Source: an uncultured Bacilli bacterium (lineage in GTDB: Bacteria; Bacillota_I; Bacilli_A; RF39; UBA660). From it: a DNA stretch of 64,000 nt. The stretch spans positions 85,756-149,755 of the forward strand of contig CAKOPK010000001.1 of assembly GCA_934099115.1 (NCBI GenBank). Direction: 5' to 3'. The notes under the pieces were generated by a model that saw only the letters and a list, made by a program, of their open reading frames with translations, did not search any database and was not told the origin of the DNA. Position numbers and translations under genes: made by a program. This document shows, piece by piece, positions 1 to 64,000 of the stretch (positions are counted from its first letter, which is position 1; the number at the start of each line of letters is the position of its first letter).

Positions 1-5
1 TTAGC

Positions 6-34
6 TTGACTAATTACTTTGTTAATGTTATTAT
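6..34 (+). promoter_or_regulatory. Candidate sigma-A promoter (TTGACT-17-TATTAT) for the 61..921 ORF
   Basis: TTGACT at 6-11, 17-nt spacer, TATTAT at 29-34, ~25 nt before the ATG. Confidence 0.45.
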
Positions 35-60
35 AGAGGCCACGCGTTAGAAAGTAGGTT

Positions 61-921
61 TTGGTTATGATTAATAATTATCCTGTAAGATTTGCCTTAA
101 TGCCAGTTTATGAAAGCGATAGTTGGCAAAATGGTGGTAATGAAGTTGAAAGAGTTTATGAAATTAATGGGTATGTAGCTTCTAAATGTTATTTATTAAA
201 AGAAGTTACTTCCTATGATAGAAATGGAGATTTTAGTTTAAGCTATAAAGTTGCTTTTCCATATTGTAGAAAAGAAAATAATACATGGGCTAGCAATGAA
301 GATGATAATCATATTTTACAAAATACTGTTGTAGTAACAGATATATTTTATACATATGATGATGCTTTAAAGGCAGCGATGATTAAAAATAATGAGATTT
401 TAACTAAGAAAATTTCTAAGTCTTTCTTTAATCAAAAAACGAGTTCTATTAGTGATACTAAAAATGCTTATTTAGAATACTTAAAATTCTTAAAAGAATT
501 AGAAATTCAAATTAAAATTAATACTGATAGTATGAAATTTCATCATCCTACCTATCCCGGATTTATTGTAAGGATTGATGGAAAAATTCAAAAAGTTGCT
601 AACATTTCTGTTTATGAGTTTATGGAGTTATACCATGATAGAAGTTTTCAAATTTATAGTGTTCAAGGGTCTCGTTTAGACAAAGCTTTTAAAAACTGTA
701 CAAGTGAGCCTTTGTCTGGGGACTTAATTGCTTATAGTAATAGAGGTGAGCATAATATTTATTTAACTAACGGATATTATTTAGACCATAATTTTACAAT
801 TCAAAAGAAAACTAATGCTATTCAAATGGAAGATGCTGAAGTTCGTGTTTATACAAGTGAAACTTTAGAAGATTTTATGATATCTTATCAAAAACATTCT
901 CCTATACAAATTAAAAAATAA
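61..921 (+). CDS. Hypothetical protein (286 aa), no recognisable family
   Basis: Long ORF behind a consensus-like promoter and followed by an intrinsic terminator. Confidence 0.5.
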   Translation: MVMINNYPVRFALMPVYESDSWQNGGNEVERVYEINGYVASKCYLLKEVTSYDRNGDFSLSYKVAFPYCRKENNTWASNEDDNHILQNTVVVTDIFYTYDDALKAAMIKNNEILTKKISKSFFNQKTSSISDTKNAYLEYLKFLKELEIQIKINTDSMKFHHPTYPGFIVRIDGKIQKVANISVYEFMELYHDRSFQIYSVQGSRLDKAFKNCTSEPLSGDLIAYSNRGEHNIYLTNGYYLDHNFTIQKKTNAIQMEDAEVRVYTSETLEDFMISYQKHSPIQIKK

Positions 922-953
922 CTAGCAAATTTTAATTACTTGCTAGTTTTTTT
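922..953. terminator. Bidirectional intrinsic terminator
   Basis: Stem ctagcaa (922-928) pairs with ttgctag (940-946), followed by a T7 run. Confidence 0.55.
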
Positions 954-1052
954 CTTATCTAAATCTTTGTTAATAAATCTTACTTTAACACCTTTTACTT
1001 TACCAAATTGTTTTTTTACTCCTTTTGGTAAATTCTTTTTGATTGTTTTCAT
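936..1052 (-). CDS. Small lysine-rich hypothetical protein (38 aa, MKTIKKNLPKGVKKQFGKVKGVKVRFINKDLDKKKTSK)
   Basis: ATG is preceded 7 nt upstream by GGAGGTG; absent from the ORF track because it is short; its 3' end overlaps the terminator hairpin. Confidence 0.3.
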   Translation of the reverse strand: MKTIKKNLPKGVKKQFGKVKGVKVRFINKDLDKKKTSK

Positions 1053-1216
1053 TAAAGTTACACCTCCGTTTGTGAAAACATTATAACACAAGTTATTCTA
1101 TTATGCATTAAAAAATAAGTACTTACATAAAAATTATAAGTAAAAAATAGTGTAAATTAAGAATAAAATACCTTGAAATTTCACAAATTTGGGATATAAT
1201 TTATAACTCTGGAGGT

Positions 1217-2095
1217 ATGATTATGAATATTATTACAAAATTTTCGCAAGTTTTAAGTAAAAATATGGGTATTAATTATAAATATATTGAACTTTTAGTT
1301 AGTACTATTCTTGTTTTAGCTATTATTGCTGTTATAAAAAAGATTGGTAGTCGTTTTATTCATTTAATTAAAAATGACCGTAAAGAATTTATTTATAATA
1401 CTAGATTTAAATTAATTTTAAATATCTTACTAGTCTTATGTTTATTCTTTGTTTGGGAAGATTATATAGAGAGCTTAATTACTTTAATTAGTTTTCTTTC
1501 AGCGGCGATAGCTTTTGCTTTAAGAGATATTATTTTAAACTGGTTTTGTGGGATTTATAATCGCATTAAAAAAATATTTAAGATAGAAGATAGAATTGAA
1601 ATAGACGGTATAAAGGGAGATGTTATTAATATATCTACTTTGGGTTTTGAAATATTAGAAATTAATGAAAAAGAAGAGAATGGACAGTCTACTGGAGTAT
1701 TTGTTAATTATCCAAATTCTGTTATATTTCAAAAACCTATCAAAAATATTACAAAGGGATTTAAATATATTTGGAATGAAATGACTATTAAAGTAGCTTT
1801 AGATAATAATATAGCTAATACTAAAAAAGAATTATATAGAATTATTAATAGTATTGAAGAAATTAAAAATACGCCTAGAAAAATGAAAAAAGCTGTTAGT
1901 AATATTAATGCTGAGTATCGTATTTATTTTAATCAATATGACCCGATGGTTTATACAAAAATTGTTGATAATCATGTTGAATTAACATTAAGATTTTTAG
2001 TTAATCCTAAGAAAGCTAGATTTATTGAGTCTAAGATATGGAATCAAATATTTTTATCTATTAAAAGTGGGAAAATAGTGTTATTAGATAGTTAA
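1217..2095 (+). CDS. MscS-family mechanosensitive channel-like membrane protein
   Basis: N-terminal TM helices followed by a MscS-like beta domain (…IEIDGIKGDVINISTLGFEILE…). Confidence 0.55.
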   Translation: MIMNIITKFSQVLSKNMGINYKYIELLVSTILVLAIIAVIKKIGSRFIHLIKNDRKEFIYNTRFKLILNILLVLCLFFVWEDYIESLITLISFLSAAIAFALRDIILNWFCGIYNRIKKIFKIEDRIEIDGIKGDVINISTLGFEILEINEKEENGQSTGVFVNYPNSVIFQKPIKNITKGFKYIWNEMTIKVALDNNIANTKKELYRIINSIEEIKNTPRKMKKAVSNINAEYRIYFNQYDPMVYTKIVDNHVELTLRFLVNPKKARFIESKIWNQIFLSIKSGKIVLLDS

Positions 2096-2097
2096 AC

Positions 2098-2126
2098 TTG
2101 ACGAACATATTTTTGCTTGGTATAAT
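2098..2126 (+). promoter_or_regulatory. Candidate sigma-A promoter for uvrB (TTGACG-17-TATAAT)
   Basis: TTGACG at 2098-2103, 17-nt spacer, TATAAT at 2121-2126. Confidence 0.5.
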
Positions 2127-2207
2127 AGATATATATTTTTAGATTATCTGTATCAAAATAAATTATGTTGGGAATTATATTAAAAAGATGGTGTTAGGGA
2201 GGTTATT

Positions 2208-4160
2208 ATGTTTCAATTAGTGTCTAAGTATAAGCCTAGTGGAGACCAACCACTAGCGATTAAAGAATTAGTTGATGGTATTAAAGAAGGTAAAAAAGAG
2301 CAAGTTTTATTGGGTGCAACGGGCACTGGTAAAACTTTTACAATTGCAAATGTTATACAAGAAGTAGATAAACCCACTTTAGTTCTTGCTCATAACAAAA
2401 CTTTGGCTGGTCAATTGTATTCCGAGTTGAAGGAATTATTTCCTAATAATCATGTCGAGTACTTTGTATCTTATTATGATTACTATCAACCGGAAGCGTA
2501 TGTTCCTCAAAGCGATACTTATATTGAAAAAGATAGTTCTATTAATGATGAAATTGATGAATTAAGACATGGAGCTACTAGTGCTTTAATTAATTATAGA
2601 GATGTTATTGTAGTTTCTAGCGTTTCTTGTATATATGGTATTGGTGAAAAGGAAGAATATGAAAAATCTATGCTTATTTTGACTGTTAATGATGAAATGA
2701 AGAGAAACGATATTATTAATCGTTTAGTAGATATGACTTATGAGCGAAGTGATATAGATTTTCATCGTGGTACTTTTAGAATTCGTGGGGATATTATTGA
2801 TGTAATACCTGCGAATGAGCATGAATATGGAATACGCATTGAATTATTTGGAAATACTATAGATAGAATTTCTACTTTTGACCCTATAACTGGAGTTATT
2901 ATTGCAGATAAAAAAACTATTACTATTTCCCCTGCTTCTCACTTTGTTACTAGTCCAGAAAAGTTAGAGAAAGCTATTGTAAGGATTGAAGACGAACTAA
3001 AGAATAGACTTGCAGAGCTTAAAAGCGCCGGTAAACTTATTGAAGAGCAAAGATTAAGAGAAAGAACAAATTATGATATTGAAATGCTTAAAGAAACAGG
3101 TTTTTGTAATGGAGTTGAAAATTACTCGAGACATTTAGCTTTAAGAGATGCTGGAGAAACTCCTACTTGTTTAATAGATTTCTTTCCTAAAGACTTTTTA
3201 TTAGTAGTTGATGAATCTCATGTTACTTTACCTCAAGTTAGAGGAATGTATAATGGAGACAGAATGCGTAAATCCACTCTTGTTGAATATGGATTTCGTT
3301 TACCTAGTGCTTTAGATAATAGACCTCTTAATTTTACAGAATTTGAGAGTAAGATTAATCAAGCAATTTATGTATCTGCTACTCCTGGAGATTATGAGTT
3401 AGAGCATACTGGTGGAAAATATGTAGAACAAATTATTAGACCAACAGGGTTATTAGATCCAACCATAGTTGTTAAACCTAGTGAAGGACAAATTGATGAT
3501 ATTATAGAACAAATTAAGATTAGAAAAGAGAAAAATGAAAGGGTTTTAATTACTACTTTAACTATTCGAATGAGTGAAGAACTTACTAATTATTTAAAAG
3601 AAATGAATATTAAAGTGGCTTATCTTCATAGCGAAATTAAGACTTTAGAAAGATTAAAAATTATTCATGATTTAAGACTTGGAGTTTATGATTGTATTGT
3701 TGGTATTAATCTTTTACGAGAAGGTTTAGATATTCCTGAAGTTAGTTTAATATGTATTTTAGATGCTGATAAACAAGGTTTTTTAAGAAGTGATAGAAGT
3801 TTAATTCAAACTATTGGTAGAGCAGCTAGAAATGAAAACGGAGAAGTTATCATGTATGCAGATACTATTAGTGATGCTATGAATAAAGCTATAACTGAAA
3901 CAAAAAGACGTAGAGAAATACAAGAAGAATATAATAAAGAACATCATATTAAACCAACTACTATAGTTAAGGCTATTAAAGAAGTTGTTTCTAATGAAAC
4001 TATAAATAAAACAAAAAAACCTAAGATGTCTAAGAAAGAAAAAGAAAATATTTTAATGACTTTAGAGCAAGAAATGAAAGAAGCAGCTAAAAATTTAGAT
4101 TTTGAAAGAGCTATGGAATTAAGAGATATTATATTTGAAATGAAAAAGAAAGAAAAATAG
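2208..4160 (+). CDS. uvrB: Excinuclease ABC subunit B
   Basis: Walker A GATGTGKT, helicase motifs, UvrB interaction domain and C-terminal UVR coiled coil. Confidence 0.95.
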
Positions 4161-4235
4161 GAATGTTATTAGATTAGCATTTCTTTTTATTGCAAGTATC
4201 TAAGTTTTGTGATACTCTATTTTTAGAGGTGAATT

Positions 4236-6080
4236 ATGAAGAAGTTGGTAATCTTTATAATCAGTGTTTTAACTTCTTTATCTATTTATAGTGAAATTGT
4301 GTTAAAAGAAATGATTATTGCTTATGATAAAATAAAAGAATTAGATTTAGTACAATTAGCTAGTTTTAGTTATAAAAACACTAGTTTTTTACTTATTGCT
4401 ATTATTACTTGTTTTTTATATTTCTTTTATAATAAATATAAAAATATAAAAAGAGAGAAAGCTTATAATTTTTTAAGTATTATATTTGCTCTTTTATTAG
4501 TGTTTGGTTATAGTTATAGTGTTGTTGGTAATTCTAGTTTAGTTACTGGTTCTTTACTGCTATTTTTGGTATCTATTATTAAAACTATTTCCTATTATTT
4601 GTTTTTGTCTACTATATTAAATTTAATTGCTAGTAAAATTAAGTTAATAGATATTTCTAAAATTAAATTACCAAGTATTTTAAATAAATTTCAAAATTAT
4701 TATGAACAGCATCCTTATAAAACCACTTTACTTGTTATATTAATAGCGTGGTTACCCTATATTATTAGTTTTTATCCTGCTATATTATCTCCTGACCCAT
4801 CTAATCAAATTAAACAATATTATGGATTAGAAACTTCTTATTCTAAAAGTGTTCAATTAATTGATGAAAATGTTTTAATTACTAATCATCATCCAGTTTT
4901 TCATACTTTTATTTTAGGAGGATTTACTAAAATAGGCTCAATGTTAGGAAGTTTTAATTTTGGATTATTTCTTTTTACTTGTTTTCAACTTTTTGTAGTT
5001 ATAAGTGCTATTATATATATGTTAGTTTATTTACAAAAATTAAAAGTTCCTTTTTTATATCGTTTTATTATTTTATTAATGTTTGCTTTTGTTCCTGTTT
5101 TTCCATTATATGCTTTATCTTGTGTTAAAGATACCTTTTTTGGAGCTTTACTTGTATTCTTAATTATAGAATTACATAAGATATTAAGTAATTCCACTTA
5201 TACTAAGAAAGATTATTTTGGATTAACTCTATTATTACTAATTATGATGTTAGTTAGAAATAATGGTGTTTATATATTATTTATTTCTATTGTTACTTTA
5301 ATTTTTGTTGTAAAAAATAAGAAAAGTTCACTTATTTTGGTTTTACTTATAAGTGTTAGTTTATATGAAGCTCATAATAAAATATTACTTCCTAATATGC
5401 ATATTTCTATGGGAAGTATTAGAGAAATGTTATCTGTACCATTTCAGCAAACTGCTAGATATGTCTATTATTATGGGGATGAATTAACTAATCAAGAAAT
5501 AGAAGCAATAGATAAAGTTTTGGGTTATGAGACACTTGCTAGTAGATATAAGCCTAATATTGCTGACCCTGTTAAAAATGAATACAATAAAGATGCTACT
5601 ACTAAAGATTTAAAAGAATATTTTAATGTTTGGTTTCATGGATTATTAAAACATCCAGGGGTATATATAGATGCTACTGTTAATACCGTTTATGGATATT
5701 TTTATCCTAATACTTCTAATTGGTATGTATATCATAATTATGATAAGAGATTAAAAAAGAAAGGTTTTGATTATCACTATAATAAGTTAAAGACTTCAAG
5801 AAGTGTATTGGAAAGTTTTGCGGTTTCTTATCCTTATATTCCAGCTTTAGGAGCTCAAGTTAATATCGGATTTAATATTTGGGTTTATATGTTTCTTGTA
5901 GCATATTTAATTACAGAAAAGAAAAAGAAATATATTGTTTTATTAGTTCCTGCTTTTGTTTTACTTCTTACTTGTGTAGTAGGACCTGTTAATACTTATT
6001 TTAGATATATGTTTCCTCTTGTTTTATCATTACCTTTACTTATAGGTATTATATATCAAGAAACTAAGAAAAACGCATAG
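4236..6080 (+). CDS. Polytopic integral membrane protein (614 aa, more than 12 predicted TM helices); function unknown, possibly glycosyltransferase-like
   Basis: Hydrophobic segments along the whole length; no diagnostic catalytic motif recognised. Confidence 0.5.
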   Translation: MKKLVIFIISVLTSLSIYSEIVLKEMIIAYDKIKELDLVQLASFSYKNTSFLLIAIITCFLYFFYNKYKNIKREKAYNFLSIIFALLLVFGYSYSVVGNSSLVTGSLLLFLVSIIKTISYYLFLSTILNLIASKIKLIDISKIKLPSILNKFQNYYEQHPYKTTLLVILIAWLPYIISFYPAILSPDPSNQIKQYYGLETSYSKSVQLIDENVLITNHHPVFHTFILGGFTKIGSMLGSFNFGLFLFTCFQLFVVISAIIYMLVYLQKLKVPFLYRFIILLMFAFVPVFPLYALSCVKDTFFGALLVFLIIELHKILSNSTYTKKDYFGLTLLLLIMMLVRNNGVYILFISIVTLIFVVKNKKSSLILVLLISVSLYEAHNKILLPNMHISMGSIREMLSVPFQQTARYVYYYGDELTNQEIEAIDKVLGYETLASRYKPNIADPVKNEYNKDATTKDLKEYFNVWFHGLLKHPGVYIDATVNTVYGYFYPNTSNWYVYHNYDKRLKKKGFDYHYNKLKTSRSVLESFAVSYPYIPALGAQVNIGFNIWVYMFLVAYLITEKKKKYIVLLVPAFVLLLTCVVGPVNTYFRYMFPLVLSLPLLIGIIYQETKKNA

Positions 6081-6094
6081 AGCGTTTTTTATTT

Positions 6095-6556
6095 TTATAA
6101 TTTTTTTGTATTTGTTTTTCCTAAAAGATAGTCTGCACTTATATTATATTTCTTACAAATTGTATATAGAAAAGGAGTTGCTATTATGTTTTTTCCCCTT
6201 TCATACTCTGTTATGGTAGTTCTACTTACATTTAAAATTTTGGCTAATTTTTCTTGGGTTAGTTTATTTTCTTTTCTAAATTCTTTTAATCTAGTGCTAG
6301 ATAAAGCTTTATTTATATCTTCTTTTAGATCTTTATAAGTTAGTTCTTTATTAAATTTAAATATATAATCTATAGATACTTTATAGAAATTACATAAAGT
6401 ATTTAAGTGTTTAATGGGTATTATTCTAGTTTCATTTTCATAATGGCAATATTGAGTGTGATCTATTTTTAAAAGATTTGCTATATATATTTGAGATAGT
6501 TCTTTTTCTTCTCTTAAATATCTAAGTTGTATACCATAATTCATAATTACCACCAA
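6095..6556 (-). CDS. Tandem-HTH XRE-family transcriptional regulator (paralog 1 of 3)
   Basis: Two Cro/C1-type HTH units; C-terminal ~60 aa almost identical to the 7974..8426 and 17205..17657 proteins (…LKEFRKENKLTQEKLAK…YTICKKYNISADYLLGK). Confidence 0.7.
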   Translation of the reverse strand: MVVIMNYGIQLRYLREEKELSQIYIANLLKIDHTQYCHYENETRIIPIKHLNTLCNFYKVSIDYIFKFNKELTYKDLKEDINKALSSTRLKEFRKENKLTQEKLAKILNVSRTTITEYERGKNIIATPFLYTICKKYNISADYLLGKTNTKKL

Positions 6557-6616
6557 GTTAATTTTCTCATATAATTATTTTGCTTAATTTTTAGTTGGCA
6601 AATAATGACATTTTTG

Positions 6617-6645
6617 TTGACTTTCAATATACTTGATAATATAAT
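6617..6645 (+). promoter_or_regulatory. Perfect-consensus sigma-A promoter (TTGACT-17-TATAAT) for surface-protein paralog 1
   Basis: Lies in a ~85-bp block conserved upstream of all three paralogs; flanked by inverted hexamers TATACT…AGTATA. Confidence 0.6.
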
Positions 6646-6689
6646 TTTAGTATAGAGTAGAAAATTCTATGATAGAAAGGTGATAGAAA

Positions 6690-7937
6690 ATGAAAATAAA
6701 AACGTTAAAAAGAAATAGAAAATATTTTTATATGGGTATTATATGTGGAGTTATACTTCTTAGTATTTTAGTATTTAATGTATCAAGAGCTAAATATAAG
6801 AGTACGGAAAGTATTGAGCTTGCTAGAGGAACTATTAATTATACAGTTCCAGATTTAAATTTAGTATCTATGTATGTTAATGATAATGGAGAATATAAAG
6901 GAACAGATACAGTACCTCAGAGTGGTTATAAATTAAATCAAGAAAAAAGTTATTGTACAATTAATGGAAATAAAGAAAGTTCTATTATTATTGATTATAA
7001 TAATGGAAAATTAAATGTAAATAATTTAACCAAAAAAGGGACAAAATGTTATTTGTATTTTGATAAATTATCTGCAAAAGATACACTTGCAAAATTTAGA
7101 GGAATTAATTCTATATTAACTAGAACAGATTTTAGTACCATATTAAGCACAGATACAACCGGAACAATCTATAGTGCCGCAGATGATTATGGAACAAGTT
7201 ATTACTTTGCAGGAAATCCAACAGACAACTGGGTTAAGTTTGCAGGATTCTATTGGAGAATAATCAGAATCAATGGAGATGGAACAATAAGAATGATTTA
7301 CCAAGGAGATTCTGCTAATACAACGGGTACAGGAACTCAAATAGGAACAAGTACTTTCAATAGTAATTATAACGACAATATGTATGTAGGATATCAATAT
7401 ACAAACAATGAAGTACATGGAAGAGGAACAGATAGCAATATAAAGGGCGTTCTTGATAGTTGGTATAATAGCAATTTAAATAGTTATTCTGAGTATATTG
7501 CAACTGGAGAGGGAGCAACTTTTTGCAATGATAGACTGACTTATTTTGGTACTGGTTTAGATAATACCGATACTTTCTATGCTCCACGCAACAGACTTTT
7601 TGATAAAAAGGATCCAAGTTTCAAATGTCAAAATGATAGTGATAAATTTGATGTATCTATTGGATTAGTTACAGCAGATGAAGTAGCGTATGCTGGAGGT
7701 GTTTGCAATATTAATAATCAATCATATTACTTAAACACTAATCAGCAATATTGGACAATATCTCCAGGGCTTTTTTATAACGGTAATGTATATATGTTTA
7801 ATGTATATTCAGACGGAACTTTAAATGGTTACTATACTAATAATTTTTATGGCGTTAGACCTGTTATCAATTTAAAAGCCGATGTTAATTTTTCAAGTGG
7901 TAATGGTACTAATTCTGACCCTTTTCTTATATCTTAA
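6690..7937 (+). CDS. Secreted/surface protein, paralog 1 (415 aa): N-terminal TM/signal, conserved Cys-pair N-domain, YYFAGNPTDNWVKF…WRIIRINGDGTIRMIY core, conserved C-terminus GVRPVINLKADV.FSSG.GT
   Basis: Basic N-terminus plus a hydrophobic helix; three paralogs in the window share the same promoter and domain order. Confidence 0.65.
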   Translation: MKIKTLKRNRKYFYMGIICGVILLSILVFNVSRAKYKSTESIELARGTINYTVPDLNLVSMYVNDNGEYKGTDTVPQSGYKLNQEKSYCTINGNKESSIIIDYNNGKLNVNNLTKKGTKCYLYFDKLSAKDTLAKFRGINSILTRTDFSTILSTDTTGTIYSAADDYGTSYYFAGNPTDNWVKFAGFYWRIIRINGDGTIRMIYQGDSANTTGTGTQIGTSTFNSNYNDNMYVGYQYTNNEVHGRGTDSNIKGVLDSWYNSNLNSYSEYIATGEGATFCNDRLTYFGTGLDNTDTFYAPRNRLFDKKDPSFKCQNDSDKFDVSIGLVTADEVAYAGGVCNINNQSYYLNTNQQYWTISPGLFYNGNVYMFNVYSDGTLNGYYTNNFYGVRPVINLKADVNFSSGNGTNSDPFLIS

Positions 7938-7973
7938 AGTTTAATTTTAGAGTGACACTAGTAATAGTGTTTT

Positions 7974-8426
7974 TTATAATTTCATAGGATTATCTATTTT
8001 TCCCAAAAGATAATCTGCACTTATATTATATTTCTTGCAAATTGTATACAAGTACCCTGTTGATATTAAAGTATTATTTTTTTCATAACTTGATATTACA
8101 GAGTGACTTGTATTTAATAACTTTGCTAGTTTTTCTTGAGTTAGTTTATTTTCTTTTCTAAATTCTTTTAATCTTCTACATGTCTCTTCCCTATCTATTT
8201 CATCTCTTATATTTATATACTTTTTTTCTTTTGATAACTCAAATATATAATCTATTGATACTTGAAAATAGTTACATAGTTTATTTAAATGAGTTAAAGG
8301 AATTATTTTGTCTGCTATTTCATATTGAGAATACAACCCTCTTGAAATTTCTAGCATTTTTGATATTTCACTTTGAGTTAAATTTTTTTCGTTTCTTAAT
8401 CTTTTTAATGTACTTGTATAAAACAT
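7974..8426 (-). CDS. Tandem-HTH XRE-family transcriptional regulator (paralog 2)
   Basis: Same architecture and C-terminus as 6095..6556. Confidence 0.7.
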   Translation of the reverse strand: MFYTSTLKRLRNEKNLTQSEISKMLEISRGLYSQYEIADKIIPLTHLNKLCNYFQVSIDYIFELSKEKKYINIRDEIDREETCRRLKEFRKENKLTQEKLAKLLNTSHSVISSYEKNNTLISTGYLYTICKKYNISADYLLGKIDNPMKL

Positions 8427-8499
8427 TTAAATCACCAAAAGTATTGTCTCATTTTAAATTAAGCTGCAGAAGTTTATGCACCTAAATACGACATTTTTA

Positions 8500-8528
8500 T
8501 TGACTTTCAATATACTTGATAATATAAT
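8500..8528 (+). promoter_or_regulatory. Perfect-consensus sigma-A promoter for surface-protein paralog 2
   Basis: TTGACT at 8500-8505, 17 nt, TATAAT at 8523-8528; block near-identical to 6610-6690. Confidence 0.6.
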
Positions 8529-8572
8529 TTTAGTATAGAGTAGAAAATTCTATGATAGAAAGGTAATAGAAA

Positions 8573-9832
8573 ATGAAAATAAAAACATTAAAAAGAAATA
8601 AGTTAAAGAAGTATGGAGGAATTGTATTAGTGTTTATAGCAGTTATTGTAACAGTAGTACAATTAACATCAAGAGCTAAATATAGAACTACACAAAGTAT
8701 TAAACTTGCTAGAGGAACTATTAATTATACAGTGCCAGATTTAAATTTAGTATCTATTTATATCGAAGATAATGGAATTTATAAAGGGACAGATACAGTA
8801 CCACAAAGTGGTTATAAATTAAATTATGATAAAAGTTATTGTGCAGTAAATGGAAATAAAGATAGTTCTATAACTTTTGATTATAATAATGAAAAATTAA
8901 ATGTAAATAATTTAACAAAAAAGGGAACAAAATGTTATTTGTATTTTGATAAATTATCTGCAAAAGATACACTTGCAAAATTTGTAGGAATTAATTCTAT
9001 ATTAACCAGGACAGATTTTAGTACCATATTAGGCACAGATACAACTGGAATAATATATAGTGCCGAAGATGACTATGGAACAAGCTATTATTTTGCAGGA
9101 AATCCAACAGATAACTGGGTTAAATTTGGAGAATTCTATTGGAGAATAATCAGAATCAATGGCGATGGCACAATCAGGATGATATATCAAGGAACCAGTG
9201 CCAATACAACGGGTACAGGAACACAAACAGCAACAAGTGTCTTCAATGGTTATTCTAACGACAATATGTATGTAGGATACCAATACACAAGTGGATATGT
9301 TCATGGAAGAGGAACAGATAGTACTATAAAAGGAGTACTAGATAACTGGTATAACAGTAATCTAAGTGGTTATGCAAGTAAAATAGCAACAGGAGGAGGA
9401 GCGAATTTTTGTAATGATAGAACACCATATAGTGGAAGTGGTATAGGTACAAATGAAACCTATTATGCAGCTTATAATAGATTAGCAAGCAATAAAGCAC
9501 CAACATTAAAGTGTGCGGATACAAGAGATAGATTTGCAACATCAGTAGGATTAATCACAGCCGATGAAGTAGCGTATGCAGGAGTAGTAAATGGTTCTAA
9601 TAACTTTGGCTATTACTTATATACTGGCCATGATTACTGGACAATGGCTCCATGCATCTTAAACTCTAACGGTATTGCGGGCGTGTTCTATGTGACTTCG
9701 GGTGGCGCCCTCGGCGGCAGCATAGTAGACTGGACTAATCCTGGAGTCCGTCCTGTTATCAATTTAAAAGCTGATGTATCTTTTTCTAGTGGGGATGGTA
9801 CTGCTTCTAATCCGTATGTTGTTGCAAATTAA
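8573..9832 (+). CDS. Secreted/surface protein, paralog 2 (419 aa)
   Basis: Collinear with paralog 1; contains an ~90-bp GC-rich patch at 9665-9760. Confidence 0.65.
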   Translation: MKIKTLKRNKLKKYGGIVLVFIAVIVTVVQLTSRAKYRTTQSIKLARGTINYTVPDLNLVSIYIEDNGIYKGTDTVPQSGYKLNYDKSYCAVNGNKDSSITFDYNNEKLNVNNLTKKGTKCYLYFDKLSAKDTLAKFVGINSILTRTDFSTILGTDTTGIIYSAEDDYGTSYYFAGNPTDNWVKFGEFYWRIIRINGDGTIRMIYQGTSANTTGTGTQTATSVFNGYSNDNMYVGYQYTSGYVHGRGTDSTIKGVLDNWYNSNLSGYASKIATGGGANFCNDRTPYSGSGIGTNETYYAAYNRLASNKAPTLKCADTRDRFATSVGLITADEVAYAGVVNGSNNFGYYLYTGHDYWTMAPCILNSNGIAGVFYVTSGGALGGSIVDWTNPGVRPVINLKADVSFSSGDGTASNPYVVAN

Positions 9833-9833
9833 A

Positions 9834-9865
9834 AGTTGATAATGTAAAACTTATCAACTTTTGTT
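9834..9865 (+). terminator. Intrinsic terminator after paralog 2
   Basis: agttgataa (9834-9842) pairs with ttatcaact (9851-9859), followed by a T-run. Confidence 0.55.
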
Positions 9866-10046
9866 ATGAAATAAAAGTTATAATAAAGCTTGTTAAAAGA
9901 TAACTTCCTATAAAGCTTAGAGAAAGTACTAGTAGTTTTGCTTCTATTTCTTTATTTTGTTTCATTATAGCGTTTATATTTATACCATTAAATATAAAGA
10001 TAAACATCATTGTAAAGAATACATAAAGATAGATTTCTATTTTCAT
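9864..10046 (-). CDS. Small hydrophobic protein (60 aa) immediately downstream of rpiB
   Basis: Two predicted TM segments; 1-nt overlap with the rpiB stop; weak support. Confidence 0.25.
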   Translation of the reverse strand: MKIEIYLYVFFTMMFIFIFNGININAIMKQNKEIEAKLLVLSLSFIGSYLLTSFIITFIS

Positions 10047-10492
10047 TACTTTTCCTCATATTTTGTAATTGTTTCTACCCTTTTTAAATGTCTTTCTTCA
10101 CTTGGAGCTTTTGTATTAATGAAAGTATCTACAATGTCTTTTACAAGATTTAAATCTGTTGTTATGTCTGCTCCTAAAGCTATTACATTGGCTCCATTGT
10201 GATTTTTTCCTTTAAACGCATCATCTACTGATAACGCTCTAACACAACGAATTCCTTTTACTTTATTGGCAGCGATACTCATTCCTACTCCAGAACCACA
10301 TATTAATATACCTAATGAATTACTAGTATCTCTTACTTTTTCTCCTAAAGTAAAAGCAAACTCTGGATAATCATCATATTCACTGTTAGGTAATCCTATA
10401 TCTTCTACATCCAAACCATTATCTTTTAAATAGGGCATTAATTTATTTTTTAAAGTAACTCCCCTATGGTCACATCCAATATATATTTTCAT
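10046..10492 (-). CDS. rpiB: Ribose-5-phosphate isomerase B
   Basis: MKIYIGCDHRG…ICGSGVGMSIAANK signature of RpiB/LacAB. Confidence 0.85.
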   Translation of the reverse strand: MKIYIGCDHRGVTLKNKLMPYLKDNGLDVEDIGLPNSEYDDYPEFAFTLGEKVRDTSNSLGILICGSGVGMSIAANKVKGIRCVRALSVDDAFKGKNHNGANVIALGADITTDLNLVKDIVDTFINTKAPSEERHLKRVETITKYEEK

Positions 10493-10608
10493 TATATCCT
10501 CCTCTTTTATTTTAGCAAAAACTACTTTAATTGAAAATAAAAAATTAAAAACTATACTTAAACTTTACTTCAATTTTGATTTATTCTATAATTATATTGG
10601 TGATATAT

Positions 10609-11358
10609 ATGTTTACAGATACTCATTGTCATATTTTTAAAGAATACTATTCTAATATTGATGAAGTATTAGAACAGTCAAAAAATGTTGGTATCTCTAG
10701 AGTTATTAACAATGGGTGTAGCCATAAAAGTAATCAAGAAGTATTAGAATTAATAGAAAAATATCCTAATATGTATGGAGCTTTAGGAATACATCCAGAA
10801 GTTGTTGATACTTATCAAGAACAAGAATTGGATTTTATTATCAAACATTTAAATAATTCTAAAGTAATAGCTATAGGTGAGATTGGTTTAGATTATCATT
10901 ATACAAAAGAAAATAAAGATAAACAGATTATGCTTTTTAGTAAGCAGCTAGAAATAGCAGAAAAATATAATTTACCGGTTATTATTCATAGTAGAGATGC
11001 TACAGAAGATACAATAGAAACATTAAAGAAATATCATGTTAGAGGAGTTATTCATTCTTTTTCTGGTTCTTTAGAAACGGCTAAAATCTATCTAAAAATG
11101 GGATTTGCATTGGGCGTTAATGGAGTTATTACATTTAAAAATGCTAAATTAAAAGATGTTATTAAGGAAATAGATTTAAAATATTTATTGTTAGAAACAG
11201 ATAGTCCTTATTTAACTCCTGAGCCTTTTAGAGGTAAAACAAATTATCCAGGGAATGTTAGTATTATTGCAGATTTTATATGTAATTTAAATGATATTTC
11301 TAGGGAGGAACTGGCTTTTATTACCAACCAAAACATTAAACGTATTTTTGACATTTAA
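10609..11358 (+). CDS. tatD: TatD-family metal-dependent DNase/hydrolase
   Basis: N-terminal DTHCH motif and TIM-barrel hydrolase motifs; the upstream in-frame extension is probably not translated. Confidence 0.8.
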   Translation: MFTDTHCHIFKEYYSNIDEVLEQSKNVGISRVINNGCSHKSNQEVLELIEKYPNMYGALGIHPEVVDTYQEQELDFIIKHLNNSKVIAIGEIGLDYHYTKENKDKQIMLFSKQLEIAEKYNLPVIIHSRDATEDTIETLKKYHVRGVIHSFSGSLETAKIYLKMGFALGVNGVITFKNAKLKDVIKEIDLKYLLLETDSPYLTPEPFRGKTNYPGNVSIIADFICNLNDISREELAFITNQNIKRIFDI

Positions 11359-11400
11359 GAGAGTTTATGGTATGATTAATTTGTCGATTGAGGTGAAAAA

Positions 11401-11970
11401 ATGAGTAAAAATTTATTTTACTTTCGATATATATTTAAAGTTGGAGTATTAGTTATTTCTTTATTTTTATTAAATGCTTCTACTTTTAAGACGAAAAATT
11501 ATAGTACAAATGAAAATGTTAATAAAAATGTTAATTTATCTACGATGGCTATTTATATAAATAAAGAAGAGGAAGAAAAAGCTACTTATGAAGCTATGCA
11601 GACTTATCTTTGGGGTGTTTTAGATAGTTATACGGGGGATTTAACTGGTTATGGTGCAGATTGTCCATTATGTAGTGGGCGTCTTGCTTGTATGTCTAGT
11701 TTAGATTTAAGTAATGGTAGAAATACTTATGTTGATAAAACTTATGGTGAAGTACAAATTGTTGCTTCTAGTAAGAACTTACCTTGTGGGACTATTATTC
11801 GTTTTACTAGTAAAAGAATTAGTGAAAAGCCTATTGTTGCAATTGTTTTAGATAGAGGAGTTTTAGGGAATGATATTGATTTTTTAACTCCAAGTGAAGC
11901 TTATGCTTTAAAATATGTTGGAAGAAGTTCTATAACTTATGATGTTTTAAGATTTGGATGGGAAAAATAA
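11401..11970 (+). CDS. YabE-like 3D-domain protein
   Basis: N-terminal TM; C-terminal 3D domain (…IVLDRGVLGNDIDF…); sits between tatD and ksgA as yabE does in Bacillus. Confidence 0.5.
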   Translation: MSKNLFYFRYIFKVGVLVISLFLLNASTFKTKNYSTNENVNKNVNLSTMAIYINKEEEEKATYEAMQTYLWGVLDSYTGDLTGYGADCPLCSGRLACMSSLDLSNGRNTYVDKTYGEVQIVASSKNLPCGTIIRFTSKRISEKPIVAIVLDRGVLGNDIDFLTPSEAYALKYVGRSSITYDVLRFGWEK

Positions 11971-12755
11971 TGACAGAGATAAAAGCTAAAAAAAGTTTAG
12001 GGCAGAATTTTCTCAATGACGAAAATGTTTTAAAAAATATAGCCGATAGTATTACTACAACTAATCAAGATTTAATTATTGAGGTTGGGCCTGGTAAAGG
12101 AGCTTTGACTAAATATTTATTAAAAAAAGATGCTTATTTAGTGTGTTATGAAGTGGATTTAAGACTTAAAAATATTCTAGCTACTTATCAAAACGAGAAA
12201 GCCAAAATTATATATCAAGATTTTTTACAAAGTGATATTTTAGAGGATACTAAAGATATGATTTATCAGGATGTTTATATGATTGCTAATATCCCCTATT
12301 ATATTACAACTCCTATTATTAAGAAAGCTATAAATATTCCTAAATTAAAGGCTATGACTTTATTAGTTCAAAAGGAAGTAGCGGAGAGATTGACTGCTAA
12401 ACCAGGAATGAAAGCTAATGGTTCTCTTACTTTGTTTTTAAATTATTATTTTCAAATTGATTATTTATTTCAAGTAAAAAATACTTGTTTTACTCCAGTT
12501 CCTAAAGTAGATAGTGCTGTCGTTTTATTTAAGAAGAAAGAAGAGCCTAAAGTTATTAATAAAGAACATTTATTTCAATTAATAGAGGATGCGTTTCGCT
12601 TAAAAAGAAAAACTCTTAGAAATAATCTTAAGGATTATGATTGGAATATTATTAAATCTGTTTTAGAGAGTCATCAATTATCTTTAGCGGTAAGAGCAGA
12701 AGAATTATCTTTAGATATATTTATAGAAATATCTGATAAATTAAATTCTTATTAG
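11958..12755 (+). CDS. rsmA: 16S rRNA (adenine1518/1519-N6)-dimethyltransferase
   Basis: LGQNFL…EVGPGKGALT SAM-binding motifs. Confidence 0.9.
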   Translation: MGKIMTEIKAKKSLGQNFLNDENVLKNIADSITTTNQDLIIEVGPGKGALTKYLLKKDAYLVCYEVDLRLKNILATYQNEKAKIIYQDFLQSDILEDTKDMIYQDVYMIANIPYYITTPIIKKAINIPKLKAMTLLVQKEVAERLTAKPGMKANGSLTLFLNYYFQIDYLFQVKNTCFTPVPKVDSAVVLFKKKEEPKVINKEHLFQLIEDAFRLKRKTLRNNLKDYDWNIIKSVLESHQLSLAVRAEELSLDIFIEISDKLNSY

Positions 12756-12795
12756 ATATTTTTTTATTTTTTGCATATATTTTAATGGTGGTTCT

Positions 12796-13560
12796 ATGGA
12801 AATCAAACGAGGACAATTGGTTACAAGAAAAAGCTATAATAATGATACTGTATTTAAAGTTATAAATATTAAAAACGATATTTATTATTTAAAAGGAATG
12901 GAAGTTCGTTTATTTGCTGATGCCTATAGTGATGATTTAGAAATATATACAAAGAAAGAAGAACCTGAAACAGAAGAAGAAGTTGAAAAATTGGATCGCA
13001 GTGAGTATTTTTATATACCTGGTAAAATACTACATATTGATGGAGATAGTGATTATTTAAATAAATGTCTTAATTATTATAAAAAAAATGGGGTTTATGC
13101 GATTGGTAAAAAAATTGTTGAAGAACATATTTATGAAAATATAACTGCTTTATTAAGAGAATATAAACCTGATATCGTTATTATAACAGGACATGATGCT
13201 TATTATTCTAAAAAAGGTGATATTCATGATTTAAAAAATTATCGTAATACAGAAAATTTTATAAAGGCAATACACATGGCTAGAAAATATGAAAAATCAC
13301 ATGAAAAACTTATTATTATAGCTGGGGCTTGTCAATCTAATTATGAAGAGCTAATTAAAGCAGGTGCTAATTTTGCTTCCAGTCCTAAAAGAGTTAATAT
13401 TCATGCTTTAGACCCAGCGATTATTGCTGCTAATGTTGCTTTAACTGAACGTAATCAAGAAATAGATTTATTAGATTTATTAGATAAAACAAAATATGGA
13501 CATGATGGTATGGGTGGTATTAAAACTAATGGACTCATGTATGTTGGATTTCCTAGATAG
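12796..13560 (+). CDS. yabG: Sporulation-specific protease YabG
   Basis: Collinear similarity to B. subtilis YabG (…PGKILHIDGD…ITGHDAY…AGACQS…ANFASSP…NIHALDP). Confidence 0.8.
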   Translation: MEIKRGQLVTRKSYNNDTVFKVINIKNDIYYLKGMEVRLFADAYSDDLEIYTKKEEPETEEEVEKLDRSEYFYIPGKILHIDGDSDYLNKCLNYYKKNGVYAIGKKIVEEHIYENITALLREYKPDIVIITGHDAYYSKKGDIHDLKNYRNTENFIKAIHMARKYEKSHEKLIIIAGACQSNYEELIKAGANFASSPKRVNIHALDPAIIAANVALTERNQEIDLLDLLDKTKYGHDGMGGIKTNGLMYVGFPR

Positions 13561-13568
13561 GAGGAATT

Positions 13569-13781
13569 TTGAATTTAGAATTTATTAAAGAAGAAATAAC
13601 TAAAAATAAGAATTGTGAGGTTACAATTACTGTTTATGGTATGAGAGGAAAAACAAATACTTATCATGGAATTATTCATGGAATTTATCCTAATATTTTT
13701 ACCATAATAGAGAGTGGTATCGAAAAAAGTTTTAGTTATTCAGATGCTATAACTGGGGATATTAGAATAAAATATGAGTAA
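13569..13781 (+). CDS. veg: Veg protein
   Basis: Veg-family similarity; TTG start 4 nt after AGGAGG. Confidence 0.7.
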   Translation: MNLEFIKEEITKNKNCEVTITVYGMRGKTNTYHGIIHGIYPNIFTIIESGIEKSFSYSDAITGDIRIKYE

Positions 13782-13855
13782 AGACTTGCTATTTGTTTAT
13801 TTTTGCTATAGAATATAATTAAGTTCAGTATGACTTTAGAAGGGAAAAGAAATTT

Positions 13856-14110
13856 ATGCAAATTACATCAGTAACTGTTCGTAAGATTGAAAAGGGAGAC
13901 ACAAGAATGAAAGGAATTGCTTCAGTTTTAATAGATGATTCTTTTGCAGTTCATGATATTCGTATTATAGAGGGAGATAATGGATTATTTATTGCTATGC
14001 CAAGCAGAAAAACTGCTACTGGTGGATATAGAGATATAGCTCATCCAATTAGTCCAGATGTAAGAAAGATGTTTGAAGATGCTATTTTAAACGAATATAA
14101 TAAAAATTAA
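13856..14110 (+). CDS. spoVG: Septation protein SpoVG
   Basis: MQITSVTVRKIE…MKGIASV…IIEG.NGLFIAMPSRK SpoVG signature. Confidence 0.85.
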   Translation: MQITSVTVRKIEKGDTRMKGIASVLIDDSFAVHDIRIIEGDNGLFIAMPSRKTATGGYRDIAHPISPDVRKMFEDAILNEYNKN

Positions 14111-14177
14111 AGCTTGCTTAGGCAAGTTTTTTTCATATTATTTTCCTTTTATTCATATATTTTAGTAAAGGAGGACT

Positions 14178-14474
14178 ATGCATATGGATAAGACTTTAGA
14201 AATAGCAAGTTATGGTAGTCATGAATTAAAAATAATTGACCGTAGAGAAATATCTTTAACTGGTATTAAAAAAATTACTAGTTTTGATAGTGAGGAATTT
14301 TTATTGGAAAGTAATATGGGTATTATTTTGATTAAGGGTAGTAATTTAGAAATTATGAAGTTAGATACTCATGATGGGAATGTTAAAATAAAAGGTAAAA
14401 TTAATGGTTTTAATTATTTAGATAATAAAGAAAAAGTAAAAGAAGAAAGTTTATTATCTAAATTATTTAAATAA
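14178..14474 (+). CDS. yabP: Sporulation protein YabP
   Basis: YabP-family similarity and yabP-yabQ-divIC synteny. Confidence 0.7.
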   Translation: MHMDKTLEIASYGSHELKIIDRREISLTGIKKITSFDSEEFLLESNMGIILIKGSNLEIMKLDTHDGNVKIKGKINGFNYLDNKEKVKEESLLSKLFK

Positions 14475-14475
14475 T

Positions 14476-14790
14476 ATGAATGCTAAAACACAAATAATAG
14501 CTCTTTTACTTTCTTTTTTATACGGATTTATTTTTGCTATTTTAGCTAGAATAAATGCTATAATTGTAAATAAGCAGAAAAGATATTATCGTAGCTTTAT
14601 TACTGTTCTCTTTATATGTAATATTGTTCTTTTATATATTATTCTTATTTTTAAATTAAATCATGGGATATTTCATCCCTATTTCTTTATTATGATGGGA
14701 CTTGGTTATATATTAGGTTTGTATATACAAAAAAAAGTGTCAAATAATAGCAAATATTTGCAATACGTTGAAAGAAAGAAAAAAAAATGA
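14476..14790 (+). CDS. yabQ: Spore cortex biosynthesis membrane protein YabQ
   Basis: Small three-TM protein directly after yabP. Confidence 0.6.
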   Translation: MNAKTQIIALLLSFLYGFIFAILARINAIIVNKQKRYYRSFITVLFICNIVLLYIILIFKLNHGIFHPYFFIMMGLGYILGLYIQKKVSNNSKYLQYVERKKKK

Positions 14791-14817
14791 TATACTTGTG
14801 ATAATAAGGAAGAAGGG

Positions 14818-15123
14818 ATTTATATAAAAAGGAAGGTAACTAAGAAAGAAAAAAGAAGGCTAACTTTATTTATTTTTGCTTTTATATTTTTGATTACTTT
14901 AACTTGCATAAATATATTTCCTGATTGGTTAAAAATTATGGCAAATAAAAAAGAAGTTGCCCTACTTCAAGATAATTATGAACAATTATTAGATAATGAA
15001 GAAGCTTTAAAAGCAGAAGTACAAAAATTGCAAAATCCGGAATATGTAGAAAGATATGCGAAAGAAAAATTTTTATATACCAAAGATAATGAAATTATAA
15101 TAAGAAAAACAGATGCAAAGTAA
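14818..15123 (+). CDS. divIC: Septum formation initiator DivIC/FtsB-like; no canonical start codon upstream of its TM helix
   Basis: Basic stretch KKEKRR + TM + coiled coil matches DivIC. In frame the only ATG/GTG/TTG (TTG 14890) lies after the TM; AGGAAGAAGGG is followed by ATT(14818)/ATA(14824). Confidence 0.55.
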   Translation: MYIKRKVTKKEKRRLTLFIFAFIFLITLTCINIFPDWLKIMANKKEVALLQDNYEQLLDNEEALKAEVQKLQNPEYVERYAKEKFLYTKDNEIIIRKTDAK

Positions 15124-15136
15124 TAGCGTCTTTTTT

Positions 15137-15385
15137 TTAGGAGCGATTTTCATAAAATTTTTCAATACTAACATCTAAGATATGAGAAATATTCCATAGT
15201 ACTGGAATACTTATTCCTAAAACTTTACCTGTTTCTAAAGAACAAATAAGACCTGTAGAAACGTTACACATTTTGGCTTGAGAAGTTCTTTCATTTAGAT
15301 GATTGGCGTTATAGATATTTCAATAACTTCTTACATTAGCACCTATTATTTTAAAAATATCGCCTCTTGTTTCTTTAACATATAA
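15137..15385 (-). pseudogene. Small XRE-family HTH regulator with an in-frame TGA (MLYVKETRGDIFKIIGANVRSY*NIYNANHLNERTSQAKMCNVSTGL…)
   Basis: HTH_3 pattern spans the TGA codon; the downstream internal ATG would give a product lacking helix 1. Confidence 0.35.
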
Positions 15386-15463
15386 CATGGTGATTACTAC
15401 TTTCTTTTTTAAATAATACCATAGAGAAATTGCTATTTTTTTCAATTTGATTAAATAGGGGTT

Positions 15464-16495
15464 ATGTGTTATAATGATGTTCGAGAGGAAAATGTTTATA
15501 TGATAAAAATTAATAATAAAAATATTAAAAAGGAACTAAAGAAAAAGAATGTTTTAATAGTTAGTATTGTTTTATTATTTTTAGCTATTATATTATTCTT
15601 TATTGGTACTTATAATATTACAGAAAATGAGAAAAAAGCTGTTTATTTAAACGATATTATTGAAAAAGATGATAATGATATAGACAGAAGTGCTTATTTA
15701 AATGTAGCTTATAATCCCTATTCTTTTGCTAAATATGAGGGTGAAAATGATAGAGCTTTCTATATAGTAAGTGATAGTCAATATTTTTATATTGTATATA
15801 TGGATGATAATTTATATAAAGAATTAAATAAAGATGATATAAAAGATAATCATGTTAAAATATATGGGGTTACTAAAGATATTGATAGTGGTATTAAAGA
15901 ATTAGCTTTAGATTCTTATAATGAAGGATTAGATGATGAAGATAAGATTACTATGGATGACTTTAATACTATGTTTGGTAATGTTTATTTAGATACGACT
16001 ATTTCTAATGATTTAGGGGGATTATTTTATGCGATAGGTTTTGTTTTAATATTTATAGCAATTATCTTCTTAATCACTTATATTATTATTAAGATTAGAA
16101 TAAATAAAAAGCTTAAAAATATAGATGAAGAAGAATGGATAAAAATAGAAAAGGAAATAGAAAAAGAAGATAGTATTTATTATAAGAAAGCTCATTTAAT
16201 ATTAACTAAACATTATATTGTTTCATTTAGTTTAGGACTTGATATATATAGTTATCAGGATATTATCTGGATATATGAAAAGAAATTAAGACAATATGGG
16301 ATTACTACTATGAAAGCAATTATAGTAGTAGATACTAATAAAAAAGCACATACTTTAGTAGAAATGCAAGGATTTACAAAAAGTTCTAAATTAACTATTG
16401 AAGAAATTATGCAAAATATTAGTAGTAAAAATAATAAGATATTAATAGGATATACTAGTGAAAACAGAAAGCTAGTAAAGGAATATACAAATTAA
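15464..16495 (+). CDS. Hypothetical two-TM protein; real start probably ATG 15500 (MIKINNKN) behind GAGAGGAAAA
   Basis: Long ORF with one N-terminal and one internal TM; no family recognised. Confidence 0.5.
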   Translation: MCYNDVREENVYMIKINNKNIKKELKKKNVLIVSIVLLFLAIILFFIGTYNITENEKKAVYLNDIIEKDDNDIDRSAYLNVAYNPYSFAKYEGENDRAFYIVSDSQYFYIVYMDDNLYKELNKDDIKDNHVKIYGVTKDIDSGIKELALDSYNEGLDDEDKITMDDFNTMFGNVYLDTTISNDLGGLFYAIGFVLIFIAIIFLITYIIIKIRINKKLKNIDEEEWIKIEKEIEKEDSIYYKKAHLILTKHYIVSFSLGLDIYSYQDIIWIYEKKLRQYGITTMKAIIVVDTNKKAHTLVEMQGFTKSSKLTIEEIMQNISSKNNKILIGYTSENRKLVKEYTN

Positions 16496-16522
16496 AGTGT
16501 AACATAGTTATACTTTTTTTGT

Positions 16523-17194
16523 TTGATCATATATTTTAATATGAAAAAGATATATAAAATTTTAATTATAAGTATATTGTTAATAAGTGCTTTATTTATC
16601 AACAATAAAGTAGAAGCTTTATTACCTTTAAGTGGAAAGATTATAGTTATTGATCCAGGTCATGGTGGTAAAGACCCAGGATCTACTGACGGAAATATTA
16701 ATGAAAGCAATATAAATTTAAGTATTAGTAGATATTTAGAATTAGAATTATCTAAGATGGGAGCTAGTGTTATTTTAACTAGGGATGGAGATTATGATTT
16801 AAGTAAGCCTAATGCTAAATGGAGAAAGAAAAGTGATTTTGATAATAGGATTAAGTTAATAAATAATAGTAATGCTGATTTATATTTGTCTATTCATTTA
16901 AATTATTTAACTGATTCTTCTTATTGGGGAGCTCAAGTATTTTATTCTGATGAAAAAAATAAAGAAATTGCTAGTTCTATTCAAAAAATTATTAATGATG
17001 AACTTAAAAACAATCGTGAAGAAAAGAAAATACCTTCTAAAACATATATGTATAGTAAATTAAATAGACCAGGAGTTTTAATAGAATGTGGTTTTTTGTC
17101 TAATGAAAAAGAAAAAAATTTGTTAATAACTCAAGAATATCAGCAAAAGTTAGCTAAAGTAATTACAAATGGGGTTATAGATGTGTTTAATTAA
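16523..17194 (+). CDS. cwlD: N-acetylmuramoyl-L-alanine amidase, CwlD-like (Amidase_3)
   Basis: IVIDPGHGGKDPG…ADLYLSIHLN zinc-amidase motifs. Confidence 0.75.
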   Translation: MIIYFNMKKIYKILIISILLISALFINNKVEALLPLSGKIIVIDPGHGGKDPGSTDGNINESNINLSISRYLELELSKMGASVILTRDGDYDLSKPNAKWRKKSDFDNRIKLINNSNADLYLSIHLNYLTDSSYWGAQVFYSDEKNKEIASSIQKIINDELKNNREEKKIPSKTYMYSKLNRPGVLIECGFLSNEKEKNLLITQEYQQKLAKVITNGVIDVFN

Positions 17195-17204
17195 AATAAA
17201 AAGA

Positions 17205-17657
17205 CTATTTTAAATATTTAGGAGATTCTATTTTTCCTAATAAATAGTCTGCACTTATGTTATATTTTTTGCAAATTGTATATAGAAAAGGAGTTGCTAT
17301 ATAGTATCTTCCCCTTTCATAGTCAGTAATTGTAGAATGTGTTGTATTTAAAATATCTGCTAGTTTATTTTGAGTTAATTTTTTTTCTTTACGAAATTCT
17401 TTAAGACGTTTTCCACTTTCTTTTTTGTCTATTTCTGATTTAAAATTATCATATTTTTTGACATCATTAAATTCAAAAACATAATCTAAAGAAATATCTA
17501 AATAATTACATAAAGTATTTAAATGTTTTATTGGTATTATATCTTTTTCTGTTTCATACATACTATATGTAGAATTTTTGACATTAATTATATGCATTAT
17601 ATCTAATTGTTTTATTTCTTTTTCTTCTCTTATATCTCTTAATTTTTTGCTATACAT
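17205..17657 (-). CDS. Tandem-HTH XRE-family transcriptional regulator (paralog 3)
   Basis: Same architecture and C-terminus as the other two. Confidence 0.7.
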   Translation of the reverse strand: MYSKKLRDIREEKEIKQLDIMHIINVKNSTYSMYETEKDIIPIKHLNTLCNYLDISLDYVFEFNDVKKYDNFKSEIDKKESGKRLKEFRKEKKLTQNKLADILNTTHSTITDYERGRYYIATPFLYTICKKYNISADYLLGKIESPKYLK

Positions 17658-17733
17658 ACCTTTTCACATCCAAAAATATTGTCTCATATTAACGTCTTAG
17701 CAAAATTTTGTTTCGGAAATACCTGCATTTTTC

Positions 17734-17762
17734 TTGACTTTTAATATACTTGATAATATAAT
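17734..17762 (+). promoter_or_regulatory. Perfect-consensus sigma-A promoter for surface-protein paralog 3
   Basis: TTGACT at 17734-17739, 17 nt, TATAAT at 17757-17762. Confidence 0.6.
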
Positions 17763-17801
17763 TTTAGTATATGGTAGAGAATTCTAAGAGAGGTTAGAAA
17801 A

Positions 17802-19853
17802 ATGGAAATAGAAACATTAAAAAGGAAAAATAAATATTTTTATTTAGGAATTATATGTGGGGTTATACTTCTTGCTATAGTGGGATTTAGTACTTCAAGA
17901 GCCAAATATAAAACAACACAAAGTATAAAATTAGCAGAAGGCACTATCACTAATTATAGTACCGCAGATGTAAATGTCGCAGTCTATTGGGGAGACAAAG
18001 CAAAGAGTGCATTTCCAGATAAGAATAGTGGTTATCAATTTGATAAAGTAGTATGTAGTGTAGAAAGTATAGCAAATAAAGCAACATGGTCCAATGAAGC
18101 GTGGTCACTTAATATGGAAGTAACAGAACCAGTTAAATGTTGGATATATTTTACATATACTCCAGAAATGAGTTTATCATTAAGTGGAGATTATACGAAT
18201 AAGACAGTAACAATAACCAATGATTTTAAATCAACCAATTTATATAAAGTAACAAAATATTATTATAGTTTAGATGGAACTAATTATGTAGAAAGTACAA
18301 ATAATAGTTATACATTTACAGAATGGCAAGGAGTAAAGTTAAGTGCATCTAAATATACAATTTATACGAAAGCGGTAGATGAAGAAGGAAATGAAACAAG
18401 TGTAATAACAGGATCTATCTGGTTAGATAATGCAGCCCCAAATTTAATGTTTAATACGGGATCTAATACAGTAGGAAATAATGGATGGTATAAATCATAT
18501 ACGATGAATATAAAAGCAACAGATGAAAATAACATAGGAACTTTCCAATATTGTGTAACAACTAGTACAACATGTACACCAAACATCAATATAAATGCAG
18601 GAACAACAGAAGCAAGTTATAACTATACGTTTGGAACAGCAAGTAGTGGACAAAGAGTATGTGCAACCTCAACAGATATTGTAGGAAACAATACCGGAAT
18701 AAAATGTTCAGAAGCATATAAAGTAGATGTAACAAAACCAACGATATCTAATATGAGTGCGAGTGTAAACAATAAAACAATAAACATATCAGTAAATGCA
18801 ACCGATGTAGGAAGTGGAGGATTAACATACTTCTACAGTATAGATGGAGGAAGAAATTATACATCTAGAACAAGCAACACTTACAGTGTTACAGTAGGAG
18901 CAGGAACCTACAGTATTTATGTATATGTAGTAGACGCAGCAGGGAATCAAAGTGCGGTAAAGACAACGAGTGCAGTGATTAACAATCCATTAAAAGAAAC
19001 AATTCTTGCAAATTCACCGACAATAACAACAAGAACAGATTTTAGTACAACCGTAACAAATACAAATACTGGAACATTATATACAGCGGCAGATGATTAT
19101 GGAACAAGTTATTACTATGCAGGAAATCCAACAGACAACTGGGTAAAATTTGCAGGTTTCTATTGGAGAATCATTCGATTAAATGGAGATGGCACCATCA
19201 GAATGATCTATAATGGAACTACAACAAATCAAACAGGAGAAACAACTCAAATAGGAACAAATTCTTTTAATAGTAGCTATGACAGCAATTTATATGTTGG
19301 TTATCAGTATGCTGATGGTGAAGTCCATGGAAGAGGAACAGATAGTACAATAAAAGGTGTGTTAGATAGTTGGTATAGCAGTAATCTAAGTAGCTATGCA
19401 AGTAAAATAGCAACCGGAAATGGAGCAGCATTCTGCAATGATAGAACTCCATATAATGGACAGGGAATAGGAAGAATTGAAACATATTATGCGGCATATA
19501 ATAGATTAATAACAAATAAAACTCCAACTTTAAAATGTAACAATACCAATGATAACTTTAATGTTTTCGTAGGCTTAATTACGGCTGATGAAGTAGTTTA
19601 CGCTGGTAGCATATATTATCCATTTAATACTGTTTTTTACTTATATACAAATCAAAGTTATTGGACTATATCTCCATCTCATACTGATTGTGATGGATGG
19701 GCAGATGTATTTCACATAGGGGCTAATGGTACACTAAGCACATATGATCGTGTTACCAACACATTTGGTGTTAGACCAGTAATCAACTTAAAATCAGATG
19801 TATCTTTTTCTAGTGGAAATGGAACTTCTTTTGACCCATATGTAGTTTCATAA
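17802..19853 (+). CDS. Secreted/surface protein, paralog 3 (683 aa), with two inserted Ig-like repeats (Y.YS.DG..Y……AGN.S pattern)
   Basis: Same N-terminus, central core and C-terminus as paralogs 1 and 2, plus a ~270-aa insertion of tandem Ig-like modules. Confidence 0.65.
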   Translation: MEIETLKRKNKYFYLGIICGVILLAIVGFSTSRAKYKTTQSIKLAEGTITNYSTADVNVAVYWGDKAKSAFPDKNSGYQFDKVVCSVESIANKATWSNEAWSLNMEVTEPVKCWIYFTYTPEMSLSLSGDYTNKTVTITNDFKSTNLYKVTKYYYSLDGTNYVESTNNSYTFTEWQGVKLSASKYTIYTKAVDEEGNETSVITGSIWLDNAAPNLMFNTGSNTVGNNGWYKSYTMNIKATDENNIGTFQYCVTTSTTCTPNININAGTTEASYNYTFGTASSGQRVCATSTDIVGNNTGIKCSEAYKVDVTKPTISNMSASVNNKTINISVNATDVGSGGLTYFYSIDGGRNYTSRTSNTYSVTVGAGTYSIYVYVVDAAGNQSAVKTTSAVINNPLKETILANSPTITTRTDFSTTVTNTNTGTLYTAADDYGTSYYYAGNPTDNWVKFAGFYWRIIRLNGDGTIRMIYNGTTTNQTGETTQIGTNSFNSSYDSNLYVGYQYADGEVHGRGTDSTIKGVLDSWYSSNLSSYASKIATGNGAAFCNDRTPYNGQGIGRIETYYAAYNRLITNKTPTLKCNNTNDNFNVFVGLITADEVVYAGSIYYPFNTVFYLYTNQSYWTISPSHTDCDGWADVFHIGANGTLSTYDRVTNTFGVRPVINLKSDVSFSSGNGTSFDPYVVS

Positions 19854-19884
19854 TGTTTATAAGTTATGTGTTATTCACAATGTA

Positions 19885-19909
19885 AAAAGACAGGTTGGCT
19901 GTCTTTTTC
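19885..19909. terminator. Bidirectional intrinsic terminator between paralog 3 and mfd
   Basis: agacag (19888-19893) pairs with ctgtct (19899-19904), flanked by A-runs and T-runs. Confidence 0.6.
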
Positions 19910-19914
19910 ATTTA

Positions 19915-19936
19915 AATTATTTCCTGGGAAATAATT
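19915..19936. repeat. Palindromic element copy D (AATTATTTCCTGGGAAATAATT) overlapping the mfd stop codon
   Basis: One mismatch to the CCCGGG-core palindrome found in recF, dnaX and the methyltransferase gene. Confidence 0.6.
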
Positions 19937-22900
19937 ACTTCATATTTTTTATTAATTCTAAAAGTGGGACAAACGTATATAAGAAATGCTTGTCTTTTTC
20001 TTTTAGCATTAAGCTTATAATTATTTTCTTATTAAAATACTTAAATTTTAAGTTGGGATTAATATTATAGCTTTCTAAGAATAATTTATCTGCTTTTAGA
20101 GCATTAGATAATTCTTCTGGTAATTCTACTTCGATTAATTTGGAATTTTGTACTACTCTGGTTATATTAAGCTCACTTGCTAGTTTTTCAAACCATTCTT
20201 CATACATATAAATAATTATATTTTCATCTAATTTACCAAATCTATCTTCTAATTCTTCTTTAACTCTGTTTAGACTATCTTCTGAGTTAATCTCATTAAT
20301 TTTTTGATGGATTTCTATCTTAATTTCATCGTCAGTAGTATATTTATCAGAAATATGAGTGCTTACATTTATTAATGACTTTTCGCTCTTTTCTTCAAAT
20401 ACTTCTTCCCCTTTTAGTTTATGCATTTCTTCTTCTATCATTTGCATATATAGATTAATTCCAATAGAATCTACAAACCCCGCTTGTTCATTTCCTAAAA
20501 TATCTCCGGCACCTCTTATGGCTAAATCGCGCATGGCAATACGATACCCGCTTCCTAGCTCTGTAAATTCTTTAATTGCTTCTAGACGTTTAACCGCTAT
20601 TTCATTTAACAATTTGCTTTTATCATATAATAAATAGGCATATGCAATACGATTTGACCTACCAACTCTTCCTCGTATTTGATATAGTTGAGAAAGTCCA
20701 AAGTGGTCAGCATTATAAATTATTAAAGTATTTGCTCTTGGAATGTCTATTCCTGTTTCTATAATAGTAGTACATACTAAAATATCATATTTATAATCAA
20801 TAAAGTCTTGCATTATATTCTCTAAATCTACTTTTGACATTTGGCCATGAGCACTAATTATTCTTGCTTCTGGAACTAAAGTTTTTAATTTATTTATAAC
20901 TGTTTCTAATTGATTAATATTATTATATAATACAAATACTTGACCTTCACGTGATAATTCTTTATAGATTGCATCTTTTACAATTAAATCTTGTTCTTCC
21001 ATTACATAGGTTTGGATTGGATATCTATTTACTGGTGGAGTATCAATTACAGATAAGTCACGCAAACCGGACATAGCCATTTTTAACGTTCTAGGAATTG
21101 GGGTAGCTGATAAAGTTAAAACATTAACATCATTTTTGTATTTTTTAATTTTTTCTTTATGAGTTACACCAAAACGTTGTTCTTCATCTACGATTAAAAG
21201 GCCTAATTTTTTAAATTTTACATCATCACTTAATAATCTATGAGTTCCAAAAACAATATCTATTGTACCTTTTTCTAAGCCCTCTAAAATATTTTTAGTT
21301 TCTTTGGGAGATGTAAAACGATTTAGTAGTGCTATTTCTACAGGATAATCTTTAAATCTTTCTAATGCACTTGTATATTGTTGTTTTGATAATATTGTTG
21401 TAGGACATAAATAAAATACTTGTTTATTATTTAAAATTGTTTTAAATATAGCTCTAAAGGCTACTTCTGTTTTACCAAATCCTACATCGCCACATAATAA
21501 GCGGTCCATTGGTACTGGGTCTTTTAAATCTTTATTAATTTCATTAATTGCTCTTTCTTGGTCTTTAGTTGGATTATATTGAAAGCTTTTAGCAAAGTCT
21601 TCTTCCATTGTATAATCTTTATAAGCATCTGCTTTTATGGCTTTTCTAGAGGCATATAATTTCAATAATTCTTCTGATATATCTTTTATTTTCTTTTCTA
21701 CTGCTCTTTTTGTTTTAGCCCAATTTGTAGAGTTTAACTTGTTTATTTTAGGTTTTAAGCCATCTTTACTAGCGTATTTTAAAATAGTATCCATTTTTTC
21801 TACAGGTATATATACTTTATCATTTCCAGCATATAATATTTCAATATAATCTTTTTCTAAGCCATTTTGGCTTAAAGTTTTAATTCCATTATATATACCT
21901 ATTCCATGAGCCATATGTACTACATAATCACCTAAATTTAAAGAATTTAAGTCTTTTATTTTACGTCCTATTTTATATTTATTTTTATATTTTATTTCTT
22001 CTGTATTTACTTTTTCAATATCATTTTCGCTTATTACTACATATTTATCAATAATAAAGCCTTTGGGTAATTGTTGCTTAACAACTTTAAAAGGAACTGT
22101 TATATTCTCTTTTATTATATTTATTTGTTTATCTTTAGTAAGAGCAAAAATTATTTCATAGCCTTTTTTGTGCCAAATTGCTGTTTGATCTTTTAATTTT
22201 TCAAAGTTAGAATTAAAATTTTCTATTTCGCTAGATTTTATATTTAATACATCTTTGGTGGTTATATTATCTAAGTATGTAATATATATATTTTCTTTGC
22301 TATTAATTTCATTTAAATTATACATAAACTGGTGATTTTCTGGTAACCCTTTACTTGTTTTGTACTCAAACATTTCTTCTTCTAATTTATTATAACTTGC
22401 ATTAATTCTACTATTATCAATAGTGACTACTATGGGATTATTGCAATAGTCATATAAACTTGAATAATTATCTGTTTTTATGTCACCATTAGGTATTAAC
22501 TCTATTTCTTCTATTTCTTCAATACTTTTTTGAGTTTCTTCGTCAAAGTAACGAATGGATTCTATAGTTTTGCCAAAAAATTCAATACGTATTGGATGTT
22601 CTTTTAAAGTAACAAAAATATCAATTACAAAGCCTCTTATAGCATATTCACCAGTAGATGTTACGATTGTATCTCTTTTATATTCTAAAGCATCTAATAC
22701 TTCTAAAAGCTTTTCTCTATTTATATCTTCTCCTTTTTTTAATTTTATATTTAACTTTTGGCCTGTTTTTAAGTCTGGTAAATATTTTAAAAAACCCATT
22801 AAATTAGTAACAACTATCCCCGTGTTTGTTTTTAAAGCCTCAATAGTTTCTATTCTTGTTGTTTTTAATTCTGGAGAGATTGCAATAGCCATACTCGTTA

Positions 22901-23147
22901 AAAAATCGTCCATTGGAAACATATAAGTTTGGTCTTCCATTCGTTTTAAATTGCTATAAAATTTATTTGCTTCATATAAAGTACTTGTTAAGACAATAAT
23001 ATTTTTATTCTTTTGGTGATATAATTTTTCAACGTATAAAGCCGCAAGTTCGTTTGTTAAACCCGCGATAGTTAAATTATTATCATAACGAAAATAACTA
23101 TCTAAAAAATCCATAAAGACCCTTCCTTTATTTATGATTATAGTCAT
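19935..23147 (-). CDS. mfd: Transcription-repair coupling factor
   Basis: 1070 aa; UvrB-homology, RNAP-interaction, DEAD/DEAH helicase and TRCF domains. Confidence 0.95.
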   Translation of the reverse strand: MTIIINKGRVFMDFLDSYFRYDNNLTIAGLTNELAALYVEKLYHQKNKNIIVLTSTLYEANKFYSNLKRMEDQTYMFPMDDFLTSMAIAISPELKTTRIETIEALKTNTGIVVTNLMGFLKYLPDLKTGQKLNIKLKKGEDINREKLLEVLDALEYKRDTIVTSTGEYAIRGFVIDIFVTLKEHPIRIEFFGKTIESIRYFDEETQKSIEEIEEIELIPNGDIKTDNYSSLYDYCNNPIVVTIDNSRINASYNKLEEEMFEYKTSKGLPENHQFMYNLNEINSKENIYITYLDNITTKDVLNIKSSEIENFNSNFEKLKDQTAIWHKKGYEIIFALTKDKQINIIKENITVPFKVVKQQLPKGFIIDKYVVISENDIEKVNTEEIKYKNKYKIGRKIKDLNSLNLGDYVVHMAHGIGIYNGIKTLSQNGLEKDYIEILYAGNDKVYIPVEKMDTILKYASKDGLKPKINKLNSTNWAKTKRAVEKKIKDISEELLKLYASRKAIKADAYKDYTMEEDFAKSFQYNPTKDQERAINEINKDLKDPVPMDRLLCGDVGFGKTEVAFRAIFKTILNNKQVFYLCPTTILSKQQYTSALERFKDYPVEIALLNRFTSPKETKNILEGLEKGTIDIVFGTHRLLSDDVKFKKLGLLIVDEEQRFGVTHKEKIKKYKNDVNVLTLSATPIPRTLKMAMSGLRDLSVIDTPPVNRYPIQTYVMEEQDLIVKDAIYKELSREGQVFVLYNNINQLETVINKLKTLVPEARIISAHGQMSKVDLENIMQDFIDYKYDILVCTTIIETGIDIPRANTLIIYNADHFGLSQLYQIRGRVGRSNRIAYAYLLYDKSKLLNEIAVKRLEAIKEFTELGSGYRIAMRDLAIRGAGDILGNEQAGFVDSIGINLYMQMIEEEMHKLKGEEVFEEKSEKSLINVSTHISDKYTTDDEIKIEIHQKINEINSEDSLNRVKEELEDRFGKLDENIIIYMYEEWFEKLASELNITRVVQNSKLIEVELPEELSNALKADKLFLESYNINPNLKFKYFNKKIIISLMLKEKDKHFLYTFVPLLELIKNMK

Positions 23148-23706
23148 TCATGACTTTTGCAATAGAATTTCTTATAAAACTTTCAATTATTTTATCAAAA
23201 ATTGGATATAAATTAGCAATTGCTTCTCGTTCTTCTTTGTTAAATGTACCTAAAACATAATCTTTTACATCACCTTTTGTATTATGAGATATTCCTACTT
23301 TTAATCTAGCAAAAGCATTTGAATTTAAATGTTCAATAATAGACTTGATACCATTATGGCCTCCAGCACTACTATTTATCTTAATACGATATTTCCCAAC
23401 TGCTAAGTCTAAATCATCTTGAATTACCAAAATGTCTTCGGGAGTAATTTTAAAATATCGGGCATAAGCACCAACGGCATTGCCTGATAAATTCATATAA
23501 GTTTCTGGTTTTATAAAATATACTTTTTCATCATCAATATTAAGAGTTGTACACATGGCATTCATTTTATTTTGCCAAATTACAGACTTATTTTTTAAAT
23601 AATTATCTATTACCATAAATCCTATATTATGACGAGTATTTTCATATTCTTTTCCTGGGTTTCCTAATCCTACTATTAGTTTCATGTTCTTACCTCTTAA
23701 TTCCAT
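23128..23706 (-). CDS. pth: Peptidyl-tRNA hydrolase
   Basis: LIVGLGNPG…NIGF Pth signature. Confidence 0.9.
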   Translation of the reverse strand: MELRGKNMKLIVGLGNPGKEYENTRHNIGFMVIDNYLKNKSVIWQNKMNAMCTTLNIDDEKVYFIKPETYMNLSGNAVGAYARYFKITPEDILVIQDDLDLAVGKYRIKINSSAGGHNGIKSIIEHLNSNAFARLKVGISHNTKGDVKDYVLGTFNKEEREAIANLYPIFDKIIESFIRNSIAKVMNDYNHK

Positions 23707-24404
23707 ATGTTTTGATATGTTTTTGTTTCTCTATTTATTATTTTATGATCCACTTTCATTCCTATACGGGCATTTTTAACACATTTTATTAAAACCATTA
23801 TTGCAGGTTCTTCTTCTTTGGAAGAAATAAATGTCATCTTTTTTATTCTTAAATTATTTTTGGAGCATAAGGTTATAATTTCTTCTAGTCGTTCTGGGCG
23901 ATGGACTAGATAAAACTCACCATTATTCTTTAATAGATAAGATGCTATTTCTATTAATTCTTTCAATGTAATGGTTATTTCATGTCTTGCTATCGCTTTT
24001 TCATAATTTTCATTTTTTAATGAACTATCCTGTTTAAAAAACGGTGGATTGCAGGTTATTATGTCAAAATTATTTCCCGGGAAATAATTTTTAGCATTTT
24101 TGGCCGTATCATTAATCATTGTTATTTTATTTCCCAAGCCATTTTCTGCAATACTTTTAACTGCTAGATCATAAATTGATTTTTGAATTTCTATTCCAGT
24201 TATTTGTATTTCTGTTTTATTTGCAATAATCATAGGCAATGGTGCATTTCCTGTACATAAGTCCAATAATGTTTTTTTATTTTTGGTTTCTATGTATTCT
24301 GCTAGTAAAAGAGAATCCAAAGAGAACTTGAATTTCTCATTATCTTGATAAATAATTAAACCATAGTCATATAAATCATTTTTTACTGTCATCATTATCT
24401 CCAA
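23697..24404 (-). CDS. SAM-dependent N6-adenine methyltransferase (YabB/TrmN6-like), carrying palindromic element copy A in frame
   Basis: NPPF motif (ITCNPPFF); the palindrome at 24066-24091 encodes NYFPGNN just before it. Confidence 0.7.
   Translation of the reverse strand: MEIMMTVKNDLYDYGLIIYQDNEKFKFSLDSLLLAEYIETKNKKTLLDLCTGNAPLPMIIANKTEIQITGIEIQKSIYDLAVKSIAENGLGNKITMINDTAKNAKNYFPGNNFDIITCNPPFFKQDSSLKNENYEKAIARHEITITLKELIEIASYLLKNNGEFYLVHRPERLEEIITLCSKNNLRIKKMTFISSKEEEPAIMVLIKCVKNARIGMKVDHKIINRETKTYQNIWN
24066..24091. repeat. Palindromic element copy A (AAAATTATTTCCCGGGAAATAATTTT, perfect 26-bp palindrome) inside the methyltransferase CDS
   Basis: Exact match to the other copies; translated in frame as NYFPGNN. 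Confidence 0.65.
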
Positions 24405-25176
24405 GATACATGTCTATTTTTTCATTATTTACTAAAACTTTATAACTACGATTTAAAATGTTTTTACTTATAACTTGGCCACTGCCACCTGGTGTTTCCA
24501 CAATATTTCCAACATCTGGCATTCCTTGATTACATTCTTTATATTGCTCATCTTCATAAGTTAGACAGCATAATAGGCGACCACATAAGCCATTAATTTT
24601 GGTTGGATTAAGTGCTAACCCTTGGTTTTTAGCCATGTTCATAGATACAGAATCTATATGATTTAAAAAACTAGCACAGCATATTTTTTGACCACATTGA
24701 CCTAATCCACCAATTTCACGAGCTTTATCACGAGCTCCAATTTGGCGCAATTCTATTCGTGTACGATAAATGCTTGCTAGTTTTTTAGCAAGTAAGCGAA
24801 AATCTATTCTTTCATCGGCTAAAAAATTAAATATTAGCTGTTTACGGTCGAAAGTAAAACTGGCATTAATTATTTTCATTTCTAAGCCTAGCTCTTTTAC
24901 TATATTTCTACATTCTTTTAAAGCTTTTTCTCCATCACGGAGGTTTTTTAAGTATTGTTCATAATCTGATTTTGTAGAAATACGAATTACTTCTTTTAAT
25001 TCTTCTAAATTAATATTCTCTTTTTCTAAAACACTAATCACTTTGCCAAATTGTAGTCCTTTTTCAGTTTCTGTAATTACTGTTACATTTATTGGACATT
25101 TAAACGTGCTTTTAAAATTATATACTTTGCCATTATCTTTAAAGTTTATTCCATAAATATAATAATTATTATTCAT
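24376..25176 (-). CDS. PSP1-domain protein YaaT/RicT
   Basis: PSP1 C-terminal Cys-rich region; follows holB as in Bacillus. Confidence 0.75.
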   Translation of the reverse strand: MNNNYYIYGINFKDNGKVYNFKSTFKCPINVTVITETEKGLQFGKVISVLEKENINLEELKEVIRISTKSDYEQYLKNLRDGEKALKECRNIVKELGLEMKIINASFTFDRKQLIFNFLADERIDFRLLAKKLASIYRTRIELRQIGARDKAREIGGLGQCGQKICCASFLNHIDSVSMNMAKNQGLALNPTKINGLCGRLLCCLTYEDEQYKECNQGMPDVGNIVETPGGSGQVISKNILNRSYKVLVNNEKIDMYLGDNDDSKK

Positions 25177-26014
25177 TGCAACCTCGCATTTCTATAACGA
25201 ATTTATCTAATATTAGTTCTATATTTACATTATAACTCATATCTTGTAATATGTTAGTAATAATATTTAATTTTCTGATAATTATTTTAGGAGTATCTTC
25301 TATTTCAAAGGCTTTTACTAGGTTTTGATTATATTCTAGACCTGAAGCTTTTAAAAGATTTTCATAGTAAATATTTAATATTATTTTTAAAATTTGCTCA
25401 ATATCTTTTTTCTCACTATAATTATTTAATAATTCTTTTTTATTATTAATTAATTCTTTTGAATTAATTTTTTTTAAATAAGACAACGCTGTATTTTTAT
25501 AATTTTCATATTCTTCTTTTGTTATTTCTTCATTTGTTTCTTCATAGTTTAAAATTATACTTTGACATCGACTCTTAATCGTATCTATCATTACATCTTT
25601 ATTATTAGTAAGAAAAAAGCCTAAAATCCCTGGGGTTGGTTCTTCGACAAATTTTAGCATAGAGTTGGCACTGCTGGCGTTTAGTTTCTCAGCATTTTTA
25701 ACTATATAAGTATTATATCTACTATAAATTGGAATAGTACTAAAACTATCTTTTAAGGTTTCTATTTGTTCTTTTTTAATGCTTATTCCATTCGGTTCAA
25801 TTATTTTTAAACTAGGAAGACTATCTTTATTAATTAGATTACATAAATTACACTTTGTACAATTAAAACTATATGTTTCTTTACAATTTAACATTTTTAT
25901 TACTTCTTTTAAGTCTTTTAAAGCCAAAGTCATATTATTTGTTTCAATTAAATAGGCGTGAGCTAATTTTCCCTCACGATTTTTTATGACTAATTCTTCT
26001 AATTCTTTTAACAT
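25169..26014 (-). CDS. holB: DNA polymerase III delta' subunit
   Basis: AAA+ clamp-loader fold (…GKLAHAYLIE…); the track ORF extends to 26173 but the likely start is the internal ATG (MLKELEEL). Confidence 0.75.
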   Translation of the reverse strand: MLKELEELVIKNREGKLAHAYLIETNNMTLALKDLKEVIKMLNCKETYSFNCTKCNLCNLINKDSLPSLKIIEPNGISIKKEQIETLKDSFSTIPIYSRYNTYIVKNAEKLNASSANSMLKFVEEPTPGILGFFLTNNKDVMIDTIKSRCQSIILNYEETNEEITKEEYENYKNTALSYLKKINSKELINNKKELLNNYSEKKDIEQILKIILNIYYENLLKASGLEYNQNLVKAFEIEDTPKIIIRKLNIITNILQDMSYNVNIELILDKFVIEMRGCNE

Positions 26015-26022
26015 AAGTCCTC

Positions 26023-26217
26023 CTAAATAAGAAAATATGTTGCTACTAATCCTAAAATTCCAGGAGTTCCTAAGAATGTTACTAATACAATAGTTATTAT
26101 ATTTATTGGGATAAAGATACTGGTTGTAGATAGAAGTATATTTAATCCATATAGCATTACAAATGATACACATAGTTTTCTTATATATTTTATTATTTTT
26201 TTTGCCATAATCATCAC
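26023..26217 (-). CDS. bofA: Pro-sigma-K processing inhibitor BofA-like membrane protein
   Basis: …PINIITIVLVTFLGTPGILGLVATYF matches the BofA PINL…G.LG.PGI motif; recR-bofA synteny as in B. subtilis. Confidence 0.55.
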   Translation of the reverse strand: MMIMAKKIIKYIRKLCVSFVMLYGLNILLSTTSIFIPINIITIVLVTFLGTPGILGLVATYFLI

Positions 26218-26244
26218 ACTAATATATATGATTATTATACTTTT

Positions 26245-26847
26245 TTATTCCGATATTTTTTTTCGGTCTTCTAGTGCTTTTTCTAAAGTAATATTATCTA
26301 AATAATCTATTTCGGCACCGATTGGGATACCATAAGATAATCTAGATATTGTTACTTTTTTATTTTCAAGTATTTTTTTTATATATAGGGTTGTAGCTTC
26401 TCCTTCAATAGTTGGCCTTAAGGCTAGAATCAACTCAGGATTTTCTAAATTATCTACACGATTTAAAAGTGAAGGCAAATTAATATCTTCTGGGCCTATA
26501 TCATCCATTGGGGAAATAAGGCCATTTAGTACATGATAAGTTCCGTTGTATTTGCCTGATTTTTCAAATGAAAAAATACTTTTAAAATCTTCTACTACAC
26601 AAATTGTATTTTTGTTTCTATTTAAGTCATTACAAATATCACAAATCTCTTTATCTGTTAGATGTCCACAGATATTGCATCTTCCTAGTTTAGTCTTTGC
26701 TTCTTTCAAAGTTATACTAAATCCATCTATTTCTTCATCAGAAAACTCTAGGGTGGCTATAGCTAATCTTTCGGCACTTTTTTCGCCTATTCCAGGTAAT
26801 TTTTTATAGTAGCCTATTAATTGTTCTAAATAGCTAGGATAATTCAT
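26245..26847 (-). CDS. recR: Recombination protein RecR
   Basis: HhH, C4 zinc finger (CNICGHL…CDIC) and Toprim domains. Confidence 0.95.
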   Translation of the reverse strand: MNYPSYLEQLIGYYKKLPGIGEKSAERLAIATLEFSDEEIDGFSITLKEAKTKLGRCNICGHLTDKEICDICNDLNRNKNTICVVEDFKSIFSFEKSGKYNGTYHVLNGLISPMDDIGPEDINLPSLLNRVDNLENPELILALRPTIEGEATTLYIKKILENKKVTISRLSYGIPIGAEIDYLDNITLEKALEDRKKISE

Positions 26848-27146
26848 TAGAATAGTCCATTTAGAGAAGAGCCATAGGCACCCATTTTGCTCTCTATTTC
26901 TTTGTCTATTTTGTTTGTAGCATTATTTATTGCTATTTTAATCATATCTTCTAGAGCTTCTTTATCATCATCTTCAATTGGGCCTTCGAAAAGTATTTTA
27001 ATAGATTGTATTTCCTTCTTGCCATTCATTTCAACTTTTACCCATTCGCTGGTTCCTTCAAAAATAGTTTTATCTATTTCCTCTTTCTTTTTAGTAATAT
27101 CTTTTTGCATTTTTTGTGCTTGTTGCATTAAACTTTGAATATTCAT
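26847..27146 (-). CDS. ybaB: Nucleoid-associated protein YbaB/EbfC
   Basis: ~100-aa YbaB family, between dnaX and recR. Confidence 0.85.
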   Translation of the reverse strand: MNIQSLMQQAQKMQKDITKKKEEIDKTIFEGTSEWVKVEMNGKKEIQSIKILFEGPIEDDDKEALEDMIKIAINNATNKIDKEIESKMGAYGSSLNGLF

Positions 27147-27161
27147 TTTCTTTCCTTCTTT

Positions 27162-28733
27162 CTAATTTATTTCTATTTTATCTTTATCAAATAGATTTAA
27201 AGCGATATCTTCCATAGAAGTGCTTTCTTTTGGTTCCTCTTGTTTTTCTACAGGTTCTTCTATATATTCATACTTATAATTGTTTTTTAAGTTTGTTATA
27301 TAAATTTGTTTTTCTTTTTGCCATTCACTATCACTAATGGCAATAAAATTATAATTAGTATTTGAATAAATGTCGTAATATTTTTTTAATTTATCAAGAT
27401 TGTTGTTAATAAGTGCTACCGTTCCTTCTAAAGAGCTGGATATTATAGCAAGTTTATCACTTGCAACCACTAAGTTACTATCTATTAGAAGATTTAAAAG
27501 GGTTTTATCCTCTAGAGTTTCTAAGAAACTGTCCCATGTATCTCGAACTTTTTGGAGATATTCTTTTTTTGCATTTACAAAACAATTATTAACTCTGATT
27601 CTTTTTAATTCGTTTGTTTTATCTTGAAAAATTGTTGATTTTGGTTGGGAAATTATTTCCCGGGAAATAATTTTAGACTCTTTTGCAGTGTTTATCATTG
27701 AATTTTCTTCTTTTTGAAAATATTTTAAAAGAGTTATTTCTATTAGTAAATAGGGGTCTATATTAATATTAATGTAATTTGAAATGCTAGATAAACTAAA
27801 AGCCATTTCTTTTAAATCTTTATAAGGCAGTCCTTTATAATTTCTGCCCTTTACTTCTGCAATTGCTTCCGCTTCAATTTTTTCTAGCATTTTTTTAATC
27901 AATAATTTATAATCAATTGCTAACTCTTTAAATTTATTTATTGTTGTGATAAATTTATCTATTTCGCCATTTACTATATATTCGAATAAATCATTAATTT
28001 GTTTTTTAGATACTGACCCAAAGTGACTCATAACATCTTCAAGAGTTACTTTAGTAGTATTCCCAGATAATTGATCTAAAATACTCAGTGCATCACGCAT
28101 TCCACCATCGCTGATGTAAGCTATTTCTTCTAGAGCATCTTTATCTATATCTATTTTTTCTTGTTCTACTACATAATTTAGCCTTTTTATAATATCTATA
28201 GTGCTTATTTTATGAAAATCAAAACGCTGACATCTTGATAAGATAGTTATAGGAACAGCTTCAATATTAGTTGTAGCAAGAATAAATACTACATGTTTTG
28301 GAGGTTCCTCTAAGGTTAATAACAAGGCATTAAAAGCACTTGTACTTAACATATGAACTTCGTCAATTATATATACCTTATATTTTGAGTAAGCTGGAGC
28401 AAGCTTAATATTATTAATTATTTCACGAATTTCATCTACACCATTATTAGATGCTGCATCAATCTCAATAATATCTGCATTTTCTTTAAAATGAATACAA
28501 CTTTCGCATTCATTACACGGCCCCTTTTCTGTTGGATGCATACAGTTTATTGCTTTTGCAAAAACTTTGGCAGTACTTGTTTTTCCTGTTCCTCTTGGAC
28601 CCGAAAAGATATACGCATGAGATATATGGTCTTTTTGTATAGAATTTTTTAAAATGGATACCATGTAATCTTGGCCAATTATATTGGAAAAATTATCTGG
28701 TCTATATTTTCTATAAAGTACTTTGTAATCCAT
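27162..28733 (-). CDS. dnaX: DNA polymerase III subunit gamma/tau; contains palindromic element copy B in frame (IISREII)
   Basis: Walker A GPRGTGKTS, zinc-binding C..C..C module, clamp-loader domains. Confidence 0.95.
   Translation of the reverse strand: MDYKVLYRKYRPDNFSNIIGQDYMVSILKNSIQKDHISHAYIFSGPRGTGKTSTAKVFAKAINCMHPTEKGPCNECESCIHFKENADIIEIDAASNNGVDEIREIINNIKLAPAYSKYKVYIIDEVHMLSTSAFNALLLTLEEPPKHVVFILATTNIEAVPITILSRCQRFDFHKISTIDIIKRLNYVVEQEKIDIDKDALEEIAYISDGGMRDALSILDQLSGNTTKVTLEDVMSHFGSVSKKQINDLFEYIVNGEIDKFITTINKFKELAIDYKLLIKKMLEKIEAEAIAEVKGRNYKGLPYKDLKEMAFSLSSISNYININIDPYLLIEITLLKYFQKEENSMINTAKESKIISREIISQPKSTIFQDKTNELKRIRVNNCFVNAKKEYLQKVRDTWDSFLETLEDKTLLNLLIDSNLVVASDKLAIISSSLEGTVALINNNLDKLKKYYDIYSNTNYNFIAISDSEWQKEKQIYITNLKNNYKYEYIEEPVEKQEEPKESTSMEDIALNLFDKDKIEIN
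27651..27672. repeat. Palindromic element copy B (AATTATTTCCCGGGAAATAATT) inside dnaX
   Basis: Exact match; translated in frame as IISREII. Confidence 0.65.
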
Positions 28734-28765
28734 TTAAACCACCTACAATTATTATAGCATATATC

Positions 28766-29189
28766 TTACTTTTTGTCTCGTTGTTTCTTAAAAAACGAGC
28801 TTAATTCTTTAGTATATTTTTCCTCTATCGTACGTATGTTTGCTTTGATTATATTTGTTTTTTGGTATTCTTTTTTATAATTTTCTTTATCTATTAAATA
28901 GTAAACATTTTTAATTCGAGATTGTCGAATAGCTGCCTCACACATAGAACAAGGTTTTAAAGTTACATATAAATCACAATCTGATAAACGCCAATCTTTC
29001 AATTTTTTAGAAGCTTTTTTTATTACTAACATTTCTGCATGATCTCCAATATAGTGGCTTTTATTTCTTTTATTGTAAGAAGTAGCTATGATTTTATTAT
29101 TTCTAACTATAAGCGCACTAACTGGAACTTCATTTTGTTTACAGGCTTTATGGGCAAGTTTTAATAGTATTTCAAAATATTTTTGCATA
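28766..29189 (-). CDS. tadA: tRNA-specific adenosine deaminase
   Basis: HAE…PC..C deaminase zinc motifs; start assigned to the ATG (MQKYFEILL) after GGAGGA; the track's GTG start would lie inside the SRP RNA terminator. Confidence 0.85.
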
Positions 29190-29200
29190 ATTCCTCCATA

Positions 29201-29277
29201 AAAAAAGTGCACACAAATAGGGATTGATGTGGCTGCTATCTTCCGATTCTGACCAGGTTACAATATATTTGTTGCAC
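29201..29277 (-). ncRNA. ffs: Signal recognition particle RNA (short 4.5S-type)
   Basis: Domain IV motif ACCUGGUCAGAAUCGGAAGAUAGCAGCC (compare E. coli ACCAGGUCAGGUCCGGAAGGAAGCAGCC); 5' GUGCAACAAAUA pairs with 3' UAUUUGUGUGCAC; ends in a U-run; promoter-like TTGCTA…TGgTAAATT upstream. Confidence 0.65.
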
Positions 29278-29333
29278 ATATATAATTTACCACATTTTTA
29301 AGTATTTAGCAAGTATAAAATGATATAGATTTA

Positions 29334-30172
29334 CTATGTTTCACGTGAAACATAGTATTTTTTATTTGATATATATAACTTTTGCAAGTTTATAATCAAA
29401 TGTGTGATTATTTTAGTTATAAATCCTTTTGTTTTTAAACTATAGCACAATGTTTCACGTGAAACATTGTGGATAAGTGCAGATGGATTAATTATTTTTT
29501 TGTTTTTTAACTTTATTTTTCGTTTAAATTAGCTTAGTGTTTCTTTTTATTAATTTTTAATATAATTTTTCTAACAATGTTTCACGTGAAACATTGTTAG
29601 TAATTTTAAATTTTATATTTATAAAAGTTTTATTTATAAAAAAAAACATTATAACTACAGTATTTAGCATAAATTTTGTTTATCGATTATGTTTTTTTAA
29701 TTTAATTTATAAAATTGCGTTAATTCAATGTGCAAAATAGCTTTTATTAGCTTTAAACAAGATTTTAATATTGTTTCAGTTAAATAAATTTATGATTTTC
29801 ATTTATATTTATATAACAATGTTTCACGTGAAACATTGTTAGTAATCTTAAATTCTATTTTAATAAAAACTTTAGTTATTCAAAAAACAATATAACTGCA
29901 GTATTTAGCATATTTTTTGTTTATCGATTATACTTTTTAATTTAATTTATTAATTCAATGTACTAAAACAGTTTTTATTAGTTTTTAACAAGATTTTAAT
30001 ATTCTTTCAGTTAAATAAATTTATGATTTTCATTTATGTTTATATAGCAATGTTTCACGTGAAACATTGTGAATAACTTTTAATTAATTACAATTTTTTT
30101 TATTACTTCATTTAATTTATTTGTAATTTTAAAGTTTAGTAGGGGAATTATATGTTTCACGTGAAACATATA
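29334..30172. other. Array of six perfect parS sites (TGTTTCACGTGAAACA) at 29337, 29451, 29578, 29820, 30051 and 30153
   Basis: Each is a 16-bp palindrome matching the Spo0J/ParB consensus tGTTNCACGTGAAACa; some extend to 22-30 bp perfect palindromes. Confidence 0.75.
29560..30070. repeat. ~235-bp tandem direct repeat (about 2.2 units), each unit carrying a parS palindrome
   Basis: 29571-29810 aligns with 29812-30045 at roughly 85-90% identity; AT-rich. Confidence 0.7.
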
Positions 30173-30252
30173 TTAATTTTCTTGCTATTTTTGAGTTATC
30201 CACATTCTTTTTTATAATTAAAATAAATAAAATTTAGTAAAAAAAAGAATGC

Positions 30253-32691
30253 TTATTCAGCATTACTTTCTTCTTCTGGTTCATCTTCTTGTTTTTCAAC
30301 TAAGCTTATAGTTGAAACATATTGATTATCCTTTAAATGAATTAATCTTACGCCTTGAGTTACTCTACCTAAAGTATTAATTTGTTCTAGAGACATTCTC
30401 ATTGTGATACCAGTATTTGTCATTATAACTAGTTCCTTATCTTCGTCTACTACTTTAACACTTGCAATATTACCATTTTTGTCTGTTATATTCAAGGCTT
30501 TAACACCTTTGCTACCGCGGCTTGTCTCTCTAAATTCACTTACTAAAGTCTTTTTACCATATCCTTTTTCAGTTACTAACAATATTTTGTCATCTTCTGT
30601 TACTACTTCAGCACAAACACATTTACCGCCATCTAAATTGATACCTTTAACACCACTGGCTGTACGTCCCATTGCTCGGATATTGCTTTCTTTAAACTTA
30701 ACCATACGTCCTAAATCGCTACCTAACAACACTTCATTTTCACCGGTAGTTTTTTTAACACTTATTAATTCATCATTTGGTTTTAAGCTTATAGCAATCT
30801 TCCCAGACGTACGTATGTTTGCAAATTCGCTAATTTGGGTTTTCTTTACTAAGCCTGATTTTGTAACGAATAATAAATATTTAGCTTCTTCTTTTGGATT
30901 TACACATATCATTGAGCTTACCCATTCATCTTTTTCAATTGGAAGAAGATTAATTATTGGTAATCCTTTTGATTGACGATTAAATTCTGGAATTTCGTAT
31001 CCTTTTAAGCGATATACTTTTCCTTTATTTGTAAAGAAGAATAAGTAATCGTGGCTAGAAAGATTGATAATTTGATTTACAAAGTCTTCTTCATTTGTAG
31101 TCATTCCTTTTATGCCCATTCCACCACGTTTTTGAGCTTTAAAAGTATCACTACTAGTTCTTTTAATATATCCCTTGTTAGTTAAAGCAATTAAGATATT
31201 CTCTTCTGGAATTAAAGATTCATCTTCAATATACTCTATTGCTGTCATATCAATATCTGTACGACGTTTATCGCCATATTTTTCTTTAATTTCTAGTAAT
31301 TCTTCTTTAATAATATTTAATATTTTTTCTTCAGAAGCAAGAATTGACCTTAATTCTTCTATAAGTGCTAATAATTCGTTCAATTCAGCCTCAATTTTGT
31401 CTCTTTCTAATCCGGTTAATCTTCTTAGCTTCATTTCGAGAATTGCTTCTGATTGAGCCTCAGAAAGGCCAAATTGAGTCATTAAACCATTTTTTGCTTC
31501 TTCATCTGATTTTGAACCACGAATTAATTTAATTACTGCATCAATATGGTCTAATGCTATTTTTAACCCTTCTAAAATGTGTACTCTTTTTTCAGCTTTT
31601 TCTAAATCAAATTTAGTTCTTCTTACGATTATTTCTTTTTGGTAATCAATATATTTAGAAATAATATCTTTTAAGCCTAAAGTTTTTGGTACACCATTAT
31701 CTAACATTAAGAAGATAATTCCATATGTAGTTTGAAAAGCAGTATGCTTATATAATTTATTTAAAATTACTTGAGCATTTGCATCCTTTTTAAGCGTTAT
31801 AGTAATTTTTACGCCTTCTTTTAAGTCTACATGATAGTCTGTAATACCTTCTAAAACTTTATTATGAACTAAATCTGCTACTTTATTTTTTAATTCTAAA
31901 GTATTTATTCCATAAGGAACTTCATCAATAATGATATATTCACGACCGTTTTTTTCTTCTATACGAGCTCTAGAACGAATAGTAATACTTCCACGTCCTG
32001 TTTCGTAAGCCTTCTTTATTCCACTATTTCCAAGAATAACAGCTCCTGTAGGGAAATCTGGACCTTTAATATACTGCATTAATCCTGTAGTATCTATATC
32101 TGGATTGTCGATATAGGCTACGCATCCATCAATTACTTCTCCTAAATTGTGAGGAGGAATATTAGTTGCCATACCAACGGCAATACCTGTTGTTCCATTT
32201 ACTAAGATATTAGGGAATCTTGATGGTAAAACGGTTGGTTCACTCTCAGATTCATCAAAGTTTGGTGTAAAATCTACTGTGTTTTTACGAATATCTCTTA
32301 ATAATTCTAAAGAAATCTTAGATAAACGAGATTCAGTATAACGCATGGCAGCGGCGCCATATCCTTCAATATTACCAAAGTTTCCATGACCATCCACTAG
32401 CATATAACGATAGCTAAAATCTTGAGCCATACGAACCATAGCTTCATAAATACTAGAATCTCCATGTGGGTGATATTTTCCCATTACGTCTCCGACGATA
32501 CGAGCACTTTTTTTATGAGGCTTATCGGGAGTATATCCAGACTCAAACATTGAATATAATATACGACGATGAACTGGTTTTAAACCATCTCGTAAATCTG
32601 GTAGGGCACGTGCTACAATAACACTCATGGAATATTCTAAGAATGAATCTTGTATTTCTTTTACTATGTTATTTTTTTCTAATCTATCCAT
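30253..32691 (-). CDS. gyrA: DNA gyrase subunit A
   Basis: AAMRYTE active-site Tyr motif, QRDR, C-terminal beta-pinwheel repeats. Confidence 0.97.
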
Positions 32692-32701
32692 TATTTACCT
32701 C

Positions 32702-35705
<3,004 letters not shown>

Positions 35706-35794
35706 TTTTGACCCCCTAATTTGTTTTTAGTAATCATAATAGGTATTCTTGTACTCCTATACCTAAATATATTATATCATAAAAAAAGACCTTT

Positions 35795-36247
35795 TTAAAG
35801 GTGTTTTTGTTTGTTATAGCCTTTTAAAGCATATTCTAATCTGGTAGCTCGTGCTATTTGTTTATCAAAAATATTATAACTAATTTCTAAGACTACTTTT
35901 TTGCTATTTTTTAGTTCTACAATGGTCTTTTTTTGATTATTTTCATAATAGGTTACTATAGTATGAAAATTTAACCATGCACATTTCTTATTACGAATAG
36001 AATGCGTTGGGATTAAAATGATATTTTTATAACCATTTATAAGTATTGGAGGTTTGTATGATGTTCCTATTAAATAAGCACTTCCTTTTTGACGGCCTAA
36101 AAAAGAGGAACCATTCATGTAGCAATTTCTATCAACGATGCTTGGTGTTGCTTCATTAACAATAAAAGATTTGTATTCTTCAATAATTTTAGTACCTTTA
36201 CTATTTGGAAGTAATGCAAACGTTTCTTCTCCAATTAAATACGGCAT
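35795..36247 (-). CDS. comK: ComK-family competence transcription factor homolog
   Basis: Collinear with B. subtilis ComK (…FALLPNSKG…IVDRNCYMNGSSFLGRQKGSAYLIGTSYKPPILI…LIPTHSIRNKKCAWLNFH…ISYNIFDKQIARA…); start assigned to the second ATG, after GGAAGGGGG. Confidence 0.65.
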   Translation of the reverse strand: MPYLIGEETFALLPNSKGTKIIEEYKSFIVNEATPSIVDRNCYMNGSSFLGRQKGSAYLIGTSYKPPILINGYKNIILIPTHSIRNKKCAWLNFHTIVTYYENNQKKTIVELKNSKKVVLEISYNIFDKQIARATRLEYALKGYNKQKHL

Positions 36248-36330
36248 TTTTTTGCCCCCTTCCTGTAAAATGATTTTAATATAGCATAAAGAGGGCATAT
36301 TGTTTGTCGAATTGTGGAATAAATTTCATT

Positions 36331-37449
36331 TTAGTATGTTTTTATTGGTAATATTAGTTGAATTAAAGATTCATCTGTTAATGCTTTAATAATTAATGGT
36401 TTTACATCACTATTAAGTAATAATAAGATTTCTTCTTCTTCCATTGTTTTTAAAGCTTCTAACATATATTTAGATGAGAAAGATATTTCTACTTTTTCCA
36501 TATTGTTTGTTTCTACTTTTAATTGTTCTTCTACTTTTCCTATTTCTGATGCATAAGAATTAATAATCATTTTAGTATTATCTAATGACATTTTAACAAT
36601 ATTTTTATCTTTTCCTTGAGTAAGTAATGCTGCACGGTCAATAGCATCATTAAATTCTCTTTTATTAACTTTAACTATATAAGCAAATTCACTTGGAATT
36701 AAGTTCGCAGTGTTTGGGTAGTTTCCACTTAATAGATTTGTTTGGAAATTGATGTTTTTATATTTAAATAGAGCTTTATTATTGAAAATATGAATTTCGA
36801 TTTCACTATCATCAGTTATAATACGTTCTAACTCCATAATGTTTTTGCCAGGAATAACAATTTCAAAATCTTTTTCAACACTGTTTGATAATTTAATATT
36901 TTTCTTAGCTAAACGATAAGAGTCTGTTGCTGTTGTTTCTAGGACGTCTTTCGTAAATTTAAAGTTAACACCTGTTAATATAGGTCTTAATTCTTGATTT
37001 GAAATAGCAAATACTGTTTGATTAATGATTGTTTTAAAAATATCACCTTTGATAACAATTGGGTCTTTATTTTCTTCTAATTTAACGTCTGGATAATCGT
37101 TAATATTTAAACAATTTAGATTATATTGATTATTTTCAGTATAGATTTTAATTTTTAGGCCGTCGATAACTTCAAAGTTAATAACATCACTTGGCATTTT
37201 TCTTACTATATCTAATATATATTTACTTTGAATGATAATTCCACCTAGAGTACTTATTTGTTTTATTTCTTTAGCATCTATTAAGGTTTTAATTGTTAGT
37301 TCAGAATCACTAGCAGTTAAGTATAAGCCTTCATTTTTTAATTCAAATTTAATACCATTTAATACTGGTATAACGTTTTTTGTAGAGATTGCTCTAATAA
37401 CATTATTTAATCCTTCTAATATAATATTTTTTTCAATTGTAAATTTCAT
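36331..37449 (-). CDS. dnaN: DNA polymerase III beta sliding clamp
   Basis: Three-domain beta clamp directly downstream of dnaA. Confidence 0.95.
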   Translation of the reverse strand: MKFTIEKNIILEGLNNVIRAISTKNVIPVLNGIKFELKNEGLYLTASDSELTIKTLIDAKEIKQISTLGGIIIQSKYILDIVRKMPSDVINFEVIDGLKIKIYTENNQYNLNCLNINDYPDVKLEENKDPIVIKGDIFKTIINQTVFAISNQELRPILTGVNFKFTKDVLETTATDSYRLAKKNIKLSNSVEKDFEIVIPGKNIMELERIITDDSEIEIHIFNNKALFKYKNINFQTNLLSGNYPNTANLIPSEFAYIVKVNKREFNDAIDRAALLTQGKDKNIVKMSLDNTKMIINSYASEIGKVEEQLKVETNNMEKVEISFSSKYMLEALKTMEEEEILLLLNSDVKPLIIKALTDESLIQLILPIKTY

Positions 37450-37593
37450 TTTCTTTCCTTCTTTCTATTTTTAATAGTTATTATAATACTGTTGATAATG
37501 TTTATAACTTTGTTTTATCCCTTATTTAGGGAGAATTTTTTGTTTTTAGTTGTTTATAAGTGTTTGTTTATTCACAATTTTTTATTATTTTAT

Positions 37594-38940
37594 CTACAAT
37601 TTTGATTTTATTTCTTTGATATTCCTTTCTAATTCTTTATTCGTTAGCAGTTCTTTTTCAATTTTATCACACGCAAATATGACTGTTGAATGGTCTCGGC
37701 CTCCAAATTCTAGGCCTATTCTTGGGAATGTTTCATCTGTTTCGATTCTACAGAGATACATTGCTAATTGACGTGGATGAGCTACTTTATTGCTTCTTTT
37801 TTTGCCTTTTAAGTCTTCAATTGTAATTTTATAATGGTCGGCAACTGCCTTTTGAATCTTTGTAATATTATTATTTGAATATATGTTTTTATTAACGAAA
37901 TCTTTTAGGGCTTCGCAAGTAAATTCTAGGTCTATTGTTTTAGGTACTATCATTGCGGTGTATGCCATAAGACGGTTGATTGCACCTTCTAGGAATCTTA
38001 CGTCATTTTGACAAGCATTTGCAATATATTCAATGCTTTCTTCTTTCATTAGTCCTGCGATACTCGAATTTTCGATTTTTTTCCTTATAATTCGACATCT
38101 TAAATCGAAATCAGGAGGATAAATATCGACTGGTAGACCCCACATAAATCTTGAACGTAAACGTTCTTCTAAGATTTTTAAGTCATCTGGAGAACGGTCG
38201 GAACTTATAATTATCTGTTTATTAGATTGGTGCAGATAATTAAATGTGTTAAAGAATTCTTGTTGGGTTTTTTCAGCACCTACTAAATATTGGATATCAT
38301 CTATTATTAAGACGTCTACATTACGGTATTTATTTTTAAATTCTGTAGCATATTCCAGGGTGTTTTTGCCATTATCAGGATTTGCTATATTGGTATATTC
38401 TGTCATAAACTCATCGCAAGTACAGTATAAGACTTTCCGGTTAGAATTTTCTGTTATAAAGTTACCAATAGCGTGCATTAAATGGGTTTTTCCTAATCCG
38501 CTTTTACCATATATAAATAAGGGATTATGAATTCTTCCAGGAGCTTCTGCTACTGCCATAGCAGCTACTTTAGCTAAACGGTTGGTGTCTCCAACTACGA
38601 ATGTATCGAAGTTTAGGTTGGGATTTAGGTTTGTTTTAAAGTTATTGTTGATAACATCTTCTTTATCCACAACTGGTTTGGGAAGTGTATCCAATTCACT
38701 TTCTAAAACAAAGTTTATATCATAATTTATATTTGTAATCTGATAAAGTGTTTTTTCAATTAAAGAGTAGTAGTTATCGCCTAACATTTTTTTATGTATT
38801 TCCATGGGAACTTCAAAAGTTATTTTATTCTCTGTTAGAGAGATTATTTTTAAATCATTGAACCATGCATGGAATGATGCTGGATTTATTTCTTTATATA
38901 TATTGTCTAAAAAACTTTTCAGTAATTCTTGATTACTCAA
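37594..38940 (-). CDS. dnaA: Chromosomal replication initiator protein DnaA
   Basis: AAA+ Walker A GKSGLGKTHL and C-terminal DnaA-box binding domain. Confidence 0.97.
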   Translation of the reverse strand: MSNQELLKSFLDNIYKEINPASFHAWFNDLKIISLTENKITFEVPMEIHKKMLGDNYYSLIEKTLYQITNINYDINFVLESELDTLPKPVVDKEDVINNNFKTNLNPNLNFDTFVVGDTNRLAKVAAMAVAEAPGRIHNPLFIYGKSGLGKTHLMHAIGNFITENSNRKVLYCTCDEFMTEYTNIANPDNGKNTLEYATEFKNKYRNVDVLIIDDIQYLVGAEKTQQEFFNTFNYLHQSNKQIIISSDRSPDDLKILEERLRSRFMWGLPVDIYPPDFDLRCRIIRKKIENSSIAGLMKEESIEYIANACQNDVRFLEGAINRLMAYTAMIVPKTIDLEFTCEALKDFVNKNIYSNNNITKIQKAVADHYKITIEDLKGKKRSNKVAHPRQLAMYLCRIETDETFPRIGLEFGGRDHSTVIFACDKIEKELLTNKELERNIKEIKSKL

Positions 38941-39472
38941 ATAACCTCACCCCACAGTCTAGTAACTTGTAACTACTTAATTGTATCGCATTTTTATTTT
39001 AATTTAAAGTATAAAATTTAAAATGTTAATTATTCACAACTTATCAACAGAAGTTATCCCATATAATATCTTAAAAGAATGAATTTATCAACACTATTCA
39101 CAAATTTTTATTAAAAAAATTTTTTATTAACTTCTGAGTATTTTTAGCTAAATTGTTGATAGTGTGGATAACTTTTAAAAAACAGCTTGTTTGCTTAGGT
39201 TTTATCTGTGTTTTATTAATTTATATATTTTGTTAGTAAGTAGATATTTATTAACAATTATTGGGAAATATCCTGTTTATAATTTATTTAACTATTTTTT
39301 CTTTTAAAGTTGGATTGTGAATAATTTGAGGATAACTTTTAAATTTTTTTGTTTAGTCTTAAAAAAAGTAAAATTTCTAGTAGTTTTTGTGTTTGTTGCT
39401 TAAAAAACTTGACTTCATTGTGTAAAAATATTATAATTAAACCACTTGAAAAAATTTTAAGGAGGTGAAGAT
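38941..39472. other. oriC: oriC region with a DnaA-box cluster between dnaA and rpmH
   Basis: Perfect TGTGGATAA at 39163-39171; near-consensus boxes at 39030, 39041, 39085 and 39316; AT-rich; a further TTATTCACA near 37568 between dnaA and dnaN suggests a bipartite origin. Confidence 0.75.
39409..39437 (+). promoter_or_regulatory. Consensus sigma-A promoter (TTGACT-17-TATAAT) for rpmH-rnpA
   Basis: TTGACT at 39409-39414, TATAAT at 39432-39437. Confidence 0.55.
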
Positions 39473-39595
39473 ATGAAAAGAACATATCAACCAAACAATC
39501 GTAAAAAGGCAAAAAAACATGGTTTCTTTGCTCGAAAGGAAACTAATATTTTAAAAAACAGACGTAGAAAAGGTCGTAAAGTATTAGCTAGATAA
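39473..39595 (+). CDS. rpmH: 50S ribosomal protein L34
   Basis: [18 protein letters not shown]…RKGRKVLAR; absent from the ORF track because it is short. Confidence 0.9.
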
Positions 39596-39648
39596 CCACT
39601 TTTTTTAGTGGTATTTTTTTGCTTTTCTATTTATACTGGAAGTGAATT

Positions 39649-39987
39649 ATGAAAAAATATCAAATTGTTAAGAAAAATACAGATTTTAATGATATAATTA
39701 GTACGGGTTCTTGTTTAAAAAATAAGTACTATTATATATATTATAAAGATAATGGACTTGATTTTCCAAAGTTTGGTCTTGCAGTTAGTAAGAAATGTGG
39801 TAATGCAGTTGAGCGAAATTTTATTAAGAGAAGAATTAGAATGATTATTGATAGTCATGAAGATTTGTTTCAGAATAAGAATTATATTATTATTCCGAAG
39901 AGGAATATATTAGATTTTACTTATCAGAATATGGAAAAATATTTTGTTCAATTATTTTTAGAAAGGGAAAATAATGAAAAAAATTAA
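39649..39987 (+). CDS. rnpA: RNase P protein component
   Basis: Basic ~110-aa protein with the RNR-like motif (FIKRRIRMII) directly after rpmH. Confidence 0.85.
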   Translation: MKKYQIVKKNTDFNDIISTGSCLKNKYYYIYYKDNGLDFPKFGLAVSKKCGNAVERNFIKRRIRMIIDSHEDLFQNKNYIIIPKRNILDFTYQNMEKYFVQLFLERENNEKN

Positions 39988-40969
39988 AATTGGAATATTA
40001 GTTCTTGTAGTTAGTTTTTTGACAGCTTGTGGGAACAATAATTATATTATGGATGGAAAGAATCCTGTAGAATATGAACAAACAGGGCAAATATTACAAA
40101 AAGATATTTTATGTAAGCCTGAAGATGAAGAGCTTGATAAATTATATCAGAAATATGCTTCACAAACTAAAATAAAATATGAAGAGTTACCTAAATGTGC
40201 TGATTTTAAATTATCAAGTAATAAATCAGATGGTATTTGGGAAGGGATTTTTGTTAAGCCTTTAGCATTTTTTATTTTAAATCTTGGTTATATGATGAAC
40301 AGTTTTGGTTTATCTGTTATTATAGTAGGATTACTTATCCGTTTAATATTGATGCCTATTTCAAGAAAAACACAAAAACAATCTAATAATATGAAAAAGG
40401 CACAACCAGAGCTTGCTCGTATTGAAAAGAAATATGCGAATAAGACTGATAATGAGGCAATGCTTGCGAAAAGCCAGGAAATGATGTTAGTTTATAAAAA
40501 GTATAATATTAGTCCTTTTGGTAGTTGTTTACTTGCTTTTATTCAACTTCCATTGTTCTTTGCATTCTTACAAGCTATTAATCGTACGCCTGCGATATTT
40601 GAGGATAAGTTTTTAGGTTTGACCTTAGGAAAAACTCCTATTGTGGGATTATTCCAAAACCATGAATGGGCTTATATTATTATTATTGCTCTTATCATAT
40701 TGACTACTTATTTATCATTTAAAAATGCTATGGCAGGAAATCAATCAGGTAGTCCAGAAATGGAAAGGCAAATGCAATTCATGTTTAAATTTATGATTAT
40801 TATGATTTCTGTAGCTTCTTTATATTTATCTACAGCAGTTGCTTTATATTGGGTTGCTACAAATGGGTTTGTTGTATTACAAAATTTTGTATTTAAAAAA
40901 TTAGATGAAAAAGAAGAAAATAAAAATGTTATCATTAAACCTAGTAAATCAAATAAGAAAGGGAAATAG
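39974..40969 (+). CDS. yidC: Membrane protein insertase YidC/SpoIIIJ (lipoprotein type)
   Basis: Lipobox LTAC followed by the 5-TM 60-kDa inner membrane protein core. Confidence 0.9.
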   Translation: MKKIKIGILVLVVSFLTACGNNNYIMDGKNPVEYEQTGQILQKDILCKPEDEELDKLYQKYASQTKIKYEELPKCADFKLSSNKSDGIWEGIFVKPLAFFILNLGYMMNSFGLSVIIVGLLIRLILMPISRKTQKQSNNMKKAQPELARIEKKYANKTDNEAMLAKSQEMMLVYKKYNISPFGSCLLAFIQLPLFFAFLQAINRTPAIFEDKFLGLTLGKTPIVGLFQNHEWAYIIIIALIILTTYLSFKNAMAGNQSGSPEMERQMQFMFKFMIIMISVASLYLSTAVALYWVATNGFVVLQNFVFKKLDEKEENKNVIIKPSKSNKKGK

Positions 40970-40971
40970 TC

Positions 40972-41580
40972 ATGAATGTAGTAAAGGAAGTTGCTAAAAC
41001 TAAAGAAGAAGCTTTAAATAAAGTATTGGTAGAATTAAATGCTCAACAATCAGAAATTATTTATTCTTTTAATGAGATAAAAGGGAGTTTTTTAAAAGGA
41101 ATTACTTATGAATGTTCAGGTTTTTTAAAGTCAGAACTAATAGATTGTGCTTTAGATTTTGTAAAGAATATTATTAAAGGAATGGGTATTCAGGCAAATA
41201 TTGAAGTTCGAAATGATGAAAATACTATTACTATGAAAATATATTCTTCTAATAATCCTTTATTGATTGGTAAAAATGGACAGAATTTAGATGCTCTTTC
41301 TACTCTTGTTAGGCAATATATTAGTAATATTACTTTTAATGGTCCTAGAATTATTTTAGATGTTGAAGATTATAGAGATAAACAAATTCAAAGATTAGAA
41401 AAATTAGCTAAAAATTTGGCGAGAGATGTTATTAAAACAAAGATAGATGTATCTATGGATAATATGAATTCTTATGAAAGAAGAATTGTTCATAGTGCTT
41501 TAGTAAGTTTTAAAAATATTAAAACGGAAAGTGTAGGAGAAGAGCCTAATCGTCATGTTGTAATTAAGTATCAAGATTAA
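40972..41580 (+). CDS. jag: Jag/KhpB RNA-binding protein (KH + R3H)
   Basis: Follows yidC; R3H motif in the C-terminus. Confidence 0.8.
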   Translation: MNVVKEVAKTKEEALNKVLVELNAQQSEIIYSFNEIKGSFLKGITYECSGFLKSELIDCALDFVKNIIKGMGIQANIEVRNDENTITMKIYSSNNPLLIGKNGQNLDALSTLVRQYISNITFNGPRIILDVEDYRDKQIQRLEKLAKNLARDVIKTKIDVSMDNMNSYERRIVHSALVSFKNIKTESVGEEPNRHVVIKYQD

Positions 41581-41605
41581 TTGGTACTTTTTTTCATAAA
41601 AAAAT

Positions 41606-42322
41606 TTATGTTTCAATAAACATAAATCTATCTAAATTATTAAAGTCTTTTTCTACTATTATGTTAGACTCTGGATAATAGTTAAGAACTATATTTTTTA
41701 TATCATTTGCAATTGTTGCACCTATCTCAAAAATAATAATACCTTTTTTATTTAATATATTTTTAGCTTCTTTTATAATTGCTTCATAAAATTCTAAACC
41801 ATTATTATTTGCAAACAATGCTATTTGAGGCTCATATTTTGTTTCTAATGAGGTATATTCGTCTTTTTTAACATAGGGTGGATTACTTACTATTAAATCA
41901 TATTTCTCTTTTATATGGTCATTTAAAACATCAATTTTAAAGAATTTAATATTTGCATTATTTTCTTTTGCATTTTCTTTTGCTAATGTAAGAGCAGGAT
42001 TTGAGATATCACAAGCATCGAAGCTTATATTTAGTTCTTTATTTAAAGTAATAGCAATACATCCACTTCCAGTACAAATATCTATTGCTTTTTTAATAAC
42101 TTTCTTTTTTAGATATTTTATACTTTTATCTATTAATAGTTCTGTTTCAAATCTTGGTATTAAAACATTTTCGTTTACTTTAATTTTATAATTATAAAAG
42201 TCTACATATCCAATTAAATATTGTATTGGGTAATTTTTTTTTAAAAGTTTATAGGCTTCTTTTAAATCGCCTTTATAAGTTTCTTTTAAAAGTGTTAAAT
42301 CTGCGATACCAATATTATTCAA
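41606..42322 (-). CDS. prmC: Release factor glutamine methyltransferase
   Basis: NPPY motif (SNPPYV); overlaps the prfA 3' end. Confidence 0.85.
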   Translation of the reverse strand: MNNIGIADLTLLKETYKGDLKEAYKLLKKNYPIQYLIGYVDFYNYKIKVNENVLIPRFETELLIDKSIKYLKKKVIKKAIDICTGSGCIAITLNKELNISFDACDISNPALTLAKENAKENNANIKFFKIDVLNDHIKEKYDLIVSNPPYVKKDEYTSLETKYEPQIALFANNNGLEFYEAIIKEAKNILNKKGIIIFEIGATIANDIKNIVLNYYPESNIIVEKDFNNLDRFMFIET

Positions 42323-43379
42323 AAGTTTCTCCTGCTAGTTTAAGTCTTAAATCTTCTGTTTGTAAAGCTTCAATAATTGGTTCTAATTCACCATCCATTA
42401 CACGGTCTAGGCTCATAATTGAAAAATTAATTCGATGGTCTGTTACACGGTTTTGAGGATAGTTATAAGTTCTAATCTTTTCACTACGGTCTCCAGTTCC
42501 TATTTTACTTTTTCTAGCGGCACCTAATTTCTTTTCTTCTTCATTGCGCATTTCATCATTTATTTTGATTTTTAGCATTTCCATAGCACGCTCTCTATTT
42601 TTTAATTGGCTTCTTTCAATTTGACAAGTTACTACAGCTCCTGTTGGAATATGAGTTAATCTTACAGCTGAATTAGAAGTATTTACAGATTGACCACCGG
42701 CTCCACTTGAGTGGTATACGTCCATTTTTATATCTGCTTCTTTTAATACAATATTAGAAGTTACTATTTCTGGCATTACTAATACTGTTGCGGTTGAAGT
42801 ATGAACTCTTCCTTGAGTTTCTGTTACTGGTACTCTTTGGACTCTATGACTACCACTTTCATATTTTAACTTTTTATATACATCTTCGCCTTTTATCATA
42901 ATTTCTACTTGAGAATAGCCACCACTGGTACCTTCAATAGAGTGTAATTCTTCTATTTTCCAGCCATTTTTTTCTGCATAATAGGTATACATTCTGTATA
43001 AGTCACCAGCAAAAATATTTGCTTCATCTCCACCGGCAGCACCACGTATTTCCATGATAACATTCTTGCCATCATTTTCATCCTTTGGTACAAGTAATAT
43101 TTCTAATTCTTTAGTAATTGTTTCTAATTTTTCTTTGTTTGTTTCTAATTCTAGGGTTGCTAAGTCTTTTAGTTCTTCATCTTTTAGTAAAGCTTTTGCT
43201 TCTTCAATTGCTTTGATTGTTTCTTTATATTCTTCGTATTTTTTTACGGTTTCTTCTAAATCACTGGATTCTTTGGATAATGTTTTTAATTTATTATAGT
43301 CACTAATGATTTCAGGATTTGTTAATTCTTTTTGTAATTCGTTGTATTTTTCTAAAATTGTTTCTAATCTTTCAATCAT
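42315..43379 (-). CDS. prfA: Peptide chain release factor 1
   Basis: GGQ motif (SGAGGQSVN) and PxT-type decoding region. Confidence 0.95.
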   Translation of the reverse strand: MIERLETILEKYNELQKELTNPEIISDYNKLKTLSKESSDLEETVKKYEEYKETIKAIEEAKALLKDEELKDLATLELETNKEKLETITKELEILLVPKDENDGKNVIMEIRGAAGGDEANIFAGDLYRMYTYYAEKNGWKIEELHSIEGTSGGYSQVEIMIKGEDVYKKLKYESGSHRVQRVPVTETQGRVHTSTATVLVMPEIVTSNIVLKEADIKMDVYHSSGAGGQSVNTSNSAVRLTHIPTGAVVTCQIERSQLKNRERAMEMLKIKINDEMRNEEEKKLGAARKSKIGTGDRSEKIRTYNYPQNRVTDHRINFSIMSLDRVMDGELEPIIEALQTEDLRLKLAGETFE

Positions 43380-43433
43380 AATTTGTTTCCTTTCTAATCA
43401 ATATTATAACAAAAATCTAGAAAAAAACAAACA

Positions 43434-43877
43434 TTAACTGTTTGCTTCTTCTTCGTCCATATCAATTACTACTAAATCATCTAAATCGTCATCTGGAATG
43501 TCATCGTCGTTATCATTTTCATAAAAGATATCTTCTTCTTGTTCTTCTTCTAATTCTGTAGGTTCATCATCTACTTCAGCGATAACCATTTCATCCTCGT
43601 CTTCATCAACGATTACTTTTGGATTGTGATGTTCTCTTAAGTCCCAGGAACCATCTTCTAACATAATAAATCTTTTGTCTGTTGTTAATAATTCAAAGAA
43701 ATCTGCTATTTTTGCTTCATATTCTTGTTCACTTAGTTCTAAGGCATTACAAACTTTTTTGAAAAGAATGTTTATTTTCATTTGTTTCTTTTCTTCATTT
43801 AAGATTGCAAAGGCAATATCATCATAATTCATTGCTTCTAATTCTTCTTTTGGTATATCACTTAATTTCATATTCAT
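43434..43877 (-). CDS. rpoE: DNA-directed RNA polymerase delta subunit
   Basis: N-terminal HARE-HTH-like domain plus a long acidic C-terminal tail (DEDEDEM…DDDDIPDDDLDD). Confidence 0.7.
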   Translation of the reverse strand: MNMKLSDIPKEELEAMNYDDIAFAILNEEKKQMKINILFKKVCNALELSEQEYEAKIADFFELLTTDKRFIMLEDGSWDLREHHNPKVIVDEDEDEMVIAEVDDEPTELEEEQEEDIFYENDNDDDIPDDDLDDLVVIDMDEEEANS

Positions 43878-43988
43878 AATCTCCTTTTGTTAGTGTCAAG
43901 ACATTATATGATAGTTTTTGATTTTTGTGTAGTCCATTTCTAACTTTTGTAATTGTAATATTAAAAACTATATTTGTCAATTCTTAAT

Positions 43989-45740
43989 TTACATTTTTTC
44001 GGGAATATTTATACCTAGAATGTTTAATAAATATAAATTGTTATTATAAATAATATTTGTGAGTGTTAACCATGATGTTTTTAAGTCTTTATTTTGCTCT
44101 GTTAGTACTTTATTTTCGGCATAAAAATTATTGTATAGATTGGTTGTTTTATATAAATATTCTGCGATTTCATTTAAAGAATAATTTTCATAACTTCTTT
44201 TAATAATTCTTTTTAAGTCTAGCATTGATAGGATTATTTTTCTTTCTGAGGCTCCTATTTTTGTTATTTCTTTAAATTCTATATTCTGTTCTTGGGCTTT
44301 TTTAAGTAAAGATTTCATTCTTAATGTAGAATATAGAAGATATGTTCCTGTTTTACCATTTAAGTCTGTAAATTTTTCAATGTCAAAATTATAATCGGTT
44401 GCTCTATATGGTAATAAGTCTGCATATTTAATTGCTCCGATAGCTATAGTTCTGGCAATTTGTTTTCTATTTTCGGTAATACTTTCATTTAATCTTTTTT
44501 CACATTCTTCTGTTACCATATCTAATAAATCGGATAAGGGCATAACTCCTCCATCTCTGGTTTTAAATGGTTTTCCATCTGGTCCATTCATTGTTCCAAA
44601 GCCGCTCCATATTAACTTTAACTCTGGTTTTATCATTTCACTTTTATAAGCTGCACGAAATACTTGAGTAAAGTGCAATTCTTGACGTTTATCTGTTAAA
44701 TACCATATTTCATCAATATTAAATTTTTTTGTTCTTTCCCATATGGCTGCTAGGTCAGTTGTCTCGTAAGAAACAGCTTTATTACTTTTAATTAATATTA
44801 ATGGAGGCATTTCTAATTTATCACTATCTTCTTTAACAGGGATAACTTTTGCTCCTTCACTTTCTACAATTATGTTTTTACCATATAAATATTCCATCAT
44901 TTCATCAATATAGAAAGAATTATCACTTTCTCCTTCCCATAAGTCAAAATCTACATTTAAGTCTTTATATAGTCTTTTTACTTCTTTTAAACTAACTTCT
45001 ACAATTTTTTTCCATAAAGAATAATAACCAATTTGTTTATTTTGAAGTTCATAATTAATTTTACGAGCATTTTCCATAATTTCAGCGTTTTCTTTGGCTT
45101 TGGTAGTAGCAATGGGATACAACTCTAATAAGTCTTCATTTGTAATATTAAATTCTACTTCTTCACCATTATAATCTGGTTTGAAGTATGCTAAATCGGG
45201 ATATCTATTTTTAATTTCCAGTATAACCATTCCCATTGGTCTTCCCCAATCACCTAAATGGACATCAGCGATGGTTTTACAGCCTACTTTTTGACATAAT
45301 CTTTTTAGAGCTTCACCAATATTTGCACTTCTTAAATGGCCTACATGTAAAACTTTTGCTACGTTTGGGCCACCATAATCTAAGAAAATGGTCTTATTTA
45401 TTCCTAAATTATAATTAATGGTGATGTCTTTATTGCTTTCATTCATAAAGTCAATTAAAAAAGTATCACTAAATGTTAAGTTTATAAAACCAGGACCTGC
45501 GACAGATACATCTTTTAACTCTTCATATTCTTTTAATTTAGTAACTAATTCATTTGCTATTAAGACAGGATTTTTGTGATAATTTTTAGCTAGAGGCATT
45601 ATTCCGTTATATTGATAATCTCCTAAATCTGGTCTATTTGAGGGGTTTAAAGTTACGTTTTCTACTTCATAGTCTAGTTCTTTTAGACTATTTTTTATTT
45701 TATTTTCTAATTCTAATATTTTATATTTCATTTTGTTCAC
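43989..45740 (-). CDS. argS: Arginine--tRNA ligase
   Basis: Class I HIGH (HVGH) and the DALR anticodon-binding domain. Confidence 0.95.
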   Translation of the reverse strand: MNKMKYKILELENKIKNSLKELDYEVENVTLNPSNRPDLGDYQYNGIMPLAKNYHKNPVLIANELVTKLKEYEELKDVSVAGPGFINLTFSDTFLIDFMNESNKDITINYNLGINKTIFLDYGGPNVAKVLHVGHLRSANIGEALKRLCQKVGCKTIADVHLGDWGRPMGMVILEIKNRYPDLAYFKPDYNGEEVEFNITNEDLLELYPIATTKAKENAEIMENARKINYELQNKQIGYYSLWKKIVEVSLKEVKRLYKDLNVDFDLWEGESDNSFYIDEMMEYLYGKNIIVESEGAKVIPVKEDSDKLEMPPLILIKSNKAVSYETTDLAAIWERTKKFNIDEIWYLTDKRQELHFTQVFRAAYKSEMIKPELKLIWSGFGTMNGPDGKPFKTRDGGVMPLSDLLDMVTEECEKRLNESITENRKQIARTIAIGAIKYADLLPYRATDYNFDIEKFTDLNGKTGTYLLYSTLRMKSLLKKAQEQNIEFKEITKIGASERKIILSMLDLKRIIKRSYENYSLNEIAEYLYKTTNLYNNFYAENKVLTEQNKDLKTSWLTLTNIIYNNNLYLLNILGINIPEKM

Positions 45741-46074
45741 TTCCTATTTCTAATTCAATTTTTAAAGGATTTTCTTGGCTTATTAATTTATATTCAATTA
45801 ATATTTTATTATTAGCATCTATATAGTTTATATACTCTATGGGGATATTTACATTTTGATTTACTTCTTTTAAAGTTAAAACACATTCTTGGAGATTTAT
45901 TTTAAATATTGTTTCTAAGTTTTCTTTTATAAAGTTAAAGTTTTGCCGGTTAATCCTTATATTATCATTATCTGTATGAAATGTTAGAAAGTTATCTTCT
46001 ATTTTACATGTAGTTATATTTTTAAATAATAAATCATCAGATTCGTAAGTACTTACTGTCAGATTATAGTTCAT
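45721..46074 (-). CDS. Small hypothetical protein upstream of argS (possibly DUF1934/YwiB-like)
   Basis: Position relative to argS as for ywiB in Bacillus; sequence support weak. Confidence 0.4.
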   Translation of the reverse strand: MNYNLTVSTYESDDLLFKNITTCKIEDNFLTFHTDNDNIRINRQNFNFIKENLETIFKINLQECVLTLKEVNQNVNIPIEYINYIDANNKILIEYKLISQENPLKIELEIGSEQNEI

Positions 46075-46191
46075 AGTAATCCCTCATTTATTAGTTTTAT
46101 TATACTAAATAACTTTTAGAAATACAACTTAAATAAAAAAATGGCTATAATTAATTTATTTTGTTTCATATTAATAAAAGGGTGAGATAGT

Positions 46192-48147
46192 TTGCGTGTT
46201 TTAAGGTTTTTATTTAAGTTTAGTGTTTTTTCTTTCTTATCTTTTATTGTTATTATTATGGGACTGTATATTTATGCTTTTTTAAGTCCTAAATTAGAGC
46301 TTAGAACTGCAGGTCAGTATTATATATATGATGGGTCTGATACTTTATTATATCAGGGGAGTAGTACTAGCAAATGGGCTTCTTTAGAAGATATTAATTA
46401 TAATTTAATAAATGCGGTAGTTAGTATTGAAGATAAGAATTTTTATGAACATCATGGATTTGATTATTTAAGAATTGCAAAAGCTATGTATTTAAATATT
46501 AAGAATAAGAAGATTACACAAGGAGCTTCTACTATTTCTCAGCAATATGTTAAAAATATTTATTTAGATTTTGCTTCTACTTGGGAAAGAAAAATTGAAG
46601 AAGCTTTCTTAACTTTAGAATTAGAAGTACATTATTCTAAAGATGAAATATTAGAAGGTTATTTAAATACTATTAATTATGGTCAAGGTAACTTTGGTAT
46701 TGCTAATGCTAGTCGTTATTATTTTAATAAAGAACCAATAGATTTAACCTTAGAAGAAGCTTTAATTTTAGCAGGTATTCCTAATAGTCCTGGGTATTAT
46801 AATCCGGTTGCTAATTATGATTTATCAATAAAAAGAGCTAAAATAGTTGGTAAGAGTATGGTTGCTAATGGTTTTATTACGGAAGAAACCTTGAATTCTT
46901 TATTTCAAGAAAAGATTTCTATTTATGGAAAAAGTAGTGAAGAAAATTTAGACATGCTTATGTATTATCAAGATGCTGTATTACAAGAACTTAGAAGTAT
47001 TAAAACTATTCCAGAGGCTTTAATTCAGAATGGTGGTATTAAAATCTACACTTATTTAGATTTAGATGCTCAAGAAACTTTAGAAAAATCAATTTTAAAT
47101 TATGTTAAAGAAGATAGTGAGTTACAATCTGCTAGTGTTATTGTAAATCCTAAAACAGGGGGAGTCATTGCTTTATCTGGAGGTATTAATTATGCTAGGA
47201 GCCAATATAATAGGGCAACACAGGCTACTAGACAAGTTGGATCTGTTATGAAGCCATTCTTATATTATGGAGCTTTAGAAGAAGGTATGACTTCTTCATC
47301 TACTTTTAATAGTCAATATACTAGTTTTACTCTAAGTAATGGTACTGTTTATTCTCCTAAAAATTATGGTAGTATTTATGCTAATAAACCGATTACTATG
47401 GCAGAAGCTATTGCAGTTTCTGATAATGTTTATGCTGTTAAAACAAATATGTTTATTGGGGCTGATAAACTAGTAAATACGACTAAAAGAGTAGGTATTA
47501 AAGCTAATTTTCAAAGTGTTCCTTCTCTTGCCTTAGGTACTGGAGAGATGTCGGTTTTAGATTTAGCTAGGGGATATAATACTTTTGCAACTGGTGGATA
47601 CAAAGAAGAAGTTTCTTTAATTCGAAAGATAGAGGATAGCGAAGGAAATATTTTATATGAAAAAAAAGAGAAATCTTCATTAGTATTAAATGAAAATTAT
47701 ACTTATATTTTAAATGAAATGCTTACTGGAACTACAAATGGTCAATTTTTGGATTATGCAAGACCTACAGCTTTAACTATTGCTTCTAAATTATCTCATA
47801 AATACGCGATAAAAACTGGTACTACAGATACTGATTTTTGGATAGCAGGCTATAATTCAGATGTTTTAATGGTTACTTGGGTTGGCTATGATGATAATAG
47901 AAAGACTAAGCCTAATGATTCTTATATTTCTAAGAATATATGGGCTGATACGGTTCAGGAATTGCAAAAGGATAAAGAAGTATCATGGTATGAAACACCA
48001 CCTAACGTTGTTGGAGTTATTTTAGATGCAGTAAGTGGAAAACAAACTAATAATACTAAAAAAGCTACTTTATTTTATTATGTTAAAGGCACAGAGAGTG
48101 CTTATACAGATGTAGAGGCAGTTTTTAAAGAAGAAAAAGAAGAATAA
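46192..48147 (+). CDS. Class A penicillin-binding protein (GT51 transglycosylase + transpeptidase)
   Basis: GT51 motifs EDKNFYEHHGFD and GASTISQQ; transpeptidase SVMKP, SDN, KTGT. Confidence 0.85.
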   Translation: MRVLRFLFKFSVFSFLSFIVIIMGLYIYAFLSPKLELRTAGQYYIYDGSDTLLYQGSSTSKWASLEDINYNLINAVVSIEDKNFYEHHGFDYLRIAKAMYLNIKNKKITQGASTISQQYVKNIYLDFASTWERKIEEAFLTLELEVHYSKDEILEGYLNTINYGQGNFGIANASRYYFNKEPIDLTLEEALILAGIPNSPGYYNPVANYDLSIKRAKIVGKSMVANGFITEETLNSLFQEKISIYGKSSEENLDMLMYYQDAVLQELRSIKTIPEALIQNGGIKIYTYLDLDAQETLEKSILNYVKEDSELQSASVIVNPKTGGVIALSGGINYARSQYNRATQATRQVGSVMKPFLYYGALEEGMTSSSTFNSQYTSFTLSNGTVYSPKNYGSIYANKPITMAEAIAVSDNVYAVKTNMFIGADKLVNTTKRVGIKANFQSVPSLALGTGEMSVLDLARGYNTFATGGYKEEVSLIRKIEDSEGNILYEKKEKSSLVLNENYTYILNEMLTGTTNGQFLDYARPTALTIASKLSHKYAIKTGTTDTDFWIAGYNSDVLMVTWVGYDDNRKTKPNDSYISKNIWADTVQELQKDKEVSWYETPPNVVGVILDAVSGKQTNNTKKATLFYYVKGTESAYTDVEAVFKEEKEE

Positions 48148-48177
48148 AAAATGTTGATAAATGCATGTTTATCAACA

Positions 48178-49680
48178 TTATACGATTAGAGAATTGGTTT
48201 CTTGCATTTCTTCTGGGAGTGCTATATCCATATATTCTAAAATTGTGGGAGCTACATTCGTTAGGTCTCCACTTTTTTTTAGTTCTACATTTAAATCTGT
48301 TATAATGAAGGGCACTTTACTTGTTGTATGTGTTGTTACCGGGTTTTTAAATTCATCTAACATTATATCTGCATTTCCATGGTCTGCTAAAATGACCATT
48401 GTATAAAAATTATCTTCTGCAACTTCGTATAGTCTTTCTAAACATACATCAACTGTGGTTACAGCTTTAATAGTGGCATCTAGATTACCAGTGTGACCAA
48501 CCATATCAGGATTAGCAAAGTTCATAAAAATAAAATCGACGTCTTTTTCCATGCAGCTTATAGCTTTTTTAGTTATTTCAGTTGCACTCATTTCTGGTTT
48601 TAAGTCATAAGTTTTTACTTTAGGCGATGGTATTAAAATTTTATCACATTTTTCTATTTTGCCATTATACATTCCATCAAAGAAATAGGTTACATGAGCA
48701 TATTTTTCTGTTTCTGCAATACGGGTTTGAGATAATCCTAAACTGCTTAGATATCTTCCTAAAGGATTTATAATATTAATATCTTCTAAGATGTTTATTG
48801 TTTTTATGTCTTTATCTAGGGGAAAGAAACTATATACTTTTAAATTGTTAAATTGATAGATAGGAAATTCATTAAAATCTTTATTTGTTAAAGAACGGAT
48901 TATTTGTTTTCCACGGTCACTACGAAAATTCATCCATAAGATTATATCTCCATCTTTGATAGTGGCTTTTTCATTAATAATTATGGGGTATAGGAACTCA
49001 TCTGTTTGATTTTTTTTGTATAGAGATAATACTCCATCTGTTGCATTTTTTGCTTTAATACCTATTCCTTTTGTAATTAAATCATAATATATTTTCGTAC
49101 GATCATAGTTAGTATCTCTATCCATTGCATAATATCTTCCACATATACTTGCGATATCTGTAGTTTCGTCGGCACTTATTTTTTCTTCTAAGTTTTTAAT
49201 AAAGTTAACGCCCGCATTTACTTTTGTATCTCTACCATCGGTTATTAAATGAAAATGAATATTTTTAGCATTATTTTCTTTTAATATGTTATACATGCTT
49301 AGAAAATGTTCTTCGCTTGAATGAACATTTCCATCGCTATAAAGTCCTATAATATGAATAGTATTCTTTTTTGCTTCTTCTAAAAGGCTTTTAAAGGCTA
49401 TATTATCTGTGTTTATATTTTTTAAAAATTCGGTTATTCTAGGGCCATGTTGTTTAATTTTACGGCCAGCTCCTATAGTCATGTGGCCAATTTCACTGTT
49501 TCCAAATTCACCTGGATTTAAGCCTACATATTCTTCTGAAGCATAAAGAGTAGTATGTGGGTATTTTTCCCATAAACGGTCGAAATTCTTGGTGTCAGCC
49601 ATTTTTATGGCATTTCCATACTCTTCTTCACGATAGCCAAACCCGTCTAGAACAACAGTTAGAATTTTTTTCATATTCAT
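48178..49680 (-). CDS. gpmI: 2,3-bisphosphoglycerate-independent phosphoglycerate mutase
   Basis: Full-length iPGM with metal-binding Ser and His motifs. Confidence 0.95.
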   Translation of the reverse strand: MNMKKILTVVLDGFGYREEEYGNAIKMADTKNFDRLWEKYPHTTLYASEEYVGLNPGEFGNSEIGHMTIGAGRKIKQHGPRITEFLKNINTDNIAFKSLLEEAKKNTIHIIGLYSDGNVHSSEEHFLSMYNILKENNAKNIHFHLITDGRDTKVNAGVNFIKNLEEKISADETTDIASICGRYYAMDRDTNYDRTKIYYDLITKGIGIKAKNATDGVLSLYKKNQTDEFLYPIIINEKATIKDGDIILWMNFRSDRGKQIIRSLTNKDFNEFPIYQFNNLKVYSFFPLDKDIKTINILEDINIINPLGRYLSSLGLSQTRIAETEKYAHVTYFFDGMYNGKIEKCDKILIPSPKVKTYDLKPEMSATEITKKAISCMEKDVDFIFMNFANPDMVGHTGNLDATIKAVTTVDVCLERLYEVAEDNFYTMVILADHGNADIMLDEFKNPVTTHTTSKVPFIITDLNVELKKSGDLTNVAPTILEYMDIALPEEMQETNSLIV

Positions 49681-49753
49681 TCACTCTCCTTTAAAATAAT
49701 AACATATCTTTTTAAAAATTACAAATTTTTGCAGAAAAAAAAGGCTAGGCCTT

Positions 49754-50524
49754 TTATATATGTAATAATTTTTTATCATATCTTAAACGGTCAGCTATTG
49801 TTGCAATAAATTCCGAATTTGTAGGTTTAGCTCGGTCGAAAGCTACACTGTTTCCGAATATTTCTTCCATTAAATCATAATCTCCTCTGTTCCAACTAAC
49901 TTCGATTGCGTGACGAATTGCTCTTTCAACACGGGAAGCAGTGGTTGAGAATCTTAAGGCAACTTCAGGATATATTTCTTTTGTTATACCACCATAAATA
50001 TCATGATGTTTGTAGAATAAGAATACGCTTTCTCTAATGTAAGTATAGCCTTTAATATGACTTGGTATTCCTAGTTGGTGTAACAATTTACTTATTGCTA
50101 CATGAACTATTTCTTCTTGTTCACTTAATACTTCTTTGTGATATGTGTTATTACCAAGTTCTAATATTCTTGTTTCTAAGGCTAAAATACTAAAAGGTTT
50201 TAGCATATAGTAGTTTACTCCATAAAGATTAGCCATATTAATTGTGTATTCTTTCTTGTAGCTGGTTAAAACTATGACTTTTTTCTTAATGTTTTGTTCC
50301 TGCATTTTTTCTAGTATTGTAAGGCCATCTACGCTTGGTAAGATGATATCCATTACAATAATATCAAATTCTTTGTTTTTCTCAAGAATGTAGTTTAATG
50401 CATCTTTTCCATTCTCAATTGTTTTTACTACTTCTATACTAGCGTGACTACTAAACTGATTTTCTATTTTAGTTGTTACATTTTTATTGTTATCTACAAC
50501 TAAAACTCTAACTGTGTTTTTCAT
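49754..50524 (-). CDS. spo0A: Sporulation master regulator Spo0A
   Basis: Receiver domain plus Spo0A_C with near-identical signature (GIPSHIKGYTYIRESV…TTASRVERAIRHAIEVSW…KPTNSEFIA). Confidence 0.9.
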   Translation of the reverse strand: MKNTVRVLVVDNNKNVTTKIENQFSSHASIEVVKTIENGKDALNYILEKNKEFDIIVMDIILPSVDGLTILEKMQEQNIKKKVIVLTSYKKEYTINMANLYGVNYYMLKPFSILALETRILELGNNTYHKEVLSEQEEIVHVAISKLLHQLGIPSHIKGYTYIRESVFLFYKHHDIYGGITKEIYPEVALRFSTTASRVERAIRHAIEVSWNRGDYDLMEEIFGNSVAFDRAKPTNSEFIATIADRLRYDKKLLHI

Positions 50525-50628
50525 GTTTTCTCCTTTTATTTAGTTTTCTTATTTACTACACGCACTTAAAGTATAGCACAGTTTTTTTAATAGTTCTAGT
50601 AAATCTTTTGTCTATCTCTGTAAAGTGA

Positions 50629-50645
50629 TGTCGAGTGATGTCGAA
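50629..50645. promoter_or_regulatory. Tandem Spo0A boxes (TGTCGAG, TGTCGAA) upstream of spo0A
   Basis: Direct repeat GTGATGTCGA x2 at 50626-50645, ~100 bp upstream of the spo0A start; matches the 0A-box TGNCGAA. Confidence 0.5.
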
Positions 50646-50676
50646 AAAAAAGAGCACGTGCTATAATACCGTGCTT
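50641..50676 (-). terminator. Intrinsic terminator at the 3' end of tpiA (overlaps its stop codon)
   Basis: On the minus strand: aGCACGgtattatagcaCGTGCTc followed by T8. Confidence 0.45.
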
Positions 50677-51386
50677 TTCGTAATAATTTGTTTAATATTT
50701 GAAGGATTTAGACTACTAGTTCCAACAAGAAATCCATCTATAATTTTTAGTTTTTTTAAGGCTTCTATATTATTTTCATTAACATTACCACCGAATACTA
50801 CATCTATTTCTTCATTATAGTAATCTTTTATTAGTTTTTTAATAAAACTTATCATTTCATTTATTTTATTTAAGTCATGGATAGTATTTGAACCAATTAA
50901 GTAACCTGGTTCATAGGCGATTATAATATTTTTAAATTGTTCTCTGGGAATGTAGTTTAGAACATTTGCTAGTTCTTTTTCTAAGACTTGATATTCTACT
51001 TTACGATTTAATTCTTCTAGGGTTTCCCCAATACAGTATATTACTTTTATGTTGTTTTTAAGACAAATATCTATTTTTTTTCGCAAAATACTTTCTTTTT
51101 CGTTATAATATTTTCTTCTTTCATAGTGGCCTATTAAAGCATATTTTACATTTAAACTTTTTAATTGATTACTACTGATGTCTCCTGTTAAGTGTAAGTC
51201 ATCGTTTAGACTTATATCTTGGACGGACAGTAAAACATTTTCATTTTTAAATAATGGCAAATAGATATTGCTAGGTGCTAAAATAAAGTTTAGATTTTCT
51301 TTATCTGTTTTTTGCAGTTCTTCTTTATATTCTAATATTTCTTCATAAGTTTTATTGGCTTTTAAGTTACAAATCAAGTATTTCAA
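50661..51386 (-). CDS. tpiA: Triosephosphate isomerase
   Basis: AYEPVWAIGTG-like (AYEPGYLIGSN) and GG.V motifs; overlaps pgk. Confidence 0.9.
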   Translation of the reverse strand: MKYLICNLKANKTYEEILEYKEELQKTDKENLNFILAPSNIYLPLFKNENVLLSVQDISLNDDLHLTGDISSNQLKSLNVKYALIGHYERRKYYNEKESILRKKIDICLKNNIKVIYCIGETLEELNRKVEYQVLEKELANVLNYIPREQFKNIIIAYEPGYLIGSNTIHDLNKINEMISFIKKLIKDYYNEEIDVVFGGNVNENNIEALKKLKIIDGFLVGTSSLNPSNIKQIITKSTVL

Positions 51387-52575
51387 TATTATCTTCCTCC
51401 ATTATGACATCTAAGCCTGGTAAATGGCCTTTTGCTATATATTCTAGTGTTGCTCCTCCACCACTTGATATGTTTATAAATTGACCTTTAAAACCTAAAT
51501 TGTTGATAGCCGCGATTGTATCACCACCACCTATGGTTACTTTATCTTTCTTTTCACTTAAAATATTTAATATTTCTTTTGTTCCGTTTGCAAATTCTTT
51601 TTCTTCATATATTCCCATTGTTCCATTTAAAAATATAGTGTTGCATTTTTCTAGAATACTTTTATATTTCTTTATTGAATTCATTCCGATATCTTTTATT
51701 ACATCATTGATTTCAATTTTATTTGTTGCTTTTATAATGGGATTATTGTCATAAGTAGTAACTGTTACTACATCTAGAGGAAGAGCAAATTTATCTTTGT
51801 ATTTTAAAAGTAAAGCTTTTAATTCTTTTATTATTTCAGGATTATTTGTTTTTAAAGAGGCTCCAACATTAAGATTAAGTGCTACTAAAAAGGAATTAGC
51901 AATCCCACCACTTAACAATAAATAATCACATTTTGGCAATAAATTTTTAATGATTTCTAATTTATCGTCTACTTTAGCTCCTCCCATCATGACTGCAAAA
52001 GGTCTTTCGGGATTTTTGATTGTTTTGTCTAACATGTTTATTTCTTGTTCTGCTAAAAAGCCTAAACAATTTGGTAAGAATTTAGCAATGCCTGTTACTG
52101 TTGTATGGTCACGATGGGCAACGGCGAAAGCATCAAAAACAAATACTTCACCAAAAGATGCTATATATTTAGCAACTTCATCATTTCTAATACTTTCTAA
52201 TTTGTTTGGTATATCTAAGAAACGAGTATTTTCTAATAAAAGAATTTCACCACTTTTTAAGTTTAAGGCCATATTTTTGGTTTCTTCACTTAATATATCT
52301 TTAGCAAATAAAATAGGCTTATTTAAGTATTTTTCAAGCATATCTTTTACTGGCTTTAAACTATTTGTTAATTTATCTTCTTCTGTTTTAACACGTCCTA
52401 AGTGACTTAAAAGGATTATTTTACAGTTTTCTTTTAATAAATAGTTTATTGAGTCTAAACTTTTTTTAATTTTTGTATCATCTAGAATATTGCCATTTAG
52501 AATAGGTACATTAAAGTCGCATCGTACGATTACACGTTTATTATTTACAAACATATTTTTTAGTAATTTATTCAT
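51367..52575 (-). CDS. pgk: Phosphoglycerate kinase
   Basis: RCDFNVP N-terminal motif, GGGA…hinge. Confidence 0.95.
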   Translation of the reverse strand: MNKLLKNMFVNNKRVIVRCDFNVPILNGNILDDTKIKKSLDSINYLLKENCKIILLSHLGRVKTEEDKLTNSLKPVKDMLEKYLNKPILFAKDILSEETKNMALNLKSGEILLLENTRFLDIPNKLESIRNDEVAKYIASFGEVFVFDAFAVAHRDHTTVTGIAKFLPNCLGFLAEQEINMLDKTIKNPERPFAVMMGGAKVDDKLEIIKNLLPKCDYLLLSGGIANSFLVALNLNVGASLKTNNPEIIKELKALLLKYKDKFALPLDVVTVTTYDNNPIIKATNKIEINDVIKDIGMNSIKKYKSILEKCNTIFLNGTMGIYEEKEFANGTKEILNILSEKKDKVTIGGGDTIAAINNLGFKGQFINISSGGGATLEYIAKGHLPGLDVIMEEDNIEILDL

Positions 52576-52658
52576 GTTTATCCCTCTTATTCTATTTACT
52601 ATTATATCCTAAAAAGGTCTTGTTTTACAACTATTTATTTTATTTATTTTTTGTATAA

Positions 52659-52683
52659 ATATTTTTATATTTCACTTCATATA
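52659..52683 (+). promoter_or_regulatory. Candidate sigma-E-type promoter for spoIID (ATATT-N14-CATATA)
   Basis: Matches the sigma-E consensus ATATT-N14-CATACA with one mismatch, 24 nt before the ATG. Confidence 0.35.
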
Positions 52684-52707
52684 TATAGATATAGATAAGG
52701 AGATATT

Positions 52708-53694
52708 ATGAATAGATTATTATTAATTATTGTAGTTTTATTATTACCAATTGCTGTTTTTACTGATAATAAAGAGGCAGATAGTTCTTTTGTTTTTGCT
52801 GATACTTTAGAAAATAAGCTAGATATTAATCAAAATTTAGAGGAAAATTCTCAAGTTGATAATATTGAAGATGATAATAGTACTAGTCATAATATTGAGG
52901 TTTTAATTAGTTCTCAAAAAGATAAAAGCAATGCTTATAAGATAGATTTAGAAGAATATATTATAGGGGTTGTAGCTGGAGAAATGCCTGCTTCTTTTGA
53001 AATGGAGGCTTTAAAAGCACAAGCGGTAGCATCTCGTTCTTTTGCTTTAAATCGAATAAATAACATTCCTAATTATGTGTTAAGTACTACTATAAATGAC
53101 CAGGTATATTTAACAGTTGAACAAATGAAAACAAAATGGGGAAATGATTTTCAATATTATTATGAGCGTGTTAAGAGGGCTGTAGAGGATACAAAAGGAC
53201 AAGTTGTTACTTATGATGGGTCTATAATAACTGCTTATTATTTTGCTATTTCTAATGGGTATACTGAAAGTTCTGTTCCGGTTTTTAATGAAACACGAGA
53301 ATATCTTGTTAGTGTTCCCTCTAGTTGGGATAAAAATTATAAATCTTATCAATCAGTTAGAACTATGTCTAAAGCTAGTTTCTTTGATAGATTAGGAATA
53401 ACTGCTGTTAATCTAGAATTAGGGACTATTAATAGGTCGGATACACATTATGTACGTAGTATTATTATAAATGGTAAAAGTTTTACAGGATTAGAAATTT
53501 TTCAAAAACTATCCTTAAAATCAACTGATTTTGAAATTAAAGAAGAAGGAGATAATATTTTAATAACTACTTATGGGTTTGGACACGGAGTAGGTATGAG
53601 TCAATATGGAGCACAAGGTATGGCTCGCGAAGGGTATCAATATCAAGATATTTTAAAACATTATTATAAAAATACAGAAATAACAAATATTTAA
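52708..53694 (+). CDS. spoIID: Stage II sporulation protein D (SpoIID/LytB amidase-enhancer domain)
   Basis: SpoIID domain (…EALKAQAVASRSFAL…YFAISNGYTES…). Confidence 0.85.
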   Translation: MNRLLLIIVVLLLPIAVFTDNKEADSSFVFADTLENKLDINQNLEENSQVDNIEDDNSTSHNIEVLISSQKDKSNAYKIDLEEYIIGVVAGEMPASFEMEALKAQAVASRSFALNRINNIPNYVLSTTINDQVYLTVEQMKTKWGNDFQYYYERVKRAVEDTKGQVVTYDGSIITAYYFAISNGYTESSVPVFNETREYLVSVPSSWDKNYKSYQSVRTMSKASFFDRLGITAVNLELGTINRSDTHYVRSIIINGKSFTGLEIFQKLSLKSTDFEIKEEGDNILITTYGFGHGVGMSQYGAQGMAREGYQYQDILKHYYKNTEITNI

Positions 53695-53745
53695 GTATAA
53701 ATATTCAAATCTTGTTCAACTTATTATTAGAAAGGAAGATAAGAT

Positions 53746-54375
53746 TTGAAACAAAGAAAACTTAGAAGTTATGTTTTACCAACTGTTTATGTAATCATTC
53801 TTATGCTGGTGTTTGGGACAGTTAGTTTAGTTAGTACTCTTTTAAAAACTAATCCTAATTATTTGTTTTCAACACCAATTGTAAATGATTATACAGTTCC
53901 TGTTATTAATGTACCTGGAGGTATTACGGAAGGTATTATTAAACCTTTTTCAATGGAGGGTGTTGTTTTAGATAAGCCATTTTATGATGTTAATGGAACG
54001 CCAGAAGAGCAAGCGAATGCTTTAATTTATTTTGAAGATACTTATATGAAAAATACAGGAGTTTTATATAAGGCTGATCAGGCATTTGATTGTGTTTCTG
54101 TTTTAGATGGTATAGTGTTAGATGTTCGTGAAGATGAATTACTTGGAAATGTAGTGGAAGTTGAACATTCAACAAATTTGAGAACTATTTATTATAGTTT
54201 ATCAAGTGTTAATGTTAAAAAAGGTGATGTTATTAGTCAAGGAGAAATTCTTGGAGTTAGTGGAACAAATTCAATTAGTGAAAGTTTAAATAATCTTCTA
54301 TTTGAGGTTTATTATAATGGAGCGTTAATTAATCCTGAAGCTTTTTATCAAATGGATGTTTCTTCTTTAAGTTAA
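53746..54375 (+). CDS. Membrane-anchored M23/LytM-domain protein, SpoIIQ-like by position (spoIID-spoIIQ-spoIIID as in Clostridia)
   Basis: N-terminal TM; LytM fold with a partly degenerate second His motif (VVEVEHSTNLRTIYYSLSS). Confidence 0.5.
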   Translation: MKQRKLRSYVLPTVYVIILMLVFGTVSLVSTLLKTNPNYLFSTPIVNDYTVPVINVPGGITEGIIKPFSMEGVVLDKPFYDVNGTPEEQANALIYFEDTYMKNTGVLYKADQAFDCVSVLDGIVLDVREDELLGNVVEVEHSTNLRTIYYSLSSVNVKKGDVISQGEILGVSGTNSISESLNNLLFEVYYNGALINPEAFYQMDVSSLS

Positions 54376-54386
54376 AACATAAAAAT

Positions 54387-54420
54387 AAAACTCACTCATA
54401 ATATTTAATGGGTGGGTTTT
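54387..54420 (+). terminator. Intrinsic terminator after the M23 gene; its right arm doubles as an SD-like GGGTGGG
   Basis: 13-bp stem aaaactcactcat / atgggtgggtttt (two G-U pairs), 8-nt loop, T-run. Confidence 0.5.
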
Positions 54421-54421
54421 T

Positions 54422-55231
54422 ATTAAGAATGATTTAATATTAAGAGAAGCATCTTATGTAATAGAAACTAAAAGTACTATTAGAGAGACAGCAAAATATT
54501 TTCATATTTCAAAATCGGTTTGTCATAAGCATTTAAGTATTGGTTTAAAGAAATTAGATTTTGAACTTTATTTAAAGGTTAAGAATGTTTTTTTGGAGCA
54601 TACTAAAGTTAGGCATATTCGAGGTGGGATTGCAACAAAGCTTAAATATGAAAAAGAAATGAGTGAGGCCATGATTATTTATTTTAGAGACAATACCTTT
54701 TATCTTGTTTATAAAGATAAGATTATTGAAAGCACTAGCAAAGATTGCGTTAAGAAAGGTTTTTTAATTAATAAAGATTTGTTTATAATAGAATTTACAC
54801 ATATGCTTAAAAAAGAAAGAATTAAAAGTAAACTATTTGGAAGTGATATAACTATCTTAAAGAATCCTTTTTATAGAGAGTCTGATTGTGCTTTTTTGGA
54901 AAATATTTTTATAGAGTTAGGGTTTAATAAGGTTTTATTTATGGATATGAAGGATGTTTTAATGGATGAGTCTGCAACATATATTGAGATTAATCAATCT
55001 TATTTTGTTGTGTATTTAGAAGATGCTTTATATTTTGATATCAAATATTTTAAAGATATTCCTAAAATACTAGAGTATTTAAAAGATAATTTTAAAGATT
55101 ATGTTATTCTTTTTGGATCATCTTCTCTAATACCTCATATAAAAGTGAATGGCGTTGTTATATACTATTTAGAAAATCCTGCTCTATCTGTTTTAAATGG
55201 TTTACTAAAAGTAAAAAAATGTGATGTTTAA
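54422..55231 (+). CDS. spoIIID: SpoIIID-like HTH regulator domain, continuous in frame with a ~190-aa C-terminal extension; no canonical start codon (ATT at 54422 after GGGTGGG)
   Basis: IKNDLILREASYVIETKSTIRETAKYFHISKSVCHKHL…RHIRGGIATKLKYEKE aligns with B. subtilis SpoIIID. No ATG/GTG/TTG in frame between the stop at 54386 and TTG 54593, and no stop before 55231. Confidence 0.5.
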   Translation: MKNDLILREASYVIETKSTIRETAKYFHISKSVCHKHLSIGLKKLDFELYLKVKNVFLEHTKVRHIRGGIATKLKYEKEMSEAMIIYFRDNTFYLVYKDKIIESTSKDCVKKGFLINKDLFIIEFTHMLKKERIKSKLFGSDITILKNPFYRESDCAFLENIFIELGFNKVLFMDMKDVLMDESATYIEINQSYFVVYLEDALYFDIKYFKDIPKILEYLKDNFKDYVILFGSSSLIPHIKVNGVVIYYLENPALSVLNGLLKVKKCDV

Positions 55232-55300
55232 CATCATATTTTTTTTGACAATAAGAGACAATTATACTATAATTACTTATAGTAACTGGTGTTGGAGTGA

Positions 55301-56005
55301 TTGGATTTGATAAAGTTTATTGTTATTGATGATAGTAAAGAAGAAATTGCACACATTAAAAGATTATTAGGCGAAGTTGTAGAAGAAAATATGGAGGTAT
55401 TAGGTTTTACGAAAATAACTTGCGCTCTTAAAGATGAAATTCAGAATACATCTGAGAGAAAAATATATATCTTAGACATTGACCTTGGAAATAGGGTTAG
55501 TGGTATTAGTGTTGCTAAAATGATTCGTGATATAGATTATGAGAGTGAGATTATTTTTATAACGAATCATGATAAGATGTTTGAAAGTGCTCATAGAGCA
55601 GTTTATGAAGTTTTTGATTTTATTGAGAAGTTTCATGAATTTGATCAAAGATTTAAAAAAGATATTCGGGAAATTTTGAAAAGAAACTTTGATAATAAAA
55701 TGTTTAAGTATAATGCTAATAATATTGATTTAAATATTTATTATAGATCAATTCTTTATATCTATAGAGAAACTGAGGAGAGAAAATTAGTTATTGTTAC
55801 ACTTACTAACACTTATAAAGTTGGTATCCCTATAAAAGAAATGCTTACTTATTTAGATTCTAGATTTGTTCAGTGTCATAGATCTTGTATTGTAAATAAA
55901 GATTATGTTACTGAAAAGAATTTTAAGGATGGTTATTTCGTCTTAACTAATGGTAAGAAAGTTTATATGTTAGTTAAGAAATATAGGGAGGCCTTTAATG
56001 ATTAA
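55301..56005 (+). CDS. agrA: AgrA-like response regulator (receiver + LytTR DNA-binding domain)
   Basis: LytTR C-terminal domain; a second TTG at 55307 has better SD spacing; stop overlaps the kinase start (ATGA). Confidence 0.8.
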   Translation: MDLIKFIVIDDSKEEIAHIKRLLGEVVEENMEVLGFTKITCALKDEIQNTSERKIYILDIDLGNRVSGISVAKMIRDIDYESEIIFITNHDKMFESAHRAVYEVFDFIEKFHEFDQRFKKDIREILKRNFDNKMFKYNANNIDLNIYYRSILYIYRETEERKLVIVTLTNTYKVGIPIKEMLTYLDSRFVQCHRSCIVNKDYVTEKNFKDGYFVLTNGKKVYMLVKKYREAFND

Positions 56006-57269
56006 AATAGTTGCTTTACTTATTGCTTGTTTATTTTCTACTTTTGGTGTTTCATTTGTTTATTATAATTTTTCTGATGCTAAGATACATTTTAAATGGC
56101 CAGTTTATTTACTTTATATTTTAGGCGTCCTCTTTTTAACTTTTGTTAAAATGTTTGATTTAAAGTATATTAGTCTTTTCTCATATTTTATTTTTTATCC
56201 AATATTATTTTGGAAGATAAAGCCATTACCTTTAAATAAATTTATATTTTATGTACTGTTTATTTGGCTATGTGGAACGTTCTTAGATTTATTTTCAATG
56301 CTTATTGTTTCTATGATATCCTTTTTATTTCATTATGATATATCATCTAATATGGATATTCTTACTATTGTAATGTCATTTTTCGTATTTGATATGTTAA
56401 TTATATTGGGCAAGAGCGTTACTGTTAAGAGACTTGTTAATAAGTTATGGAAATCTATTTCTAGTTTTAAATTTGCTGATTTGGCATTAATCTTGTTTTC
56501 AATTTTTACTTTTATAATTGGATATGCAATTTTTTCAAATTTGCGTAATTTAAAATCTGGAATGTTATTAAATATAATTTTGTTACTTGTTTTGTTAGTG
56601 TTTATAGTATTATTTAGATTTAAAGTTTATTCAGCCGAAGAAACTAAATTTTTGGAAACTTTAAAAGAGAATAATGAACTTTACATAAAAACAGAAGAAG
56701 AAAATAGTATTTTTAAACATAATTTAATGGCTAAACTTTTGAGTATTAAATCTGTTTCTAATAAGAAAGCTGCTGCTTTAGTTGATGACTTAATTTTGCA
56801 GTTTAGTAAAAGCATTCATTTTTCAGAAAAAATGAGAGTAGTTCCTTATGGTATTAATGGAATTATCTATCAAAAATTAAATCCCTATTTGGATGAGATA
56901 AATGTTAATATTTCAAATAATGTTCGTTATGATATTTTTACGGTTTTGAAGCCTAGACGTTATAATGTTTTTGTTGAGAAAATGGTTATTGCTTTAGATA
57001 ATGCAATAGAAGCTTGTTTAAATAGTACTAAAAAGATTTTAACAATCGATTTATATGATGAAGAAGATTTTATTGTTATTGAAATTAGAAATACTTTTTC
57101 TAATGAGATTGATATTAGTTTATTAGGTACGAAAAATTATTCTTCAAAAGGTAAAAAGAGAGGTTGGGGAATATTCTCGAGTTTTAGAAACAGTGAAGCT
57201 ATATTAAAGGTAAGTATTATTAATGATCAATTTGTTAGTAAGATTTCTGCTAAAAAGAAAATAACATAA
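55998..57269 (+). CDS. agrC: AgrC-like membrane histidine kinase (HPK10 family)
   Basis: Six predicted TM helices plus a C-terminal GHKL ATPase with N-box LDNAIEA; translationally coupled to the response regulator. Confidence 0.7.
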   Translation: MIKIVALLIACLFSTFGVSFVYYNFSDAKIHFKWPVYLLYILGVLFLTFVKMFDLKYISLFSYFIFYPILFWKIKPLPLNKFIFYVLFIWLCGTFLDLFSMLIVSMISFLFHYDISSNMDILTIVMSFFVFDMLIILGKSVTVKRLVNKLWKSISSFKFADLALILFSIFTFIIGYAIFSNLRNLKSGMLLNIILLLVLLVFIVLFRFKVYSAEETKFLETLKENNELYIKTEEENSIFKHNLMAKLLSIKSVSNKKAAALVDDLILQFSKSIHFSEKMRVVPYGINGIIYQKLNPYLDEINVNISNNVRYDIFTVLKPRRYNVFVEKMVIALDNAIEACLNSTKKILTIDLYDEEDFIVIEIRNTFSNEIDISLLGTKNYSSKGKKRGWGIFSSFRNSEAILKVSIINDQFVSKISAKKKIT

Positions 57270-57321
57270 AAAATAAAGGAACTCAGGAAAGAGTTCTTTT
57301 ATCTTTTATTCTGGGTTAAAA

Positions 57322-57432
57322 TTAGATTAAATCTTCTGGGCATTCAGGCTCATCAAAAATAAACCATAATGTGTAAGGTGCTGCAGTAGCTTTTTCAGCT
57401 GCACCACTTATTAAGTTTGCTAAAAATTCCAT
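57322..57432 (-). CDS. agrD: AgrD-like autoinducing-peptide precursor (36 aa, MEFLANLISGAAEKATAAPYTLWFIFDEPECPEDLI)
   Basis: GGAGGT 6 nt upstream; amphipathic leader; LWF core and acidic tail DEPE.PEDL like clostridial AgrD (C. perfringens …CLWFT HQPEEPKSL). Absent from the ORF track because it is short. Confidence 0.55.
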   Translation of the reverse strand: MEFLANLISGAAEKATAAPYTLWFIFDEPECPEDLI

Positions 57433-57493
57433 TCTTTTACCTCCTTTTTTTCTTCCTTTTGTTTAAATCTATATCAAATAATTTAAACCATGT

Positions 57494-58156
57494 TTATTTT
57501 TTATAATATTTATAATTATTAAATCTGGTATTTGTGATTTTATAAGTTATTGGATTTATCAATATACTTTGTACTATTAGTGAATATACTAATGGGTTTG
57601 TTATTAAATTACTTTTACTAATATAGAAAATAATTGCATATATTAGGACTACTGTAATAGAAAATATTTTACACTTTGTTCTTTGTTTTTTTCTAATAAG
57701 TGGTCTTTTTGGAGTATCTGCTGGAGCCCATAGCATCATTCCAATTAATGAGGCACCAATTATGATATATCCTACTATATCTGAAAAGTTGTAGTTTTTT
57801 ATCAATAATGGTATTACATTATAAATGGCTATTGTGGAAATCCAACACGCTATGTTGCTTTTTGCATGTAATCCAAAGCTAAAAGTACGTATACCAGCAT
57901 AGAACAGTAAAAATAATAAAGTTTGAATAAGAGTATTTGATAAGAGTGCTATTATAAATACCACTGTTAATTTAACAAACAAACTGTAAATTCCTTCTAA
58001 TCCATACCGTAGTTTTTTGATTTTTAAGTCATCACATTCTTGATATTTTTTTATAAAATTGATCGAAGAATTTACAAACTGCTCTTTCATCTTTTTCTCC
58101 TTACTGTAGCTAAAGTATAACGCATCAAATTTAATTAATAAAGCGAATTGCTCCAA
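57494..58156 (-). CDS. agrB: AgrB-like AIP-processing membrane endopeptidase
   Basis: Catalytic His…Cys pair in GLHAKSNIACW (compare HGAHAPSSFWC) and APADTPKRPLIRKKQRTK (compare APAATKKKPIPVRLIKRKK). Confidence 0.75.
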   Translation of the reverse strand: MEQFALLIKFDALYFSYSKEKKMKEQFVNSSINFIKKYQECDDLKIKKLRYGLEGIYSLFVKLTVVFIIALLSNTLIQTLLFLLFYAGIRTFSFGLHAKSNIACWISTIAIYNVIPLLIKNYNFSDIVGYIIIGASLIGMMLWAPADTPKRPLIRKKQRTKCKIFSITVVLIYAIIFYISKSNLITNPLVYSLIVQSILINPITYKITNTRFNNYKYYKK

Positions 58157-58384
58157 GAGATTAATTTTACGTTTAAATGATTTATAATATGGCTTAAGAG
58201 ATACTAAAAGTTATTTTTAAACCAAAAATTAGGGTTTTTAGTTTTTACCACTTTTATTTTGAAAAATATTATGGTATCTTTAGGTTGTCCTAGTAATAAG
58301 AGAATAAAAAATTATTCTTTATATTATGGGTCAGGGGAAGCTTATATGTTATAAGAATTACGAAGTAGAAAGGCGAGGTGTGAT

Positions 58385-58597
58385 ATGCTAGGTAAAGTTA
58401 AATGGTTTAATAATGAAAAAGGCTATGGTTTTATTGAATATGAAGAACTTGAAGATATCTTTGTTCATTATTCTGCTATTGTTAAAGATGGTTATAAGAC
58501 TTTAAAAGAAGGCTCTCTTGTAAACTTTAAGTTAATTGAAACTTCTAAAGGATTACAAGCTGTAGACGTTTGCGAAAAAGAATTAACTACTATTTAA
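58385..58597 (+). CDS. csp: Cold-shock protein (CspA family)
   Basis: MLGKVKWFNNEKGYGFI RNP1 motif. Confidence 0.9.
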   Translation: MLGKVKWFNNEKGYGFIEYEELEDIFVHYSAIVKDGYKTLKEGSLVNFKLIETSKGLQAVDVCEKELTTI

Positions 58598-58654
58598 TTT
58601 AGTAGTTTTTTTTAACAATTCGTGATATAATAAACTTGAAGGTAAGGTGATTAT

Positions 58655-59188
58655 ATGGAACTCTATATTAGAGGAGACAAATTAACAGTTACAAAAGCAA
58701 TAAAGGATTATGTCACAGAGAAAATTGGTAGACTTGATAAATACTTTGATAGTGATAAAAATATAAAAGCTACTGTAATAATTCGTGTTAAGAATGGTGA
58801 ACAAATTATTGAAGTAACTGTTCCAACTAATAAGTTTACTTTAAGAGCAGAAGAAGCTCATGATGATTTATATTCTGCTATTGATTTAGTGGTAGATAAG
58901 TTAGAAAGACAAATTAGAAAAAATAAAACAAAATTAAATCATAAATATAAAAATATTATAGAACTTGATATTAATACAGATTTTGATGTTGATAAAGATG
59001 AAGAGGAAGATTTAAAAGTAGTTAAAAGAAAAAATATAGATAGTAAACCTATGGATGAAGAGGAAGCTATTTTACAAATGGAACTTTTAAATCATGATTT
59101 CTTCGTATTTAAGAATGTTGATGAAGAATGTGTTTCTGTTATGTATAGAAGAAAAGATGGAAATTATGGTATCATTAATGTTAAATAA
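58655..59188 (+). CDS. hpf: Ribosome hibernation promoting factor (long HPF/YvyD)
   Basis: S30AE N-domain plus C-terminal dimerisation domain; directly upstream of secA as in Bacillus. Confidence 0.85.
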   Translation: MELYIRGDKLTVTKAIKDYVTEKIGRLDKYFDSDKNIKATVIIRVKNGEQIIEVTVPTNKFTLRAEEAHDDLYSAIDLVVDKLERQIRKNKTKLNHKYKNIIELDINTDFDVDKDEEEDLKVVKRKNIDSKPMDEEEAILQMELLNHDFFVFKNVDEECVSVMYRRKDGNYGIINVK

Positions 59189-59307
59189 GTGGTTTTAAGC
59201 CACTTTTTTAGTGTAGAAATAAAAAATATTAGAGTAAAAACATACTCTTTTCTTTTAAACTATGTAAATTGTTTGTGCTGAGGCTTTAAATATGATATAA
59301 TTTTGAA

Positions 59308-61809
59308 ATGGAAGGTGAAATACAGATGGGATTTTTACGTAAATTATTAGATACTGAATATAAAGAATTAAAAAGATTTGAAAAATATGCTGATGCAATA
59401 GTTGCTAAAGATGAAGAAATGAGTAAATTATCTGATGAAGAATTAAAAGCAAAAACAGAAGAATTTAAAAAAGAATTAGAGAATGGAAAAACATTAGATG
59501 ATTTAATAGTTCCTGCTTTTGCTGTAGCTAGAGAAGCTGCTTATAGAGTAATTGGAGAGAAACCATATTATGTTCAAATATTAGGTGGTTTAGCACTTCA
59601 TTTTGGTAATATTGCGGAAATGAAAACTGGTGAAGGTAAAACTTTAACAGAGACTATGCCTACATATTTAAATGCTTTAACTGGTAAAGGGGTTCATATT
59701 GTTACTGTTAATGAATTCCTTGCTAAACGTGACTCAGAGTGGATGGGAAATATTTATCGTTTTTTAGGACTTAGCGTTGGATTAAATATGAGAGAATTAT
59801 CTCCAAAAGAGAAGAAAGAGGCTTATGATGCTGATATTTTATATTCTACTAACAATGAGATTGGTTTTGATTATTTAAGAGATAATATGGTAGCTCGTCG
59901 TGAAGATAGAGTGCAAAGACCTCTTAATTATTGTATTGTTGATGAGGTAGATTCTATTTTAATAGATGAAGCTAGAACACCACTTATTATTTCTGGAGGA
60001 AGATTTAATTCTAAAAATTTATATGTAGATGCAGATAAAGCTGTTAAAAAATTAAGTGAAAATGCTGATTATGTTGTAGATGCTAAGACTAAAAGTGTTT
60101 CTTTAACCGAAGAAGGTAGTAAAAAGATTGAAAATATTTTTCATTTAAAGAATTTATATGATTTAGACAATACCGCTTTAGTACATCATTTAAATCAGGC
60201 TTTAAAAGCTAATTATGGGTTTAAAAAAGATGTTGATTATGTAGTTAATAATGATGAAGTTATTATAGTTGACCAGTTTACTGGTAGATTAATGCAAGGA
60301 CGTCAATTTAGTGATGGATTACATCAAGCAATAGAAGCTAAAGAGGGAGTTACTATTAATACTGAAACAAAAACTATGGCTACTATTACATTTCAAAATT
60401 TATTTAGAATGTATAATAAATTATCCGGTATGACAGGTACTGCTAAGACAGAAGAAGAAGAATTTAGAAATATTTATAATATGTATGTTATTCAAATACC
60501 TACTAATAAGCCTGTTATTCGTGAAGATTTAGCAGATTTAGTATATGCTACAAGTGATGCTAAATATAAAGCAATTATTGCTACTGTTAAGGAAATTCAT
60601 GAAACTGGTAGACCTATCTTAATTGGTACTATTAGTGTAGAAGCAAATGAATATTTAAGTAAATTATTAGATAAAGCTGGTCTTAAACATGAAACTTTAA
60701 ATGCTAAAAATCATGAGAGAGAAGCTGAAATAATTGCTCATGCTGGTGAAAAAAATGCTATTACTTTAGCAACTAATATGGCCGGTCGTGGTACAGATAT
60801 TAAGCTTGGTGAAGGTGTTTTAGAGCTAGGTGGTTTATGTGTAATTGGTACAGAAAGACATGAGTCTCGTCGTATTGATAATCAGTTACGTGGTCGTGCT
60901 GGACGTCAAGGGGATCCTGGTATGAGTCAATTCTTTGTTTCGTTTGATGATGACTTAATGAGGAGATTTGGTACTGACCGAATTAAATCTATGCTACAAA
61001 ATTTAGGTGTTGATGACCAAGCAATACGTAGTAAAACTTTAACGCGTTCTATTGAGTCTGCTCAAAAGAAAGTAGAAGGCAATAACTATGATATTCGTAA
61101 GAGTTTATTAGATTATGATAATGTTTTAAATGAACAAAGAGAGATTATTTATGCAAGACGTAATGAAGTATTAGATATGGATTCTATTCATGATAGAGTT
61201 ATTACTACATTTAGAAATGTTATTGCAGATTTATGTGAATCTCATATTGAACCAGAGGGTTATTTGACTGAAGGGGATAAAGATGAGATTGTAGAATATG
61301 TTAATAATAATTATTTAAAAAAGAATAATTTGAAATTTGTTGATATTAAAGATTTAAATGATGAAGAAACTGTGTCTTATATTACAGATTTAGTTATAGA
61401 TGATTATGAAAAGAAGATTAAAGATGTTCCTGTTAGCGATGATTTTGAGAAAGCAATTACTTTAAGAGTTATAGATTCTAATTGGGTTGATCATATGAGT
61501 GCTATGGAACATTTAAAAGAAGGCATTGGTCTTCGTGGTTATGGACAGGTAAATCCTATTCAGGCTTATACAATGGAAGGTTTTGAATTATTTGAAAGCT
61601 TTTTAACTAGAATTGATAATCAAATTGCTACATTCTTATTAAACGCTGAAATAAGACAAAATATTGAGAGAAAGCAAACTTTAGAGGGGAAAGCTAATGA
61701 TGGTAAAGAGAAAGAGAAAGCTGCACCTAAAAAAGTGAATAAAGTGGGAAGAAATGATTTATGTCCTTGTGGCAGTGGACGCAAGTATAAACAGTGTTGC
61801 GGAAAATAA
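59308..61809 (+). CDS. secA: Preprotein translocase ATPase SecA
   Basis: DEAD motor, PPXD, HSD/HWD and C-terminal SEC-C zinc motif CPCGSGRKYKQCCG. Confidence 0.97.
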   Translation: MEGEIQMGFLRKLLDTEYKELKRFEKYADAIVAKDEEMSKLSDEELKAKTEEFKKELENGKTLDDLIVPAFAVAREAAYRVIGEKPYYVQILGGLALHFGNIAEMKTGEGKTLTETMPTYLNALTGKGVHIVTVNEFLAKRDSEWMGNIYRFLGLSVGLNMRELSPKEKKEAYDADILYSTNNEIGFDYLRDNMVARREDRVQRPLNYCIVDEVDSILIDEARTPLIISGGRFNSKNLYVDADKAVKKLSENADYVVDAKTKSVSLTEEGSKKIENIFHLKNLYDLDNTALVHHLNQALKANYGFKKDVDYVVNNDEVIIVDQFTGRLMQGRQFSDGLHQAIEAKEGVTINTETKTMATITFQNLFRMYNKLSGMTGTAKTEEEEFRNIYNMYVIQIPTNKPVIREDLADLVYATSDAKYKAIIATVKEIHETGRPILIGTISVEANEYLSKLLDKAGLKHETLNAKNHEREAEIIAHAGEKNAITLATNMAGRGTDIKLGEGVLELGGLCVIGTERHESRRIDNQLRGRAGRQGDPGMSQFFVSFDDDLMRRFGTDRIKSMLQNLGVDDQAIRSKTLTRSIESAQKKVEGNNYDIRKSLLDYDNVLNEQREIIYARRNEVLDMDSIHDRVITTFRNVIADLCESHIEPEGYLTEGDKDEIVEYVNNNYLKKNNLKFVDIKDLNDEETVSYITDLVIDDYEKKIKDVPVSDDFEKAITLRVIDSNWVDHMSAMEHLKEGIGLRGYGQVNPIQAYTMEGFELFESFLTRIDNQIATFLLNAEIRQNIERKQTLEGKANDGKEKEKAAPKKVNKVGRNDLCPCGSGRKYKQCCGK

Positions 61810-61986
61810 GCTCGTAAAGCCTTATAAATAAAGGACTTGCGAGCTTTTTACTACTTACAATTTTTAGGTAATTTTACCTCGAAAAAGTGTTTTAGATAAG
61901 TTTTAGATAAGTTTTTTAAACAGTTTTAAACCTTTTAAGATTATAAATGAACATAGAAAAATATGATATAATTGATATGGTAGGTA

Positions 61987-62727
61987 GTGAAATTTATGGG
62001 ATTATTTAGTAAGCTTTTTAATAAAAATAATAAAGAAATAAGTTTTAGTATAAATCTAAATATTAATGATAATTTTGATCCTGAAGAGTATTCAAGATAT
62101 AATGAAGAAAGAAAAAAAGAATTTATGGATAAATATGATTTAACTACAATTGAAGGAATTAAATCTATTCCAATATCTGAAGCAAAGAAATATCCGGATG
62201 GTGGTAAAAGTGTAGTTTATATGCCAGAGCAAATTTTGAATAGACAAGCTACGGAATACAAAAAAGAAAATAAATATGATTTGGCGATTGAATGTTTAAA
62301 GAAAGCAAATGAATTATACCCATATTCTTTTTATGCATATCAAAGAAATAATTATGAAAGATTAGTTGATTTTATGATATTAGCAAAAAGATTTGAAGCA
62401 GCTAAGGAAACACATCATCAATTAGATATTACTATTGGTAGTAGACTTGATGAATTAAAAAAACTACAATTATATGCTGAAGAATCTGGAACTGAATCTA
62501 AAGAAGATTATTACAACAGAGTTATCAAACCAAGTATAGATGAAGAAAAAGATAAAGAAGAATATTATTGGTTATTAGAAAATCTTCCTTCAATTGCTCC
62601 CAAGTCTTTTGGCGGATATAGAAAAATGAAAAATACTCAATCAGATAATTATAAGAAAATAATTAATGAGGTTAATAATAAAGGTTATGATTTAAACACA
62701 GTAACTTTTTGGAAATTAAATAATTAA
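61987..62727 (+). CDS. Hypothetical protein (246 aa); shares the N-terminal MGLFSK motif with the next ORF
   Basis: Probable start at the second ATG (MGLFSKLF); tandem TTAGATAAGTT repeats upstream. Confidence 0.45.
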   Translation: MKFMGLFSKLFNKNNKEISFSINLNINDNFDPEEYSRYNEERKKEFMDKYDLTTIEGIKSIPISEAKKYPDGGKSVVYMPEQILNRQATEYKKENKYDLAIECLKKANELYPYSFYAYQRNNYERLVDFMILAKRFEAAKETHHQLDITIGSRLDELKKLQLYAEESGTESKEDYYNRVIKPSIDEEKDKEEYYWLLENLPSIAPKSFGGYRKMKNTQSDNYKKIINEVNNKGYDLNTVTFWKLNN

Positions 62728-62764
62728 AATTATGATATAATATTATTATATATGAGGTGATATT

Positions 62765-63663
62765 GTGGGATTGTTTAGTAAAAAATGTGATATATGTTTT
62801 AAAATGAAATCAGGAGTTAAGAAAAATAGAAAAGGTTGGAATGTTTGTAATGATTGCAGAAATCTAGCGCTTAACAGAATGACAAATGACGAGTTACAAG
62901 ACGCAAATATTCAAGAAATAAGTTATGCATCAAGAAATGGTAGTTTATCTAAAACTATAGAATTAATTGAAGCAGAACATTATTCTATAATAGAAGCTTT
63001 AGATGAGTTAAAACCAGATGCAGAAGATGTTAATCTAATGTTAAAAAATGATGAAGTTTGTTACTACTATGGTGGTGCAAGATCTTATCATGAAAAAAAC
63101 ATTATTACAGCATATAAAAGTTCAAGTTCAGGTGTAAGTGTAAGAGTTGTAAGAGGATTTTCAATTAGAAGCGGTAGCTCAATTACTATTCCAATTAGAA
63201 GTAATGTATCTGAAACTTACGAAGGTGACTTATATATTACAAATAAAAGAATTATACTATTAACAAAAAAAATGGATTCGATTTAGGTATAGATACAATT
63301 AATGCAATTGAACCTTTTAAAAATGGATTTAGAGTTTTTTATAAAGATAAATGTTATACAGTCATAACTTATGATAATCCTGCTATATTTTATGTTTTAG
63401 AATTAATTAACAGATTATTAGCTGGTGAGGGTGATAAAAGAATTACAAGTAAGGAATCATTAGATACAAATAATGATGAATTATATGAAAAAGCAAAAGA
63501 CTTAGTAATAGATTTACAAAAAGCTAGTGCATCTTTAATTCAATTAAAATTAAAAATAGACTATGATACTGCTTTAGAAATTATAAATAGACTAGAAAAA
63601 GAAGGCATTGTAGGTCCTGCAAATGGAAGCAATCCTCGTGAGGTATATGTTAAAAATAATTGA
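62765..63663 (+). CDS. Zinc-ribbon + bacterial PH-like + FtsK-gamma winged-helix protein, split by a frameshift at an A8 tract (63265-63272)
   Basis: Frame 1 (62765-63286) carries CDIC…CNDC and a PH-like motif (GDLYITNKRIILL). The +1 frame 63271-63663 has no start codon and ends with …LYEKAKDLVIDLQKASASLIQLKLKIDYDTALEIINRLEKEGIVGPANGSNPREV. Confidence 0.5.
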
Positions 63664-63811
63664 TTAGAATAATAAGATATAATTGAAATTTAATATTTTT
63701 TAGATAAGTTATTAGATAAGTTGTGAGAAAAAAACTTACAATTATTGAGTAAAAAATTATTAGTTTAAAATAAAAAATACCAATTTAAAAGGAAAAAATT
63801 ACTTAGTTGTT

Positions 63812-63900
63812 TTAATATCTTACCTTGTGGCAGTGGCAAGAAATATAAACAATGTTGTGGTAAATAAGCCCGCGAACCTGCATAAATAAGGGAATGCGAG
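63812..63900 (+). pseudogene. Duplicated remnant of the secA 3' end (SEC-C motif …LPCGSGKKYKQCCGK* plus a degraded terminator)
   Basis: ~75-80% nucleotide identity to 61764-61850 through the stop codon into the terminator; no upstream start codon in frame. Confidence 0.5.
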
Positions 63901-64000
63901 GATTTTGACCACATCAAATTTGGCCGAAAATAGCCATTTGACCACATTTAGACCACAAAATTTTGAGTTGTTGGCAAAACTATTCAATGAATGTGAATAA

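Follow-up and report, generated by a model that had tools for sequence, protein, structure and literature searches.

Bacterial surface-protein families diversified by gene conversion, such as the MgPa/vsp-type families of Mycoplasma, Neisseria pilE/pilS and Borrelia vlsE, combine many paralogs per genome with segmental exchange and with strain hypervariability confined to surface-protein genes. The three gene pairs described here, found in a 64-kb stretch of DNA (the window) from an uncultured Bacilli bacterium, share these features. Unlike those families, which keep one expression site and silent cassettes, every window copy has its own strong promoter and regulator, and neither a site-specific invertase nor a repeat-tract switch was seen. 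C-type-lectin folds also occur in DGR variable proteins (Mtd, TvpA and phage 'tentaclins' with DUF6273), where adenine-directed mutagenesis generates the diversity that in the window comes from many paralogs and gene conversion. Phages use and hypermutate the C-type-lectin-like DUF6273 fold as a receptor-binding domain (PMC10743442). A further DUF6273 (PF19789) example is the C-type-lectin-like N-terminal domain of the Thomasclavelia ramosa IgA protease (PDB 9QA6), which is dispensable for activity and has no known ligand (PMC12237041). There the domain is an appendage of a sortase-anchored protease, whereas the window proteins are small, anchored at the N-terminus, and carry the modelled domain as their C-terminal head.

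The window regulators resemble XRE repressors and controllers such as ImmR of ICEBs1, PezA, C.BclI and RstR in their HTH_3 domains, divergent genes and predicted intergenic operators. Classical XRE members bind palindromes as dimers, whereas in the window regulators a single chain carries two different HTH domains, which appear to read two different hexamers spaced by one helical turn. Such single-chain two-domain reading is functionally like that of engineered single-chain 434 repressors and of eukaryotic POU or paired domains. Two XRE HTH domains are likewise present in Wolbachia Wmk (PMC12504857).

Each window module is probably an autonomous cassette, in which a lectin-headed exported protein (S) is paired with a private tandem-HTH repressor that reads its own 16-bp operator. 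Three two-gene cassettes, each with an XRE gene on the (-) strand and a divergent S gene on the (+) strand, were recovered with the coordinates and S lengths (415, 419 and 683 aa) given in a preliminary description of this DNA. Their features are as follows:

6095..6544, (-): XRE1, tandem-HTH regulator, 149 aa from ATG at 6544; two HTH_3 matches; recognition helices IDHTQYCHYEN (HTH1) and NVSRTTITEYE (HTH2)
6594..6609, (+): predicted operator of module 1, GTTGGC-AAAT-AATGAC, once in the window; hexamer 1 for HTH1, hexamer 2 for HTH2
6610..6654, (+): core promoter of module 1, ATTTTTG, -35 TTGACT 6617-6622, 17-nt spacer, -10 TATAAT 6640-6645, then TTTAGTATA
6690..7937, (+): S1, 415 aa
S1 aa 11-31: signal/anchor helix
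S1 aa 32-56: juxtamembrane motif
S1 aa 57-127: Ig-like stalk
S1 aa about 140-415: modelled C-type-lectin-like head
S1 aa 359-387 (nt 7764-7850): family-hypervariable hairpin
7974..8426, (-): XRE2, tandem-HTH regulator, 150 aa; helices ISRGLYSQYEI and NTSHSVISSYE
8477..8492, (+): predicted operator of module 2, TGCACC-TAAA-TACGAC, once in the window
8493..8537, (+): core promoter of module 2, -35 8500-8505, -10 8523-8528
8573..9832, (+): S2, 419 aa, architecture as in S1
17205..17657, (-): XRE3, tandem-HTH regulator, 150 aa; helices VKNSTYSMYET and NTTHSTITDYE
17711..17726, (+): predicted operator of module 3, TTTCGG-AAAT-ACCTGC, once in the window
17727..17771, (+): core promoter of module 3, -35 17734-17739, -10 17757-17762
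17802..19853, (+): S3, 683 aa
S3 aa about 50-122: first Ig-like domain, N-terminus as in S1/S2
S3 aa 120-400: three extra beta-modules
S3 aa about 405-683: modelled lectin-like head
19884..19908, (+): terminator-like hairpin 3' of S3

The XRE1 gene stands, and its start is probably the ATG at 6544 (GGTGG Shine-Dalgarno, 149 aa) rather than position 6556; an independent assembly also has it called as a 149-aa gene. The ribosome-binding site reported for all modules, AAAGGTGAT, holds for module 1 only, and modules 2 and 3 have AAAGGTAAT and GAGAGGTTAG, respectively. An assembly artefact is ruled out by the identical layout in ENA assemblies ERZ28615098 (99.9% identical) and ERZ27287094 (98.4% identical). 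A DUF6020 gene adjoins module 1; it is not a recurrent family neighbour among the best 80 loci.

In structural models the S head is an enlarged C-type-lectin-like domain of the DUF6273 type, a ligand-binding type of fold. The AF2 model of S1 has a pLDDT of 86.6; the two helices and roughly six strands of the core fold can be recognised in the head, and the structural similarity to the solved DUF6273 domain supports the receptor-binding role suggested earlier. Against Pfam DUF6273 (gathering threshold 23.5 bits), S1 scored 19.4 bits, with just its last 54 residues matching, and S2 and S3 had no match, and precomputed PF19789 matches are carried by some S homologs. Searches of Pfam, NCBIfam, PHROGs and PADLOC with the S proteins returned only sub-threshold DUF6273, OmpL47-type and unnamed PHROG matches, and a profile search of PDB sequences found no relevant relative; in these HMM and fold searches the proteins fell outside well-characterised or housekeeping families, as had been supposed. 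The canonical Ca2+/sugar motifs (EPN/QPD and WND) and the sortase C-terminal motif LP.TG (LPXTG-type) are absent from S1-S3. The common N-terminal, core and C-terminal motifs are present, as are two Cys pairs (C89/C120 and C279/C313 in S1). The two extra repeats noted in S3 are homologous beta-modules (aa 120-212 vs 310-400; 34% identity, E 8e-14), and a third, Cys-rich beta-module between them had been missed; domain borders in the S3 stalk are approximate because the model pLDDT there is 40-65. The S protein would thus comprise an N-terminal signal/anchor helix directing export, an Ig-like stalk of variable length and a C-terminal lectin-like head. This head would bind a ligand, for which glycans or surface structures, either of the host or of neighbouring microbes, are the likeliest candidates. 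S1-S3 may act as adhesins, and their copies may be expressed exclusively.

The signal/anchor helix is followed by a conserved [ST][RK]A|KY site, where the signal peptide may be cleaved, and then by a conserved extended segment. The juxtamembrane residues 32-56 of S1 are among the most conserved parts of the protein (0.7-0.9 bits), yet their pLDDT in the monomer model is <50. This would suit polymer subunits of a TasA- or pilus-like fibre, in which the N-terminal segment, after signal-peptide cleavage, serves as donor strand to the next Ig-like domain. The pattern A|KY..T[QE]S....GT[IV]NY resembles what we take to be the N-terminus of TasA/camelysin, and weak fold matches to chaperone-usher subunits and a Bacteroides fimbrial protein point the same way. 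However, TasA, camelysin and SipW-cognate signal models of Pfam and NCBIfam did not match the S proteins. The proposed search for sipW or sortase genes found neither recurring beside family members in 80 loci, where XRE was the only recurrent neighbour, and relatives with 7-11 heads in a single chain look like monomeric adhesins. A fibre is thus unlikely as the role of the S proteins.

The XREs score on the phage repressor families RstR, PHROG 8 and PHROG 3; for RstR (NF041951; 80-bit cut-off) the scores of 80.2, 83.5 and 67.4 bits are sums over two HTH stretches against a one-domain model. Phage receptor-binding proteins carry DUF6273 heads (PMC10743442), and phage DUF6273 and receptor-binding proteins match the S head with E 4e-7 to 8e-4. 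The cassette might on these grounds be a defence or mobile-element module that joins a phage-derived receptor-binding or surface-exclusion protein to a phage-type repressor. We consider this very improbable: PADLOC anti-phage defence HMMs matched none of S1-S3 and only generic HTH models matched the XREs, the S family is essentially absent from viral contigs (one CTLD-only relative in 2.9 M; IMG/VR), and the cassettes stand singly among housekeeping genes, away from any integrase or phage gene.

Gene conversion among the modules, proposed in the preliminary description, is supported by mosaic informative sites (p<0.0005) and by strain comparison. Whole modules are 70-75% identical to one another. 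The near-identity from which conversion had been argued holds for the promoter block (97-98% between modules 1 and 2; 82-88% between either and module 3) and for part of the stalk of S1 and S2, but not for the regulator C-termini or the gene 3' ends, which over 60-nt segments are 75-92% and about 65-81% identical, respectively. Between the window and a conspecific strain, differences per 100 nt were 0-0.45 in the flanks, 0-0.7 in the XREs, 2.1 in S1, 1.6 in S2 and 16.4 in S3. The stalk of S3 is kept in that strain, and its head (only 65% identical) and signal peptide have been replaced, the latter with the S2 base at 31/33 differences. Multiple paralogs with demonstrable segmental exchange place the S genes with the surface families diversified by gene conversion. 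Such exchange would swap heads and signal peptides among paralogs and so give rise to strain-to-strain variation. The paralogs differ mainly in a surface hairpin of the head. Across the family, variability peaks in this hairpin (2.35 bits at aa 359-387 of S1), directly N-terminal to the invariant GVRPVINLK. The window modules do not form a single expression site with silent donor cassettes, as a full promoter and start codon are present in all three copies and in most relatives. DGR diversification was rejected: the window has no template repeat, the variable segments matching only the paralogs' conserved 3' ends within it, and the neighbourhoods of 80 loci show no recurrent RT-like gene.

The common promoter block is a firm feature of the three modules. 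Its 38-mer TTGACTTT[C/T]AATATACTTGATAATATAATTTTAGTATA has exactly three copies in the 64 kb, where 0 would be expected, and holds TTGACT-17-TATAAT together with the TATACT/AGTATA arms flanking the -10. This repeat had been taken for the regulators' binding site; as an operator common to all three, it would imply that the paralogs cross-repress. It is present in 3/3 modules, and spacers from one genome look more alike than those from different genomes. Many relatives carry CTAGCT/AGCTAG in about the same place, which means that the two arms differ together. Nevertheless, differences in the recognition helices are not mirrored in the spacer or the -10 flanks (r about 0-0.15), a 6-bp repeat is found in only about half of the relatives, the arm spacing varies (3 vs 9 nt after the -10), and the downstream arm within the box is invariant despite widely varying helices. 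A common operator at the -10 is hence quite improbable. The downstream arm could instead bind some other factor common to the modules, or form one side of a stem in the 5' mRNA. Leader RNAs in the window form weak hairpins only (-3.6 to -5.4 kcal/mol), and an Rfam search of the region gave no match.

The sites that determine regulator specificity are predicted to lie within -23..-8 upstream of the -35, at -23..-18 and -13..-8, and differ in each module. Each regulator has, as first described, two HTH_3 domains above the Pfam threshold (79-96 bits vs a cut-off of 23), and the closest solved relatives of these domains are the repressors or controllers ImmR, PezA and C.BclI. Covariation was examined in 46 related modules by partial Mantel scans, which replaced raw mutual information because the latter was dominated by column entropy; partial correlation, positional specificity and independent assortment control for phylogenetic non-independence only in part. 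The HTH1 helix covaries with -23..-18 (partial r 0.53, family-wise p 0.002) and, more weakly, the HTH2 helix with -11..-6 (partial r 0.33, p 0.02), and r is about 0 at other positions. Among the 46 modules, those that share the HTH1 helix but not the HTH2 helix match at 5.75/6 positions of hexamer 1 and 1.75/6 of hexamer 2, and those that share only the HTH2 helix at 1.85/6 and 4.46/6, respectively. This helix-hexamer code also applied to 12 modules outside the sample, two new domain combinations among them, and the module 2 helices are accompanied by identical hexamers in two relatives (L065 and L074). In these regulators, unusually for a natural system, DNA-recognition specificity appears readable from sequence, two independent HTH modules each tracking their own hexamer beside a constant strong promoter.

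In the repressor cassette that we favour, a regulator monomer would bind the bipartite operator (hexamer 1, (A/T)AAT, hexamer 2), its HTH1 reading the distal and HTH2 the proximal hexamer. Because helices and hexamers differ among the window modules, each regulator would control its own S gene only. The predicted operator lies directly beside the ATTTTT tract and the -35 of a consensus promoter that does not vary otherwise, and binding may repress this intrinsically strong promoter by blocking the UP-element/-35 region and may also autoregulate the regulator's own promoter on the opposite strand. Sites upstream of a core promoter are positions that activators use too. The operator is centred at about -51 from the inferred S start, upstream of the core promoter and not over it, and lies between the divergent promoters. 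Measured from the inferred XRE start it is at about -40 to -49, much as in lambda PRM, and this geometry may allow activation or bistable switching. In the XRE promoter a conserved TRTGAGAAAAT is present but a -35 is not recognisable. The tandem-HTH protein might then be an activator or lambda-cI-like switch that activates its own weak promoter and represses or spares the S promoter, each module being a heritable ON/OFF toggle of epigenetic phase variation. We hold this to be possible, although rather less likely than repression: each module has a single operator and lacks an OR1-3-like array through which cooperativity could arise, the S promoter already matches the consensus and so requires no activator, and TTGACT-17-TATAAT tracks the tandem XRE (27/36 family genes vs 1/35, namely 0/26 without XRE and 1/9 with a short XRE), which fits a strong promoter needing restraint.

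Beyond the single cassette, we tentatively suggest that nature has built, in these regulators, a library of single-chain DNA readers that are orthogonal to one another and whose helix-to-hexamer code is modular and domain-swappable. The cassettes would then be independent, possibly bistable switches, since modules with private regulators could switch independently. If so, lectin heads could be displayed in heritable, combinatorial mixtures by any genome that has at least 10 cassettes. No DNA rearrangement would be needed for this, and the heads themselves would be renewed by gene conversion. The regulators could also supply orthogonal repressor/operator pairs for Gram-positive synthetic biology.

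The S family is huge, uncharacterised and gut-bacterial. A word-index search gave 5,919 matches, and 10,561, 7,013 and 3,400 clusters were found at E 1e-3, 1e-10 and 1e-30, respectively. These lectin-headed exported proteins, numbering in the thousands and head-swapped between strains, are prime candidates for attachment to host, mucus or other microbes and for escape from antibody or phage. The bacteria that carry them are uncultured gut Bacilli that are almost unstudied; they are deposited as 'Mycoplasma sp. CAG:776' or as uncultured Bacilli, Mycoplasma, Tenericutes or Mycoplasmatota and are common in human gut metagenomes. Among the best 80 loci, single MAGs carry up to 10 family loci. The pairing with a regulator is kept in relatives, with a tandem XRE beside 45/97 family genes and short HTH genes beside more.

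The main new result is the regulators and their predicted operator. Each of three modules (M1–M3) pairs an XRE regulator (XRE1–3) with a divergently transcribed secreted protein (S1–S3), and all three, first noticed in a preliminary description, were recovered in the ORF listing of the window:

6095-6556, minus strand, XRE1 of M1, as an ORF
6690-7937, plus strand, S1 of M1
7974-8426, minus strand, XRE2 of M2
8573-9832, plus strand, S2 of M2
17205-17657, minus strand, XRE3 of M3
17802-19853, plus strand, S3 of M3

The XRE1 start is most likely the ATG at 6544, with a GGTGG Shine-Dalgarno sequence ahead of it; an independent assembly annotates the gene as 149 aa. Two HTH_3 domains (HTH1 and HTH2) were found in each XRE, in agreement with the tandem-HTH description. 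The common promoter block also held up, as a 38-mer with TTGACT-17-TATAAT and TATACT/AGTATA arms is present in all three intergenic regions (three copies in the window versus zero expected). The supposedly common RBS in fact differs from module to module, and the "near-identical" 3' ends are actually 65–92% identical in 60-nt windows, that term suiting only the M1/M2 promoter block (97–98%). Whole modules are only 70–75% identical at the nucleotide level. S1 is 71% identical to S2 and 58% to S3, and the protein motifs listed earlier are common to all three. The order DUF6020-XRE-S1-XRE-S2-rpiB...cwlD-XRE-S3-mfd recurs in two ENA assemblies made independently from other samples, which excludes an assembly artefact. 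The DUF6020 multi-pass membrane protein (4236-6080, plus strand; E 2e-66) lies immediately upstream of M1, and a 60-aa hydrophobic ORF (9864-10046, minus strand), called without annotation in both independent assemblies, lies between S2 and rpiB, directly downstream of S2.

The exact promoter accompanies the tandem regulator. A divergent tandem-HTH XRE adjoins 45 of the 97 family genes in the loci compared, and a short single-HTH gene stands beside many others. Of the genes that are full-length and have 700 bp or more upstream (71 in all), those beside a tandem XRE have exact TTGACT-17-TATAAT in 27/36 cases, those beside a short XRE in 1/9, and those without an XRE in 0/26. In a promoter-anchored alignment of 34 modules, the ATTTTTn-TTGACTTT stretch, the -10, and the box just downstream of it (TTAACTATAAGCTAGGAAAC in most relatives, TTTAGTATAGAGTAGAAAAT in the window) are nearly invariant despite widely different recognition helices, and therefore carry no regulator specificity. 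In about a dozen genes (L026, L027, L035, L039, L063, L076, L078, and others), a divergent single-HTH gene of 65–106 aa replaces the tandem regulator; promoters of this class have their own repeated elements, e.g., TAGCGATATGCTATAT and TAGCAAAGTGCTATAT in L012. A second class (L010, L019, L020, L021, L030, L041, and others) has AAGTTTTGACAAGTTTTGTCGAA upstream, followed after ~40 nt by TGATAATATGC and AAAAGAGGA. The consensus promoter is missing from this class, and in many members no XRE adjoins the gene, suggesting that this part of the family is under other control.

Recognition helices covary with two hexamers upstream of the -35. A sliding-hexamer partial Mantel scan, with the rest of the protein controlled for and positions numbered from the start of the -35, linked the HTH1 helix to -23..-18 (r 0.53, family-wise p 0.002) and the HTH2 helix to -11..-6 (r 0.33, p 0.02). 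The two peaks are 10–11 bp apart, i.e., one helical turn. Outside them the signal is ~0, including in the spacer and -10 flanks, which does not favor an operator over the -10. ATCCCG pairs with IYKGLYNQYET beside three different HTH2 helices and hexamers, and (A/G)CCAAA pairs with NCSYGTIAGYE beside three different HTH1 helices; HTH2 helices of the ..THSVI.., ..TQSVI.., and ..QP.. types go with CGAC, CGAT, and CTAT, respectively. Such pairings show that HTH1 and HTH2 assort independently with their predicted hexamers. The code also holds in twelve new metagenome modules, two of which (loci L102 and L118) combine domains in new ways. Pairwise comparison of all 46 modules, judged from sequence, is a double dissociation of helices and putative hexamers:

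Hexamer matches in pairwise comparison of all 46 modules
Same HTH1, different HTH2 (12 pairs): hexamer 1, 5.75/6; hexamer 2, 1.75/6
Same HTH2, different HTH1 (52 pairs): hexamer 1, 1.85/6; hexamer 2, 4.46/6
Both helices different (740 pairs): hexamer 1, 1.48/6; hexamer 2, 2.39/6
Both helices same (17 pairs): hexamer 1, 5.76/6; hexamer 2, 5.76/6

Physical linkage as the cause of this covariation is ruled out, because the HTH2 coding DNA is farther from the operator than that of HTH1, yet it is the XRE-distal hexamer that HTH2 tracks, and the stretch from the XRE start to hexamer 1 correlates little with the helices. The predicted operators in the window are as follows:

6594-6609, M1, GTTGGC-AAAT-AATGAC, single occurrence in 64 kb
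8477-8492, M2, TGCACC-TAAA-TACGAC, single occurrence in 64 kb; predicted DNA target of XRE2, TGCACCTAAATACGAC
17711-17726, M3, TTTCGG-AAAT-ACCTGC, single occurrence in 64 kb

Since all three differ and each occurs once, XRE1–3 are each predicted to be private to their own module, which argues against the alternative that the regulators cross-repress the paralogs through the shared promoter block.

The sequences show a constant, near-consensus promoter, a module-specific bipartite site abutting the -35, and a divergently encoded cognate single-chain two-HTH protein without a ligand-binding domain; the proposed mechanism builds on these parts. We infer that the tandem-HTH XRE binds its operator as a monomer, and it may also autoregulate its own promoter. 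Toward the XRE gene, TRTGAGAAAAT is conserved ~24 nt past hexamer 1 and ~8 nt ahead of a GGTGA Shine-Dalgarno sequence; it is probably the extended -10 of the XRE promoter, so that the operator would fall near the -35 position of that promoter. Relative to the inferred S start the operator is at about -51, and relative to the inferred XRE start at about -40 to -49, a geometry that also permits activation or a lambda-like switch in place of plain repression. We lean toward XRE as a repressor of S, which would occupy the UP-element/-35-proximal region; repression is most likely because the promoter is intrinsically strong and found only where an XRE is present. The -10 inverted repeat may be the site of a shared factor or may supply one strand of a stem at the mRNA 5' end. 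In relatives the leaders are long, with a 5'-terminal stem of 10 bp and another hairpin ahead of the Shine-Dalgarno sequence, and covariation in them is slight; the window leaders are short, fold weakly, and lack this long-leader type. The long leaders (85–100 nt, two forms, in L004, L005, L006, L014, and others) all begin with UAUAAGCUAGGAAAC, which pairs with nearby UAGCUUAUA to form the 5'-terminal stem or with a distal GCCUAGC, and a AAAUGAAG...CUUCA hairpin is conserved just ahead of the Shine-Dalgarno sequence. The 17-nt promoter spacer appears, by impression from the alignments, to vary less within a genome's cassettes than across genomes. The three in the window are near-identical, and UMGS1172 and BRZ_HC_bin52 show one distinct type apiece, even though operators are private. 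This likeness suggests that core promoters evolve in concert or that each genome has a shared factor of its own.

No library gave S1–S3 a name; matches to DUF6273 in S1 and to an OmpL47-type Ig-like domain in S3 are sub-threshold. The AlphaFold2 model of S1 (pLDDT 86.6) contains:

aa 11-31, helix
aa 30-56, low-confidence segment
aa 57-127, small beta-sandwich
aa about 140-415, alpha/beta domain

In S3 the first Ig-like domain is retained and three further beta-modules are present, including a mutually homologous pair. Two-headed relatives exist, those of about 700 aa with heads in tandem, and giant relatives of 3.5–4.9 thousand aa have up to 7–11 heads per protein (7 in P0134, 3,528 aa, and 11 in P0135, 4,905 aa, counted as stretches matching the lectin-like head within a single chain). 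The variable stalk length and head number fit a surface-displayed binding protein. At the N-terminus, a 20-residue hydrophobic helix follows a basic tip, with an almost invariant [ST][RK]A-KY that would fit the -3/-1 rule for signal peptidase I. The Y[RK]xT[QE]SIxLxxGT[IV]NYxxxD motif that comes after it is more conserved than the stalk (0.7–0.9 bits) and unstructured in the monomer model.

Variation of the S proteins is greatest in the head. Family-wide entropy peaks at S1 aa 359-387 (2.35 bits), a beta-hairpin immediately ahead of the invariant GVRPVINLK, and an insertion hot spot follows S1 aa 323 in the family alignment. Informative sites of the window modules group pairwise (permutation p <0.0005 for each pair): M1 with M3 in the XRE 3' part and signal peptide, M1 with M2 in the promoter and stalk, and M2 with M3 in the mid-head. 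Comparison with a conspecific assembly, L083, gave the following:

Differences per 100 nt between the window and L083
Flanking genes: 0-0.45; yabG, 1.6
XREs and promoters: 0-0.7
S1: 2.1
S2: 1.6
S3: 16.4

S3 codons 1-40 in L083 have the S2 base at 31/33 differences, i.e., an S2-type signal peptide, and the S3 stalk is almost unchanged. The S3 heads (L083:19230-21260 versus window 17802-19853) are only 65% identical, the distance of two paralogs; the L083 head is 72% identical to S2 and identical to neither S1 nor S2, and therefore came from another, unseen paralog. Many S1 and S2 polymorphisms agree with the other paralog. The S2 bases in the signal peptide, the divergent head, and these polymorphisms show that inter-paralog gene conversion and head replacement are ongoing, and together with the mosaic sites they strengthen the earlier proposal of gene conversion. 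The parts belong to known kinds, namely XRE HTH regulators, a C-type-lectin-like DUF6273 head, and a multigene surface family under gene conversion; our literature search found no paper on the S family, the tandem-HTH pairing, or the bipartite helix-hexamer code. Strain-level head swapping and a readable modular recognition code would surprise specialists in gut microbiology or transcription factor specificity, and are directly testable.

The S-protein family is very large. A word-index search gave 5,919 matches, and an exhaustive profile search gave 10,561 (E 1e-3), 7,013 (E 1e-10), and 3,400 (E 1e-30) clusters at 50% identity. The matching genomes belong to uncultured gut Bacilli (database names 'Mycoplasma sp. 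CAG:776', uncultured Bacilli, Mycoplasma, Tenericutes, and Mycoplasmatota) and Candidatus Caccenecus (Bacilli incertae sedis), with up to 10 loci per MAG within the best 80 of at least 567 genome matches; metagenomes added 552, many with a human gut label. Cassettes are single and flanked by housekeeping genes. Across 80 loci, the XRE gene is the only recurrent neighbor, and no sipW, sortase, reverse transcriptase, or DUF6020 gene recurs beside family genes, the first two having been raised in the earlier description. Among 2.9 million viral contigs, only one relative was found, which has the head alone of the S-protein parts. In this IMG/VR protein (L081:4441-7053, 870 aa), the lectin-like head is joined to an ALK/LTK glycine-rich domain (PF12810, E 3e-45); adjacent genes encode a DUF285 protein and an M23 peptidase that carries a CW_7 repeat.

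At about 19,860-19,935, between S3 and mfd, the genes change orientation and both GC skew and AT skew reverse; two other assemblies have the same layout. dnaA (37594-38940, minus strand), dnaN, recF, gyrB, and gyrA locate the replication origin at ~39 kb; transcription of the entire 1-19.9 kb block (uvrB ... yabG, veg, spoVG, yabP/Q, divIC, cwlD) is therefore head-on to replication. In Bacillus subtilis, tatD-ksgA-yabG-veg-spoVG and pth-mfd lie on one strand, and the arrangement here looks like an inversion with an edge coinciding with M3. The only Rfam match in the window is a bacterial small SRP RNA (29190-29288, minus strand; RF00169, 60 bits). Spo0A-like (49754-50524) and SpoIID-like (52708-53694) genes, read by eye, would indicate a spore former, and an agr-like quorum-sensing set (55301-58156) was also read by eye:

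55301-56005, response regulator
55998-57269, multi-pass membrane histidine-kinase-like protein
57494-58156, minus strand, AgrB-like membrane protein

Follow-up and report, generated by a model that had tools for sequence, protein, structure and literature searches.

A compact six-site parS array between gyrA and the small SRP RNA gene: a probable origin-proximal centromere of uncultured gut Bacilli

The spacer between gyrA and the small SRP RNA gene of an uncultured Bacilli bacterium (about 27% G+C) contains a palindrome of the ParB-binding type in several copies, which raises the question of what such a dense group of sites is and what it does so close to the replication origin. In the analysed DNA, a stretch of 64,000 nucleotides hereafter called the window, six exact copies of parS TGTTTCACGTGAAACA were found at 29337–30168, that is, within 832 bp, against 0 expected (0 in 100 shuffles). 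No further matches with up to two mismatches were found in the rest of the 64-kb window. The preliminary description of this DNA had reported six perfect parS sites in about 840 bp, bounded by the SRP RNA gene and gyrA and adjoining oriC, and the analysis bore this out: all six are exact matches at the positions given in Table 1 and far above chance, the SRP RNA gene was matched in Rfam, and the array lies 7–10 kb from the DnaA-box clusters. Three of the copies had also been placed in successive units of a tandem repeat of about 235 bp; the repeat and its three sites were recovered, so that tandem duplication gave part of the array, but the unit length determined by TRF is 231 bp. The spacing of the sites in the window is irregular, from 102 to 242 bp. 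The position of the site nearest to gyrA is kept in several species of the same clade, at offsets of +83 to +94 from gyrA.

Table 1. Positions of the parS array, DnaA boxes, Noc-binding sites (NBS) and neighbouring genes in the window
Feature	Position	Strand	Remarks
parS-1	29337..29352		perfect 16-bp palindrome within a 26-bp perfect palindrome; about 50 bp upstream of the SRP RNA 5' end
parS-2	29451..29466		perfect; within a 26-bp palindrome; directly abuts a perfect DnaA box
parS-3	29578..29593		perfect; within a 30-bp palindrome; tandem-repeat unit 1
parS-4	29820..29835		perfect; within a 28-bp palindrome; tandem-repeat unit 2
parS-5	30051..30066		perfect; partial third repeat unit; abuts a near-perfect DnaA box
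parS-6	30153..30168		perfect; 85 bp past the gyrA stop codon
tandem repeat	29565..30070		TRF: 231-bp unit, 2.1 copies, 86% matches; carries parS-3, parS-4 and parS-5
DnaA box TTATCCACA	29468..29476	-	perfect; forms the composite TTATCCACAATGTTTCACG with parS-2
DnaA box TTATTCACA	30068..30076	-	one mismatch; as far from its parS as the box at 29468
DnaA box TTATCCACA	30196..30204	+	perfect; between parS-6 and the gyrA end
small SRP RNA gene	29190..29288	-	Rfam, 60 bits; bounds the array on the other side
gyrA	30253..32691	-	the array starts directly past the gyrA 3' end
dnaA	37594..38940	-	between the two DnaA-box clusters
canonical oriC region	37490..39335		DnaA-box clusters either side of dnaA
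NBS TATTTCCCGGGAAATA	34965..34980		perfect; within recF; position conserved across the clade
NBS TATTTCCCGGGAAATA	27654..27669		perfect; within dnaX
NBS TATTTCCCGGGAAATA	24071..24086		perfect; within a methyltransferase gene (23697-24404)

The presence of a 231-bp tandem repeat in the array, as well as the break of many contigs of related metagenome-assembled genomes (MAGs) just past gyrA, might suggest that the array was produced by an assembly duplication, an explanation by which the preliminary description would have been overturned. The probability of such an artefact is close to nil. Several independent human-gut metagenome assemblies include contigs with the gene of exactly this GyrA, and all four of the contigs that span the spacer contain six perfect parS sites with identical spacing and 99% identity to the window, with a few SNPs and indels distinguishing the four spacers. 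With the same six sites in four independent assemblies from different samples, an artefact of assembly is excluded; in addition, about 90% of the related species have an array at this locus (see below), which also speaks against this explanation. About 20 of the 80 contigs of relatives end within 700 nt of gyrA, as would be the case if the repeats break assemblies, and the arrays account for the many MAG contigs of the group ending just past this gene.

Homologues of GyrA were found in uncultured ‘Bacilli bacterium’ MAGs, including Candidatus Caccenecus, Candidatus Coprovivens and ‘Mycoplasma sp. CAG:877’. One genome per species was taken, giving 80 loci with GyrA 72–93% identical, across which the locus is chromosomal and syntenic. 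The sites were counted, with up to one mismatch allowed in the relatives, in the 59 species-level loci extending at least 1.5 kb past gyrA, among them the window and one nearby species. Comparison of the gyrA flank in related genomes, proposed earlier as a check, gave a clear result: directly past gyrA, at least two parS sites are present in 54 of the 59 loci, at least three in 47 and at least five in 29. The median number of sites per locus is 4, the maximum is 11, and the median span of the array is 570 bp. No other parS with up to one mismatch was found in the approximately 10-kb flanks of the relatives, except for one within the gyrA end (locus L088). Two nearby species contain three and four sites in the gyrA–SRP RNA spacer, and species of the same clade (GyrA 84–93% identical) have three to six sites each with no more than one mismatch, differing in number and spacing. 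The order gyrA, array, SRP RNA was found in all six relatives tested, and in these, as in the window, the last parS is located 50–110 bp upstream of the SRP RNA 5' end. Because uncultured low-GC gut Bacilli related to this organism have a similar array in this position, the array of the window is, as judged from the sequences, a real, selected and unusually compact centromere array, neither an artefact nor a new origin.

Tandem repeats were detectable in 24 of 66 arrays, with periods from 36 to 400 bp and units that contain one to five sites; examples are a 37-bp unit in 7.2 copies (L037) and a 64-bp unit in 7.8 copies (L065), and in L023 eleven parS sites are spaced about 53 bp apart. In the rest of the 66 arrays no repetition of the spacers was detectable, and the parS sites are still there. 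The turnover of the arrays appears to proceed largely by tandem duplication of units that carry sites, after which the spacers decay and the sites do not. Selection on parS is evidently strong, and its locus near the origin is fixed, whereas the number of sites turns over.

The conservation of the sites was resolved to single positions using 329 parS across the species, of which 206 are perfect. Variation is concentrated at position 5 (T in 275, C in 53) and position 12 (A in 300, G in 28). The parS consensus of Bacillus subtilis is TGTTNCACGTGAAACA, with degenerate N, and the two variable positions are, we take it, these degenerate positions. Directly next to the core, 93% of the 329 sites have the pair A...T, so that the palindrome is 18 bp long; the preference is weaker at the next two positions outward, and beyond 3 bp on either side of the core the complementarity of the flanks is no higher than background (about 0.35).

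These data bear on the reading in which the palindromes of the gyrA–SRP RNA spacer act as nucleic-acid hairpins (terminators, attenuators or cruciforms). Each site of the window lies in a perfect palindrome of 22–30 bp, the flanks of which differ between the copies and yet remain complementary, and three of these palindromes were flagged as terminator-like by a scan. Such palindromes are longer than the norm of the lineage, and the background complementarity beyond 3 bp indicates that their length is no sign of a conserved hairpin. Moreover, the parS core is invariant in sequence, without co-variation; one of the three flagged palindromes is on the transcribed (minus) strand, and that one has no T run, whereas gyrA has its own short hairpin with T8 at the stop codon (read by eye). 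The hairpin reading is accordingly regarded as highly improbable.

The position of the array relative to the origin was established from the gene content of the window. On the minus strand, the genes follow in the order dnaA, dnaN, a ComK-family gene, recF, gyrB, gyrA, the array, SRP RNA, tadA and dnaX, and beyond dnaX come ybaB, recR and holB, onward to mfd. The genes rnpA, yidC and jag are located on the plus strand from 39.6 kb. Genes of sporulation, spo0A, yabG, spoVG, yabP and spoIID, are also present in the window. DnaA boxes are clustered at 37490–37598, in the dnaA–dnaN spacer, and at 39030–39335, upstream of dnaA; these clusters mark the usual bipartite oriC around dnaA, and so place the array 7–10 kb from the origin.

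DnaA boxes are also present in the array itself. The earlier reading had placed such boxes at 29468, 30069 and 30196; the first and the last are perfect and stand as described, and the second begins at 30068 and has one mismatch. Only four perfect DnaA boxes are found in the 64-kb window, and two of them fall in the array. An unbiased search for enriched 9-mers in the arrays, with parS masked, returned two signals, the DnaA box and the Noc-binding site. The arrays of 24 of 66 species contain the perfect box TTATCCACA (0.4 expected from shuffles), and perfect boxes are about 5-fold denser inside the arrays than outside them (0.65 versus 0.13 per kb). In the clade of the window, every examined array has a DnaA box with up to one mismatch, and only one of these arrays is without a perfect box. 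A composite of TTATCCACA, A and parS was seen 15 times and recurs in related species; in the window it occupies 29451–29476 and, with one mismatch, 30051–30076.

The enrichment of boxes in the arrays, particularly in those of the window's own clade, could be expected if the array were an additional module of the replication origin or a DnaA-titrating cluster, with parS incidental; the preliminary description had raised the possibility of a third origin module. This is very unlikely. Two perfect boxes and one near-perfect box are spread over 740 bp of the array and form no dense cluster, as against the canonical clusters of three and six boxes flanking dnaA, and no initiator gene adjoins the array. 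No perfect box was found in the arrays of 42 of the 66 species, and in 29 no box was found even with one mismatch allowed. Since many arrays have no DnaA boxes, the boxes are accessory and parS is the constant element. DnaA-box clusters outside oriC exist in B. subtilis. The array resembles them in having few consensus boxes in origin-proximal intergenic DNA away from dnaA, but the boxes here are fewer, are joined to parS at a constant distance and are found in only about a third of the species.

The second enriched signal, TTTCCCGGGAAA, was found in the arrays of 32 of 66 species, against 0 expected, and is the core of the 16-bp NBS TATTTCCCGGGAAATA as given in the papers on Noc. In addition to the three perfect NBS listed in Table 1, one site with a single mismatch was found in the window (19918), against 0.03 expected; no NBS was found inside the window's own parS array. 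Among the relatives, NBS are located inside the arrays in 25 of 59, and their density is 1.61 per kb in the arrays versus 0.063 per kb outside, a 25-fold difference. Within the tandem units, NBS alternate with parS in L038, L085, L065, L063, L030, L031, L062 and L035, in some species in the ratio 1:1. As DnaA boxes and, in many relatives, NBS travel with parS, the array locus may be a shared landing pad for DNA-binding proteins of the origin region, such as DnaA and a Noc-like clamp.

A candidate for the latter protein is encoded in many relatives, where dnaA is followed by rpmH, rnpA, yidC, jag, mnmE, mnmG, rsmG and a noc-like gene, and then by the gene of PBP1A. The product of the rsmG-adjacent gene belongs to the ParB family, comprises 326–569 amino acids, contains a conserved GERRYKA box and is closer to Noc than to Spo0J. 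In the NCBIfam model TIGR04285 it scores 270–298 bits, and the Spo0J-type paralogues 227–246 bits, both below the cut-off of 315. The ParB-family query taken from L071 is such a Noc-like paralogue, and the loci found with it contain mostly Noc-like genes. Specificity is determined by residues at four positions, RTAG in ParB and QKKR in Noc (PMC7383237). At these positions the Noc-like protein has Q, K, N or S, and R, and the residues Q, K and R predict binding to NBS rather than to parS. Noc is defined by an N-terminal amphipathic helix for membrane targeting, according to the Noc paper; in the relatives, in-frame stops just upstream of the ATG of the noc-like gene leave no room for such a helix. 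No parS was found within 10 kb of the noc-like gene in low-GC metagenome loci (L106–L159). The similarity to the Noc–NBS system of B. subtilis consists in the exact 16-bp NBS, in the window and in the arrays of the 25 relatives, and in the Noc-type specificity residues. The differences are that NBS of B. subtilis are scattered around the chromosome (Noc paper), whereas several species of this lineage interleave them 1:1 with parS in tandem units, and that the Noc-like protein has no room for the membrane helix and falls below the NCBIfam cut-off for Noc.

The genes of the proteins that might bind the array were searched for in the window and around it. No ParA or ParB domain was detected with Pfam in any window ORF of at least 80 amino acids, and tblastn with Spo0J, Soj and Noc of B. 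subtilis and with the Noc-like protein of the lineage gave no match in the window; the B. subtilis queries served for detection only, classification being based on Pfam, NCBIfam and the published specificity residues. No parB was found in the approximately 8 kb beyond the left end of the window, on contigs encoding the window's UvrB, and no ParB or Noc locus overlapped any locus with GyrA at least 85% identical. Neither a Spo0J-type ParB nor a Noc-like paralogue could be tied to this species, nor could any Spo0J-type ParB be tied to its close relatives. The absence of parAB from their usual place after jag, noted in the preliminary description, was confirmed: prmC and prfA come after jag, on the opposite strand. 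The gene order behind jag is rearranged in the clade to which the window belongs (GyrA at least 84% identical), the segment from prmC-prfA onward to PBP1A being inverted, and the mnmE-mnmG-rsmG-noc block, normally found after jag, is absent from that place.

The check on the location of parA and parB, negative in the window and in the approximately 8 kb beyond its left end, was positive for Spo0J-type genes and soj in the relatives L145, L121 and L134. Locus L145 shows the comK-dnaN-dnaA synteny typical of the lineage, followed by rsmG, the noc-like gene, soj and the spo0J-type gene; in L121, soj and spo0J are located beside rnpA, and L134 contains noc, soj and spo0J. The Spo0J-type protein of L145 has R at position 173 and S at position 201, and by the rules of PMC7383237 it is assigned, from its sequence, to the parS-binding type. 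Homologues of this protein (at least 69% identical to the L145 query) are common in ‘Bacilli bacterium’ MAGs. In many relatives the sole ParB-family gene near the origin has no soj alongside and is Noc-like.

An alternative explanation of these results is the loss of Spo0J-type ParB from the clade, with the palindromes bound by another protein or decaying as relics. It agrees with the absence of any ParB-family gene from the 64 kb around the origin, with the rearranged gene order behind jag, where these genes usually lie, and with the observation that the sole ParB-family gene beside rsmG is, in many relatives, of the Noc-like and not of the Spo0J-like kind. Nevertheless, relics would decay, whereas all six sites of the window are perfect, and species of the same clade keep their three to six sites with no more than one mismatch in spite of the differing number and spacing. 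The Noc-like protein is predicted to bind NBS rather than parS, and the persistence of perfect NBS in the window argues for an intact ParB/Noc machinery. The loss of ParB is thus considered quite unlikely.

Another possibility is that the array is mainly a transcriptional operator of ParB, acting on SRP RNA-tadA-dnaX-recR or on read-through from gyrA, with segregation secondary. In the window and all six relatives tested, 50–110 bp separate the last parS from the SRP RNA 5' end, which fits this function, as does the location of parS-1 just upstream of a plausible -35/-10 pair (read by eye), and ParB affects nearby promoters in Pseudomonas aeruginosa and Streptococcus pneumoniae (review). For such a function, however, a single site would suffice; the loss of Spo0J in B. 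subtilis leaves the expression of parS-adjacent genes unchanged (review); and the number and spacing of the sites vary freely between species, unlike promoter architecture. As the main role of the array, the operator is unlikely; it is possible as a side effect, which leaves the multiplicity of the sites unexplained.

The gyrA–SRP RNA spacer is therefore best read, and probably functions, as an origin-proximal centromere, a compact array of six high-affinity loading sites for Spo0J-type ParB, which agrees with the role in ParB nucleation or condensin loading proposed in the preliminary description. By the mechanism presumed from what is established about ParB, dimers of this protein would attach to each of the six parS, take up CTP and form closed clamps, which would then slide along the adjoining DNA both towards the origin (gyrBA-recF-dnaN-dnaA-oriC) and away from it (SRP RNA-dnaX-recR). 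Six gates in 832 bp would provide a high loading flux and, as a result, one dense partition complex 7–10 kb from oriC, which would recruit SMC-ScpAB and, where present, Soj/ParA. Tandem duplication would supply new sites, selection would keep the 18-bp cores, and the spacers would drift. Model species usually need no more than one parS (review), so that the benefit of six sites lies beyond established knowledge.

The array was compared with the known systems of chromosome and plasmid partition. In B. subtilis, single parS sites are dispersed over hundreds of kb, and spo0J itself contains one. The array shares with the Spo0J–parS system of this organism the identical 16-bp motif, with T/C at position 5 and A/G at position 12 tolerated, the origin-proximal location and the presumed functions of ParB loading and SMC recruitment. 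It differs in that six sites are contained in one intergenic spacer of 0.9 kb, versus the 10 sites of B. subtilis (review), that the noc-like gene of the relatives has no parS nearby, and that parAB of the window are not beside the origin.

Several parS near oriC are likewise found in Caulobacter, Corynebacterium glutamicum, P. aeruginosa (parS1-4), Streptomyces and Listeria innocua. The clusters of these species extend over several kb to hundreds of kb, mostly within and between many genes, whereas the arrays described here are dense, with one site per 36–290 bp, often represent true tandem repeats and always occupy one syntenic spacer, gyrA–SRP RNA, across the whole lineage. Most species have more than one parS, up to 20–23 (reviews, including PMC7333895), and ParB–parS without ParA is known in S. 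pneumoniae and Staphylococcus aureus (reviews, including PMC7333895). Multiple parS near oriC are the rule, and ParB without ParA is also known. The latter two Bacillota have few origin-proximal parS and no soj next to parB, and in many relatives of the window the sole near-origin ParB-family gene likewise lacks an adjacent soj, but this gene is Noc-like, and L145, L121 and L134 do carry soj-spo0J.

The centromere sopC of plasmid F consists of a 43-bp tandem repeat in 12 copies. Head-to-tail units with one ParB site each are fully developed in relatives such as L065 and L037, and in the window only in part, three of the six sites being included in the 231-bp repeat; periods of 36–84 bp and copy numbers of 5–11 in the relatives are very similar to those of plasmid centromeres. 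Unlike sopC, the array lies on a chromosome and not on a mobile replicon, is built of the chromosomal parS motif and has no parAB operon beside it. A plasmid or phage origin was rejected, as no blastn match to plasmid or phage records was obtained. The view of a multi-site cluster as plasmid-like or exceptional, expressed in the preliminary description, accordingly finds no support, chromosomal parS clusters near oriC being common. A CRISPR array was rejected as well: the sites of the window are unevenly spaced, the window yielded no cas domains, and where relatives have regular arrays the spacers are copies of each other, with 85–99% identity of the units. Literature searches returned nothing specific on a gyrA-adjacent or tandem chromosomal parS array, and no description of a dense lineage-fixed chromosomal array, of NBS interleaving or of the DnaA-box–parS composite was found in the searchable literature.

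A broader reading, put forward tentatively and regarded as conceivable rather than probable, is that of one regional centromere in the gyrA–SRP RNA spacer throughout this lineage of uncultured gut Bacilli with small genomes. It would be a rapidly evolving tandem array that co-amplifies parS, often strictly alternating with loading sites for the Noc-like paralogue without a membrane anchor, together with DnaA boxes, and through which two different CTP-dependent clamps might act together on the origin region. If it is true, the side-by-side loading of two CTP-dependent clamps would represent an architecture without a described counterpart.

Why the number of parS varies when one suffices, and what drives their clustering, are questions asked in a review of the field (PMC7333895). 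The lineage offers a natural experiment on the number of parS sites, with one syntenic locus, dozens of species and from 0 to 11 sites, in which the expansion of parS by tandem duplication is visible, the site sequences being kept and the spacers decaying. The alternation of parS and NBS, together with the fixed DnaA-box–parS composite, points to a possible direct coupling of segregation, the Noc-like paralogue and the initiator at one locus, and this coupling is open to study in vitro with purified proteins, although the organisms are uncultured.

Analysis of the window showed the presence of the motif TATTTCCCGGGAAATA, the palindromic Noc-binding site (NBS), in three perfect copies and one copy with a single mismatch, against 0.03 sites expected. 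Most of them lie within coding sequence, namely recF, dnaX and a methyltransferase gene, and the offset of the recF site is conserved across all close relatives. In eight related gut Bacilli loci (L038, L085, L065, L063, L030, L031, L062 and L035), each tandem unit downstream of gyrA contains one parS and one NBS; accordingly, ParB-type and Noc-type sites alternate strictly.

Coordinates of annotated features (L handles, loci of relatives; otherwise window positions)
Feature	Coordinates	Strand	Remark
NBS, perfect	34965-34980		inside recF
NBS, perfect	27654-27669		inside dnaX
NBS, perfect	24071-24086		inside methyltransferase gene
NBS, single mismatch	19918-19933		
Alternating parS/NBS array	L038:12474-13180		125-bp unit
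Alternating parS/NBS array	L085:12560-13230		75-bp unit
parS-like cluster	L091:14441-14546		three sites, 45-bp spacing
rsmG-adjacent ParB paralogue	L098:6001-7017		
rsmG-adjacent ParB paralogue	L145:10001-10981		
rsmG-adjacent ParB paralogue	L126:9944-11653		
rsmG-adjacent ParB paralogue	L071:1194-2666		
ComK-family gene	35795-36298	-	
Double-HTH_3 protein	6095-6556	-	divergent partner 6690-7937
Double-HTH_3 protein	7974-8426	-	divergent partner 8573-9832
Double-HTH_3 protein	17205-17657	-	divergent partner 17802-19853
agr-like locus	55301-58156		

In the relative L091, the main array is accompanied by a second, small group of parS-like sites, located ~2 kb 3' of gyrA. The relatives L026 and L086 have no parS at all in the 10 kb of sequence that follows gyrA. 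In about 20 of the 80 MAG contigs, the sequence stops less than 700 nt past gyrA, often within the array (L031, L032, L035, L037, L039, L042, L049, L050, L057-L059, L062, L064, L066, L068 and others); apparently, the array repeats break short-read assemblies. The contigs L023, L047, L052 and L087 contain the lineage gyrA and a parS array and are assigned to MAGs labelled as Methanobacteriaceae archaeon, Muribaculaceae and Roseburia, in which they are probably binning contaminants.

The origin region of the window is rearranged at 41606-48147 and 1-19900, and the genes mnmE-mnmG-rsmG-noc are absent from it. The block prmC-prfA-...-PBP1A, located 3' of jag, is inverted relative to the order in relatives; the uvrB block (1-19.9 kb), with positive GC skew, is oriented towards the origin and meets mfd head-on at ~19.9 kb. 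In the relative L126, the noc-like gene is directly followed by uvrB. The ComK-family gene is flanked by dnaN and recF, a position conserved lineage-wide (L001-L011, L071) and probably shared by L145.

The window also encodes three paralogous double-HTH_3 proteins of ~150 aa; the product of the divergently transcribed gene adjacent to each has no Pfam match, and the gene pairs look like a repeated cassette of a regulator plus an unknown protein. The agr-like quorum-sensing locus comprises a LytTR response regulator, a GHKL histidine kinase and AgrB.

The ParB paralogue encoded beside rsmG in relatives is 326-569 aa long, with a long low-complexity linker and a short, conserved C-terminal domain. 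Its specificity residues are of the Noc type, and in-frame stops immediately 5' of the ATG leave no space for the N-terminal membrane helix of Noc.

Follow-up and report, generated by a model that had tools for sequence, protein, structure and literature searches.

A convergent agr-type quorum-sensing locus of an uncultured gut Bacilli lineage with threonine at the predicted ring position of its autoinducer precursor

The locus described here is a genuine agr-type peptide quorum-sensing system of an uncultured gut Bacilli lineage, and the invariant Thr at the ring position of its AgrD precursor predicts, from sequence comparison, a kind of cyclic signal peptide so far undescribed. Open reading frames and domain matches across the 64 kb window (the whole stretch of DNA that was analysed) placed agrA and agrC on the plus strand and agrD and agrB on the minus strand, the two pairs converging. 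The agr-like assignment and the convergent layout put forward in the original prediction were thus borne out, with all four genes found in the orientations claimed. The four genes and the element that separates the two pairs are as follows.

55307 to 56005, plus strand: agrA-like response regulator, receiver and LytTR DNA-binding domain (PF00072 and PF04397)
55998 to 57269, plus strand: agrC-like histidine kinase (PF14501), comprising a GHKL ATPase domain, the H-box IFKHNL and a polytopic sensor that spans roughly residues 1-206
57273 to 57302, no strand assigned: bidirectional intrinsic-terminator-like hairpin between agrC and agrD, from a terminator scan of both strands
57322 to 57432, minus strand: agrD, 36-aa autoinducer precursor (TIGR04223; orthologues in 22 of 22 related loci; 482 profile matches), comprising leader M1-Y20, predicted core T21-F26 (TLWFIF) and tail D27-I36 (DEPECPEDLI)
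57494 to 58090, minus strand: agrB, 198-aa membrane endopeptidase/cyclase (PF04647, E 5.7e-35; H75, C82, PADTPKRP)

Staphylococcus aureus has one agrBDCA operon and a divergent RNAIII. In contrast, the genes here form two convergent operons, agrA-agrC on the plus strand and agrB-agrD on the minus strand, with the terminator-like hairpin (19-nt arms, 89% complementary) between them, and a search with Rfam found no RNAIII-like RNA in the window, where the sole match was an SRP RNA located elsewhere. The convergent layout is kept in every related locus whose fetched contig reaches beyond agrD, a comparison that leaves out L003 and L017, whose contigs stop short of agrC. Precursors with Thr, Ser or Cys at the ring position occupy one syntenic slot, HPF-CspA-AgrB-AgrD><AgrC-AgrA-ORF; wherever the fetched DNA of the relatives extends far enough, the ORF next to AgrA is followed by SpoIIID and SpoIIQ. 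A setting among sporulation genes had been proposed, and this is correct for one flank, which carries SpoIID, a SpoIIQ-like M23 protein and a SpoIIID-like sequence, but not for the other, which carries cspA, hpf and secA. The regulon of the locus may possibly include sporulation.

AgrB retains the catalytic His and Cys that had been noted for it, H75 and C82 lying seven residues apart as do the corresponding residues of S. aureus AgrB, which needs H77 and C84 (PMC5789755), and the basic segment is present as WAPADTPKRP. In all 32 AgrB sequences G-x-H-x6-C and PADT are strictly conserved, and the PF04647 match together with the catalytic pair places the protein in the AgrB family. The residue just ahead of the catalytic Cys is small or polar in AgrBs of Thr-type loci and Trp or Ile in those of Cys-type loci, and may follow the nucleophile type. 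The best 120 of 481 matches in the homologue search were all close relatives (at least 65% identity), and no solved AgrB structure was detectable by sequence. While the gene is present as called, its start is most likely ATG 58090, giving 198 aa, and not TTG 58156; the ATG is preceded by AAGGAG and is common to all relatives.

The LytTR regulator was likewise found on the plus strand, although it is called from TTG 55307 (a 232-aa call shared by four assemblies of this species) and not from TTG 55301, which is also a possible start. It matches Response_reg (E 1e-9) and LytTR (E 1e-12) and is 60-70% identical in 22 related species. Its score against the AgrA equivalog of NCBIfam, NF046049, is 41.8 bits, below the curated cut-off of 400; it is a LytTR-family regulator, of AgrA type by context, and no AgrA equivalog. 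The description of AgrC as a kinase with six transmembrane segments agrees with the at least six hydrophobic segments within residues 1-206, and the HATPase_c_5 match (E 1e-9) completes a polytopic HPK10-type kinase paired with a LytTR regulator, kinase and regulator types also found in S. aureus. As in S. aureus, the AgrC sensor is hypervariable, with a mean pairwise identity of 34% compared with 56-58% in the cytoplasmic part. Distances between AgrD cores and between AgrC sensors were correlated (Mantel r 0.29, p 0.002), also when partialled on AgrA (r 0.27, p 0.003), both being modest correlations over five variable core residues. This co-variation suggests that the AgrD core behaves as the ligand sensed by AgrC.

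The residue at the ring position of AgrD carries the argument.

57355 to 57372, minus strand: codons for the predicted AIP core T-L-W-F-I-F, with the Thr21 codon ACA at 57370-57372

In agr systems a defining feature of the precursor is a ring-forming Cys, rarely a Ser, located five or six residues ahead of where AgrB cleaves, and the original prediction that AgrD has no Cys there holds; Thr21 occupies the place, and orthologous loci have Cys or Ser. The prediction had counted five residues from the ring position to the tail, and this has to be corrected, as the conserved nucleophile position of the AgrD family lies six residues ahead of the D-E-P tail (position -6). Thr is found at -6 in 120 of 120 close relatives, while the remaining core positions are hypervariable in the same sequences. 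Thr codons at this position are ACT (11), ACA (11) and ACC (1), and the use of three synonymous codons points to selection at the amino-acid level. To this can be added 44 diverse representatives, defined as short sequences that each represent a 50%-identity cluster and share the AgrD leader and the DEPxCPEEL tail, in which -6 is T in 24, C in 14, S in 5 and another residue in 1. With one of C, S or T in all but one, position -6 is limited to residues with side-chain nucleophiles. Ser-type members occur within the clade itself (P0249, P0252, P0255, P0263 and P0274), and the codons ACT, AGT and TGT are linked by single-nucleotide steps, AGT being the codon of the Ser-type locus. Thr21 is therefore the candidate ring-closing nucleophile. 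Three options had been left standing for the product, namely a Thr-lactone, a linear peptide or processing at another site, and the comparative data favour the first, through the invariance of Thr among close relatives and the presence of Cys or Ser at the same position in syntenic orthologues.

The reading that we hold, with moderate confidence, to be the right one is that the locus is a functional agr-type module in which the AgrB cut falls at F26|D27 and TLWFIF becomes a macrolactone of six residues closed through Thr21. AgrB would bind the 36-aa AgrD via its acidic tail, and the H75/C82 pair would cut the F26-D27 bond, a site placed purely by alignment, with the peptide kept as a thioester. 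The side-chain hydroxyl of Thr21, six residues upstream, would then attack the thioester to give the macrolactone T-L-W-F-I-F, after which the leader would be cut off by a second protease. We infer the F26|D27 cut, the Thr nucleophile, the ring formation and the leader cut from the comparisons given here. AgrC would recognise the ring peptide through its hypervariable membrane domain and phosphorylate AgrA. Should the peptide have no N-terminal extension, an O-to-N acyl shift of the lactone would be expected, leading to an all-amide cyclic hexapeptide.

It is unlikely, though quite conceivable, that AgrB acts here as a mere endopeptidase whose acyl-enzyme is hydrolysed by water, so that the autoinducer is linear and ends in ...TLWFIF, with Thr21 kept for receptor binding or leader cleavage. 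The AgrD of the window has neither Cys nor Ser at a plausible ring distance, and as a nucleophile the secondary alcohol of Thr falls behind the thiol of Cys and the hydroxyl of Ser. Moreover, in the literature searched, with most subscription journals outside its reach, neither a Thr-closed AIP nor an AgrB-type enzyme using a nucleophile other than Cys or the rare Ser was found. However, 43 of the 44 diverse relatives have C, S or T at -6, as would be expected if a nucleophile were required there, and receptor contact explains this poorly because all other core positions are hypervariable. The catalytic Cys of AgrB and the full tail-recognition register are also kept, which argues further against a linear product.

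A second alternative concerns the tail, where the original prediction had rightly located the only Cys of the peptide.

57340 to 57342, minus strand: tail Cys31 codon TGC, within the AgrB-recognition tail

Cys31 could be the ring former if AgrB were to cut further towards the C-terminus, giving a signal with a DEPEC... or C-P-E-D-L ring, and its favour lies in being the sole Cys of the peptide and nearly invariant (118 of 120 close relatives; 39 of the 44 representatives). We regard this as very improbable. The tail Cys is found whatever the residue at -6, including 11 of the 14 representatives that carry the canonical ring Cys, which indicates that it neither substitutes as a nucleophile nor marks an alternative processing site. 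It is replaced by Tyr in two close relatives, and a few members of the Thr type and of the ring-Cys type have M, T or A instead. The residues surrounding it do not vary between species, in contrast to the hypervariable autoinducer cores and AgrC sensor, and only five residues follow Cys31, so that no recognition tail would be left. The tail residues D27, E28, P32 and L35 are in register with D33, E34, P38 and L41 of S. aureus, in the pattern D-E-x-E-x-P-x-E-L, and Cys31 aligns with V37 of S. aureus AgrD-I, amid residues required for AgrB recognition. E28 and L35 are invariant and align with E34 and L41, both of which S. aureus AgrD requires for processing by AgrB (PMC5789755). The tail Cys was thus rejected as a nucleophile, owing to its co-occurrence with a ring Cys and the absence of a recognition tail after it.

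On the sequence evidence the small ORF is clearly a gene, far above chance expectation, and its translation is identical to the 36-aa peptide given in the original prediction.

57439 to 57446, minus strand: agrD Shine-Dalgarno AAGGAGGT, read from the sequence, 7 nt before the ATG and containing GGAGG

The ORF starts 61 nt downstream of agrB, is separate from it and has its own Shine-Dalgarno, and an orthologous ORF of 35-37 aa follows agrB in 22 of 22 related species. A profile search, with the profile built from an alignment headed by a 57-aa extended ORF, returned the 482 matches on hundreds of metagenomic contigs; distant relatives came from a profile search of 50%-identity cluster representatives. 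Family members share the pattern typical for AgrD precursors, namely a conserved amphipathic leader, a variable core and a conserved acidic recognition tail, encoded by a small gene beside agrB. The score against TIGR04223 is only marginally above the cut-off (19.4 bits, cut-off 19), and that against Pfam AgrD is below it (15.3, cut-off 22.7). A canonical Cys-containing AgrD nearby had been named as grounds for abandoning the prediction, and no second AgrD-like ORF turned up in the 64 kb window, either in a profile search of all six frames or with a regular expression. Failure of the 36-aa ORF to be translated had been named as well, and selection on the ORF at the amino-acid level speaks against it. 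The idea that the ORF is untranslated or the locus decayed, with an orphan agrB and a two-component pair lacking a working precursor, could appeal to the small size of the ORF, its Pfam score and one family member that is called 'unknown' in a public record, yet it is scarcely credible, given the strong Shine-Dalgarno, the ORF intact in all related species and so many metagenomic contigs, codons that vary synonymously beneath invariant residues, the AgrD-typical pattern, and four genes that are all intact and syntenic across relatives.

Candidate regulatory elements lie upstream of both operons.

55245 to 55273, plus strand: candidate sigma-70-type promoter upstream of agrA, TTGACA-17-TATAAT, a consensus match only (12/12)
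58114 to 58165, minus strand: promoter-like region upstream of agrB, with a -10 box TATACT (58114-58119) and a conserved element

The conserved element was read from the conserved columns of an alignment of 23 upstream regions; it has the family consensus TTACTTnnAGCAAAC, is degenerate in the present species and could be an operator for AgrA. A search for LytTR-type direct repeats upstream of agrB and agrA gave only this conserved block and the -10 box, and no pair of 9-bp repeats was convincing.

Six-residue AIP rings without extension occur in Ruminiclostridium cellulolyticum (CWFWSY) and Clostridium acetobutylicum (PMC8251862). The predicted ring resembles these clostridial AIPs (Rc-AIP1 in the former species) in having six residues right before an x-E-P...P-E-E-L tail and an aromatic/hydrophobic core (xWFxx), and the host is a spore-forming Firmicute, as are those of the clostridial systems, which regulate sporulation. 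By analogy, a homodetic cyclopeptide would be expected via an acyl shift if the extension is absent. In contrast to the clostridial AIPs, however, the predicted nucleophile is Thr and not Cys, so that the primary product would be an oxo-ester and the rearrangement O-to-N instead of S-to-N; the agrAC and agrBD operons converge, and the host belongs to an uncultured gut Bacilli lineage and not to the Clostridia. The S. aureus rings (AIP-I to AIP-IV) are five-residue thiolactones closed by Cys28, whereas the ring predicted here has six residues and is closed by Thr. The Ser lactones of Staphylococcus pseudintermedius/intermedius (AIP) and Enterococcus faecalis (GBAP, from FsrBD) provide precedent for a hydroxyl nucleophile in the AgrB family, one also known from the serine-lactone autoinducer of Hungateiclostridium thermocellum, as cited in PMC8251862. 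These known systems use the primary alcohol of Ser, where the secondary alcohol of Thr is predicted here; Ser-type members also exist within the present clade, as mentioned above. GBAP has a nine-residue ring and a precursor fused to or overlapping FsrB; agrD, in contrast, is a separate ORF with its conserved nucleophile six residues before the tail, and the locus is thus not of the Fsr type.

Autoinducing peptides are defined chemically as thiolactones, rarely serine lactones, and genome-mining and structure-prediction pipelines incorporate this definition. The Thr-bearing clade comprises hundreds of distinct precursors from animal and human gut metagenomes, and rules based on Cys and Ser would overlook or mis-predict them. 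If Thr closes the ring, the substrate range of AgrB-type enzymes would be wider, and the orthologues with Cys, Ser or Thr would form a natural series for relating ring chemistry to signal stability and receptor specificity. The peptide would also be a defined synthetic target for studying how an uncultured gut lineage communicates and possibly controls sporulation. As a more tentative proposition, which we think more likely wrong than right, a large clade of gut Bacilli may use Thr-closed autoinducers, with repeated changes among Cys, Ser and Thr in related species, and the signal of the present species may become cyclo(TLWFIF) through the O-to-N shift if the leader cut falls directly ahead of Thr. 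Were this true, no AgrB enzymes would have been shown to use a secondary alcohol before these, the 'enzyme-primed ligation' route of clostridial Cys peptides would be extended to hydroxyl residues, and the changes of ring residue would adjust the chemistry of the ring and its hydrolytic lifetime besides sequence specificity.

The agrA, agrC, agrB and 36-aa ORFs described in the original prediction were all found in the sequence, and the window agr locus carries the following features.

55301/55307-56005, plus strand: agrA, with receiver domain (E 1.1e-9) and LytTR domain (E 1.2e-12)
55998-57269, plus strand: agrC, with AgrC-type GHKL domain PF14501 (E 1.1e-9) and H-box IFKHNL
start 58090, minus strand: agrB, PF04647 (E 5.7e-35), 198 aa
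57322-57432, minus strand: agrD, the 36-aa ORF MEFLANLISGAAEKATAAPYTLWFIFDEPECPEDLI, 61 nt 3' of agrB
57273-57302, both strands: terminator-like hairpin separating the two convergent units
55245-55273, upstream of agrA: sigma-70 consensus, 12/12 match

In contrast to the agrBDCA order of known agr systems, agrA and agrC in the window converge on agrB and agrD. The gene call starts agrA at 55307 instead of the 55301 first proposed, the gene itself being retained. The TTG at 58156 had been taken as the start of agrB, which was wrong, as ATG 58090 is shared with every relative and with independent gene calls; preceded by AAGGAG, it is almost certainly the start.

The window AgrD consists of a leader (M1-Y20), a predicted core (T21-F26, TLWFIF) and a tail (D27-I36). 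In a 23-sequence alignment A12, T21, D27, E28, P29, C31, P32 and L35 were invariant. Thr was found six residues before the D/E-E-P tail in 120/120 of the best database relatives, among which the four positions that follow the next-but-one Trp varied freely and position -5 accommodated at least 12 different residues. Such a hypervariable core, flanked by a conserved leader and a conserved tail, is classic for AgrD. D27, E28, P32 and L35 correspond to D33, E34, P38 and L41 of S. aureus AgrD-I. Glu34 and Leu41 of S. aureus AgrD have been reported as necessary for AgrB processing (PMC5789755). This tail register sets the predicted scissile bond, at which AgrB would cut, between F26 and D27. The S. 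aureus ring Cys would align with the variable window residue Leu22 and Thr21 lies one residue further out, thus predicting a ring of six residues, the size documented for the autoinducers of R. cellulolyticum (CWFWSY) and C. acetobutylicum (PMC8251862).

An AgrD profile was searched, at E<=1e-3, against ~15 billion proteins clustered at 50% identity, with a single representative for each cluster. Of 45 matching representatives, 44 were short peptides with an MxFLANLL leader and a DEPxCPEEL tail; the other, the database protein P0247 (2462 aa), gave 8 short repeated matches at profile positions 15-30 (E 3.8e-11) and is presumably a repetitive Ser/Thr/Ala-rich region and not an AgrD relative. 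When the 44 peptides were aligned on their tails, 24 had T at position -6, occupied by Thr21 in the window, 14 had C, 5 had S and one had R. Genomic contexts were fetched for Cys-type (L031, L034, L038 and, in part, L027, L028, L037), Ser-type (L029, L030) and additional Thr-type loci (L032, L035, L036); all relatives are metagenome-derived, and two Cys-type contigs are short, with low coverage, while Thr to Cys needs two substitutions and the other Cys-type loci lie on long contigs. Wherever the contig was long enough, loci of all three types occupied one slot, from cspA/hpf to agrC/agrA, and in L029, L031 and L034 SpoIIID and an M23 SpoIIQ-like gene followed beyond agrA. The shared slot indicates that these are orthologous loci in which one residue has been switched among three side-chain nucleophiles. 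The Ser-type codon was AGT, and ACT (Thr), AGT (Ser) and TGT (Cys) are joined by single-nucleotide steps. When 32 AgrBs were placed on a neighbour-joining tree, the window clade of 23 Thr-type species was monophyletic and other Thr-type loci branched elsewhere, among the Cys-type; this scatter implies repeated switches, as far as a quick distance tree, not to be over-read, may suggest.

A requirement for a nucleophile at position -6 would lead one to expect restriction to C, S or T, a pattern hard to explain otherwise. That the signal is instead a linear peptide is unlikely, such a signal leaving this restriction without explanation. It is very improbable that the tail Cys forms the ring: only five residues remain after it, and it lies inside the invariant and not the hypervariable part. 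Furthermore, the residue before the tail Pro was Cys in 39/44 representatives, including 11/14 of the peptides with a ring-position Cys, and thus belongs to the tail across the whole clade instead of being a ring Cys that has moved. The codon of this residue, Cys31, lies at 57340-57342 (minus strand); two family members, P0078 and P0098, have Tyr instead, P0098 (RTCWFVY followed by DEPEYPEDLL) having also gained a Cys at -5.

In the 36-aa ORF, GGAGG lies 7 nt upstream of the ATG. The peptide reached 19.4 bits with the NCBIfam model TIGR04223 ('AgrD family cyclic lactone autoinducer peptide'; cut-off 19) and, at 15.3 bits, fell short of the 22.7 that Pfam sets for AgrD. An AgrB scan with one genome per species gave 22 related loci, all of them in uncultured gut MAGs that carry the labels Bacilli, Mycoplasma or Tenericutes; Candidatus Caccenecus avistercoris (Bacilli incertae sedis) is one of these. 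A profile of the agrD-like peptides matched 482 database proteins (E<=1); the public entry for one family member, CDF11848.1 from Mycoplasma sp. CAG:776, bears the name 'unknown'. The invariant Thr was encoded by ACT 11, ACA 11 and ACC 1 times and the tail Cys by TGT 16 and TGC 11 times, and such synonymous codons under invariant residues indicate that selection acts on the peptide. With a 35-37 aa ORF 3' of agrB in 22/22 loci as well, it is all but excluded that the ORF is untranslated or decayed, and its original reading as a translated gene was upheld. When the whole window was searched in six frames with the profile, no second AgrD-like ORF appeared (next best match, E 0.84), nor did the canonical Cys-containing AgrD that might have lain nearby.

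Where the contigs reach, the 22 loci are syntenic, with SpoIID, SpoIIQ-like, the ~200-aa ORF, AgrA and AgrC converging on AgrD and AgrB, which CspA and HPF follow. In one locus, L012 (4994-6445), agrD is separated from the 3' end of agrC by a ~1.8 kb insertion, the two ORFs of which (301 and 174 aa) resemble a split transposase by eye. In the window, a SpoIIID-like sequence (...ETKSTIRETAKYFHISKSVCHKHL...HIRGGIATKLKYEKE; 54400-55231, plus strand) lacks an ATG, GTG or TTG of its own, ATT after GGGTGGG being a possible start, and reads in frame, with no stop between, into the ~190-aa ORF. Four independent assemblies of the window species carry the same 212-aa gene call; related loci have one gene for SpoIIID (82-83 aa) and another for the ~200-aa ORF. 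Either the two are fused in the window behind a non-canonical start, or spoIIID is decaying there. The ~190-210-aa ORF itself (54593-55231, plus strand), between spoIIID and agrA, has no Pfam family and has orthologues of 38-47% identity in almost every fetched locus reaching that far. The bacterial small SRP RNA (RF00169; 29190-29288, minus strand; 60 bits) was the sole Rfam family above gathering score in the window.

The motifs G-x-H-x6-C and PADTxK[KR]P were kept in 32/32 AgrBs, and the spacing of window H75 and C82 equals that of S. aureus H77/C84, which are necessary for processing (PMC5789755). With the catalytic motifs retained, the thioester acyl-enzyme step is presumably intact. No solved structure was detectably related to the window AgrB by sequence. 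Residue 81, before the catalytic Cys (about 57848-57850, minus strand, compared with loci L029-L038), was A, G, K or T in Thr-type loci, T in Ser-type and W or I in the four Cys-type loci; it may be a specificity determinant, a weak correlate in a sample too small to weigh. An N-terminal Cys, C19 (QEC[DN]D), was conserved in the seven Thr-clade AgrBs with displayed N-termini and could be a partner of the AgrD tail Cys.

AgrC residues 1-206 contain at least six hydrophobic segments. Mean pairwise identity was 34% in the sensor, 58% in DHp and 56% in the ATPase, and AgrC acts like a specificity receptor. Core-peptide distance correlated with AgrC sensor distance (Mantel r 0.29, p 0.002), also when controlled for AgrA (r 0.27, p 0.003) or for the AgrC cytoplasmic part (r 0.19, p 0.03), a modest effect that points to TxWxxx as the sensed part. 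Upstream of agrB a TATACT -10 box and the block TTACTTnnAGCAAAC were conserved, and no convincing LytTR repeat pair was found at this promoter region.

As to the product of the window AgrD, every statement is one that we infer. AgrB would bind the AgrD tail and cut between F26 and D27 via C82, the Thr21 hydroxyl would resolve the thioester to a six-residue macrolactone, and a leader peptidase would then trim the N-terminus. Thermodynamics favour turning a thioester into an oxo-ester, but a secondary alcohol is kinetically poorer. Were the leader cut directly before Thr, as it is in extension-free clostridial peptides, the expected outcome would be an O-to-N acyl shift that gives cyclo(TLWFIF); the calculated [M+H]+ is 808.4392 for both cyclic forms and 826.4498 for the linear form. 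AgrC would sense the product and AgrA act on the promoter upstream of agrB.

The published description has Cys as the residue that closes AIP rings, with Ser doing so 'in rare cases' (PMC8251862), and a 2025 human-microbiome mining study predicted AIP structures on the assumption of Cys or Ser (PMC11953309). A full-text literature search covering only a minority of subscription journals returned no Thr-closed AIP, which is absence of evidence only. Adjacency and clostridial precedents are what suggest a possible link of the window agr locus to sporulation. In every tested respect but two, the defining cyclisation residue and the operon layout, the window locus is an agr system.
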